Shown: piece after piece, positions 1 through 64,000 of the stretch
How positions within the stretch are numbered: position 1 is the first letter of the stretch
Layout: each line of letters begins with the position of its first letter
Source: Laetmonice hystrix
Taxonomy: Eukaryota
Direction: 5' to 3'
Length of the DNA: 64,000 bases
NCBI GenBank assembly: GCA_965235115.1
Contig: OZ249436.1
Location: 11,534,001 to 11,598,000 of the forward strand
Translations under genes and position numbers: made by a program
The notes under the pieces: generated by a model
The model's input: the letters and a program-made list of their open reading frames with translations, nothing else
The model's database searches: none
What the model was told of the DNA's origin: nothing

Positions 1-36
1 GCGACCGATCATATCTTCACATAAAGTCCAACTTAC

Positions 37-630
37 CTGATCGACAAAACGTCCTAGGTATCAATTTTTGGAGGAAGGTTTGTGCGTTCCGACAGAGCAG
101 GGAATCTTGGCAGTGACTCTCTCCACAGCTCAGAGCACCCCGGTTAAGGCGTCGACGTCGGCGTGCTTAAGATCGGGGGTGGCAACGGGTCTCGTGCACA
201 CCCAGAACGCCCCGCGTGAGGGCCTGGCCGGCAGGGGCTGAGCGTGATACACCTCCTTAGTGCAGCGATCCGGAACCGCCAAAGTCCTCAGCCAACCCCG
301 CCGCCACCGCTGTCGTCTGCTCGCCGTCAATCCACTCAACTGTGACGACGTCGGCGCTGCCGCTGGATCCTCATTGCAGGTTAGGACATCGGTATTCAGC
401 CGGACCGCCACGGCCCCCTCGACAGGCAGCGTGGGTTCCACAGGGCGGCTTCAACGTGAAACCAAGCGTGCCGTGCCAAACCAAAATAGTATAGCGGACG
501 GTCCAAAGGTCCACATAAACCGGTTTTTCCGCCCGAACACAGGGGAAGGCGATTGCCGGCGGTGGCGGCGAGATCTACTCGGCGCCCACGTGACTCGGTC
601 ACATTCAGCCACGGTCGGGTAACTGTCACA
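37..630 (-). promoter_or_regulatory. CpG-rich promoter / probable non-coding first exon of a minus-strand gene continuing left of the window
   Basis: GC/CpG-rich block, E-box CACGTGAC at ~587-594, strong donor CAG|GTAAGT on minus strand (exon ends at 37). No recognisable protein in the ORFs here. Confidence 0.45.
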
Positions 631-1040
631 GGTCTAGCGATCTGGATAGTTCAAGATTATAAACTATAGGCCTTTAATGGGCTACATCTCGGCGGATCAG
701 CCCCCCCCCCCCGGCACCATTTTTTCCTCTCTCTCCCTAACTTTTTTAAGTTCACTAAGTTGGATTCAGCTTCTTGGCCAGATACCCCCACCCCCATCCC
801 TTCTCTCTTTTCAAAATCCGGTATTCACCCTGGGCCCAGCTATCGAGGCCTGCCATTGTCTCTCGTTCAAAAGTTATTCAATTTTTTTTTTTAAATCAAC
901 AATAAGACTGTTCCTGGTGAAATCTTCATCACTGTAATTGGCCTAAAACTTGTCCTGGATAGGCTAAAACTTACACAACCTGACTAAATAAATTCTCATG
1001 ATAGGATTTGAATACTGCACAGAAGCCTAAATAGTTTACG

Positions 1041-1165
1041 CAGTGGCAAAGTTGAAGCGATGAATTGCATTGGCTGTTCAAGTCAATGTCAGGTAAGCGA
1101 TTTTGTCAACAACCATCCATAAGACGATCGCTTCGACAACATCAGACAACTGTAATGTTGAATTC
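1041..1165 (+). repeat. Dispersed ~125-bp repeat, copy 1 (copy 2 at ~4403-4528)
   Basis: CAGTGGCAAAGTTGAAGCGATGAATT...CCATCCATAAGACGATCGCTTC shared. Confidence 0.85.
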
Positions 1166-1274
1166 TGGGAGCATTCAGTGATTTATGTAGTCCAGACCTT
1201 ATCCAACAGCCCCTGTCTTCTTTTTGGAGTCATTGAACTACGAGATAATCGTGAATGGCTTTAATGGTTGGAAA

Positions 1275-1637
1275 CACTGGGGGATCCAGGGGGGGGCCCA
1301 AGGGGCCCGGGCCCCCCTTAAATTTTCCTTCCGCCCGCTTTTTTTTTTAAAGAAGATGCATTATTCAGACCCTGAAACCAGTATAATGTATTCCTACAAA
1401 ATTCTTTTTTTAAAAAGCCTCCTATATTGTACGTGATAGTAACATCGGGCCCAAAAGGGCCTCCTCAGTCATCCAGGAGCAACATAACTCTGGGCCATGC
1501 AGCATTGAAATAGACCAAAAGGGGCCCGAAACGGTCCCGATCACAATAAAATCATTCCGAGCGTAGCGAGGCTAAAAATTTTTTTAGGTGGGCCCCCCCC
1601 CCCCCCCCCCATTATCAAAATCCTGGATCCCCCACTG
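1275..1637. mobile_element. MITE, CA(C/G)TGGGGGATCC TIRs, 5-bp TSD
   Basis: CACTGGGGGATCCAGG...CCTGGATCCCCCACTG flanked by GGAAA/GGAAA; homologous copies at ~41202-41549 and ~57607-57740. Confidence 0.85.
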
Positions 1638-2782
1638 GGAAAGAATGCCGGCGAAAACCAGTGCTGCTTTGTGCCCCGCGAGGCTCTAGACTGCCTTGCC
1701 CTTGGCCCTCCACTTCCCATCGTGTTCCTACGCCCCTGGAAGCCACCCTGCCCTGCATGGTTCTCACCCGTATTACTCTCGATTTGGGTTGACACACACA
1801 TTTTAAGGGGATATAATGTCAGTGGTGGTCCACACGGACCGTAGGAAAGATGCCGAGTAAAAAACGTATTGTATGTGACATACAGATCACAGTGCACACA
1901 AGGGAAGGGCGACAACCACGTGTCAGCCTCGATATTATATAAGGCCGATTATATAAACATTGGCATATCTATAGACGATTTGGTGGGAGCGGTAAAAAAC
2001 ACTTTTTGCACCTTCTTTACCTTAGTAGATATATTCAAAACACCCCCCCCCCCCCACTGCCGTGCCGTACAAAACTAAGGTGTGTGTGTCGGGGGGGGGG
2101 GGGGCCAAGGCGTCCCCAGCCTCCTTCCAAAGGGTGGGTCGAATTCGACTTACAGGGGACGCACCTGATCAGCAGAGCTACAATTAACTCCATTATATGA
2201 ATCTTGAAAATTTTACGGGCACCGTTGACCAAATGACCCCCCCCCCCCCCCCCCCCCGGTGGGGACGCCTATGTCATGGCGAAAGTACCGGTATATCGCC
2301 TGGAACGCTAACCTTTCGCGTTATCCGGTGGGCCAGGCCTAGTGGACAGCGACATCTACCAGATAACTCAGAAACTAAGTTACTCAGCGCGACCTCTATA
2401 TTTCAATCAGCTGTGCATTATTTCATTAAAGCGACTCTAGTGATACCCTTTACTGGCAAAAAACACACAAAATCGTACATGATATCTGCATCACTTTAAC
2501 TTCCGAAATACACTGTACACGTTTATTCAGTATATTCACACATATAACTTGGATCCTTGATTCTTCCTGTCACCAACTGTATTACTGCAATCCCTGATTG
2601 TTACAACATCACCCGGGTTTTAATCACCTTTTATTAGGTACTGGAGACCACGAAATAAGAATTGCTTCAGTATCCTCCACATTTTACAGCTATCCTAACC
2701 AGGCGTCCTCAGGGTTGTGGTCATATTCGCAGTTTTGCTGGTTTTTTTTTTAAAGGTAGCATACAGTTTCTTATGTAAAACT

Positions 2783-2836
2783 TTAGATTTTGCCAGCAAA
2801 TGAACCCGCTTCGATCTGGTCGTCCCACTTGGCAGT
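2783..2836 (-). CDS. COX6B1: COX6B coding exon 3
   Basis: TTTCAG| acceptor, [17 protein letters not shown] then TAA. Confidence 0.92.
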   Translation of the reverse strand, partial: TAKWDDQIEAGSFAGKI

Positions 2837-3843
2837 CTGAAATAGTAAAGGATCAATGTCTATAATTTCAATATGGTAAAAACAAGTTAAATACTAAAAA
2901 CAAAAGTAAGAAATTGCAGATTTTGACCCGGTTTTTTAAAACTCCAGAAGTCACTTTAACGGGAACATGTTTTGTCATAATTTTCATCACAAATGTTGGG
3001 TTTATAAACTGTCTATAAATATATTCTCTCAAAGGTCTACAGAGAATCAGCTCTAAAACATGAAAACTGGAACACACCCATTCATTGGGGCACAGAGATC
3101 TGTAGACACGTTTGAAGTACTCGCAAGGTTCATACTCTTCTCCCTTTATTTTGTGGCATCTGTGGTAGTCAACATAGTTTTGCCAACAATTCCTGAAAAA
3201 AAAAGAGAACAAGGAATTTGGTAGAACGAAAATAACCAAAGCAGACTAAAATCCTCCTGAACCTCACAGCTAATATTCTCCATATTCTGAAATAAGAATT
3301 TGCAGTCAGGTTAATTGCAGGCATGAAAATGGAAAATATATTAAATAATTGATACAGAGCTAGGGAAGGGGACATACCGGGGTACCGATGTTTCCCGGTA
3401 CCTGTTTCCTGGTACCTCTGTTCCCTCAATATTAAAAGGGGGTACCCTAACCCTAACAGAAATAAATAGCAGATATTCGGTTCACGGTGACTGGGCGATC
3501 GTCACCTGGTCCTGGCTTAAAATCTGCATCAATCTGTGTGTAAATATCTGCGACAGCCGGACTCCTGGTCAGGTGGCTGCCAGGAGTACGTCCCAATTTT
3601 TGGGAGTCTCGGACTCACGGACTCTCGTCGAAATCGACCCCTGGTAGCAGGGAACATAGGTACCAGGGAACATAGGGATGGCCCCCTGGGGGGAAAAGGG
3701 GGGGAAGCTTTTTATTTTAACTGTCTAAGTACTGTCAAAACCAACAAGCACTGAGGTACCAAGTATTTCACCTACCTTGTTTGATTCATGTTGGGGAACC
3801 GAGCATCAAATGGTGCTGTCCTCAGCTTAATTTCCTCCGACAT
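2783..3843 (-). CDS. COX6B1: Cytochrome c oxidase subunit 6B, complete spliced CDS (exons 3843-3776, 3192-3078, 2836-2783; 78 aa)
   Basis: Spliced translation [78 protein letters not shown]. Hallmark [27 protein letters not shown] and Cx9C/Cx10C cysteines; GT-AG introns with matching phases; minus-strand AATAAA at ~2630-2635 and ~2522-2527. Confidence 0.96.
3078..3192 (-). CDS. COX6B1: COX6B coding exon 2
   Basis: TTTTCAG| acceptor, [12 protein letters not shown]...LCPNEW, TGG|GTGTGT donor. Confidence 0.95.
3370..3686. mobile_element. MITE-like element in COX6B intron with GTTCCC/GGGAAC subterminal repeats and CCCTAACCCTAA
   Basis: Inverted GGTACC..TGTTCCC / GGGAACATAGGTACC repeats; short telomere-like repeat at ~3445-3457. 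Confidence 0.5.
3776..3843 (-). CDS. COX6B1: COX6B coding exon 1 ([23 protein letters not shown])
   Basis: ATG at 3843-3841, preceded by acceptor TTTGTAG|AGCC (exon starts 3847); donor AAG|GTAGG. Confidence 0.93.
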
Positions 3844-6302
3844 GGCTCTACAAATAGAAATCAAATGTATTTTGATTTTATTTCAAAGACTGTTGTTTAC
3901 ATCTGACAGTGTGAAGGAGTGGCATTCATACTATAACTTTTTTAAACTTAAAAAAACTTTCATTTTTTTGTGGTTAAATCTAGCAGCAGCTGCAAAGAAG
4001 CTTATCAAACTCACTGAAAAACGGCAACACTTCTTAATCATTTCATTTGGCCCATGAAGCCTTGGTATCAGATGAAGCCTCGGTATCAGGTACATAACGT
4101 ACAGCCAATTTATAAATTTAGTCAAAAATTCACTTTCTAGTGTGGAATCGCCCCCAGATTAAAAGAGGCAATATGGAGCCGAATACTTTTTAGTAATACA
4201 TTCCAGATAAATGGATTGATTAATTTATGAGTCGTTACGATGTTGAGTCCCTCTGGCACTGCTGTCTGCCGGGCCACCACGCAGTCGGCGGCCATGGTGG
4301 TGGGGGAGGGGGGTAGTCAGTGGCGTACCCAGGGGGGTGCTTGGGGTGCTCAAGCACCCCCCTCAATTTGCCCAATTTTTTTTTTTGTAGTTTACACAGT
4401 GCCAGTGGCAAAGTTGAAGCGATGAATTTCATTGGCTGCTCAAGTCAATGTCAGGTAAGCGATTTTATCAACAACCATCCATAAGACGATCGCTTCATAG
4501 TGACAACAGACCACTGGAATGTTGAATTTTCTCCATTTCTTGGAGCATACATATTGATTTATTGCCCACAGCCCCCTCCCAATTTGCAGTGCCTACGACG
4601 TTGGTTAGTTCCAGTACTCCCCCTGGGTCCAGTTTCTGTGTACGTTACTGGTACTGGTGTGGGCCCTAGTGTGTGTGCTGTAGGGGACCACTGTAGGGAA
4701 CCCTACCCGGGGGTCTGGCTCTCTGTGTAGTGGGCAATTGGCAATCTATGTTTTGCAGGGCTGGAAATATACGACGGCACACGTGGCAATTGCCGCCGTA
4801 AAGAACTGATTTGCCGCCGATGGTACCAATAAACGACGGCACACAATTGCCGTCGATAAAATCCTGTTAGACCTTCTTTATTCCCCTGGCTATCGCAAGC
4901 ATGATTGTGAACTTAAGCCATTGAATCTTTACTTCAGATTAGATGCCATGGGCCAGGCTCTGAGGCTGGGCACTTTAGCAATTTTTAATGGAACCAATAC
5001 AATTCAAATACATGTATAAAAGAATTATCTGTATGACTTGAGCCCTTCTTGAGCAGCATGTTCAGAAAAAGTGAATGAATAGATTGGGAGTTTCGGCTCT
5101 TTTGTGTTATTGGTTAATGGTGCCTTCATTGAGCCATCATCAGCTTGCGGTAGCAGGCTTCTCAATAAGCGGCGGCGGCCGGCGGTTTTGCTCGCCTACT
5201 TCCCCCAAACTGTCAGCAACTTTCTCAAAATTAAAAATCGTTATAGTCCAGTATGTCCTCCGACATAAATCTGAATTAAATTTTAGGATCCCGCCTGGAT
5301 GATGACAAGTAGATTCCTTTCTAGATCTGTTTAGATGATTTATTGAATGAATTGTGCCACTTTAATTTAAATTGGAAAAGTCGCAAACAAGGTTGCATAA
5401 AGTCTAGGGCCAGGCAAAAAAAGACCAACGTCGGCAACGATTAGGCCTACCAGAGCAGACGTACATGCTGCGTGCTCCACTATTTCCCGACATTTTACAT
5501 ATGTATTAGGAAGTGTAATTCTATTTGCAAGCTTGTCTTGTCTTGCAAGTTGGTCTCCGTCTCCGCCGAAGTGGGAGTTGACTAGCCTACGTAGTAAGCC
5601 TCAGCCAGTGAGGCTTACGACCACTCAATGTTAAAAATTGGTGTGTCAGTGGCAGCGCAAATTCATGTACCGATCATCTCACCGGCATCCATTTATCAGG
5701 GGCAACGTCTTCTTTTAGTGACCTGACAAGTATTTTAAGGATAAAACATTAAATTCCGAAGTGTCGTATCGCTGCGGCATCCGTTGCTTGTTTATGTCCT
5801 AGCATGCATCTCTCTGACCTAGCAAGGTCCCCTGCTCTACGTATGTCGTAACATAGCGGACGCGTCCGTTAGGCAGGGTACGGTACCATGCTACTCCCTG
5901 ACCCGGGAGGTCAAAATGGCCGCGATAGGCAGAGAGCAAAATTCATCGATTCCAGACTTTGTGCTGCCCTTATTATGTCTCGTCGTGCTTTCCAAACTTG
6001 GAAATAAGTGAGATAAGTTACTTTAAGCGTGTTTATCAATATTCAGTCCAGACATATGGGCAGGGGAGGGGTTTACATGGTGTTCGGATGATTTGACCGA
6101 ACACACCGGGAACTTGCACTAAGTCAGTAAGTGACGTCTATCTCTGTATACGGTAGTATAGAGACGGATACTAGGAGTTGACCAAATATTGAAATGGCAA
6201 TGAGCAGGGGCATAGCCAGGATTTTCTGAGGGGGGGGGGGGGGGCTAGACGGAGTATCGTCCCCAGTGTAGGGACGGACAGCGTTAACCCGAAAAACCCT
6301 AC

Positions 6303-6510
6303 CTCCGATGTCAATCACTCGCTGTGCAAAATCCATCGTAACTACTGCCAGTTGAGGTGTCAATTCTAACGCAGCCCATCTTCTGTTCCTCTGCTGCACA
6401 CTTTTCCGAGGATTTTTGCCCAAAGTTTTAATAAATCAGACTTCCGAAATTGCGAATCGCGCTGTTTCACTGCCGTTAGCCGCCATACTGTTTGTTCTAC
6501 TGCGCATGTT
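6303..6510 (-). promoter_or_regulatory. Second candidate promoter/first exon (NRF1-like TGCGCATG, ATGGCGG, donor GAG|GTAGGG)
   Basis: TGCGCATG at 6501-6508, minus-strand ATGGCGG at ~6480-6486, short ORF MDFAQRVIDIG running into a GT donor at 6302. Confidence 0.3.
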
Positions 6511-7302
6511 TAAAACACGCACACTGGCGACCAGCAGGGGAGCATTTATTATTCTAGAGTCTAGACCGAACAGCAATTCCTCCATTATGGCGCCGAACTA
6601 GTAGCCAACGTTTGAAATGACTGCTCCCTTCGTGAGCTTGACCCCGGATGTGGATTTACAGAAATGGCGCCGGTTGTAAGACTATGGAAAGTGGTCGCTT
6701 GGTTTGGAAAATTGGCCGGATCTGTTGCTTAGAGGAACACCAAGTAAGTTCATTGGGCTCAGTAGCTGAAGGTAAAGGCAATCTTTTATTTGAAGTGTTG
6801 GAAGAGGTGCGGAAGCACATTCATTCTGCGCAAGAACGTTTGGTCTCGTAGCCCGTTCGCTAGCGGATAGGCCGTACACACGTACGGCCTATGTTAGAGG
6901 CTAGGGGGGGGGGCGAGATCCGCGACACAAGCGTATTGTTTGTATGGAACTTCAGGAAGTTCAATATTTATTGGGGTAAGTTTGATTAGGGGGGGAGGCC
7001 AAGGCCCCCTTCGCCCTCCCCCCCCCCTGCTACACCCCTCAGCCTCATGAGTCTCACACACTACAGAGTACAGTTACTGTCATGACAGTACAGAGAGACT
7101 GAGTGACCTTGGGCTGGCGGATTGCACTGAACAACTGAACTGTCCCGTGGCGGTGGTAGATATCATACATTGCATTGTCACGCTCAATATCTGCCTTTCC
7201 ACTCGAAACTATAATAACAAGCGATAGAAAGGGAACCTTTTCAATGGAAATAACAGACAATAAACTATTGAAATTAACTTACATGAACGCAAACAACCTT
7301 AC

Positions 7303-7430
7303 CTTAGCGACAGTGACAGTCGATAAGGTGTAGACTCGACTTCGTTCCCAACACACCGCAATATGGCGTCGGGGTCACACTCGCGTTGGCGCCACCTGGT
7401 GAGTATGGCGTAGTCCGAACGGAACCGGAA
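7303..7430 (-). promoter_or_regulatory. Probable COX6B promoter and non-coding first exon
   Basis: Strong donor AAG|GTAAGG at 7303/7302; YY1-like CGCCAT at ~7363-7368; ETS-like CCGGAA at ~7424-7429; COX6B coding exon 1 has an acceptor 4 nt before its ATG, so an upstream UTR exon is required. Confidence 0.5.
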
Positions 7431-8250
7431 ATTACTTTTATTCAGGTTTCGCCGCATAAACGCAAAATCGTTTGTCGTTCTAGTAGACGTCTTCTCTAAA
7501 ACTAAGCCTGGCCTTTTTAAATTGGTTTTGTGTGAGGAATACCCATGAATTATATTTGACTATACAAAGACGTAATAATAAGGGGATGCCTTTTAAAACA
7601 GCGTGTCACACATTGCGTGTCACATTTACATTGGCGCCATCTAGCGTTGACCTCGAATATTGTTTGTTGGTAGCCTACAGGGACTGAGGGAGGTTGTCTG
7701 CTCGCGTCGATATTGACAGAAATTCTGCCCCATAACGGTAACCCCGAGGGCATCTAAAACACTTTAAAAGGTTTGTAGTAAAAGACATTAGTTTCTCAAA
7801 TAGAGATGTTATTGACCTTGCATTTTTACGAGGAACAAAAGGCTTTGCTCTTCTAGCTTCTGCCGTAGTAACTGTCTGTTCTGCACTTGAACCCTGCACT
7901 GGCACTGCAGTGCCAGTGGAGCTGGCCCCACCTTCACGAATTTTACGCCTAGCCATTCACGATTCTTGCCAGTAGCAATGTCAAATCGTGGCAAGTCGTA
8001 GCCTAGGGGTAGGGGGTTCGTAGGTCTACTTGGGGGAAGTCTTGAACAGCATACTCACCAGGTGGCGCCAGTTATTTCCTCAACCATTTTACAGAAATCC
8101 ACAACCAAACCATTGTCTAGTATTTGTTGTGCAAGTTTCAAAATGTTTTAAAAAATCGTGGCACTTTGCAAGCTCGTCATAGATCGTCATAATCATAGCA
8201 ATGTCGTAGTAGTGTCGTGACACGTCGTGTAACTGTCCTGATGATTCCAG

Positions 8251-8400
8251 GGGCCTGTTTCACTAAACACTCGTATTTTCTATAGATCATAATTTAGCAA
8301 AATGTACGACTCACACAGTACGAGTTTTTGTTTTTTTTACGAGCTATAATATAAGGCCATATACGAGCTCATACAGTCTTAGACTTAGTGAAACAAGCCC
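8251..8400. mobile_element. PIF/Harbinger-like MITE (CWG target)
   Basis: GGGCCTGTTTCACTAA...TTAGTGAAACAAGCCC flanked by CAG/CTG. Confidence 0.65.
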
Positions 8401-8422
8401 CTGAACATTCATAGGCAATCAT

Positions 8423-8562
8423 CAGTGGCGGATCCAGAAGCTAGGGGGGGCGCACCGGGACTGGGCGAGCGCCAGGTGCCTAATTTCCTGGGAAATATGA
8501 TGGGGTTTCTCAGTTTCGCCGGGGGGCAGGTGCCCCCAATGCCCCCGATGGATCAGCCACTG
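8423..8562. mobile_element. MITE, CAGTGGCGGATCC TIRs, 5-bp TSD
   Basis: TSD ATCAT/ATCGT; empty site GCAATCGTCTTG visible in the paralogous host copy at ~53814-53825. Confidence 0.8.
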
Positions 8563-8734
8563 ATCGTGTTGTGGAAAATGGCCACGTTTGTGAAAGATGT
8601 ATTGTGCTACGAATGCCCAATTTATAACACGATGTGAACCCGAATCATGGATAGTTGTAGCTAAGTCGTAACAACATCATGGGAGTTTATCGTAATCTGT
8701 GACACATCGTGATCTTGTCACTGTCTTAGCAATC

Positions 8735-9172
8735 CACTGGCGGATCCAGGGGGGGGGTTCGAACCCCCCCTAAAATTTTGCAGATACACACATTTTAATT
8801 TAACATTATAATTTAGAAGTATCTTTTCTTTCAGTCGCAAGATAAAAACCACCTAAATTTTTTTTTTGCCTCGCTACGCTCGGCATGAGTTCATGCTATA
8901 GCCAAAGATGGTGTTGGAATTGAGGAGGCCCTTTTGCGCTTGTTCACATTGGTCATTGAATAGCTTATTTTGTGCTCCAAAATGCATCGGATTGCAACAA
9001 ATTACACCTTGAATTTCAAAATTTTCAGGGGGGCATGCCCCCGCACCCCCCTAGCAAGGCTTCGCGACTTCGGCGCTTGCAGACTTCGCGCCTTCAGCGC
9101 TCGTACAGTCACGTCTGTGTTACCCCGAAACACGTGAACCCCCCCTAACGGAAAAAGCTGGATCCGCCCCTG
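8735..9172. mobile_element. MITE, CA(C/G)NGGCGGATCCAG TIRs, 5-bp TSD CAATC
   Basis: CAATC-CACTGGCGGATCCAG...CTGGATCCGCCCCTG-CAATC. Confidence 0.85.
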
Positions 9173-9964
9173 CAATCCATGACATCATACCCGTGTCGTG
9201 GTTGTTTGTACGGTCCATGTCGTCGTTGTTCGTAATAGTTTTGTGTCAAATCGTCCCAGTATCATCATACCGCCAGTATCGTTGCATATCATACTGACGT
9301 TGTACTAGCGTCGTAGATATCGTAACACAATCGTGGCCGTGGTGGAATTTTGCGCTCGACAGGGGGACAGACCGCAACTCGCTATGATTTGTAGGTCTTG
9401 GTAGTGTAAAGGTGATCCACTGCTGCGATTTCCTTGCGATTCTGTTGCAGGCAGCTTGCGGTCGAGATACCGTAAGCCACCCGCTTCGGTGGATCAGCAA
9501 CTGCGGGTGCCTTGGCAGTTGCAGCTCCATTGCAGCAGTGCTGCAGCCTTGCGGTCAGCTTGTGGCAACATCTAGCGTGTTTGATGTTCGATTGCAAGAG
9601 ATCGACCAATCAAAACTTCTGAATGTAGCCTGTAATCACACTGGGTAGCATTATTTTGGTGGATCACTGAAAAAGGTTTTGCGTGCATATTGCAAACATG
9701 GTGCCCAGCAACCAGGGTAGTGTCTGTGAATGATTGGGAATGCCAATATGTCAGTGACATATATATCTAATATTATGTCAATAGGATTCTGAATATACTC
9801 CTGGTGGATTATTGCAGTGAGTCCTATGAATCATGAATCATTATCTTAGTTTGACTAATTACCGAATCCAAAGAAATTGCTTGGGTTAGGGTTAGGGTCA
9901 GGCAGCTCAGGCCCCATGACCCCGCTAAATGCTGGCTAAATATATACAATACACTGCCATCAAC

Positions 9965-10520
9965 TTATCATGTCATGAGGCTAATTGTCATGAGTATGTT
10001 ATTATCATGAGTATGTATAGTTAAGGGGTGGGGGTTAAGACCCCCTTCTGTAGCCAATCTATTTGTCATGTCATGAGGCTAATTGTCATGAGTAAATGTC
10101 ATGAGTATGTATAGTTAAGGGGTGGGGGTTAAGACCCCCTTCTGTAGCCAATCTATTTGTCATGTCATGAGGCTAATTGTCATGAGTAAATGTCATGAGT
10201 ATGTATAGTTAAGGGGTGGGGGTTAAGACCCCCTTCTGTAGCCAATCTATTTGTCATGTCATGAGGCTAATTGTCATGAGTAAGTGTCATGAGTATGTAT
10301 AGTTCAGGGGTGGGGGTTAAGACCCCCTTCTGTAGCCAATCTATTTATCATGTCATGAGGCTAATTGTCATGAGTAAAGGTCATGAGTATTTCATGTATA
10401 GTTCAGGGGTGTAGCCAATCTATTTATCATGTCATGAGGCTAATTTTCATGAGTATGTATACATGTGTTCTCCTACACATCTATAGTTCAGGGGTGGGGG
10501 TTAAGACCTTCTGGAGCCAA
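9965..10520. repeat. 94-bp tandem repeat, ~5.5 copies
   Basis: TGTCATGAGGCTAAT at 9971, 10069, 10163, 10257, 10351, 10430. Confidence 0.92.
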
Positions 10521-13099
10521 TTTATGAACGAACAGTCAGCCGATTTGATCATTTGATGCTGATAGGCCTATCACCTGAAGTTTAAGAGCCCCCCCCCCCC
10601 CCAACCATGGATTCGTCTCTATCTCTATGGTCAACAACCGCGGCATTATTAGTGCAGGGTGGTCGGAGTGAAAAGAAATTTATGCAAGCTGGCGACTGAA
10701 TCGACTGGGCTGTATGAGCCACAATGAGCTGACTGCAGGCTATATGCATGGTCGCAGCAGGGTCGTACTCTTTGACTTTGGTGTATAACCTATTACAGGC
10801 CAAAGCCAAGGGGTAGCGTACCTGTCGCATAGTACTATCTTTAATAATAAATAAGGACAAAGTAACAGTTCTTCTTAATTTCCAGTCTAGCTGGACATAA
10901 TTTTAAGTCATGACAATTTTCTCTTCTGGGCTCATCGGTTTAATTTTAAATCAGTCTGCAGAAAAAGTGAGGCGAACGTGACGTGTGCCACCTAAATCTG
11001 TGTCACTGATCCTTTTTTATTAAATTAATTAGAAATACAATTTTAAACAAAATTACTACATAGATCTAGCGTTCTGGGCTATTTCTGTGGTTAAACGAGG
11101 CACACAAATCCTTGAGCCATATCAGAAACCTAATATTTTAATTTCGTGACAACTATGTTCTACCTTTTGACAATATTTTCTTGCCATAGCTAATATTATT
11201 GGTACAAAGTTTAGTTCTTTTACATTTTTACATTTTACATTTTTGTAACAGTTTTACCTGTCTAGTAAGCGACACATTTATGCCCATCAGGCAGTTTAAT
11301 AGAGCTATTTGATGAGAATAATTAGATTAAATAGGTCTGGGAAGAGTAAAAGCAAAAGTGTTTCTAATATTGCTTATGACAGGGGTTCATAATAGAGAGG
11401 TTAGTTTTTTTGTAAAAAGTTTAAGATATCAAATACATTTAAATAATCATTGATTCATCTATATAAGAGACTTCCATGATGTTATATTTCTATTTGAAAC
11501 TGGCGCCCTTTCACTTGACTTATTGGGGTAATGGTAATTACGTAACCCTGCCGACTTGCCCTTAATTTGATCCCTGATAGGCAGGACAGGCGATGTACAT
11601 ATTGATTGGGTGGGGCTCCAGAGTGCAGGCTAAGGTGGAGGTAGCAGGATGGTTTGAATACTGGTCCGGTAATCCGCCGCTAGATATATGTGCCAGGATG
11701 TACTTTGATGACAGGGAATCTGGAGCGCACGTATTGATTTATTATCGGACGATAGCTTCCCAATGTCAAACAAATCTTTTATATTTGCCCTCATTACATA
11801 CAGATTTTGATTTTATAATAGATCATAAAGCAGTGCAATTATTTGTTACACTTACAGTGTGATATGGAATAGTTCAAAGAGTTGCTAACGCACTGTTAGA
11901 TCATGAGAGCTCAAGGAACGCCCTGAGGGCAAGGATGTAGGTCGGAGGTGGTGTTAGCGGTTTGTTACCTGTCTCCTATCGGAAGGTTACAGGTAACTCT
12001 GCTGTGCACGGCAGTCTGTCATTAGTGCCAGCAGCAGTATCCGACGTTAATGATGAATGGTTGCACACATCCTTGTAATTATATATTCGGCGCACAGTGT
12101 TAGGAGTTGTCCTTGGACAGTGCCACAACTTGGAGGTGCCCTCTCTCCACAGGATCCAACACTCCTAGCGTTAAGAGGCATACCACCGTTGCCACACCTG
12201 TTAGTACCTAGACTGATGGAAATACTCTAATCGCCTGCGCTATTTCCCCTTGGTAAATGGGCGCTAATTGAAGAGAGTGGGGCCAGTTCCTTGGTACTGA
12301 TGGTTGCCTGGAACTGGAAGGAATATTTGAGAACGTTATACTCGGTGGTATTGGATTTTGGCGGTCAGATTTAAGAGTACCCCAAGATGTACCAAGCCTG
12401 GAGGTAAGCCTGATACCTGTTTGGTGCAATCCATTTCAATCTTTACAGAGTAGAACTAGTGCAAGGTAGGAATTAATTTTTATCCTGTTTTCATAAATGT
12501 ATGCTGGAGATATCCCTATTTTTGTCTTTAAATATTTTATTTACCATTATTTTTCCTTTTAGTAAATATTGGTCCTCGCAGTAGACCCACGCCATTAAAT
12601 CATGATTGTTACAAGCATGTTCTAGGAAACAAAATGAACAAAATCCGTGTTGTTGGTCGTAAAGAATGCTGATGGCTGGGAGTCCTAGTATCACGTCAGT
12701 GCTGAAAGGAGACACTGGAAATGCTGCTATGACGGCGGGATTTTTCGGAACTTTAGTGAATATTTAGTTTGATTCGTCACACACTGGTGACTGGTTAGAA
12801 TTATATTTATAATAGAAGAATCTCTCAGAGTATGCCTTTTCTCTCAATCCAGCCCGACAGGATGTAAAACAACCTACTGATCTTGATATTTCTACTGTAC
12901 ACAGTGTTAATTAAACTTAATTTAAAGGCATTTTGCTCGAGATTGGCACACAAAAGTTGGCATTATTGACAAGGGGTAGAGGTATATGATGAAAGGTTCA
13001 GGGGGTAGGAAATGTCTTGAAGCATCAAACAGTCCCGAGAACATTTAGGTATTTTATTGCTGGTTGAGGATGGTATACTAGCGGGAACATAACGAACAT

Positions 13100-13391
13100 T
13101 ACAGACCGTACTATGATCGGCCAATGCAGCCATTTGCTACGCGCCATTGTTTGAAATGATATAAACTGATGAATGGCACGGAGGGTTACCATGATGCTGC
13201 CAGTGGCCCTGGCTTGTCACACCAGGTAATCGCCATAATACATGCAGGAGGGGGAAGGGTGGGTGGTAGCGTTGGTGTGACCGTCGCCCCGCCCGCCGCC
13301 TCCCTAGGAACCATGTGTGTTTGAGTGTCAGAGTGTCATCTTCACCCGGAGCTAGTGAGACTTCACTCACAGAGACTGCAGGCATGGACAG
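13100..13391 (+). promoter_or_regulatory. Probable CARHSP1 promoter and first exon
   Basis: CCAAT at 13121-13125, GC boxes (CCCCGCCCGCC) at ~13287-13297, strong donor CAG|GTAAGG at 13391/13392, ATG in GGCATGG at 13384. Confidence 0.55.
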
Positions 13392-13829
13392 GTAAGGCGG
13401 ACGGGAGTCAAACCACGGTGCACCAGGGTAAAAGGGTATTGATTGTAATGTTAGCGTATGTTTTTAATGAAGAACTTCCAGGTAATAATTTCCATAATCG
13501 CTTACAACTCATGATACCTAACCATACCCACCGTTTGAGTGAAGGAGTGAGTGGCGGAGAGGGATGACAAACTCATGAATTTGTTATACCTGGTCGGAGT
13601 GATTGATAGCTTTTTGTATTTGGTAGCGATTTTCATGGCGACCTTAAGCCGGATATAGCAAGGCATTATCTGGTCGTGGGCTTGTTGATATTTGCAGTGG
13701 TTTCAGCCAGTTATTATATATGCATGTATATCATGATCCAATAGTGGAAGGTGATATAATGGTATCATAGCACTAGATACCATGTTTTGTTAACTGATGT
13801 GATTTATTTCTGAGGAAGATAATGGTCCT

Positions 13830-14110
13830 TTCCTGCAAAGTTCAAACCCTGCCCTCAGGCAGGTACTACTACTCCAAACCTGGTGTTATATCAGACACCA
13901 GGCTTTATTGTAACATTGTCTATGCTGTTCTGCACATGAAAGAACCCTTGCCACTTACAACAGGAGTGTGTACTTATGTGGGTGATATATAATCATCATC
14001 ATCATCATCCAACAAATTTAAATGGACTAATTTAAAGGAGAAAGCAATCTGATTTAAGCCTGAAAATGGTCACGAGTTGCCAGGAGGGCAGAAAGCAATC
14101 ACTCACTCAC
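13830..14110 (+). mobile_element. tRNA-derived SINE relic (Nin/Deu-domain-like)
   Basis: B-box-like GTTCAAACCC at ~13840, GCACATGAAAGAACCC at ~13931, (ATC)n and (CACT)n tails. Confidence 0.4.
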
Positions 14111-14916
14111 TGAGTGTACTTTGTAGGAGGATTTCCACGGTTCACACGGAATCATTATGATCTAGTTCTTGGCTGGTGGTAAAATGTTTAGCATAGTGAT
14201 TGAATCAGACTGCATAAATGAAATATCACCATAAACCTTAATCGGAACTTAGCATCAATGTTTGCTATCCGCCGTGCTGAGTCAGTACAGCAGATCGCCG
14301 GTGATGTATGGCCTCCGATAGGCAATATGAACAGCAAGCTCCGGCAGCACTGTTTGGGTAGAGACGGCTGGCAGAGCAAACAGTATGCGTTCTATATTAA
14401 GGGTCGGTGCAGTGGAAATGGACAGATGTTGTAATCGTGTTGATCACCACCAGCCCAACTTATATAGATCTGCATCTATATCAGCCGGGTGGTAGGGGCA
14501 GGTGCCGGACGCCTTCCCTGGCCGATGGGGCCAGGCTTCAGGTACAATTGATAAGATACTCTCTGGCGTCTTTGTATCTATTAGTGATATATATATTTAT
14601 CAAGCTATGAACTGTACTTAATATTTATAGATTAAAAAGGTATTGTGCAGGATGAAAGAAGAACTTTACTTGCATGGTTGCAAGCTTGATGGGTCTGTTT
14701 CTACTTGAATGAAGTGTTCCTCTGTAAGTGCGTCAAGACACTGCAATTTTTTCTCTTTTCTCTACAGTTGCTACAGGATTGCTTAAGGTACACATCGTGT
14801 AATGTATCTTTAATGAACTGCACTCAGTAATGTTGTGTTTATTGCAATCCATTTTTTAAAGGACAAAGGTCGAATCCGGGCTGATCATTCCCCAAGTGAG
14901 TGTAGGCCTTCCCGAC

Positions 14917-15047
14917 ATGAGCGAACCGATGAATATTCCGGCGCGGTCGCCACCCACGTCGCCCATATCTCCGGGGGCCAGGTCTCCTCGCAGTCACTTT
15001 CTCCTGCCCAGCCCAATCCCCACACGGCGTAACCGCACCCAGTCCAT
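14917..15047 (+). CDS. CARHSP1: CARHSP1 coding exon (Ser/Pro-rich N-terminus)
   Basis: ATG at 14917; ends AT|GTAAGT; contains LPSPIPTRRNRTQS. Confidence 0.92.
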
Positions 15048-18000
15048 GTAAGTGGTCAACATTCTCAACGTTTGAAGAGTTTTATAAAAGCTAAGTTGTA
15101 ATAAATCGTAAAAAAGATATTCTCCGTTTTGAAATCAGCTGTGGCATCAATGGTAAAATGTAAACGCCGAGCCAGAAGTTGTGTTTGAGCTGGTTATTAC
15201 TACATTTTTGTACCCGTTTTTTGTTGGATGTTTTTTGTTTTGTTTCAAGAGTATTTCCAGTTGATATACTGTTTACTGTTTACTGATAACGAAACTTGGT
15301 CAGCTATTTACAAACTACCCTATAAAATTACTAGAGAAACCCGACTCCAGTCATTCCAGTATAGAGTAATCCACAGAACTATCACATGTAATCAATATCT
15401 TGCTCAAATTCGTAAAAAAGACTCTACGATATGCAATTACTGTACAAAAAATGATAATCTGGAGCACTTCTTTATAGAATGTGAAAAAGCCAATGAATTC
15501 TGGAAACATTTCTTTAGCTGGTGGGTGTCAGTATCAGAATATGCTTCTAATTACTATGAAGGAAATTTTAAAGAATGTATACTACTTGGATATCCCGGAG
15601 AGGACAATTTCTTCTATATATGCTAAACTATTGTGTGCTATTGGCAAAATATTTCATTCATAAGCAGAAACTGTTTGGTGATAATGATCTAAACTTCTAT
15701 GCCTACAAGACTTTGGTTAAAACTCGGTTAAACATTATGAAAAACACTTGTATAAAAGAGAATAATATGGAACCATTTAACAAATTCCATCTAATTTTTG
15801 ACAAGCTATAATTTACCACCCTCTTTTCTGTAACTTTTCCGTCTGTACGCCAGATCGAACACAATTGTAATTTGTCAATGTATACCCGTGCTGTAGATGA
15901 ATAAACATGAATCCTTAAAAAAAAAAAAAAAAAAGATATACTGTTTACGTGTACACATGATTTACCAGACTTATCTTGCAGAACCAAATATTTGAAAATT
16001 TACTAGGATGGGCAGATTTATATTGATCTTATATTTGACGTCAACTGATCTCAGTGTCAGTTACAAACAGGTAGAATTCTGTCTTGTGTAATGAGAACCG
16101 TATCATCGGCGCGCGTTGCCAAGGACAACGTAAAAAGTTGGTAACTTGGAAGATAGTGGCTGCGTGCATAATAACCGGCAGTAATTGAAACCACTAGAGA
16201 GGTTTGGCATTTTGTCCCTTTTTGTCCTACAATTTGTCCTGAGTAGTGGGTATCGTTTGTTCCCATAACACAGTGTTAGAGTCAGGCAGGTATTATCCTG
16301 CTCAAGGATATCTCACACCGTTACGTTCCGGTGATAGTGAAGGTGAGAATAAGTCTGTGGCTGGAGGCTCACAAAGGGTTCTCTTCATCAATCCAACTCA
16401 TCAATCTTACTCCCGTCGTTTCACATACTTGTCCCTAAATATTCTCCATTCTATGTGCTGTCCATTAATACATCATCAGAACGCAATAACACATTGTATA
16501 ATATACTAGTCACTGACCTCATCTCTGTTCTTTTTTCCACACATGAAATGGCGTGACCACAGTGCAGGGGAAACAGGAAAAATGGCTCAAAGAAATTCCC
16601 CACGGGGAAAACACAGGAAATATTTTTTTTTTTTAAATCTCCAAAACATAGGGAAAACACAGAATTTTTTTTTGACAGCCCCCCCCCCCCAAAAAAATAT
16701 AAAAAAAAAAAAATAGGCAAATGCTTTTGGACATCAGGTTGTTGGATCAAATAATTGCAATCTGATTGAAGGCGATCGCCTGGTGCCATATTTGATGAAA
16801 ACACCGATAGACAGTCATACCAGATTGCACGGAAAATTTGTCGTGGGGCAGAAGTTTGCTGGGTTTACTTGGTTTACTGACATGAATATGTAATGGTCCT
16901 GTTCTTAAGGGTTATATAGGGGGAACAACCACATGGGTTTCTGCCCAGATACAAATGTACTTGAAATATTGAGAGTATGAAAAGGATGCGAAATATTATA
17001 TAAGGTAGATCATAGTTCTCATCCAAGATAACAGCTGTCATACGAGTTCAATAATACCTGAACCCATCAAAACAGATGATCTTTCTCAGACTGTATGGTT
17101 TGCACATCTCGGTGATGGGGTAACAAGAAAACGGGGCTATATATATTAGCTTCCAGTGTTTTTATTTTTACATGAAAAAGTGCTGTATGAAGATGTGAAT
17201 AGAATGTGAGCAGATACGTCTGAGAGTGGGGTTGACTGAAGCGGCTCACAGACACACAGTACCGGTATTATTGACAATAATATATATTATCAATAAAACT
17301 GAAAAAAATATTCAATCGTCTGTGGGGGACGTGAAATTTTATCAATATTTAATCAATATTATTGTCAATGATATTGTGCGTCTGTGGGCCATGATTATGG
17401 GCGTTCGTTGCGTGACGGAGTTGACAACGTGAGCACAATGTGAGGACCTTGGTCTGCTGATTGAGGAAACCAGCCTGCAGATACAGCACTTAGTCCAAGC
17501 CATTACACAGCATGGAACCGACGCTACCTGGAGATGTCCCAGAGCAATAGTAACTCTGGGGCAAGCCATCTGTCAATAACACTGACACTCAAGATGGATT
17601 GCCATGTAACTTTAGCTTGTACAGGCCTGTAAAACCACAATGTCGAGACCAAGAAGGCAGGGCTGTAAAGGGCGTTGTTTATCGTAAGGCAGGCAGTAAG
17701 TCACGGTGTGACCTACTCAAGGTCAAACATCTTGATGTGGAAAGTGATGAGGTAATTTGGTGTTGTTCTCCACCTGTAGAGCGGTTATTTCGGGTCTGGT
17801 ATTTGGACAAGCAGGTGTACACTAAAGGTATGGGTCGTGTGCCGAGGGGACCAGCCTAGACGTGCTCACACTGGGCCGTTTGGCGGACACTAGGGCTGAC
17901 AAGTGGATGTATTGTGTTTCAGGTCGGAGAGGGCCATGCAGGGCCCCACCCTCCGAGGACAGATCAAGGATTTCTGCAGAGAGAAGGGCCACGGCTTTGT

Positions 18001-18687
18001 GGTCCCTGAAGATGGCAGCCCTCTCCTCTTTGTCCACATTTCGGAGTAAGTATCTCTTTAATCCTAAATCTAAGCTGTCCTTTTCATTCGGTAATTTGTT
18101 GAAAAGTCCAGATGTGTAATGGAAATATTTTCAGGTCATTCAGTTAATTCGCTAAAAAGGAAAATACTGTGGATGTACTTGTTTTTATTCGGGCTGACGT
18201 CTACATTGAGAAGGAGAGGTTATTTTCCATACAGTTTCAACCTTTTAAGGAGCATACATACAGAAATACATCTAAAAAAAAAAAAGAAAAAAGAAATACA
18301 TCTAACCGTAACTACTCTTTCCCCCCCCCCCCCCCAAAAAAAAAAAGAAAAGAAAAGAAAAGTGTGAATAACTGCTTGCGTAGAATGTGATATCACCTTA
18401 GGTCATGTGATAAAGCTATAAAAAGAAGTTATACATATACCAGTCTACAAGTTACTGGGACAGGATAAATAGGCTTGTTGCTTGTTTTGTTTTGTTTCAG
18501 TATTGAAGAAGAGTTCGTTCCCCATGATGGTGACATTGTCGAGTACAAGACGATTCTGATCCCACCCAAACAAGAAAAGATGCAGGCAGTTCATGTGAAG
18601 ATTGTTACTCCCGTCAAGGGGACTCTACACGAGAGGTGGGATGCTCCGGTCAGGCCCGTCACTCCTCTCAAAGATAATCCCTTATAA
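14917..18687 (+). CDS. CARHSP1: Calcium-regulated heat-stable protein 1 / cold shock domain-containing C2 family (exons 14917-15047, 17923-18045, 18501-18687; 146 aa)
   Basis: Spliced translation MSEPMNIPARSPPTSPISPGARSPRSHFLLPSPIPTRRNRTQSMSERAMQGPTLRGQIKDFCREKGHGFVVPEDGSPLLFVHISDIEEEFVPHDGDIVEYKTILIPPKQEKMQAVHVKIVTPVKGTLHERWDAPVRPVTPLKDNPL*. Family hallmarks LPSPxPTRRxRT, RNP1 KGHGF, RNP2 FVHISD, IPPKxEKxQAV; GT-AG introns; 441 nt in total. Confidence 0.95.
15277..15934 (+). mobile_element. 5'-truncated L1/Tx1-type LINE (ORF2 C-terminal zinc-knuckle region, 3'UTR, poly-A) in CARHSP1 intron
   Basis: WSAIYK...LQSFQYRVIHR...CNYC...LEHFFIECEKANEFW, one frameshift near 15610, then LNYCVLLAKYFIHKQK; AATAAA at 15900-15905; A18 tail; 14-bp TSD GATATACTGTTTAC at 15263-15276 and 15935-15948. 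Confidence 0.9.
17923..18045 (+). CDS. CARHSP1: CARHSP1 coding exon (CSD N-half)
   Basis: TTTCAG| acceptor, KGHGF and FVHIS motifs, GA|GTAAGT donor. Confidence 0.95.
18501..18687 (+). CDS. CARHSP1: CARHSP1 last coding exon
   Basis: TTTGTTTCAG| acceptor, IEEEFVPHDGD...IPPKQEKMQAV...TAA. Confidence 0.95.
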
Positions 18688-20501
18688 AGGGACATCAGAG
18701 ATGTCAGACAGACGCTGTACGATAGACGCTGTACGATCAGTTAGCATATGTTTGTATCCTAACAATTGTTGTAGAAGGTACACACCATGGACTTATCGGG
18801 GAATTCAGACGTAAAAAAAAGTTTTTTTTTCAAATTCACGACGATGATGTGTTAGAAAATGATTAAAATCAGAAAAGAGAAGTGTTTCTTGGAATAATGA
18901 TGTGGATAAATTAATTAGACTGGCAGTTTATGGGATATAACGAGTGAGAGAGTTGGCATGAGCGGAGAGAGTCGGATCAAAGGTGCCAAACACCCATGTG
19001 GCCAAGGTATGTCATGCTGTCGTAGAGTTGGTGGAATGTGTGTCATGTTATCAAGAACTCTCAGAATGCGTGATGATACAACAATACACATTGAGAGAAT
19101 GTGACACAGATTGCTGTTGACGTGCGGCGGAGGCTGACTCCAGCCGCTAACAGTCAGGTTTTATCATTTGACTGAGTCGTTCAAACGTTTCATGTATACA
19201 AAGCCCACTGTTGTGCTTGTTCGAGATGGAGGTAACTGTGATGGGTCAAACTGTTGATTGAGAAGATGAATAATATTTTGCATGGAAGTGTCATGGATGG
19301 TGGCCATGAAGTTTGTGGTACCCTAGTCAGTACACCATGGTACTGGTACAACATGGTACCGGTACAACATGGTACTGGTAGGATACCGGGTACTTACTAG
19401 TAGGTGCGAGAGGGTTACTCTTTATCTCATCATGCTGGGCAGGTATTAAGTGACATATACATCTACTGATACACCGTAATTGATAAAACTACCCCAATTT
19501 GGAATCAGTGCTTTGACGAGCATCATTGTAAATCTGAATCTTCTATGACAATCCTTTGCTCTATTCCTGTTACATGCTGTTGTTTACAAACCAGTGTTGT
19601 ATACACAGTTAAATGTACATTGATAGCATGATGTTATGTGTGTAAGTGTACACCACACCTCAAACAAAAGATTTAACATATAACCATCAGTCTTTTCTTA
19701 CTAAATCTTTTATTTTGCCTGTCAAGTTAATCAGCTTATCCCTTCTCTATATTTACATGAGCGCTTAACAAACGCGGACATAGCTGTTTATTCAAGTAGG
19801 CTATTTCTGTGGGAGCAGTTGTAAGGGCAGTATCAACGTTAAGGCCCGGCCGGCCATCAAATTTGGACATTGTACACATTTTAAGGGTCCGGCAGCACTG
19901 TTTGGCTAGGCGGGCCGGCCTAGTGAATACGGCACGTTCCAGATTTGGTCTTGTGAACTAGCCTTAAGAACACGCTCAGTGAGAGGGTAGAAAACAGACC
20001 TAATACACATCAAGGAGCAGGTGTCGGCACACTCACTCAGTCACAATGCTAGGTGCCTTGTAATAGGATTGGCACATGTAACATCTAAGTTATCCTCCAG
20101 ATGGAAGGTGTTTCCATAGAACACAAAGTTCTATGGTGTTTCTGATCATTAGCTTGTCTGACCTTCCTCGTCCTGGTACAAGCAGTGCATTCTGAAAATA
20201 ATAGTCGCGAATCGCTCGCTGTTGTCTTCTTTGCTCTATTCACAAGCTTAGCCATTGGTGCACATTGATTACATATACATGGCTATGTATCGTACATGAT
20301 TTTCTTTGGGTAGTTTATCTTGTACATGTACACTTTTTGTGTAGGGGGTTTATTGCCTCAGAATATAAAAGATTATGTAAACCAGTTGAGTATATGGGTA
20401 GTATTATGGGTAGTATGGCCTGATTGAAGCAGAATTATATGTTTCCTAGAATTGACAGTATTTGTAGTTGAGATATTATCACCGTAGGAAGAATCCCAGG
20501 C

Positions 20502-20870
20502 TGACTGACAGTTCATGGTGTCGTCTTCAATAGTGATCACGTTTTCATGGGTCCTGATTACACCAGACAATTAGGAGTTCCAGGCGGGACTTGACTACTT
20601 GACTGACAGTTCATTGTGTCGTCTTCAATAGTGATCACGTTTTCATGGGTCCTGATTACACCAGACAATTAGGAGTTCCAGGCGGGACTTGACTACTTGA
20701 CTGACAGTTCATTGTGTCGTCTTCAATAGTGATCACGTTTTCATGGGTCCTGATTACACCAGACAATTAGGAGTTCCAGGCGGGACTTGACTACTTGACT
20801 GACAGTTCATTGTGTCGTCTTCAATAGTGATCACGTTTTCATGGGTCCTGATTACATTAGACAATTAGGA
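20502..20870. repeat. 98-bp tandem repeat, ~3.8 near-identical copies
   Basis: GACTGACAGTTCA at 20503, 20601, 20699, 20797. Confidence 0.95.
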
Positions 20871-21998
20871 TCCTTTATGGAATAACTCAGTAGGAGTGTC
20901 GATTGTAATATTTGCACACAGTAGTAATATTGCTAATAATTTACTGCAGTCACCAACATCTGTGTTACATTTGGATTACACTCTGTAAGGACACACTGAA
21001 AAAGCTTGAAAATTCTTAGGATCCCCGATTCAATCGTAGGACCAAAAACTTAGTTTAGTTTGGTTAGTTTGTCTGATTGGTGGGCAAAGTTTTAGTTTAG
21101 CGGAAGGAGGTTTTTATTCTGTTCAGTCTCTCTAATGAATGTTAGTAGAATGTTAACAAGTTTGGATTTACTATGGTTGGCATGTTATATGTCATCGATT
21201 TCAGGGTTTACTGCTAGTTTGATTGGGCAGTCTGATGTGGAGGGATGGTGAAAACACTAAGAATTCTAGCCTTTGGTAGAAAGTAATGTGAGAGTAGGAG
21301 CAGCACTAACCATGTGAGTCCTTATAATCGTCGGCAGTAATACAGTAACCAGAAGTAGGACCACAGAGAGTTTGAGGGAAAGCTGAACATTTGTGGTGTG
21401 GTCATTATAAAATATGTTTCATGCCATTGCACATAGAATATGTGTGTCATATTAGCTGTTTTGACTGTTGAATTTAGATGTTGTTTTACAATTTAATAGC
21501 TGGAAGAAGCCAGTGAAAAAAGTGTCAGGGCTCCAGGAAAGTGAATCCTTGTACTATAACATCAAATGCGCGGACTTTTGGGATAATATGGTTTATTATA
21601 GTGAGTGACAAAACTATCCGATAGGAGGCCTCATGGTGCTGCCACCTTACGGCAGGTTTGTTCTAAGCCGACATAAATCGACCGTTTCTCATTGTCGACA
21701 AATTTGTACAGAAAATTCCATTCTTTCAAGAAGGCAGTTCATTTTTCTTTTTGTTAAATAGGCCTACCAATACCATAGTATTATTAGCTCTATTACCGAG
21801 AAAGACAATGTCATTATGTCTCTGTCTTTAGTTTTTTGGTGTCATAGAAATTTACTTCCACTGAATGAGATATATTTGACTGGGAGCAATGCCGAGACAA
21901 TTAAACTCAATTCTTTTTTGATAAATTCACCATACGCTAGTTTTTTTGTTTTAAAAAGTAAAGTAGCTCTCACACGTGCACGTAGTCAGCGCCGTAGT

Positions 21999-22447
21999 GT
22001 ACCGTAATCATTACGTGAGACTTTCGTGAGAAATACGTGATAGTTATTAGGGGTACGTAGAACTACGTAATCTCTATGTAATCGCATGTAACACTACGTA
22101 ATCTCACGTAATGCTACGTAGATATCTTGAGATTTGAGGTGAGGTATTTTGTAGCGTCGTTTTTTTGTGACTGCAGTAACTCTACATGATATTACGTGAG
22201 ACATTACGTAGGATTACGTACGACTACATGAGAATACGTGATGCCATGTCTACGTAATACTAATACGTAATCTCACGTAATGCTACGTAATACTATGTAC
22301 AATGGCTACGTAATCCAGAAAATTTTGAACATGTTGAAAACCTTACGTATTCTCACGTATTGCCCCTCGCCTCCCGTACTCTCACGTAATGCTCAAGTAC
22401 TCACCTCCCGTAATGCCACGTATTAATGTTACGTGAGATTACGGTGC
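21999..22447. mobile_element. MITE-like element with G(T/C)ACCGTAATC TIRs and many TACGT(A/G) subrepeats
   Basis: GTACCGTAATC at ~21999 and GATTACGGTGC at ~22437-22447; interior saturated with ACGT. Confidence 0.55.
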
Positions 22448-22888
22448 TACGTGCAAGTGTGAGAGCTACAGTTATAGTGGAGCGGTTGGTGATATGAGGG
22501 GCCGTTAAAGGGCTTGCTCATTATATTTCTGTTTCCTTGTGCCCTTATAAAGGGCTTACATTGAGAAACGTTGTGCCAGATCCGGTCATGTAATTTGAAA
22601 GATGCATTGTACCAAAAGTAACTGGCACACATCTTGGAATCACCGTATTGAGTGACAGTTCCCACCAGAGGAAACCCTTCCAAAGTTTTGGTTTGGCTGA
22701 AGTGTGTGTGTGTACAAGGTAATATAAGTTGATACTGATTGGAGAATTCCATGTGAGATTATTCTAAATCACGGTATTTTTCGCGTAATATATAGAATGG
22801 TTTTTCCAAGACCTACATATGTCGTCATTGAAATCGGGTTGTAAATATAATAAAGCTATTTTAAAATATTAAAATGGTTGATAATAGT

Positions 22889-23063
22889 AGAGTCAGACCT
22901 CGTTTATCTAAACAGCTTGGTGCCTATTAAAATGTGTTCGGTTTGTGAAACATACGGATTACTGAATTATTTTAAATTGAAAATGGTAGAAGAGGTTACC
23001 AGAAAGTGTTTACGGGTTGTGAGGTATACGGATTAAAGAAGCAGGGATTAACGAGGTCTGACT
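22889..23063. mobile_element. Tc1/mariner-like MITE
   Basis: AGTCAGACCTCGTT...AACGAGGTCTGACTG TIRs, degenerate TA flanks. Confidence 0.6.
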
Positions 23064-23396
23064 GTTTACAGCGCTATAATTAATATTTGTTTGTGCAACT
23101 TGAAAGAAATGTATTTAATACCTCAGACAATAGAATAATGTCATTTTTTAAGACGTCAAAAAGGACACTAGTGAGTGATACATAGTATTCCATACTTGAT
23201 ACATTCTGTAGGTAACTCCGATAGGTTCGGCCATGATTTCTACCACCATTTACCGCATTGGTAGCGATTTGCCTTGAGATGCGACACTTGTGAAATCATT
23301 CTCCCCTACCAGAGTGTTGACATTATATAACCTACGTTTTCGACGGGACGCATTGAAGTGTTATATGAATCTCCATTCATGTACCAACTGCTTTAA

Positions 23397-23722
23397 AGGT
23401 GCTATTCGTCTCGCACAGAATGGCATTTCTCCTATCATACATTGTGCACATAGTACTAGAAAAAATTCCTACCGATACCATTGGCCTGATGAACCTTCTA
23501 TTAGTCTGTGTGCAGCATTTGAAACCTATCTCGGTGCGCACCGAGATAGAGCCATTTCCTATGGTGGGGCGTGTCAGAGTCTCCACAGGCCTTCTGAGAG
23601 AGCCCCATTTGTGCCGTTATCCATGAAAAATTTTGATTTCCTTTGTTGTGAATCTATTTCCATGATAGGTGGGATCACATAAACGTCAACAAAATTAAAT
23701 TGTTTTTTCACGAATAGCACCT
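23397..23722. mobile_element. Second Kolobok-like MITE family (TTAA TSD)
   Basis: TTAA-AGGTGCTATTCGT...ACGAATAGCACCT-TTAA. Confidence 0.75.
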
Positions 23723-24265
23723 TTAATATGTATCCCAGGATTTACCGTTAATGTATATTATTAATCATGATTCTCGTATGAACCCAGTTTTTACATTTTC
23801 ATGTAGTTTTTCAGAGTTGCTCTATTAGCGATACTGGCAGCAACGCATCATGTGTGTATTTGATGCATATAAATGATTGATTGGTTGAAATAATAAAAAG
23901 ATTGATAAAGAATTCCGAGTCTTATGAGTGCAGTATATCCCCAAGTTCCGCTGAGACAAAGGTTCCGCTATTAGTTTCTGCTGCTATACAGCAGGGGCGT
24001 GGCCAGGATTTTCTGAGGGAGGCGGGGGGGTCCACGAGACACTTTGCCCCTTCGCCCCCCTTATACAGGGTGTCCGCGAAAAAAAAACCACGGTTCTGCA
24101 CATCCACATAGCGAAGCTTCAGCTATACTATTAGTATTTTGGGGGAAATATTAATGGTCTGGATTTCCACCAAATCGGTTCATCCGTTCTTGAGCAAGGA
24201 AATCTTTTGTCGGGCAGAGTCAAAACTCGAAATCCATCAGATTGCAGACTGAAATACAACTGGGT

Positions 24266-25880
24266 CTTTAAAAGTAAACGACCACCGCCAATGTGTACAG
24301 GCCAGGAAGTTCTACGCAAGTTTAAAAAGGATTTGAACACAATTGGTGCTCAAATAGTTAAGATATAGGCCTAAGCACTTTTGTGTCGGAGCCTGCTCAG
24401 CTGTAGACTATGCCGCCATAGCGTCTGCGTCATTGGGCGGGTCCACCTAAATACCCAAATCGCCGAAATCACCATTGAGAAATACAATGTACTGAAATCC
24501 ACCTAATTACCGAAATCACTGTTCAGAAACACCGAACTCCAACCTTTCGGTATTTAGGTTGTATTTCAGTATTTGGCAAGGGTTATTTCGGTATTTCTCT
24601 GTGGTGATTTCGGTAGGCCTATTTAGATTGGATTTCGGTATTTCTCAACGGTGATTTCGTTATTTAGGTTGGATTTCGGTATTTCCCAACTCTATCGAAG
24701 TGCCACCTTCTGGTACCAAGAGCCCTTCCAGGCGCGGATCCAGGAATATTTACAGGGGGCCCGGAAAATTGCGAGTTGCGAGTGGATGGCTCCAGATGCA
24801 GGAAGTGGTTTGTACGCATGAAATTAAGGACTGGTACTTTGAACTCATATGGACAGCTCTACTGAGACCGTACATATATTATAGCGTGGAATGAAGGAAA
24901 ATGTTAACGATTTTCTAATATTACCAACTTCCTGCATGTTACCAAAGACGTGTACAAATATTTGCCATGTCCACGACATGCACGATCGATTCCCTAATAG
25001 ATGCATGGGCCCTTAAAGAAGAAGTCCAGTTAAAAATCACATTTGGACAGCTGCAAGGCCTCTATATGCACTCACCTTTCAGAGTAGTGGTTGGAAATAA
25101 ATATCTCCCCATTGCAAGAAGTCATATGTTGAACATGACAACCGTGTCAAAATCACTGGCTTCAGCGGCGCAGCCATTTGTTGCTATTGGGCTGGCCGGA
25201 AGTGACGTTCCAGGGCTAATCTATTGCATGCCGGGGCTAGGCTAGACTAGACTAAAGTAAAGGCAGCCGAGGCGGGTCGCAAAATCAACGGGGGTCGGTC
25301 CCACAGTCACAGTCACAACTAAAACAGGTCTGTGCTGAACTGACCATGCACAGGAGTCTGACAGTGCCAGCACCCGCCCGCGGTCGCAGCCACGGCCAGG
25401 GCCCGGCCCAGTGGCCCTGCGGGCTCCGTCAACATCACGAATGCAGGCGGCCGAAACCCACGGCTGGAGCTTTCCCAGATCCGTGTCCACCCTGATATAT
25501 CCCCTGACATCGGTAGGTTTAATTCCTATAGCCATTTCTCATGATCATTACTATGATCGATGGTTTTCGTCTATGTTCTAACAAATTTTGCTTATATAAA
25601 TAAGCTGTCAACGTTCGCTCAACGCAACAGGTGCGTCAGTTTTTCGTTCCTCCCAAACTGGAGAGCAGTGGTTGGAGGATGCGCAAAGTGAGATTAGACC
25701 AAGGAGCAGATGGCTATGGCCGCCTTCACCAGCGGAGCAGTTTCTAAGCAGGCTCCGGCACTAAAGTGCTTATATCTTAACTATTTGAGCACCAATTATG
25801 TTCAAATTTTTTTTAAATTGCTTGGAATATCACGGCCTGTGTGCCTTGCCTGTACACACTGGCGGTGGACGTTTCTTTTA
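24266..25880. repeat. ~140-bp inverted repeat pair (24266-24400 / 25745-25880) enclosing ~1.3 kb
   Basis: AATTGGTGCTCAAATAGTTAAGATATA..AAGCACTTT..CGGAGCCTGCT versus its reverse complement AGCAGGCTCCG..AAAGTGCTTATATCTTAACTATTTGAGCACCAATT. Confidence 0.75.
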
Positions 25881-26206
25881 AAGTAGCTGGTTGGTCAGCT
25901 GCAGCTGGCTGTAGGCCTAGAAAAAATCTATATAAGAGGTTCTGCCACTTTGAAACAACGTGGAATATTCAGGAGATGAGGACAGATCTCACAAATTCAC
26001 CCCTTCCTGAGGTCAGGCTGGCTGAGATCAAGGTCAAGTAAGCCAGCGACCTTCGGGAGGACAGGTTAAGGGTGGTCAACTCTATTTCACTATTCACCTG
26101 ATCGAAGTAATAATATTATTGCCATACCGATATAATGTTAATCAACCAATGGGCTGAGAGAGAAAAATATGAACACTCGTTTTAATATTTACTTAAGACC
26201 TGTAGT

Positions 26207-26677
26207 ATCCAAGTAAATAATCCTACCACAGCATTTTGTCCTCCGACGTGTTTTCGCTGCGTATGCAACACAAGTAGGTTCTATACGACCAAACCTATAG
26301 ATTTCTCCCGATAGCACATCTCCCGCCATAATTTGCTAAAGACAACCTCCCATCAACCCGTGTAATTGCATATTGTGTCACATCCTGCGTGTGCACTATC
26401 TGCATGTGCTTAGTCACGTGCTTCGCTTAGTTGTAAACAATTCAGCAGTTGCACTCGATCGTCTGGCATCAGATCGTCCGCCACCCAAAAAATATTTTAC
26501 GAAATCGGCAGAAAAGCGGGCAAGGGAGCTTTATAAACTTCGATTTCTCACGCAAAATGAAACTGATAAGTCTGTCTTTTTTTACCAAGCAATATTAATG
26601 AAGGATCTCTTTATGAAAACAGCAAAAGTTCTTTGAAATACCGATTTTTCACGTTTCCTCATAATATGCCCCTTTAA
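26207..26677. mobile_element. Left-truncated copy of the 33352-33882 Kolobok-like MITE
   Basis: Near-identical to 33418-33886 including the right TIR and TTAA. Confidence 0.85.
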
Positions 26678-27707
26678 TTGCAGCGGAAATTTGTATTTAT
26701 CCTAGCAGAACGTTAGGTATATGCACACCCTTTCTGTGGTCCTAGACTCGAAGGTGGACATAATTATAAAGCAATGAGTAACGCTGTATTAACGTAGGGA
26801 GCTGCGAGGCACCGGTCTACAGGTTCGGTCGTAGTCTGGAAACAGCTAGACGCTGTTGAAAACCTGACAGTACGAAGACTTCGGCTCGGTCGGTATGTGT
26901 CCACTTGAAGAGGTGAGGGTACACGTAACTCGTAGATAGGTGTACACGACTCTTCTAAAGGGATCATTCTAGCAATAGAACCCGTACCCCGTCAGTGGGC
27001 TCAATCTGCGGCAAGGTTCCAAACCAGTTGACTCTCAATGGGCTGTCGTGTGTCTCCAGACGCCAGATCTTCGAACGGTAGGACTTGGACCAAGCCACTA
27101 GATCAGTTCCACTTTTTGCCCAAACTGGAGATCGCCCTCCTATACAAAAAGACATCCGATACGACACTATCGTTTGGCAAACTCCTGCACAAATTACGTC
27201 CTGATATCCTAGGACCAAAGTCATGCTGTTTTATGGATTAGCAGTGCGATTTTTCCTTGTGATGTGCTTGTCTCAAAGTGGATTTCTGCGAGGGGGATCG
27301 TATTCTGGGAAACCACCAGTTGTTTCCAAATCACGAGTTTCTTTCAGAAAATTGCTTTTTGGCTTTGCCTAGGCTAGGGCTGGGTCAGTATATCAGAGAA
27401 AATTCCCCTTTATCCTAAATTAGGTATAGATGTTATAGTTTTCAGGACTGTGATATGGGGATGGATCAACCCCGACTGCGTAACAGGCGAGAAGTGGACA
27501 CCCTGCTAACTGCAGCGCAAAATCTCGGGCATTCAGGATTCCCTCGGGCTTATGACGTCATTTCTGCATATACCCTCGGGTGGAATGGGCGCCATTGGCA
27601 ACCAGATACATGGCGAAATCGACCGGTGTAGCGAGGCACTGAGTGAACCGTCATATCCCATCGAGCCAGGAAGTAGTGCATTATTGACACCTGCTCCTTC
27701 GGCGTTG

Positions 27708-27974
27708 CAAAGGCGGATCCAGAGGGGGGGGGGCACAGGGGGCACGTGCCCCCCCCTTTAGCTTCACTAATTAGGCCTATACACGGCTATAGCCTACTTA
27801 TTTTGAATTAATTATAACACTGACGGTGAATCTCAAGGAAACCCCGAGCTATTATGTAGGCCTATACCTCTAAAACTGTAATTCAAGAGCATGAGCTTTA
27901 ATTAGTAATGCAAACAATCATGAATTACTTTTCTGTGCCCCCCCCCCTTTAGTGAAATCCTGGATCCGCCAGTG
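27708..27974. mobile_element. MITE, GGCGGATCCAG TIRs, 5-bp TSD CGTTG
   Basis: CGTTG-CAAAGGCGGATCCAG...CTGGATCCGCCAGTG-CGTTG. Confidence 0.85.
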
Positions 27975-28706
27975 CGTTGTATGTGCTAATATAAATTTCT
28001 GGTATGAAGGGGAACGTTTGAAGAAAAAAAATGAATCACTTAATTTACCTAAATGGGCGTGATACGGTAATTTATCAAATTATGGGAAGAAATATGGCTG
28101 CGCCCATGAACGGCAACACCACGGTACATGGTAGGACCATAGATGTGTAGGACTGCTGGTCTATCATGAACATGATACTATCGTAATATTGCTCACTGAC
28201 TTTGGGGAAAGCGCTGGAGGCCTATTTTTAGTTGCTTCCATGCCTGATGCAGGCAAAATACTGCAAGCACTGCATGCTGGCGAGAGTCCCGGCTAAATGT
28301 ACCCGCGATTCAATGCTCAAAATGGCGTCTATTTCACCTGAGGCTACTTTCGAAGATATGGCCAAGGATTCCCGAATGCATCTCGGGGTCACCATGCAGG
28401 CGGGTCGAGGAGGGGAAGATGGTGACGCTGCCCGAAGGAGGGGGCGGGAGATGTTTTGCATCATTTCCATTGTCGACTTCGGCTTAGAAGACTAGTGTCA
28501 CTTTCCCTCCATTTTACGTTTTCTTTTGGGGAGTAAAGTACATGATTCTTCGTTCACTTTTCAAAGGGTGGGGAATGAAATTATCCATACCCAGAGAACC
28601 GACGAGTGCCTGGCAATGGTGAAGTCGACATTTCGGACTCCGTCTTGTGCTGCCACCTAACGACGCCTGAAAACAATAATACCCATTGGCGGCAGAGGTT
28701 GCGAGT

Positions 28707-28832
28707 GTTAAGGTGCATATTATGGGGAAACATGAAAAATCGGTATTTCAAAAAACTTTTGCTGTTTTCATGAAGAGATCCTTCATAAAAATTGCTTGGT
28801 AAACAGTTCCATTTTGCGTGAAAAATCGAAGT
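28707..28832. mobile_element. Inverted terminal fragment of the same Kolobok-like MITE
   Basis: TTAAGGTGCATATTATG...AAAAATCGGTATTTCA...GAGATCCTTCAT, reverse complement of ~33745-33886. Confidence 0.75.
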
Positions 28833-30232
28833 GGAGGTCGATGACGTTGTGTTTGAAAGGTTGGCTGTAGGTTGGTGGAGGGGCGATGACGTTGTGTTTG
28901 AAAGGTTGGCTGTAGGTTGGTGGAGGGGCGATGACGTTGTGTTTGAAAGGTTGGCTGTAGGGGGGTGGAGGGGCGATGACGTTGTGTTTGAAAGCTTGGC
29001 TGTAGGGGGGTGGAGTCCGATGACGTTGTGTTTGAAAGCTTGGCTGTAGGGGGGTGGAGGGGCGATGACGTTGTGTTTGAAAGGTTGGCTGTAGGGGGGT
29101 GGAGGGGCGATGACGTTGTGTTTGAAAGGTTGGCTGTAGGGGGGTGGAGGTCGATGACGTTGTGTTTGAAAGCTTGGCTGTAGGGGGGTGGAGGTCGATG
29201 ACGTTGTGTTTGAAAGGTTGGCTGTAGGGGGGGGGTGGAGGTCGATGACGTTGTGTTTGAAAGGTTGGCTGTAGGGGGGTGGAGGCCGATGACGTTGTGT
29301 TTGAAAGGTTGGCTGTAGGGGGGGGGGGGGTGAGGGGCGAGGACGTTGTGTTTGAAAGGTTGGCTGTAGGGGGGTGGAGGTCGATGACGTTGTGTTTGAA
29401 AGCTTGGCTGTAGGGGGGGGGGTGGAGGTCGATGACGTTGTGTTTGAAAGGTTGGCTGTAGGGGGGTGGAGGTCGATGACGTTGTGTTTGAAAGGTTGGC
29501 TGTAGGGGGGGGGGTGGAGGTCGATGACGTTGTGTTTGAAAGGTTGGCTGTAGGGGGGTGGAGGCCGATGACGTTGTGTTTGAAAGGTTGGCTGTAGGGG
29601 GGGGGGGGGTTGAGGGGCGAGGACGTTGTGTTTGAAAGGTTGGCTGTAGGGGGGTGGAGGTCGATGACGTTGTGTTTGAAAGCTTGGCTGTAGGGGGGTG
29701 GAGGTCGATGACGTTGTGTTTGAAAGGTTGGCTGTAGGGGGGTGGAGGCCGATGACGTTGTGTTTGAAAGGTTGGCTGTAGGGGGGGGGGGGTTGAGGGG
29801 CGAGGACGTTGTGTTTGAAAGGTTGGCTGTAGGGGGGTGGAGGTCGATGACGTTGTGTTTGAAAGCTTGGCTGTAGGGGGGTGGAGGCCGATGACGTTGT
29901 GTTTGAAAGGTTGGCTGTAGGTGAGTGGAGGTCGATGATGTTGTGTTTGACAGGTTGGCTGTAGGGGGGTGGAGGGGCGATGACGTTGTGTTTGAAAGGT
30001 TGGCTGTAGGGGGGTGGAGGGGCGATGACGTTGTGTTTGAAAGATTGGCTGTAGGGGGGTGGAGGTCGATGACGTTGTGTTTAAAAGGTTGGCTCTAGGG
30101 GGTGGAGGGCCGATGACGTTGTGTTTGAAAGGTTGGCTGTAGGGGGGTGGAGGGGCGATGACGTTGTGTTTGAAAGGTTGGCTGTAGGGGGGTGGAGGCC
30201 GATGACGTTGTGTTTGAAAGGTTGGCTGTAGG
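28830..30232. repeat. ~45-bp G-rich minisatellite, ~30 copies
   Basis: Unit GATGACGTTGTGTTTGAAAGGTTGGCTGTAGGGGGGTGGAGG(T/G/C)C with variable G-run. Confidence 0.97.
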
Positions 30233-31814
30233 CTGAGTGCCCTGACGAAGTCGTTTATCTCGTCTTACAAAAGATATCCGTCAAGGATACGTTGGTTAAA
30301 TATATCTGTGAAACACGTCGCCAGGGAAGATAGAGCTCCCCAGCTTTGGGAAGAGACCTTTCTTCATACAGATGTACAGAGATAATCCTAGAAATGTGCC
30401 CGTTTTAATTGACAGATGCCCCTTCCTAAAGAAATGTGCCCCCTCTCCGTACGGGAGTCGAGCAAGCAGACTGGAATGGTCTGAACTCGTGCCATAAATT
30501 CAATAACCCACGAGGCTTTGCGTGAAGTCCCGTGAAACAAATTAACCGCACTTTAATGCAAGACATTTAATAGGTATAACTTATTGCACTTATGTCCAGA
30601 CCAAAGTCACAACACTGATAAAGTCTGAATGTTTACCATACGATGTACGTCCATTAATAAAGTTCACACTGAATATTATGTACGGTACATATATTCGCCC
30701 TGAATATATGAACATTGATAAATTATCACATTATGTCTCCGAGGAGTAGACTATGTAAATATACAACACATTAATAAAGTTCTCATAGGAGACGGCAGTG
30801 TTTTCCGGGGTTATGAGCCAAGCAAGTTCTGATCCAGGTGATTCGGTTAACCTAGTCCTCTGCTGTAACTATTAAACCCTTAACAACACGTCCTTCATGG
30901 TTTCAACTGGTACTTGTCTGACTAGTAGTTGGGTAGTATACCATCACAAAGAATTGTTTTAAATTCTTGATTATGTGTCTCCGGCTAGCAACTCGGTTTT
31001 ATCCGTCGTTTGCTACTATACATCTGTAAATATTTAATATACACGCACGGCTACACTGGTCAACTGAGAGGTGGGCACATGAAGCACCTCCGTGTACGGC
31101 TGGAACAAGATCTGAGCAAGATCTTCTACTGGCATCCATAACCCCTCGAACATTGAAATAATTGACAGTAATAGTAGTCGTGGAATGTGACTTGTTACAC
31201 AGCCTTGGCAACGGGCAATTTCACCGAATTACTAAACTAGAGGCGACAGATTTCTGTTTGAAAATTACCGTTGACACACTATCACATAAAAATACTGCAA
31301 TCCCCTTATATTGTAGAATAGTCCTCAAATAATTCTCGTCTTTCTCATTTTGAAAAAAAGAACACGAGTTCCTCACAAGATTATAGCAGCTGCTATAATT
31401 TTATCCTCTAATCCAACTTTGACAGGAAACCTGTACTTATAACGAACGTGTTCAATCCAAGTTTGACGCTGGTACTCGGTGGACCCTCAGACTTACTGCA
31501 CGTTATTGCTCCTCAGGTCGTCCACCTCGAGCGGTGATCGGGGTTGGTTTGTCATTAGTGACACTCGCCGGAGGCTGAACCCCAATTACTACAGATTTAA
31601 TGGTCATTTAAACACTACCATATCCAATCCTGGAAGGTGTTCTATCTCATCTTATGTCTATAGATGACGCTGCCCTTCGTGGCAACTAGTTGCTATAATG
31701 TTGATTTGATCATGAGCCAAGTATTGCCAGTGGGCCCGTCAGTTCTAAGATGACCCTGTCTACGACCCGTCGTGTCTATTTGAATGAACAGTGAACTTTA
31801 TCCATGCTTGCATG

Positions 31815-31820
31815 TTTATT
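31815..31820 (-). terminator. Candidate PLA2G6 polyadenylation signal AATAAA
   Basis: TTTATT on plus strand ~660 nt downstream of the stop codon. Confidence 0.3.
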
Positions 31821-32481
31821 CTTCCTAAACGTATATGGAAGTAAGAGTTGATTGAATGTAATTACTGAATGTGCTTGAGGGTCAGTGAACGCAGTGACCC
31901 TCATCACTTATGACATCTCCATTTAATAATTGGCCGCTTATGAAATACTTATTTAGCTTTGCGTTACCAGGTACGACAGCCAAGTTAAAGATTCATATCT
32001 CTCACATTCGACAAAGATTGAGGGCATTTATCCATTCAATTTCTTGAAAGACGGCGCAGCGACATGCTTCAAACCACTAGGCTACTGATCATGAGTAGCT
32101 TCCAGAATTTTATCTATGTCAAATAATAAAAACGGAATAAAATATTTTTTAAAAAAGAGGGCCATGATTTTATGCTAAGTCGATGAAGCATGAGATATAT
32201 GATCAGTCGGAAACAGTGAGCGAAGCTGGAAAATTGGTCAAAAGTGTTGTCATGTTCTCCATCAAATTAAAACCAGTCCAAAAGATATGTCTGAAGTATA
32301 TCCCGGGGTAAAAGAACATGAGTCACGTTAAGCTGAAAGTATCTGAGACGTCGGTAGTAAATTAAAATACTGGCACTCCCAGCAACACTAAACTCTAGCT
32401 ATGTACGAGTTACTTTGGTTGTTATTTTAGTGTGTGTTTTTATCAATTTAGTTTCAGAATTTAAATGACAAAGGTTTACGG

Positions 32482-32697
32482 TCAGGGTAGGAGGAGCAGA
32501 GTTAGCTGTTCGAAGCGTGTCCAGTTCTCGTGGATAAAACACTGAGTCTCCCAAAGCATGTTGATGAGGACCTGGTCATCTTGGCCGTCTAGTGGGATGT
32601 CCTCCGACAGCTGAGGGCTGAACCTAAAGTACGGAACGTTGATCATGCTGCACCAGGCCCGGGCCCGCTCCACCGGCCGCCCCTCCGACTGGGTGCA
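32482..32697 (-). CDS. PLA2G6: PLA2G6 last coding exon (216 nt)
   Basis: [37 protein letters not shown]...MLWETQCFI...LLLP*. Confidence 0.95.
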
Positions 32698-35600
32698 CTG
32701 TAAGAGAGGGAGATTCAATGTCAGCGAGTCGCTTTAACCTGACATAGTTCACAGATTCAGCAGGCCATCCGACGATGCGGCCCCGGAATGGACATTTCTT
32801 GAAGCTAACCACAACAAACGAACCTGGTCAATGAGTAGCTTTCCTAATGCTGTAGCACCAAACGCGACCTTGGCAATGTCAAATAGTCCCTCAGGTCGGT
32901 AGACATCGAGAGCCTTGACCGGAGTTTGGGGCATCTTGCCCGTTCCTATGGAAACCACCACGTGCAGAGGGCGCACATTATGACCTTGACCCTGAAACAG
33001 TGATAATGACACGTTAGGAAAGGAATGATATCAAGTGCACCCAATAATATCATTATCAAGAAAATCTGAACGGAACAGAGACTCTCTCATCGAAAACAAA
33101 ATTTATGTTGCGAGATATTCGCCTCTGGTGTAGGTCTTACCAAAGATTTGAGTCCCATGTTATACTCGTGTATCTCAGTAAGCACGTCAAGTGTCGGGTT
33201 GTTGGCGATCAGACCTCCATCCAAGAACGCCCCCATGGCACGGAAATATGTCGGCGCCGCTCCACTGCACCGCGCCGCTCGCCACACTAATTGTTCTACG
33301 GGCAAATATATATTTACATTCCTGTAGTCATGGCTGCACATACTTACTTAAAGGGGCATACTATGAAACACGTTTTTGAGGATTTCCGGCAATTATCCAA
33401 CATGACCGTGTATTAGGGATCCAAGTAAATAATCCTACCACAGCATTTTGTCCTCCGACGTGTTTTCGCTGCGTATGCAGCACAAGTAGGTTCTATACGA
33501 CCAAACCTATAGATTTCTCCCAATAGCACATCTCCCGCCATAATTTGGCGGACAACCTCCCATCAACCCGTGTAATTGCATACTGTGTCACATCCTGTGT
33601 GTGCACTCTCTGCATACAGTGCTTAGTCACGTGCTTTGCTTAGTTGTAAACAATTCAGCAGGGGCACTCGATCGCCCGGCATCAGAATGCCACCCAAAAA
33701 ATATTTTACGAAATCGGCAGAGAAGCGGGCAAGGGAGCTTAATAAACTTCGATTTCTCACGCAAAATGAAACTGATAAGTCTGTCTTTGTTTACCAAGCA
33801 ATTTTAATGAAGGATCTCTTTATGAAAACAGCAAAAGTTCTATGAAATACCGATTTTTAACATTTCCTCATAATATGCCCCTTTAATGCATTCTTAGAAC
33901 CCTCAAAACAAAGTACACAATGTGATTGATAACCTTACTAAGTTAGGGTAAGGTAATTCATTCTTCCATGACCCGACAAGTACCCTACAGGGTTTCTTTT
34001 GTTGCTGGGGGATTTTAAGGGGGTTATATAGAGCAAAAAGCATCTCAAACTGCCCATAGCAATGGCATAGTTCTAATTTGATGACAGATCACGGGACATT
34101 GCTTTTTCCCTTGTAGAAATTTTAAAACTTTCACTTGGGCCAGTGGCCTCGACCCGGTGCCTACGGTGGCTACGCATGGCCTATTCAGTACTGTTAACTT
34201 GTTAAATCCTCGGCTGAGGTAGCAGTACTGGTAGATAGACAGGTTTTCGTACCATTTGGCCGAGGAGGAATTTCAAACTGCGTGGGTGGTTGTGTGGAGT
34301 TGTAATCGACGCCAGGAGTTGCGTAGTTACGGAAGAAGTGCAGTTCGGACGGGTGGCGATCACCCATCACCCCAGTTACCAGTACCCTGTCGGTGAGGGA
34401 AAAAATACAGTTCACCATCACAAGACACACGAATAACATCTTACAAACGTCAGCCTTGTGTCGCCTCGCGTCGGAATCAGTTTGGACCAGTGCGCATGCA
34501 GTGGTCTGACTCGTCAATTCGAATAATTCTCTTTTATGATCGAAATTGTACAATTTTATGAATTCTTATGTACGAGACTCTGTTAACTGTGCTGTGTAAG
34601 TGTACGTTAATACCTTGGGTACTCCACATCAGTCATCCTTGTATTTTCTCCAAACTCCCTTTTCATGAATTTCTCGAGCGGGGCGGAGTCATATGGTCTC
34701 TTGCCTGTGAATACTTCATTCTTGAGGCGGAAATACAAACCCTGGCAGTACTGGATTGGTTTACCTATAAAGTTATAAAACACTGCATCTGAACCATGTG
34801 GTTAATAGAAACAGTTTTCACCCACTGTTACCGTTATAAAATACTGCATCTGAACCATGTGGTTAATAGAAACAGTTTTCACCCACTGTTACCGTTATAA
34901 AACACTGCATCTGAACCATGTGGTTAATAGAAACAGTTTTCATCCACTGTTACCGTTATAAAACACTGCATCTGAACCATGTGGTTAATAGAAACAGTTT
35001 TCATCCACTGTTACCGTTATAAAACACTACATCTGAACCATGTGGTTAATAGAAACAGTTTTCACCCACTGTGACCGTTATAAAACACTGCATCTGAACC
35101 ATGTGGTTAATAGAAACAGTTTTCATCCACTGTTACCGTTATAAAACACTGCATCTGAACCATGTGGTTAAAAGAAACAGTTTTCATCCACTGTTACCGT
35201 TATAAAACACTGCATCTGAATCATGTGGTTAATAGAAACAGTTTTCATCCACTGTTACCGTTATAAAACACTGCATCTGAATCATGTGGTTAATAGAAAC
35301 AGTTTTCATCCACTGTTACCGTTATAAAACACTGCATCTGAACCATGTGGTTAATAGAAACAGTTTTCACCCACTGTTACCGTTATAAAACACTGCATCT
35401 GAACCATGTGGTTAATAGAAACAGTTTTCACCCACTGTTACCGTTATAAAACACTGCATCTGAACCATGTGGTTAATAGAAACAGTTTTCACCCACTGTT
35501 ACCGACCAGATGCAGATGCTGCGTCTGTGCCGCCCTCCTTCCGACCCCTACATTTTTACATGATTCGTCTTATCTCGGGAAGAAGTATATATTACATGCA

Positions 35601-38600
35601 CATATATCTGGCATGATACATTTATAAATACATATACTACATGATAACGTGTATAAAAGACGTGTACACTGACCGTGTACTATAGCCAGAGCCAGGATGC
35701 CGCCGGTACTGGTGCCGCCCACCCAGTCGAACAGGTTGCGGATGGGCTGGCCCGTTGCTTTCTCTATGGCGAGCAGAATCTGGATAAGTACCAGTCCTCG
35801 GATACCGCCGCCGTCCAGACATAGTACCTACAGACAGGCTCTCAACATGTGGGCAATAGAATCAACTACACGGGCAACAAATCTCAAATAGAAACTTCTT
35901 CGAGTTTTATGGCACGGTACTAGGTCTGGGGTTTAGATCAGTATAACCGTCGACCTTAACCTGAACGGGACCTACAGGAGGACAGGCGTGGCCAGTGGAT
36001 ACAGTGGATACTATAAGACTTTCCGTACCCTGTCACCTGTCGACCTTAACCTGAACGGGACCTACAGGAGGACAGGCGTGGCCAGTGGATACAGTGGATA
36101 CTATAAGACTTGCCGTACCCTGTCACCTGTCGACCTTAACCTGAACGGGACCTACAGGATGACAGGCGTGGCCAGTGGATACAGTGGATACTATAAGACT
36201 TGCCGTACCCTGTCACCTGTCGACCTTAACCTGAACGGGACCTACAGGAGGACAGGCGTGGCCAGTGGATACAGTGGATACTATAAGACTTGCCGTACCC
36301 TGTCACCTGTCGACCTTAACCTGAACGGGACCTACAGGATGACAGGCGTGGCCAGTGGATACAGTGGATACTATAAGACTTGCCGTACCCTGTCACCTGT
36401 CGACCTTAACCTGAACGGGACCTACAGGAGGACAGGCGTGGCCAGTGGATACAGTGGATACTATAAGACTTGCCGTACCCTGTCACCTGTCGACCTGGAG
36501 GGGAATCCATCCATCGTGTCTCCAGTCATAATTGACGAACCAGACGCACTTGCTGACCTCGTCATTGCCGCAGCCATAGCGACGTCATCAACTATGGCGT
36601 CATACACTGTTATCAACAGAAGAAAGACCGTCTAAGTGATCTTTTCGATGGGGGGGGGGGGGGGGGGGAGGCTTCATGATATCCTAACACCAAATCCATC
36701 AATGAATTAAAAAATACAACAAACCTTTAAATTGTCGCTTTCGGTTATATAAATATGTATTTGAATTACCGAAAGGCATGGTCTGATGTTGATATCAAGG
36801 TATTTATTTTTCCGTCACTCCAAGCGAAAATATAATAAAAATGTAGAAATTTAGAAAATTTAAAAAGATATGCAATAACTTCAATATTGACTACACTTTG
36901 AGACTGGTTGATGGTAACATCTAAACAACTGGGAGGTAGAATTGTGCATCTCATGGCCAAAGGAGGTTGTTATGGACATATGCAGATATAAATGTATGTA
37001 ATTAGTTATCAAATCGATCAGATCTGAGGTGATCTTGTCAGGTTGGGCCCGGCGGGTTCCTGAACAGGATGATTTATGCCTTAGTAATAGATGTGACATA
37101 GATCTTTCATGTTCGCCCACAGTCCTCACATACAACTGTCAATATATACGTGTACATGTAGGTAAATGACACTCAACCTAAGTGGTCACGGTTCACCGAG
37201 TTCGTATCACTCCCCCATGGTAGTGGTAGCATTCATGATATGCTGTCATTCGTCTAAAAATTCCCCTTGGACATTCAGCTCGAGGTTAGCCAAATTCCAC
37301 GAATTTTAGGTCGCTTGAATCTAGATTTTGGTAAAAAGCCAATTGCGCATTTTTCTTTGGACGGGAAATTGAACATAACTGTTGTGAATGTATGTGTGCA
37401 CTTTCACAAGTATGCGATCAGGGACATATGAATGCACTTCAATGTCACCCCTGATGTGTCTGCCCTAAAACCATGCAGTTTACTCCAAAACTAACAAAAT
37501 TAACAATTCCATGCCTGAGAACTTCTCGGCAAGTCATCTCCTCAGGTCAACCGGTCTATTTAACTAGAAGTAGGATCGCCACAACATGGATGAATTATAA
37601 TTACACCAGTGCTAAACTTTCTACAAATAACTTTCTCAGGTTGAAGGCAGATACTAGTTCTATAAATATGGGAAATTAAAGGAATGAGAAAAATAACCAA
37701 GAATTCCAGTGAAGCAGTTATCGTTATTAAGGGTATAATCTCAGATTACTAATCTATAATTCGTGCAAGGTTGATGGAGGGGGCTGAAGGCAAGACTGCT
37801 CATCCAGTAGGCTATAGAGACTTCTAGGACAATTAGTGAGAGAAACTCATTCCTGCAAATAGATGTATCAGGACTCTAAATATTGGGAACATGTTGGAAT
37901 GGGAGGACTTGATTTCTTATTTCTGTAGGTCATATGAAAATATAAAAAAGCAGGTATACAAATAAAAGAACGTTTAAAGAAAGGAAGAAAACGAAATACA
38001 AAACTATTTACAAACGCTGCTCAATGTTAACAAACACAGGCAGAACGTATAAGGTGCAGTGGCCGTGCTGAAAAGATTTCAAATTATTTACTTGCCTTTC
38101 CTGCTGACTGTCAAGTAGTTTAATTAATATTTAACTATCTTAATGTGAATTCATTATTCCCAACGCTTCCTTTCAAAACAGTAATGCTAGAAATAATAAC
38201 ACATAGAAAGGCATAGAAATGAATGTATAAAATATAAAGCCTACCTTATTTTTGACACCGCTTTTTCAAATGCAAAAACATTTAAAAGAAGTTTTCCCTT
38301 TAAAAGTTAATTTTGGCGTTATGAAACGCCAATGTGATATCTTGATTAACATGCTATGACATCAAAAAGTACTAATCTTAGTCTACTTGGTACTGATCTT
38401 AATGTGAATTCATTACTCCCAACGCTTCCTTTTAAAACAGTAATGCTAGAAATAATAACACATAGAAAGGCATAGAAATGAATGTATAAAATATAACTTA
38501 CTTCTAAAGCCTACCTTATTTTTGACACCGCTTTTTCAAATGCAAAAACATTTGAAAGAAATTTTCCCTTTAAAAGTTAATTTTGGCGTTATGAAACGCC

Positions 38601-41600
38601 AATGTGATATCTTGACATCAAAAAGTACTGATCTTAGTCTACTTGGTACTGATCATAAGGCATGATAAATGGCAACTGAACTATCAATAGGGAGGCAAAG
38701 AATATTGAAATAACTACCGGGTTAATTGATGCCAGATTAGTATGATTCATAACCTATACTAATAATAAATCATGCTATCGCAATACCATCTGGAAATATT
38801 CACATGGTTTATATGAACATATTTTTGATACAAGTGTTACGTTTACTTATGTATTAACACTGACCATAACTGTGGAGTAAATCTAACTCTAAAACTTTAA
38901 AACAGTTTTTCTTTTTTGAGGCTGGTGTTCGCATAGCAAAACTCAGTTAGACTTAGGATGTAAATGAAAAGCTCATCTGATAATAAACAAAGCGATTCCA
39001 GCTCGCCTGGAATTTTCAGGAGTTCATGACGAAATCAAATACTATAATGATTACCATATGCTATTGGTATATTGGTTATACATACATATTCCATATCGTA
39101 CATGTCTACGGTTTATAGGCCGGCCAGAGGCGATGTTTGCTGCCAGCGCGTACGTATATATTGGGACATCTATCAATCATGTCATGTCAAAACTTACTTC
39201 TCTTTGGTGACTCCGGAGATGTACTGTGAGCAGGAGTTTGACTGGGAGGACAGCCATTGAAGTCTCCCTCCGGGCTACATCCAGGCAAGCACGTGTCCAG
39301 CCTTGGGGTGCAACGTTCTGCTCCTACACCATGGAGCAGGTGTAACATCGTGTCCCTGCAACATTACACATACATAATGTATCAAACTCAGGGCTGTACG
39401 GCCATTATCGGGACTCTTTCCAGTTTACACAAAAAATACATAATGTATAAAAGTCAGGGCTGTACGGGCATTATCGGGACTCTTTCCAGTTTTGAGAGTT
39501 GTTTTTAAAAAAAATCATCAATCATTCTGTAACTTTTCGTGTAATTGCCGGACTTTTCCCGGAACTGAGCGATTATTTATTAAGAAGAGGCACCAATACT
39601 ATTGAAGAGAAATGTCAATGGACTAGGCTAACTTGCCTGTGTTTACTCTGTATACTATTATAGAGAAATGTCAATGGACTAGGCTAACTTGCCTGTGTTT
39701 ACTCTGTATACTATTATAGAGAAATGTCAATGGACTAGGCTAACTTGCCTGTGTTTACTCTGTATACTATTGAAGAGAAATGTCAATGGACTAGGCTAAC
39801 TTGCCTGTGTTTACTCTGTATACTATTGAAGAGAAATGTCAATGGACTAGGCTAACTTGCCTGTGTTCACTCTGTATACTATTATAGAGAAATGCCATTG
39901 GACTAGGCTAACTTGCCTGTGTTCACTATATATCGAAGAGAAATGCCAATGGACTAGGCTAACTTGCCTGTGTTTACTCTGTATACTATTGAAGAGAAAT
40001 GTCAATGGACTAGGCTAACTTGCCTGTGTTTACTCTGTATACTATTGAAGAGAAATGTCAATGGACTAGGCTAACTTGCCTGTGTTTACTCTGTATACTA
40101 TTGAAGAGAAATGTCAATGGACTAGGCTAACTTGCCTGTGTTCACTCTGTATACTATTATAGAGAAATGCCATTGGACTAGGCTAACTTGCCTGTGTTCA
40201 CTATATATCGAAGAGAAATGCCAATGGACTAGGCTAACTTACCTGTGTTCACTCTGTATACTATTATAGAGAAATGCCAATGGACTAGGCTAACTTGCCT
40301 GTGTTCACTCTGTATACTATTATAGAGAAATGCCAATGGACTAGGCTAACTTGCCTGTGTTCACTCTGTATACTATTATAGAGAAATGCCATTGGACTAG
40401 GCTAACTTGCCTGTGTTCACTCTGTATACTATTATAGAGAAATGCCATTGGACTAGGCTAACTTGCCTGTGTTCACTATATATCGAAGAGAAATGCCAAT
40501 GGACTAGGCTAACTTACCTGTGTTCACTCTGTAACGTGGCAGCCAGATGACGAGGGCTGTGGCCCTCCTCATTACGAGCATTCACATCTGCCCTGAAGAC
40601 AATTAACGCCTGCACCAGATCGACATTGTTCACCTGAATAAATGTACATGTATTTAATAATTACTACCTTCATATGCGAGGCGTCAGCGCATGGACCAGA
40701 CAAGGTCAACACATACATCAGATCCTGCCAAAGGCTCACACATATATCTTGGAAGATCAAACGACAAGTTGGGTCACATACAGATAAACTAAACGAGTTC
40801 TTACTCATACCACGGGTCCTTCGGTTCATTGAAATGTTTTTAAATGAATTTTTCCGCATTCGCATGCATACATGTCATCATCTTGTCAACAATAGCAATA
40901 ACACACACCATAGCAACAGCCGCAACATTAAGGCAAGCATTGGTCCACTGATGCGACTTGGCAGGAAAACTTCTATCCTCTCTTATTTTATTGCCGAACG
41001 GCTAATCATTGTGTTGGTTTCCCACAGCTTGGTATAGTCATCGCCAGATGGCGCTAACAAAACACTCCTCGGTTATTTCTCACTGATTGCTAGTACACAT
41101 GCCCCCACTCAGAGGGAAGCACAGTAGAGCTGGTGTCCCGTCAGCAGGGAGGTCGGGATTTTATTTCCTACGTTAGTTCGGGACCAACGCGAAGCTCACT
41201 GCACTAGGGAATCGGGGGGGGGGGGGGGCAAGGGGCCCGGGCCTCCCTTAAATTTTCATTAAGGGGCCCGGGCCTCCCTTAAATTTTCATTCTCTTTTTT
41301 TTAAGAAGATGCATTATTCGGACCCTGAAACCAGGATTCCAACAAAATTCTTCAAAAAAAAGGGGGGGGGGGGAAGGAAAATTGCCCAGCGTCATGTTGC
41401 TCCTCAGTCATCCAGGAGCAACATAACTCTGGGCCATGCAGCATTGAAATAGACCAAAAGGGACCCAAAATGGATATAATCACAATAAAATCATGGCTAA
41501 AATTTTTTTTAGGTGGGCCCCCCTTACCAAAATCCTGGATCCCCCACTGTCATTGCATATGACAAGTTTTGTAATATAGCTATCTCCCCATCCCTAACTC

Positions 41601-44600
41601 TAACTGAATCTGAAAAAAAAAAGAGGGGGGAAAAACAACAAACAAAAACACAGGGCGGTTCGACATTTAATGGGCAAAGCTTTGGTCCCCAACTAGTGTT
41701 GGAATAAAAATTCTGCGTGCGGGGTGTGGACGACTTCAGCCGAGACGATGACCCCTGCTGACACGCGGCCACGCTCCACATACAGCAATCCGCCCACGGT
41801 CACGCACTCCGCCCTTCATGACAACTCAAGCTATCTCAAGTCAATAGAAAATTGTACAGTCTTTTTTCGAGAAAGAATTTTCTATACATGCTCCAGAGGA
41901 TGCAAAACGCAGGTGACGACGTTTTACATCTTTAATTGAAATTGAACAAATCCCAATGACGATGAAGTGGGTTCCCCGAGATGCTGTAACGTTATGGTCG
42001 CTGGAAAATTCTGCAGAGATATTGCGCACTAACACATTAATATCCCACTTCCCCTTTTCAGGGGAAATGGGATCTTAGAATATTGTAGGTATGGTTTCGT
42101 CTACACGATTAAAGTTGTGTTCGTCGTTGTAGTTAGACAATAGTCGTAAACTTCTCGTTTAGTTTTCAAGATATCGGGATGAAACTTTGAGGGAGAAGTC
42201 ATCATGGCTTGATGTTATCGACATACTAAGTATATAATGGCATATGTCATGTGACACCATGACGTCATGAAGATTTCATGTTTGGTACCACTTGGTACAG
42301 TACCAGGAGAAGCCAGACAAAAATCATTCATGCCATCTTACTTAGCCCTTAGAGGTCTATAATTTTATCACATTCATTTGACCTCTGACCTTTGGCCTTT
42401 GCCAGATCCAGGCCAAAGGTCAAAAAATGATAAATTTGCTACTTCCCGCCCAATTTTTGAAGAATCTTCACCAAATTTGCAGAGGGAATCTCTATGGAAG
42501 GCCTCATGAAGTTACGCCGTTTTAAAGAGATCTGACGTATTTCACTGAGTCACGTGACCTCAAAGTTGTTCAATTTGCCATTTCCCTGCACAGAGGGTGT
42601 ATCTTTGCTATTTTTCAGAAAATCTGGAGGAAACCTAGTGAACACATTCGCCTTGACATGTTTATTAACAAGCTATTTTTCAATTCAATTCAATGGACTT
42701 TATTGCGGACACATCTACATAGTATGAGCTATGTCCAGGATTACGTCAGGTTACGTAACTGAATACTTTATGGAGTTTTTCATCACCTCAAAATAACGAT
42801 AACATGTTTTAGGAAGTGAAGGGGCTCTGTCGTGCAGTGGTTGTTAACATTACATGCAAGACCCTTAACGAGAAGGACACGCATTCGAAATCCTGGTGGA
42901 TGCAGAAAGAGTTTTTTCAGATCAAAAATTCTATCAAATTTTCTATACAAACACAAGATTTAATCATAATGTATGATTTTTACCTACTGACCTAATTAAA
43001 TGAGGTCATCAGAGACAGGTGATGCCTCATGTAGTCAGGGTTCCTGTGCAACACTGGGTTAGACTCATCTAATTAGACCTCATGGTGAACGGATCCATTG
43101 TTGCTATGCAACAATGTGTCTCGTTAATTCCCAAATTACCTTTGTTGGTCAGTGGTGATTTAAAGCTGCATTGTTACGTCATCAGTAAATAATGTGCGGC
43201 AGAATATTTTATCCTTCCCGACAGGTTACTTCCGTCAACGTGAGCGTTTTCAAAATTTAGTTTGATTTGTTGATAAATGAACAAAATATAAATGGTGCTG
43301 GGGATTCCCAAATGCCTTCCGGAAAGGAGTGTAAGGAAGAATTGAATGACTCTTCAAAATTTGGCCAGCAAAACTTCCTCTTTGTTAGTGTATGTCAACT
43401 CAACCGCGCCTTCAAAAAGTGGCCGGCTACAGTGATGGATCAAATACTACTGGAGGACGGCTTCTGTCGACATTTCACACTTTTCTAACAACTTCGTTTT
43501 AACAGCATGCCAATACACAAGACTAACTGAATTCTTCTTTCAAATTATAATTCCACGTATTCATCAGAATAATTATCAGGGAGTATAAATTTTTTAAAAG
43601 ACAAGAAAAAAAAGATTAAATACCCCAATGACATAAGCTACATATCTTTAGAGATTCAACGGACATGCATCAATGCGGTCCGTTCAAGGTCACTTGGGTT
43701 TCATTTAAAATATCACTGCGGAAAGTCCTACACACTGGAGAGTGGCCGTCAGCTGGAGATTTTATCTACCAACCATATACTGCAAGTCCATTTATGTATT
43801 AGGTTGCTATCTTTTTCTCAAATCGACAATATAACATTTGAAAGGGCGTTATCTGGTAGACGTAGCTACGTCTTAGATACGTCTGACCTAACTCAGAGAT
43901 TCGACTACCAGCATTAATGCTATTATCTGCACCATCATTGCAAACCTCATATTGTCAAAAGTACATTACATAAAACGTACTGCTACTGCAAATGACGTGA
44001 ATTTGGCCATGGGACATTTTTCCTCGCTGTCCTTTTTTTCCAGGTCAGTCATTACTTTGGGTGGTGGTGTGCTCCCAATAAAGGTACACAATAGATCTCG
44101 GGTCATGAAACCTACTTTACTAAGGTCAAGTGAACGTGTCTGCATAAAACACTGGTAACTGCAAACCCATGACTTTTCTTGCCCTATTTTAGAAACCTGG
44201 CCACTAAACAGATTTAGAAATAGAGAGACACACAGAGATATACTTGTTTGTTTCGTTAACTTGAAGCCCCAATAAACATCTAAATTGTAGAAAATGCAGG
44301 GTGTTTGGAGACAGGAAGGTTAAATCATTATATCGTGGGCACCGCTCCACCCCTGAAAACGACAGAAAATAAATGAGTATTTCAGGGTTTGAATGAACTG
44401 GATATCTGATGTCCCTTTACTAAATCATGCATGCATGGGGACCTTTCCGATTTATGGAGTTTCAAATGGCTATCTTCTTGAGAGCCCCCCTCCTTTACTT
44501 CCCATCTTACCATGGGTGCTCTCGTTGACCCCTCGACCATGACAAAGTGACCCCAGACCCCCACCCCCACCACATTCCCTTACCACCTAACTGACACACC

Positions 44601-47600
44601 AATATTTCAATATAACTATGGTAGATATCCCACTACCGCGATTTCTTTCATCGCTAAAACCAAACGTTCACCCTCCAGAGGAGAACGGAAGACGCGGGAA
44701 ACCAGCTTCAATGAGATCATTACAACGCCCCTCCCGCACCCCCACCCCCACCCCCACATCACCTTCACCCACCTCATCAACCGGGAAACCATTCCACTCC
44801 CATGATGACTCAGCCTACTGAACAGACATTTATCATGGCTATTTACTACATGTTTTAAGCAATAAAAAGAACATTTTTAAAACCCCGACTCTCACTCATC
44901 CTGGATCGATACTCAACCTCAACTATAGACAAATAGACTGACCAAGGAGACTACACACACGACGTTTTTCACGTAGGAGTATGTGATATCGTCGATAGCA
45001 ATCCGACGACGTGACAAACCAAACGAAATTCAGAGTTAAACAGGAAGACAGGAAGAAACAAAAACTCTGAAATCTTTTACTAGGTGGCGACAATTTAGGA
45101 GTGTTTCTCCTCCTTAACGCCTCACCGCAATATGTTTTCAGGTTACCAAGTCCAAATTTTGATGTCATGGGAGTGGCACATCATTTATACAGGCTCGTAG
45201 AGAGGCTGGGAGAGTCACAATGGAGTCCCATTCAACTTGAAAATATTACGAAAATAGCAATTCTTTCATAAATTTGAATACGTCATCCTTGTATTGGTGG
45301 CCACCATAGACATATGATACAAAGCAAACTATAGTATACCTCCTCTAATTAACCGACTCTGATTAATACATCGTTCATTAAAGATTGCGGACTTTGGTTG
45401 ACTCGTCGAGGTTCGATCCCATTATGTACAATTGATCACGGAATGGGTCGGGCATAGGCGCAGGAGCCGAGGGGGCAGGGAGAAGGCCCCCCCCCCCCCC
45501 CCCACCAATCAAAATTGGAGGTGGGGGCCAAAGTATCTTTCCGCCCCCTCCCCAACACCATGCTCCTTATCGAGGCCTACCTATATAGGACGGCCACAGC
45601 ACATATAATGATTTAACCTTCATTCATTTCAGTCAGAATTTGATCTCCAGATGCCGGAAAATACCGTTTTGGGCCTTCTAATTTAAAAAAATTTCGGGGG
45701 AAGCTCAATTGGACCTGTGGAGGTCCCTTACTGCCAACCCCCAACCCAACTCAACCTATGTTTTAGTCACATACATCACGATGGAGATTGTGATAATGGA
45801 GGAACAAAAAAATGTCCCATAACCGGTATTAGTGTCAACACGTGAAAACTGCAAGGTCCTTGCCGTCGGTGGCGCCCACTTGTCCCGATTGTAGACGGGG
45901 CCCGTATTCGGGGTTGTTCTGCTGTCATGAATGACGTGAAATAAGACTGCCCTATCTGATCGGGACCGTAAGCAGTGGAGGGTGGACGGTAGTAAGGGTG
46001 AACCCCATCATAAAGTCGCAATGAGACCGCAGGGCAGAGAGCACACTCACCCCAACCCCCTGCCTACCAGCACCACTTAGAATCTTCTTGAACGTACAGC
46101 TGGCCTTTTGATTAATCTCATCTGGCAACATCTCTGTCAGGCTATGCTAACAGACACCTCAGAACTTGTCATGCATAAAAGGTCATGCCCAAACCTGATG
46201 GATGTGTACAAAGTACATCGCTTTCCATCTTCTCGTGCTCCGCATAATTTCTTTTGGTAAGCAATTATTTCTACGTCGCAACCACAGTACCTGGAGTTAG
46301 TTTTACAAGACTTTACAATGGTCACTTTCGGTTCCTCGACATCATCCCGACTTTCACTCCAATTTTCTAGTTTAATATTTTTTCCTTTCAATTTGGTTAC
46401 CCGTCATCTTACACGCTTCCCTTTTCTTTACTTGTATTTGGACTTTTCTGTGTGTGGTGTTCTACAAAATCTCCAACGTTTGAGTTTTGTCAATATTTGG
46501 GTACATCTTCCTTTCTCACAATAGCATTACTAATACAACAAGCTTGTGAAGCTTATAGCCCCCACCACGAACTATGAATTCTTGAAAAAACGATGCACGA
46601 CTTCAATTGATCTTTGAAGGGCAAAGGAAATATTGTCAAATGAAACTTTGTAAACTTAGTAAAGTTCTATGCAGTTGTATGTACAGCTTGATGGCGATAT
46701 CCGGCGTAAAGATGCATGTCTCTGCAATAACTATACAGTTATGTACAGTTTGATAGTGTTATCCGACATGAAGTGTTTTGTAGATATGCTTGACCTCGAT
46801 TGACCTTTAGAGGTCAGTTATGTACAGTTTGATAGCGTTGTCTGGCGTGAACCAACTGAGTAGGGACAAATTATCTGTGGGTCCGGGGACTATACGTACT
46901 TTTCGCACGCTTGTTGCCCCTCATGCATTCTGTCAGAAAGAACGAAATCCAGAAAATGGCAGAGTTATTGCTTCGAACTTCTTTAAATCCAAGATGGCCA
47001 CCAAGCCATATATTTGGCCTGTGTCCTCCTTAGACTGTCCCTGGTTATTATGTAATGTTTCATGCAAGATTAGATGTTGTTATTTTCAACTGGTATGGAG
47101 GTACAGGCCATTAAAATATGCATGACCTTGATTGACCTTTCAAGGTCGCTCAAGGTCATGGAAAATGACGCCAAATGAAACTTCATATATGACTTCCTAT
47201 CTATCAATAATAATAACTGTTGCCTTATCTTGCACCGTTTTCGAGATATGAGCCAAAACAGTGTTATGGGGGGGAGAGTAAAATATTAATATGGCCGCCA
47301 TGTCGCAATATTTGCTCTGATCTGGCAATACATTAGCATATACATTACCCCTCATATACACCTTCTTTCCACCAAATTTGAAAGAAATCGGGATCGTTTT
47401 GTCCGAGTTATTGCTCCAAATGTGTTTACATCCAAGATGGCCACCACGCGGCCATTTTGACCTGCCTCATCCGTGGACTGTCCCGGATCATGATGTAATG
47501 TTTCATGCAAGATTATGTCGTTATCTTTAACTGTTTTGAAGATCCAGGCTATTGCAAATATGCATGACCTTGATTGACCTTTCAAGGTCGCTCAAGGTCA

Positions 47601-50600
47601 TCGAAAATGGCGTCAAATGAAACGTCATATATGACTTCCTATCTGTCAATAATAATAACTATTGCCTTATCTTGCACCGTTTTCGAGATATGAGCCAAAA
47701 CAGTGTTATGGGGGGGGTAAAATATTAATATGGCCGCCATGTCGCCATATTTGCTTTGATCTGGCAATACATTGGCATATACATTGCCCCTCATATACAC
47801 CTTCTGTCCGCCAAATTTGAAAGAAATCGGGATCGTTTTGTGTGAGTTATTACTCCAAATGTGTTTACATCCAAGATGGCCACAACGCGGCCATTTTGAC
47901 TTATGTCAAAAATATCTTTGACCTGCCTCATCCGTGGACTGTCCCGGATCATTATGTAATGTTTCTTGCAAGATTATGTCGTTATCTTTAACTGTTTTGA
48001 AGATCCAGGCTATTGAAAATATGCATGACCTTGATTGACCTTTCAAGGTCGCTCAAGGTCATCGAAAATGGCGCCAAATGAAACGTCCTATATGACTTCC
48101 TATCTATCAATAATAGTAACTATTGCGTCATCTTGCACCGTTTTCGAGATATAAGCCAAAACAGTGTCATTGTGGGGGTCAAGAAACAAATATGGCCGCC
48201 ATCTCGCCATTTTGGATCTGAATTGAAATTTTATTGTGATGCATATTGGCCCTCATTATGCCTCATCCCTGCACCATGTTTGAAAGAAATCGTGATTGTT
48301 TTGGCTGAGTTATTGCTCAAAATGTGTTTTTATCCAAAATGGCCGCCAAGCGGCCATTTTGAATGATATCAAAAATCTGTTTGACGTGCATCATCCTCAG
48401 TTCATCCCTGATCCTTGTGTGAAGTTTCAAAGAAATCGACCCATACACTTCTGAGAAATCGCTGTCTACGGACATACGGACGGACGGACGGACGGCCGTA
48501 CGGACGGACGGACGGAGGTCGAATTATAAGCCCCCCGTTGTGGGGGCTAAAAATTCCCCGGGGGCACTTTGATAATGATTGATGTATTATAACATCCACG
48601 GATTGTTGAGCACATAGATGAACCACAACCATGCGATGAAATCCGTATAAATTATCATGATAACACCTGCCAAATACGGGATCTGAGGCATTAATGAAAA
48701 ACTTTCCAGTAAATCGTCAGTGGAGTTCCACTCTTGGGTTCCCAGCGTTTCGCCCACAGTTTGCATCGGTCATATTATTACAGATATCAGTATAACCTTG
48801 GTAGCAATGCAGTTCAGGGTTCACAGCCAAGGTCATTTGCATTTGAAGTGGTATGCCTTGAAAAGGGTCACATACATACCTGTAATGAATTACGGGCATT
48901 TTAGGTGACTTCTTCAAAGTGGTTTGCGATGCCTTACTAGGCCTATAATAATGTGTGGGAACTTATAATAAAACATAATTAGATATGATCAGAAACAACC
49001 TCTGCAAACTGGTCAAATCAGATTTTGATAAGGTTGACCTGTTTGGAAAAAGACCATGATTGGCCAATTTAGGCGCCATTACATATACAACCCCAATTTG
49101 TTGGGTTTGGCCAGCTGACGTCTAATTCTGGGGTCTAAAAATGGGGTGCGGCCATCATTTGTTTACATCTACAGAGACTAGAAAGTGCTCTCAGAACGAC
49201 CTTGAAAGAGAGTGAAAGATGAAAAAACATATAACATATTTGCCGAATCACGACACAAAACTATCAACGGGCCAGATCTTGCCTCCTTTAAAGAGGGGGG
49301 GGGGGGGTCATGATTTACCTCTGTAGAAACTGCCTTGTCATCTTGTTCTGAAATGTTTCACTGAAAGTGAACACGAGTACTCTTTATGCTCCATAGAAGA
49401 AAAACTCACCAATAGATCGGTACTGGTATACTGGAGCACGATATACTGTGTCGCCTTATAGAAAAACGAGGAAAGGATGTGGAATGCAGTACTTGTAGAC
49501 TTTGGTTCTGACAAAGGGCATGGTTTCATAAGGTCGGCGAGATTCTACTTTTCCAGAATAAAAGAAGCTCGTTCATCCGTAGTATACAATATGAGGGTTA
49601 ATTCATAGTGGTCGGAATTTAGATTGATCTTCATGAACGCTAAACAACTGTGGCAAAATAAATGGTGCAATTTACTCATACTATAGACCTTTGTGGGACT
49701 GTCGCAACACAATCAGCATTCGCCATGCGAAGCTAATGTGTTCTCCACTGATTGATGGCCTTCTGGGTCAAAGGTTCTAGGTAAAAGTGATAAACCAACA
49801 TTTTTGTAGACCGACCTGCTGGATCACTTCAAGATCTTTTTCCAGCAGGTTTTTTTTCAGGATCTCTTTTCTTTTTCTGTGATCAATAATTTTTCCTTCG
49901 GGAAGTTATATTTCTTTCCTTTTTCTTGTTGTAGGAATTTCTTTCGTGTATGAAATGTTGGACATGGACATGAAGTTATATTCTTCTAGAATGCCCTTGG
50001 TCTGCGCTATTGGACTCTTTCATGAGGAACACTTTTCTTCTTGGGCCCAACGTAAAAATGTTCCGGACATAGCAGTGAGCATCTCATACGACAATATAAA
50101 TTTTTCAGACTCCTGTGGTTCACCCATCGGTGATTGACGGAGACTAATGTATCTGTCAAAATTCATGCCATCTTTGAAAACCACTAGACAGGTGTATATG
50201 GCACCTGCAAGTCCAGGGCCTGCTACATGAATACTGTATCTAGAACCCGCGCGACACCACTCCCACTCAACCAGTATCTGGCACACAAAGCAGATCGACT
50301 CGTAAAGAATGCTTATTCAGAGTTGACAGAAAACTTACTCATGGTCTTTTGACAGCCAATTATAATTAACCGACGACATAACAGCCGCAATCGACAAGTT
50401 CTTAAACTAATTCTAGGTGCTCTCTTGAATTCCGTGACAGGTAAATAAATATATGGCCGGGAGCGGGAGCTACAGTCTGCCCGCGCTAACCTGAGCCCAA
50501 TGCATAATCATGCATGATATGCAAGGTCAGCTTTGTTGACTGCCGGCTGCCGGTCAATGGGATAGCTGGTTGCTGGAGACAACCCACGTGTAGGGGGCAG

Positions 50601-53600
50601 CACATGGTTTGACCACAGGCAGCCAGCTTCCAGCCACTGTCACTGAACCTGTACACACTGGTTTGAATGACGGGCCCCTCGCGTCCCCCATCAGAACTGG
50701 GCTAACCCTCACCGGTAATGAGACCCCGCCCCGGGCTGTAAGGAACTTCTGATAATATCTGGCCTCTGGTTTATACCGTTCAGACCATTCTCGGAGAGGT
50801 AATGTCTCTGCTCCCCTCTCTGTGTTGGTGACCACAGGGCCCCTGACCTCGGCCAACTTACAAGTCATTCATGCCATGTGAGAGAAAGACAGTTAGATAC
50901 TTGATGTAGATCCGTGGTTTTCGCCTGGTACTCTGGTTTCCAGTACGGCCCAACCCCGCCTACCCATTCAGTGGTTGCCTCCGCTGCAGGAAGATGGCGC
51001 CACTGGGATTGAGGAGACCGGCGTGAAAGTCGCGGCGACCATGTAGATCCGTGCTTTTCAGCTGCTCTACTGCGGCTGTTAATGTCGTCGGCTAATTCTT
51101 CGACAAATATAAAGAATCGGAGAAAGAATTGCCAATGACAAGTAACTTGTGCTGACTGACTTCATGTTTGTTGTATGCAGTACAAAAGATAGGTCAAGGT
51201 TAGGGGAAGGCCTGGCGCCGTGCCACATACTGCAGGCCCAGGTATAGCTGTTCGGCTGGGTTGGGCGTTTGGTGAAAGGCTAACACCAGCCTTATCTGAT
51301 GACCAGTCCACGTGTCATGACACAATCCACGGCGCCACTTGGGGGCCATCCAAAGTAAAGACATAAGACATAAGAAATAAAAAGGAATTGCTTTGCGCTT
51401 CACAATAAATCACCAAACTTTGATAAACATACTGGTATACCAGTGTACGTCGGAAGCTCTTTTTCGATGGGCGGAACATATTTCACCTCTTGAAAGCAAG
51501 CGGTTCAACTTTCAAATATTGACACCGGGACCCCTATAATTCGAATTTTTACGTAGCTTTGGGCTCCCAGTCAGTGGCGTAGGAAGGGAGGGGGGCGGGG
51601 CCATCCCCCCCCCCCTCCAATAAAACAAAGTTTTGAGTATGTTTTGCCCCCCTCCCAATATTAAGCTCTTTGGGACGATTAATAATAATTAATAATTTCC
51701 ATACTTTTTCCAAATATAGGCCTAATAGAACTTAGAACAATGTAAGAGACACAGTATCACGCTGGCATAGTAGAACAGTGTTTCCACCTGATCTAGCGAA
51801 TTAAGCAATCAGAAACCAGAGAATTAACACTCTCTGGTTAAAGTCAGAGTTTTTAACCACGATTTTAACCAATTTAGTTAACTTAACCACTTTCTTGAAA
51901 CCGGGGCCTCTTGACACCTGGTACGCGTGTCATACTGGTATCAGCTTAGAGCTACTGCTCTACTCTAGCATGCAGAAGCTACTGCTGTACTCTAGCAGAA
52001 GCGGAGTAAGGTCTTGAAACCGGGGCCTGGCAGCGTGTCATATTATTGGTATCAGGGTACTGCTGTACTCTAGCAGAAGCGGAGTAAGGTTTTGAAACCG
52101 GGGGCTGGTAACGTGTCATATTATTGGTATCAGGGTACTGCTGTACTCTAGCAGAAGCGGAGTAAGGTCTTGAAACCGGGACCTGGTAACGTGTCATATT
52201 ATTGGTATCAGGGTACTGCTGTACTCTTGCAGAAGCGGAGTAAGGTCTAAAAACCGGGACCTGGTAGCGTGTCATATTATTGGTATCAGGGTACTGCTGT
52301 ACTCTAGCAGAAGCGGAGTAAGGTCTATAAACCGGGACCTGGTAGCGTGTCATTTTATTGGTATCAGGTTACTGCTGTACTCTAGCAGAAGAGGAGTAAG
52401 GTCTAGAAACCGGGACCTGGTAGCGTGTCATTTTATTGGTATCAGGTTACTGCTGCTCTAGCAGAAGTGGAGTACGGTAGAGGTCAGAGTTACATTGTTT
52501 TCTCTACCCTTCTGCAGGGACATGTGATTTGCAGATTTATTTTCATAATGTTCCGTTAGTCTGTTCAGTTTTGATCACGATTTTTTGCTTATCCTGACTG
52601 ACTGATTTGCCCCCCCCCCCCCCAACTAAAGACAGCTTCCTACGCCTCTCCCAGTTTCTTTCCTCTTCTTTTTCCAAAATTCCTCATCTGCTGACGTCCT
52701 ACTTTTCGCAGCCCCCATGAACTGATCTGTATGGATTGCGGTCATGATAAGTAAAGTATGACCAGAAACTCATAACACGCAACATTCAGGTATTTCTGTC
52801 ATCTCATATTATTTTTTAAAACTTAATTATAACGGTATAAAACAGCTCAGATAAAAAAGTGCGCATTAGGACCGTCTCACATACCAACTTGTGATGATAA
52901 GTCATATTTTGTATAAGTATTTACGTCAGGTGATTCATGATGAAATTACCTGATGAATTCCATGCCAACGTCATAATCGGGGCAACCATAGTGCGGTCAC
53001 ATGTTCTCATAAATCATTGGCAACAACGTACAGAAAACCGAAAACAAAAAACATTGTTAAGGTCGTTGAACCTAAACCATACATATATGTAGGTAATACG
53101 AACTCGTACGTTCGACATAAGAAGTAATACGTACGAGACAGCGATGTATACGGATACGGATTTTTAAAAACACATTACAAATATAGGGACTGTGTCCACT
53201 CATGCGGGTCCGGACACGGCGACCGATCCGACACAGTCCCTATATTTGTAATGTGTTTTTAAAAATCCGTATCCGTATCCGTGTCCGCATCCGGACCTGT
53301 GGACACGCAGCCGAGTCCACAGGTCAGGATGCGGATACGGATACGGATACGGATTTTTAAAAACACATTAAAAATATAGGGACTGTGTCCACTCATGCGG
53401 GTCCGGACACGGCGACACAGTCCTATATTTGTAATGTGTTTTTAAAAATCCGTATCCGCATCCGTGTCCGCATCCGGACCTGTGGACACGCGGATACGTT
53501 CGGCACAAGTCGCACGTACGACTTAAGCCTCTTTTCCACTTTCACGGTTTTTTACGCCGATTCACGCCGATGTCAGATCGTGGCAAGTCATGGGGGTGTC

Positions 53601-56600
53601 GTAGTCGGGGGGAGTCCTGAATAATCGCAAAAGTTCGCAACCAAGTCGTCGTCTTGTTTTCGTTGTGGCACAAGTTTCAATATGTTCAAAAAAAATCGTG
53701 GTGGTTCGCGAGCTCGTCACGGATCGTAATATGTCTTAGCAATGTCGTAGTCATGTCGTAATGGTGTCCTTACAGATTGTGTTAGTATCGTGATTGTTCG
53801 TCAATATTCGTAGGCAATCGTCTTGTGGGAAATGGCCAAGATTGTGGAAGATGTAGTCACGATATGCTATACGAATACCCACGACATAACACGATGTGAA
53901 CACGAACGGAATGAGACAGACCATCTTGTCACTGTCTTGGCAAGTCGTGACATATCGTACTTATGTCGTAGTTGCTCGTACCGATATCGTGATTGTTCGT
54001 GTCAAATCGTGCCCGTATATCGTACAAGTATAGTGGCTTTTTTGTGCTTTTCAGGCGGACGGATCGCGACTCACTACGATTAATAGGTCATGAATCGGCG
54101 TAAAAATCGTGGGAAGTGGGAAAGGGGCTTTAGTAATTCGTACTTACGACTCACTCATACGCACGAGTATGGTACTCCGTGCGCCCTCTGCGGGACAAGC
54201 GCCTATAGCTAGCCCAACTGCCAAGCTAGTCCAACTGTCTAGCTAGCCCAACTGCCAAGCTAGCCCAACTGTCTAGCTAGCCCAACTGTCTAGCTAGCCC
54301 AACTTTCTAGCTAGCCCAACTGTCTAGCTAGCCCAACTGTCTAGCCAGCCCAACTGCCAAGCTAGCCCAACTGTCTAGCTAGCCCAACTGCCAAGCTAGC
54401 CCAACTGTCTAGCTAGCCCAACTGTCTAGCTAGCCCAACTTTCTAGCTAGCCCAACTGCCTAGCTAGCCCAACTGTCTAGCTAGCCCAACTGCCTAGCTA
54501 GCCCAACTGTCTAGCTAGCCCAACTGTCTAGCTAGCCCAACTGCCTAGCTAGCCCAACTGCCAAGCTAGCCCAACTGTCTAGCTAGCCCAACTGCCTAGC
54601 TAGCCCAACTTTCTAGCTAGCCCAACTGTCTAGCTAGCCCAACTGTCTAGCCAGCCCAACTGCCAAGCTAGCCCAACTGTCTAGCTAGCCCAACTGCCAA
54701 GCTAGCCCAACTGTCTAGCTAGCCCAACTGTCTAGCTAGCCCAACTGTCTAGCCAGCCCAACTGCCAAGCTAGCCCAACTGTCTAGCTAGCCCAACTGCC
54801 AAGCTAGCCCAACTGTCTAGCTAGCCCAACTGTCTAGCTAGCCCAACTTTCTAGCTAGCCCAACTGCCTAGCTAGCCCAACTGTCTAGCTAGCCCAACTG
54901 CCTAGCTAGCCCAACTTTCTAGCTAGCCCAGCATGCGCTCCACATGATGCACGTTATACTATAATACCCTTCTTGAAGAAGTGGAGACCAAGGCAACTGC
55001 TCCTTCTTCAGGAAGAAGAAAACATGAGTATCTAGTGCTGTAATAGACGGTCGGCAGAGGGAGGGGGAGAAGTGGGCATGGGGACTTACTAACTCACACG
55101 TACCGGATATTAAGTCGTGCGTACGACTTAATAAGCTATGACATACTAAGTCATACGTACGACTTAGTAGGATGTAAGTACGACTTAGTAGGTCGCATGA
55201 GTTAGTTTGACATAGGCCTACGTATGACTTAATAAGTCCTATGCTCCTCATAACTAAAACAGTTGACCCAACTAGGTTAAATAAATCTGGATACTCGACC
55301 GCCTGTTACTAAGAAGCATACTGTACGCACTTGTTTTATATGTACAGCAATGACTTTCCTCTACAACTCCAGTATCAGTTCTCTCTAGTACGACGATTGC
55401 CAACGATAGACGCTGATTATCAAGTGCTTTAGGAGTAACTTAACAATCTTACAAAGCACAAGAAGACACATTGAGTAACTAACATAAGAACATGAGAACC
55501 CTATGTCGGCAATCTCAATAGAATCTTATCGTTTTATTTCCTAAACATTTATAATTATGTACATAATCCGTGTCAATCCGTCTTTAAATCAAGTATGATA
55601 TCAGTTTGATTAAAACTCATGTACACTATCTACCTTAATTCAAATCGAGACTGTGCCGATTCCTCTGGTTCGAGATTTTCCAAGAGTGAGTTCAGTATAA
55701 CATAACTTTATTCCAATTATCTAATTTTAGTAACTTAATGACTAGTTGCCTAAGTAGGTTTTATATAGGAGGGCGTGAAGACGATATGAAAACTGTAAAC
55801 CATCACTTTCGGTCATAAATATTTAAGTGTTATATGTTACCTGAAGTTTTAACATGGTGTCATTAGGGTTCAAAGGTAAGTATTTGAGGAATTTGGGGTG
55901 CCACTTTAATGTTGGAAAAAGGCCTTTAAAAACCTACCACTCCACTTCCTCCATACACTGATCTCTCTTGTTTCTACATGTTTCAATCTAAAAAAGATAC
56001 TAAGATTTTTTCAAAGAATTCCTATCGAGAACTATCCTTACGTGGAACGACTACCCGTATATGCGTGTGGGTTTGCAGGTTGGGGATAGCAGAATGAGGC
56101 CTGCGAGAAGCAGCAGTCGAGGTTAAAACAAGGGTACCACGAAGAATGGAGGATGCAGTGCTGAAGAGCCTTATGCAAAATTAGCAGTAAAAGAAATGTG
56201 AGAGATCCTTATTATATGGTCACACATCAGTCTGCCTTTTTGCGTTTGCAGTGGAAAGTAGATGCAATGCATATTCCATATTAGCTGACGGTAACTTACA
56301 CTCTGTCCAGACGATCTCCTTTTGTTTTCAGTAGAAGCAAATAGTTTGGGCGATGACTGTAGAAAATCATGACAAAAACATAAAATATACAAACTGCACC
56401 CATGTATAATAACAATAACCTCAGCAACAAGAGAGAGAAAGCAAGAAGAAAGTCTTCAGAATGCTGCAATCTTTTTATTTGTGCGATATGTTTAAAAAAC
56501 ATTTTAAATACCTTACAGAGCCGTACCCAGCGGCCAGTGTCAAATTTTTTAGTTGGTCATAGTAGACAGAAATAGGAATACAGTCTACAATATTTGGTAT

Positions 56601-59600
56601 GTTATCACATTTTAGATACCTGAATAATTTGTGTCTACTTTCAGTGTCATGGGGTCAATCACCTCCGTGCATTTTCAGAATGGGCTGTGTATATATAGCC
56701 CTTTGACCAGAACAAGAAATGTTTTTAACTGTTCATACCACCGGTAGGCATACAAACACCACTGTGCATCCCTCCACAATTATACATCAACTAATCGAAA
56801 CTCATTTCAACGTAGCTCGGAGAAAGGCCCAGCAGTGGTCAGCCGACCTGTATACAGTAAAATTCTCCGCAGTGATGTAACACATCACGGAGACGGGCAT
56901 TTGTACACAGCCGTTTCAAGAGTTAGGCGAGCGCCGAGATACTGTCTGCGAAACGCGGGTTCATGACCTGCCATATCCTGGCCTGCCCACTGGAAGACGG
57001 CCACTAAATGAAACATTAATCACTGCCAAAACACGGAAGGAGAGACGACAAGATCAGCTGCCAAGAAAGTACCTTATGCCTGCCACACACTGTACGATTC
57101 CCAGTCGGCGGCAAATCACACGCCCCGCACACTATACGACTCGAGTCATAAACCCGCGCACACTTTGAGATCCGACTGTGATCCGATTCAAAATTCGATA
57201 GGCTGTTTGCGACCCTTCCGATCGTCGTAGGCGAGTCATATGCGAGTCATAAGCAAGTCATAAGCGGGTCGTAAGCTCCAGAATGCGATCGGATCATAAG
57301 AAAATGGTATAGTGTGCGGCGAACATGTGACAAATATTGCGACTATTGCTGAGTTCAGACAGGATAGACCCGATTACTGGTCCTGTCTATCGTTGACCCG
57401 TTATACGGACGGGTTGGGAGGTCTGCATCCCATGAATTGATGGGGAACCGTCCATGGACTGGTACCTCAGCCCTTATAAAATGAGGGGCCCTCCGACTGA
57501 AAATGTTTGGGAATATAAAATGCCATGGATGCTATTTCCCGGCTTCTCAGCATCAAACTAAATAGCTTTCGGTGCCGACGTTTTGGTCAAAATTAATGTA
57601 TTAATCAGTGGGGGCTCCAGGAGGGCTTGGCCCCCCCTTAGATTTTACTTTTTTGTATGAAGATGCATTAGTACCATCACAATGAAATCCTGCCGAGCGT
57701 AGCGAGGCTAAAATACTTTTTACGTGGGCTCTAGGTTATATCCCCCTGACACCTCATACTTTTGTGGTACATGTACCACTTAGATATTTCGATTGTGAAC
57801 AGTCACGTGAGGTTCATCTTTTTCCAAATTTTGCAAAACAGATCACCAAGACTCCAGATCGAGTGTATTGACTTGGATTTCACGTAAACTAACGGTAAAT
57901 ATCACAATATTTGGCTGGACAGGATTGGATGGTTGACCTACCTGAATGGCAAGGTGAAGGGCATTGTTTCCATGACAACTGATGGCCTCCGCTGAGGCGC
58001 CTCTCGAGAGGAGGGCCATGACACACCCAAGGCGACCTCTCCGTATCATGATGTGCAGTGCCGTTTCCCCATCCTTGTTAGGTATGTCCAGGTTGCAACC
58101 CAGATCGGATAGGATGTAGATACACTGCCAACAGTAAGGTATTGTTGATTATAATGCGAAGAAATGTTAAATACTGTAAAAATACTGTTCAAGAATTCGA
58201 TTTCTCACGTGAAATGACGACACTGTCCTAGCTTTTGTTTAACCTATTCCTCGTCAGAACCACATTACAAAACCAGTGGAAGAACCGTTTTTACTAGATT
58301 TACGTAGAGTGTCTCTTTAAAATTTAAATATCTAATATTGTACATTTATTACTTAATGACTGGTGTCAAGTACGAGCTAAAATATCAGAAAGATCCGTCT
58401 TATCATCCAGTAAAAGGGATCGCAGTCAGGAATGAGAAACGTGCCATGATATCATGGTGGACATTCACCACTAAGATTGACAGCATTCTGTGGTTGGGGC
58501 GTGGTGGAGACAGAGGTAATGAACCATGCTAGTAGGTAGCACCGTGGTTTCGCACCAACCCTCTGCCCCAATCCCATACAATATAACACTTGCGCCACTC
58601 ACACTCCTTCAGTCCATCTTCTTCCATTTTGAAATTTTAAAACATCAATAAAAACAATTCAGCAGTCGGTTGAAATAGCTACCGAGGTACTACAGTTAAG
58701 AACCGAACGCCTGATGAAGCACTGAGCATGTTAACATGCGCTGCAGTGGGCACTGCTCTATTATGGAGGAGTTGGCACTTGGCAGAAAGTGAATCTTTTC
58801 TGCTGAGGAAACAAGGTGCTGCTGCCAAAAGGGTGTTTGTCACCGTATACCAAAACGTAAGAGTGTCTGAATTACTTTCCGCTCAGAGTTCTGTGAACCT
58901 GGTGCTAGCTTCAGTAGATATTGGACAGTTTTCAAGATGGCCATATGCAGGCCAGACTGAATTACGCCAAGCATGAATCCTCATGTAAGCAATAAACTTG
59001 CAAAATGTGCACGCCCTTTTCCTATTGTTCTGAACAAAACGATGTTCTTGGACTGCGACCAGAAACACAGGTCAGCACATGAGACGTAAACATCCATGAA
59101 GCATCCCTGAAAGGTTATTGACATTAACGCCATAGCCTAAATTCTACGTTTTCCGCACCTGGGTGCAGGGCTGTCCAAAGTTGCGGCTGCTTGGTGCAGT
59201 GCAGCACATCGAAATCTGCGCACCAGAACTATCAAGCCCAGCAAATTAGCAGCGATTTTGTCAGAAAGTAGGCGAGAGTAGGCGGCAGAGGTGTTTGGAA
59301 ACAGACGGCCAACTATAATCGGTTCAAATTAATGTCAAATCTGCCAAACTTTATCCCCAAAAAGTACCGTCTCCGTTTCCATCTCCATGGGAGATCAAAT
59401 GCGTCGTTATACAGTTAAATCAAAGATTAGGCCTAGGCCTGGTGGGTGGGGTACTCTGGGAGCGATGAGCAGCCCATATTGCGGTTCGTTTTTGACGACA
59501 GCCGTGTCAGGGTGGGTCGGGGCCGTGATGACCAGGGTGCCGCAGCACGAGGTACGAGCCCCTCAAACTTCTCCCTGGTGTTTTTACCTGTTCCAAGGCG

Positions 59601-62600
59601 TACCATTAACATCAACACACCGTGGTGGTACTTTCACTATTAGATCATCATCACATGTGTTAATGTGACCACAAAACCACAACGTTGGACCTCTCCAATT
59701 GTAAAGAACACTACTTTTGGCTTTTAAACGGTTGAAGAAGCTTCTCCGGTTTTCCAATGCCACATCTTTGTCAGGTTCGTGATTCAGCATATGAGCTGAC
59801 AGGAAGAAGGCACCAAAGGGATTTCCCTCACAAAGCCCTGAGCCATGAAAACATCGACTGACTTCAAGGCTGAACTGGCATGATGAGCTCAAGCAATATA
59901 CATGATGAAAACTATGGCTTGCCTGGATATGCTGTCGGTTAAGGCACGCCACAATATAATAAATGTGTTGACGGGAACGTTAAGATAACCTGACACACCT
60001 TGGAAATTACCAGAACAGCATAATACAGTTGTCTAGTCACCTTCATTTCTTACATGTACAGTTGCCAGCATTTATTTCTACACTTAGCCGAGTTGAAATA
60101 ACAATAAAAACGTTTGAAAATTTCTTATCTAGAATTTTGTTTGAATTCGAGTTGTAAACAATTTATGACTCTGTCATCCAGGCTGGCGTAGACAGCTTCA
60201 TATATAAAATTTGTCAATAAAGTAAGGTTCCAGGTGTTTGTTACTTACTTCCAGCTACTTTCTAACCTTGTATTAACCTTGACTTCAAGAATTACTACTA
60301 AACCTAGTTCAAGTATTTTATAACTTTCCTTAGCTAAAAATTGGATATTTACCAATAAAGATCTAACACAGAAAATTAAAAGACATGACCATGACCAACT
60401 GGCCATCCCGTGTGTCCCAGCACTGGTAATGGCCAATAAAATGACAGTTACTAATTGGTCTACTTTAATCGTGACCAAAGCCTTGGATGCCGACCAAGAC
60501 ACTCTTTGTGAAGAGAATGCTTGCCGGAGAAAGATCATTTTCAACCATAGTTTCGGAATGTTAAGTGTTCCTACTGATCGAACAAAGACTCACTCCCGTG
60601 TTCCGCCTGCAAACATGCTGAACGGGCCGGAACATATCCGTCTCTGGGGGCTGGTACCGAGAGAACTGTACAACGGACACAACTCGGCGGTGGGTGAGGC
60701 ACGGAAAGCGGAAGGCTTCCTTTTCTGGCCTCCCGACCAATACGTGGGCCAACATGGATAAAGACAAAGTTTCCGCGATAGCCGCAAAACACTTTACACT
60801 CCATCACGATCAAGTAGTATCTCGTTATTTTTCGTTGGATTCATCATTCAGGCCCGGAGCCAACCCACAATATTGGGTGGGGCACATTTTCAAATTCTCG
60901 ACCTTTTTTTTAGCCAGCCCATAATATGTTGGGTGGGGCACATTTTCAAATTCTGGACCTTTTTGCAACAAAGGATTAAAGGAAAGCCATAATATAAGAT
61001 TTTGAACCAAAACTGCATGAATAACTGCATAAATATTAGCCATCTTGTCCAAGAAAATTTTCAGGACCAAGTCCAGTCTAAAATTTTGGAAAACTTGGCC
61101 TTTTTGGACCTTGCCAGATTTTTGGTGGGGCACGGGCCGCCTTGCCCCCCCCCCCCCCGGATTTGGGCCTCTCATTGGACCTCTAAACTCTAAACCATTA
61201 ACAGCAGTCGTATGGCTTACACAAACTTTGAATACAATTTATTTAATTTTCCATGGAGTATTTCCTTTCTACGCACACTGCCACTGGTTCAAAAATACTG
61301 TTAGTCAAGGATGTATAAGAAAATAAAACAAAAAATTACATGATTTTATATGTGTACGACTGGATACGTCCAAACACTCTTGAGTGCTACTTCTTTGTCA
61401 ACACAGACTTCTACATTTTGATTATCACACACCAGGTTCAACACTCGCCATAAAATACAGAAAAGACCTGGCAAGGTCCTTACACAGTTAGTCATACTCA
61501 TCACATCACTGTGCCAGGTGGAGCCCAGTCAAGGTATCCTGTTCAGAGAGGTGTAATGGATGTTGTGTGTTTGTGGGCACACAGAGCGGGTGGGCGGCAG
61601 AGACGGTGCAGACTTACCTCGCGTGTCTTGGCCCAGTGTAAAGGCGTGCCACCATACTTGTGGTCCTGAAGGTGTAACTGGTCACGGTTCCATTTCACCA
61701 ACGTCTCCACACACCTTGCCAACATCACACCACCAACAGTCAAATAACCTAGCCTCTAATTTTCACCTCAGTTTTGTGCATGCTGAAACTTGAATAATAA
61801 ACCCTTACACTAAAAATGTAAATAGAAAATAGGTAAACAAAACAGGATAAATACTAATGGACAGCGTTCTACTGCACAGGGCCCTTCATCTACTTTGCAA
61901 TAGCTCTGAGTCTTGACTTAATTTCAATTTTTAGTAAAGTTTAAATCATGCTGCCAAAGTGGGGAAGCACGCGACTCAGCTGGCACAGGGAGCAGCCACT
62001 GTCAGTTGCACACACTTTTGGACAACTTTTGACATTAGGCAATGTTGCATGGCAAGTCCGTGTTTAGAATATACATTTGTAAACGGGGCGTATTTCGTTT
62101 ATGCTCTCATTTGCAAGTTGTGCTCCTTCAAAAAAATGATAAAATGTCGAAAACATACTTCAGTAGGAGAAGGGGGCGTGTAGTGACTTTCCAGAAAAGG
62201 ACTTGTAATTAGAGAAAGTCTATGTGTAAATCAAATGAAAAGTTATTACATGGAATAAATTTCATTCTAGTAGGCTGCTACTGAAAAACTCATAAGATGC
62301 TTAGGCCTACTATACATTGCCCGCCCTTTGCTGTAGAGTCATCGGAAAGGTGCATCTAAACTAAGTTGGGCATTCAATCAAAACTTGTATCAGTTCTCCT
62401 TTGAGTTGGTCTTAGGCACAACGCGTGGCACAAATTCCTTTAGAGCTATTTCTTGAAAATGTACACGATTAAAAATCATCGACATAGATATATAAAACAG
62501 AACAAAAGTTTGGGCGCAGAAGGAATCATGGCATATAACTTCGTCATCATGTCTGACATTTACGATTAACTGAGAAACTAAAGTAAACGAGACCCCTCTG

Positions 62601-62827
62601 GATTTTATTTTCATTTTGAACCGAGATCGGAGAACTTACTTTGGACTTGCCACCTTCATGGCACAGTGTATGGGAAACCGTCCCGACATGGTCAGGTTTG
62701 GGTCGGCGCCCCATCGCAGGAGCTGCTCGGCGGTTTCGGCTTGACCACTGACACAGGCTGTGTGTAAGGCACTCTCACCAGCTAAGTTCAGTTGGTTTAT
62801 AACTGTAGGGTCCTTAGAAGCCAACAA
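32482..62827 (-). CDS. PLA2G6: 85/88-kDa calcium-independent phospholipase A2 (iPLA2-beta), 5'-partial; 12 exons: 62827-62640, 61714-61618, 58124-57942, 40633-40518, 39355-39198, 36606-36479, 35827-35674, 34764-34614, 34386-34253, 33295-33141, 32991-32824, 32697-32482
   Basis: Ankyrin repeats ([42 protein letters not shown]) followed by a patatin domain with [10 protein letters not shown], catalytic [42 protein letters not shown]. All introns GT-AG and phases join into one 1848-nt frame ending in TGA at 32482. Confidence 0.96.
32824..32991 (-). CDS. PLA2G6: PLA2G6 exon (168 nt)
   Basis: [21 protein letters not shown]...LGKLLIDQ. Confidence 0.95.
33141..33295 (-). CDS. PLA2G6: PLA2G6 exon (155 nt, catalytic DGG)
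   Basis: [46 protein letters not shown]. Confidence 0.96.
33352..33882. mobile_element. Kolobok-like MITE (TTAA TSD, AGGGGCATA TIRs) in PLA2G6 intron
   Basis: TTAA-AGGGGCATACTATGA...TCATAATATGCCCCT-TTAA. Confidence 0.85.
34253..34386 (-). CDS. PLA2G6: PLA2G6 exon (134 nt)
   Basis: [21 protein letters not shown]...PPRPN. Confidence 0.94.
34614..34764 (-). CDS. PLA2G6: PLA2G6 exon (151 nt)
   Basis: [51 protein letters not shown]. Confidence 0.95.
34773..35504. repeat. 61-bp tandem repeat, 12 copies, abutting a PLA2G6 acceptor
   Basis: Unit TTATAAAACACTGCATCTGAACCATGTGGTTAATAGAAACAGTTTTCA(C/T)CCACTGTTACCG. Confidence 0.97.
35674..35827 (-). CDS. PLA2G6: PLA2G6 catalytic exon (DGGGIRG, GTSTG)
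   Basis: [52 protein letters not shown]. Confidence 0.96.
35949..36496. repeat. 90-bp tandem repeat, 6 copies, spanning a PLA2G6 donor site
   Basis: CGACCT at 35951, 36041, 36131, 36221, 36311, 36401, 36491. Confidence 0.97.
36479..36606 (-). CDS. PLA2G6: PLA2G6 linker exon (128 nt)
   Basis: [43 protein letters not shown]; phase 1 in, phase 0 out at AGG|GTACGG. Confidence 0.8.
38138..38654. repeat. ~260-bp direct tandem duplication
   Basis: TCTTAATGTGAATTCATTA..CCCAACGC at 38138 and 38397. Confidence 0.9.
39198..39355 (-). CDS. PLA2G6: PLA2G6 linker exon (158 nt)
   Basis: [34 protein letters not shown]...SPKR; phase 2 in, phase 1 out. Confidence 0.88.
39596..40533. repeat. 56-bp tandem repeat, ~17 copies, spanning a PLA2G6 donor site
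   Basis: Unit CTATT(AT/GA)AGAGAAATG(C/T)CAATGGACTAGGCTAACTT(G/A)CCTGTGTT(C/T)ACTCTGTATA; a few shorter variants. Confidence 0.97.
40518..40633 (-). CDS. PLA2G6: PLA2G6 ankyrin exon (116 nt)
   Basis: [39 protein letters not shown]; not in ORF track, read manually. Confidence 0.92.
41202..41549. mobile_element. MITE, copy of the 1275-1637 family
   Basis: Shared internal sequence (GAAGATGCATTATTC, CTCCTCAGTCATCCAGGAGCAACATAACTC) and right TIR CCTGGATCCCCCACTG. Confidence 0.8.
42040..42690 (+). mobile_element. Second Helentron/HINE-like fragment
   Basis: Hairpin ATCCCACTTCCCC...GGGGAAATGGGAT at 42042-42073, then GATGAAACTTT and TGACCTCTGACCTTTG..CAAAGGTCA motifs like those of the 46.5-48.5 kb element. 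Confidence 0.45.
42820..42905 (+). mobile_element. Degenerate tRNA-derived SINE head
   Basis: A-box-like TCGTGCAGTGG and B-box-like ATTCGAAATCC; does not fold into a full cloverleaf. Confidence 0.3.
46060..46530 (-). mobile_element. Decayed CR1/L2-type LINE 3' end
   Basis: Frame ending ..[18 protein letters not shown] resembles the CR1/L2 ORF2 C-terminal LPxEIxxAxSxxxFKxxL pattern. Confidence 0.35.
46537..48552 (-). mobile_element. Non-autonomous Helentron (HINE/DINE-1-like) with internal ~450-bp tandem repeats
   Basis: Minus strand: TT, subTIR TTAGCCCCC, partner GGGGGGCTTATAA, (GTCC)n microsatellite at ~48470-48515, ~3 internal repeats (anchor ATGCATGACCTTGATTGACCTTTCAAGGTC at ~47118, ~47560, ~48021), distal subTIR GGGGGCTATAA and hairpin AAGCTT-CAC-AAGCTT then TT. 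Confidence 0.8.
50870..50945 (+). mobile_element. SINE central-domain relic (V/Meta-SINE-like)
   Basis: GTGGTTTTCGCCTGGTACTCTGGTTTCC resembles the conserved SINE motif GGTTTTCTCCGGGTACTCCGGTTTCC. Confidence 0.4.
51572..52650. mobile_element. MITE with GGCGTAGGAAG TIRs and 5-bp TSD CCAGT, carrying an internal 78-bp tandem array
   Basis: CCAGT-CAGTGGCGTAGGAAG...CTTCCTACGCCTCTC-CCAGT. Confidence 0.75.
51893..52475. repeat. 78-bp tandem repeat, ~7 copies
   Basis: TACTGCTGTACTCTAGCAGAAGCGGAGTAAGG recurring every 78 nt from ~51980. Confidence 0.93.
53148..53498. repeat. Compound palindrome (alternating inverted and direct repeats)
   Basis: CGGATACGGATTTTTAAAAACACATTACAAATATAGGGACTGTGT and its reverse complement, each present twice. 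Confidence 0.9.
53526..54129. mobile_element. PIF/Harbinger-like MITE with ~40-bp TIRs and TTA TSD
   Basis: TTA-AGCCTCTTTTCCACTTTCACGGTTTTTTACGCCGATTCA...TGAATCGGCGTAAAAATCGTGGGAAGTGGGAAAGGGGCT-TTA. Confidence 0.8.
54206..54929. repeat. 17-bp minisatellite, ~43 copies
   Basis: Unit AGCTAGCCCAACTG(T/C)C(T/A). Confidence 0.97.
57942..58124 (-). CDS. PLA2G6: PLA2G6 ankyrin exon (183 nt)
   Basis: [26 protein letters not shown]...[10 protein letters not shown]. Confidence 0.93.
61618..61714 (-). CDS. PLA2G6: PLA2G6 ankyrin exon (97 nt)
   Basis: [35 protein letters not shown]| acceptor, |GTAAGT donor. Confidence 0.92.
62640..62827 (-). CDS. PLA2G6: PLA2G6 ankyrin exon (188 nt)
   Basis: [25 protein letters not shown]...[16 protein letters not shown]| and |GTAAGT. 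Confidence 0.93.
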
Positions 62828-64000
62828 CTGGAAAATAAAAGAAACTAACGTTAACCTGTATGTTTCAGTCAGTTTCATTGTTTGACTGTCAAACGATTGA
62901 GGTTCTAACGATATTGATTAAATTTAGCGATGTAATAAAAGAAGTCCGGTTTGACATTGAGTGAGGGAGACCGCGACGGGCGTGCACCAGTCTGGTGCTG
63001 CCATCTATGTGGCCGCATTCAGCCCGACACATCTCAGAGAGCATGTTATTGGGGAAAGCAAGCCCGTCAGATTATAGACTCGGGGTAATTAAACATTACC
63101 TGACTATCACAGCTTAAACAGAATGTAACACATCATGACTAGCCCTTCATTGTCCGAGTCTTTTATCGGTGATATCAAGGTACAGTAAACCAGTAGAATA
63201 TTTAGACGAGAAGCATACTTATACTTCATCAAAGGGATTCACAGCAGGAGTTTATACTGAAAGGCCTGCTGAAGTTTTTCTCTTGTTATAGCTGTTATTT
63301 CTACAAGAGTTAATTGAAATTTTAAATGTTGCTTATTTCATGACGTTATCTATCTGTTATGTACGGACAACCTTCATTTAGTTATTTTGTTGATTGGACA
63401 GAATATGTTTGAAATGTTACCAAGAACGACCCTTGATTCTATTTTCTTTAGTACTTCTGTTGACTGAGTACAACATAGATCTTGATAAATCTCGTGTAAA
63501 GGAACAAATGACGCTTATTCTTTGACAATTTTAAATAACCAGATATTAATTAATATAGCTTCATCCACTTAAAAAAATACTTTACTACCAACTGCACAAA
63601 GAAATACGATAACTATAAGGCTCTTATAAATAATCTGTTCGCACTAGTGGTATTGGGGGAATCTAAAATATTTGCACGAAAACATTAGAAATCCGTACAA
63701 CCTTGCTCTGTTACGATACGTTTCGATGCTTGTATTTATTTCAATTACTCGATGACACCGCACAGTAGTACGATATTATCCGCTTGGGGACACGCACCAT
63801 ACCTGGTGACTACCTGGTATAACATTTCAAATTTTGAAGTCATTTAAGGATTCTGCCTCCTTATGAGACAAAGCATTTCAAACGTAGAGAAATGAAACGG
63901 TTATCTAGAGAAAAATGTGGCTTCCCTTCAGTTTCAGATATCGGGGGTATACTGCTACAGGGTATTTATTCTTACATTTTATGCTGATTAAAAACACCTC

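Follow-up and report, generated by a model that had tools for sequence, protein, structure and literature searches.

The window, the whole 64-kb stretch of DNA that was analysed, carries on its minus strand a gene spanning 32482..62827 that we identify, from homologue mapping and splice signals, as an iPLA2-beta/PLA2G6 orthologue. The gene model has 12 exons and 11 GT-AG introns, the shortest of 126 nt, and its frame runs uninterrupted over 615 codons as far as the stop. The window holds these 12 exons, and the gene extends beyond it on the 5' side. Of the 137 proteins fetched, 31 entered a quick maximum-likelihood tree with SH-aLRT support and without bootstrap. In it, the PLA2G6 protein groups with those of Capitella, Lamellibrachia and Ridgeia and five further proteins (SH-aLRT 99); the host is thus most likely an annelid, and on the strength of this tree we rejected a mammalian source for the window. 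Its genome assembly amounts to 627 Mb in 35 contigs.

Five exons, all on the minus strand, frame the region of interest. Exon 4 (40518..40633, 116 nt; numbers count the exons inside the window) encodes the last ankyrin repeat, exon 5 (39198..39355, 158 nt, phase 2 to 1) follows it, and exon 6 (36479..36606, 128 nt) belongs to the linker between the ankyrin and patatin regions. Exon 7 (35674..35827, 154 nt) matches Pfam Patatin (E 4e-10) and contains DGGGxRG and GTSTG, which we take to be patatin motifs, while exon 8 (34614..34764, 151 nt) forms part of the patatin core. Three tandem arrays, here called A, B and C and likewise read on the minus strand, lie among these exons, with limits, unit sizes and match percentages taken from Tandem Repeats Finder. 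Array A (39596..40533) consists of 56/51-bp units (56 bp x17.0, 91% matches) arranged in a 275-bp higher-order repeat and is seeded by the donor of exon 4, CAG|GTAAGT. It covers the final 16 nt of that exon, and its unit is made of those 16 nt, the donor and the start of the intron, such that the true donor is followed by 16 extra donors, 15 of them GC and one GT. Array B (35949..36496; 90 bp x6.1, 98% matches), on the other side of exon 5, is built in the same way from the final 18 nt of exon 6, its donor AGG|GTACGG and the start of the intron; all five of its extra donors keep GT, and both ends of the seed unit are marked by an 8-nt direct repeat. Array C (34772..35504; 61 bp x12.0, 97% matches) is wholly intronic. 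Its unit is the 3' end of its intron without the AG, and 7 nt (TTTATAG) separate the last unit from exon 8, which leaves the true acceptor AG outside the unit.

In each case, the unit is local sequence repeated head-to-tail, inflating an intron that is otherwise short (281, 201 and 238 nt for the introns holding A, B and C once the arrays are subtracted). An earlier note on this DNA had placed the three arrays at or within 8 nt of PLA2G6 exon-intron boundaries, and this is correct, A and B overlapping exon ends and C lying 7 nt off. Its wider statement, that the arrays sit on splice junctions, holds for A and B, which span their junctions and duplicate exon end, donor and intron start together, but not for C, which includes no real splice site. 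Two more arrays, with 78-bp and 17-bp units, are found deep within a 17-kb intron of the same gene. A search of the genome with the 6-kb region, which skips simple and common words and so lends little weight to a local origin, returned the region itself only, and when the three units were compared by local BLAST with the window and with the sampled loci described below, a single 17-nt match lay outside the arrays. Contigs from three runs of one sample, possibly the assembly's own source and with intron sequence included, have a depth over arrays B and C several-fold above that of the unique flank, and on this basis an assembly artefact was rejected for these two arrays. The same contigs reveal a second haplotype and a variant array B unit.

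The placement of arrays next to exons was also examined away from PLA2G6, using exon matches of three Pfam families (kinase, CCT and myosin loci) at 46 loci chosen blind to repeats; six CCT loci were picked as compact genes. Junctions were called with splice-site matrices self-trained on this analysis' own junction calls, with two matches containing internal stops and all domain-terminal ends excluded, and the null model reduced each array to a single unit, positioned at random inside its own locus. The tested set comprised 44 loci with called junctions, covering 271.5 kb, 170 junctions and 51 arrays. A junction is found no more than 50 nt away for 12 of the 51 arrays, compared to 4.9 expected (about 2.4-fold, P 0.0009); allowing 20% for unseen exons raises the expectation to 6.2 (P 0.007), and counted per locus, 9 of 20 loci have such an array versus 4.0 expected (P 0.0025). 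For junction-spanning arrays alone, the enrichment is not significant (5 versus 2.3, P 0.07), and the seven other near-junction arrays stop 31-46 nt off, with none at 1-30 nt. Two manual corrections, a missed donor in locus L040 and an array edge in locus L034, enter these figures; before them, the counts were 11 versus 4.9 near junctions (P 0.003) and 4 versus 2.3 spanning (P 0.18). Within the PLA2G6 gene itself, three of the five arrays touch a junction or come within 10 nt of one, with a P of 0.002 that is post hoc. Tandem repeats are therefore enriched at exon edges in loci independent of PLA2G6, and such placement is habitual in this genome, the excess being 2-3-fold in what is a small sample.

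These counts also bear on chance or assembly error as an account of the locus, with arrays either landing beside exons at random because the genome is rich in minisatellites and its introns are short, or being created by faulty assembly. The raw material is plentiful, as 40 arrays make up 9.6% of the first 238 kb sampled, but random placement does not reproduce the excess near junctions by any of the three ways of counting, and the depth over B and C in the one sample argues against an error of assembly. We regard this account as extremely unlikely.

A functional micro-exon requires, among other things, a short, stop-free segment between an AG and a GT or GC whose length is a multiple of three. 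The earlier note had reported such segments in the array units, and they are indeed there: an 18-nt segment in 13 A units, a 33-nt segment in 5 B units and an 18- or 12-nt segment in 11 C units, stop-free in the respective intron phases of 2, 0 and 1 (the 12-nt segment of C being read by hand). In array A, 12 of the 13 segments end in GC rather than GT. Nevertheless, the presence of such a segment in each unit is not beyond chance. Each unit offers 17-84 AG..GT/GC pairs, in line with a caveat already raised in the note, and some stop-free AG..GT pair with a length divisible by three occurs in 73% (A), 96% (B) and 86% (C) of shuffled units; among 11 near-junction arrays used as controls, 9 contain one. 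These controls comprise five spanning and six abutting arrays, one of which is 63 nt away, with those of loci L006 and L040 left out. Their best-scoring pair is in frame in just one of the 11 and in none of the five that span a junction, and pooling them with the PLA2G6 gene gives 4/13 (P 0.32); a tendency of the best segments to keep frame more often than shuffled sequence thus finds no support in this sample.

One result favors use of the segments and is obtained when only GT donors are allowed. The best pair is then in frame and stop-free in all three PLA2G6 arrays (15 nt in A, 33 nt in B and 24 nt in C), for which shuffling gives a probability of about 0.2 per array and about 0.008 jointly, in a window that was selected for this very property. 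Only the 33-nt pair of array B coincides with a segment proposed earlier, and its score of 11.4 ties with that of an out-of-frame 8-nt pair (11.2). In array A, the copied donor and the best acceptor enclose 11 nt, which is out of frame.

Neither splice sites of real-exon strength nor workable flanking introns accompany the proposed segments. The proposed acceptors rank at the 6th (A), 10th (B) and 7th (C) percentile of called sites, and the proposed donor of array C scores below nearly all called donors. When judged against 78 called exons, the 33-nt micro-exon of B is stronger than only 5% and the 18-nt one of C than only 1%, while the 18-nt one of A exceeds 9-47%, depending on the GC penalty used. 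The introns that would separate segments in neighboring units measure 38 (A), 57 (B) and 43 nt (C), whereas all 45 donor-to-acceptor gaps are at least 122 nt; the earlier concern over these short single-unit introns was well placed.

Tolerance of the protein for inserts was assessed on the 132 full-length sequences among the 137 homologues. At the array C junction, which falls in the patatin core, none of the 132 has an indel within 10 residues, and at the array A junction, length is conserved in 83, with a one-residue difference in 35. Ahead of the array B junction, on the other hand, the linker varies from -20 to +78 residues, which makes the cassette of B the only plausible insert. The final residues of this cassette would match those of the true exon. 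Among the reads, however, the variant array B unit differs by two changes, both of which alter amino acids in the proposed frame (read by hand). Plain extension of the exon to a downstream donor would run into a stop immediately in A and 5 codons further on in B.

Taken, as the earlier note had suggested, as a generator of variable-length micro-exon isoforms, the arrays would be spliced in as cassettes of 6 (A), 11 (B) and 6 or 4 (C) residues, with isoform length following copy number. The GT-only result and the variable linker at B speak for this idea, as does the report that in some human paralogues, internal tandem repeats located where exon meets intron have yielded new introns and alternative transcripts with RNA support (PMC2812944). 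Yet the weak acceptors, the competing out-of-frame pairs in A and B, the short single-unit introns, the rigid patatin core at C and the amino-acid changes in the variant B unit all count against it, and with in-frame pairs this common in shuffled units, we consider it highly unlikely that the arrays generate variable-length micro-exon isoforms. The repeats of the human paralogues are similar in that junction repeats provide cryptic sites, but comparison with the 132 homologues reveals no evident new exon or intron in the PLA2G6 gene.

The mammalian parallel drawn by the earlier note is a loose one. Long and short isoforms of mammalian PLA2G6 differ by a 54-residue insert through exon skipping (PMC11621833), and the exon concerned matches exon 5 between arrays A and B, which aligns with a segment absent from two short bird isoforms. 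The gene and the region are thus the same. The mammalian event is the skipping of one whole exon, though, and in the present annelid gene the 158-nt exon 5 would shift the frame if skipped.

A closer counterpart is found in amphioxus, where boundary-spanning tandem repeats termed mirages are described from Adh3, the globins BflGb6/BflGb9, TnC and PGBD5, with splicing reportedly unaffected in Adh3 and the globin genes, and have already been put forward as a source of new exons and introns (PMC3087553, PMC3902484). Arrays A and B resemble mirages in having units of tens of bases over an exon-intron boundary (16 and 18 nt of exon, respectively), in occurring several to a gene and in retaining AG- or GT-like signals in most copies. 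The units of all three arrays (56, 90 and 61 bp) fall within the 10-160 bp described for mirages (PMC3087553), and their copies are as alike as expected of them (91-98% matches). As in mirages, many but not all copies carry a splice signal, every extra copy in B having GT and those in A, with one exception, GC. Array C abuts its junction rather than spanning it, and we do not class it as a mirage. The present host also differs in being an annelid rather than a cephalochordate, and the amphioxus work extends to tests of splicing and of length instability, whereas the PLA2G6 arrays are read here from genomic sequence. Among other annelids, intronic minisatellites are described in the earthworm metallothionein paper, none of them junction-spanning in the portion of it that is accessible. 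A literature search, mostly without subscription papers, found no genome-wide count of junction arrays in any invertebrate.

The 37-bp VNTR in intron 7 of human F7 offers a guide to how such arrays may be spliced. Splicing is reportedly undisturbed there, the sole donor in use is the one furthest upstream, and competition comes from perfect-consensus pseudo-sites alone (PMC1557585). As in F7, the first unit of A and of B lies over the exon-intron boundary, with the true donor followed by pseudo-donors. The units are longer here (56 and 90 bp), F7 has pseudo-sites that do not differ from the true one while 15 of 16 in array A are GC, and use of the first donor, demonstrated in F7, is carried over to PLA2G6 by analogy.

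The GC state of array A raises the possibility that selection has acted, such that junction arrays persist only where mis-splicing keeps frame or the copies have been silenced. The donor of A is a perfect consensus, and the change from GT to GC in nearly all of its copies is suggestive of silencing; furthermore, the non-spanning control arrays stop 31-46 nt from their junctions as if repelled by branch-point or pyrimidine signals. Against this, a single mutation would suffice for the GC state if homogenization spread it, and in five control junction arrays AG or GT is intact in all the copies found (16, 11, 14, 5 and 6), including 14 of 14 around a strong donor, as it is in all five extra copies of array B. 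The absence of any frame bias among the controls also runs counter to the earlier proposal that only frame-keeping arrays are tolerated. In light of this, we think selection of either kind an improbable explanation.

Our preferred reading is that A and B are mirage-type minisatellites and C a junction-abutting intronic minisatellite, very probably with the extra splice sites as a silent by-product. Each array would have started with one local tandem duplication, seeded in B by the 8-nt direct repeat, after which slippage or unequal exchange would have expanded it and homogenized its copies, as the higher-order repeat in A suggests. When a duplication falls over a donor, the first copy would stay in exon context, and when an array lies ahead of an acceptor, the last unit would stay beside the AG; with the contexts of the first donor and last acceptor kept, the coding sequence would be untouched. 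By analogy with F7, the first donor and last acceptor would remain in use, and the extra sites would be silent or yield rare transcripts that carry the early stops described above for A and B and are probably degraded. The in-frame AG..GT segments would then follow from the numerous AG and GT choices in each unit. Normal splicing of the PLA2G6 gene is thus inferred from other animals, and the arrays most likely pad introns instead of creating mini-exons. Against this explanation stand the in-frame GT-only best pair in all three arrays, the perfect consensus of the copied donor in A, which is the sole class of site competing in F7, the variable linker at B, which could accept an insert, the non-significant enrichment of junction-spanning arrays taken alone and the self-training of the splice-site matrices.

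As they stand, the PLA2G6 arrays are one more case of a described repeat type. Arrays A and B extend mirages to an annelid, in which they look common, with five junction-spanning arrays at 170 sampled junctions. A bolder version, which we rate as very improbable, holds that minisatellites are born preferentially at exon edges through a process linked to splice signals and that some are used, array B lengthening the ankyrin-patatin linker by at least one in-frame cassette of 11 residues in proportion to a polymorphic copy number, and the perfect copied donors of A having been silenced by a selected sweep from GT to GC. If this were true, an exon would here be in the course of arising from a junction repeat. 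The gain of introns through tandem duplication is an old question with few cases caught in the act, and this genome is suited to measuring the rates at which duplicated splice sites come into use, are silenced or become new introns and exons.

At array B, the six 90-bp units (window 35949-36496) copying the donor of the PLA2G6 exon at 36606-36479, a second haplotype is visible in the contigs over window 35897-35973, where six letters are absent at 35897 and the sequence differs behind 35938. The contigs also hold a variant of the array B unit carrying two substitutions.

Several other arrays occupy the window. Three of them, with units of 461 bp (x3, 46962-48362), 78 bp (x6, 51980-52478) and 17 bp (x43, 54206-54930), lie deep in the 17.3-kb intron of PLA2G6, distant from known exons, while a 94-bp x4.5 array (9968-10390) and a 98-bp x3.8 array (20502-20870) fall outside the gene. 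A 44-bp x31 array (28831-30232) has a strong GC skew, and its minus strand retains three long open reading frames. Further Pfam matches in the window are a COX6B exon (2871-3245, minus strand) and a zf-RVT retroelement fragment (15189-15623, plus strand). Elsewhere in the genome, at G000:C4:25253376-25298170, at least nine near-identical kinase exon matches recur at a spacing of ~5.5 kb and form a tandem gene-segment array.

Among the sampled loci, four further junction-spanning arrays were observed in myosin exons (L034, L037, L038 and L044), with units of 61, 34, 59 and 57 bp, respectively, and the AG or GT is retained in all copies found. A single CCT gene (L026, G000:C1:73111500-73118700) has three arrays at acceptors (locus coordinates 658-2039, 2665-3794 and 6725-7201): an 86-bp x16 array duplicates an acceptor and 69 nt of exon, and the remaining two end 34-36 nt upstream of an acceptor. 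None of the five other sampled CCT loci has arrays at acceptors.

Seven non-spanning arrays (in L006, L013, L018, L026, L038 and L040) end 31-46 nt off the junction, and none was found at 1-30 nt in the sampled loci. Small as these numbers are, the arrays look as if splice signals bounded them.
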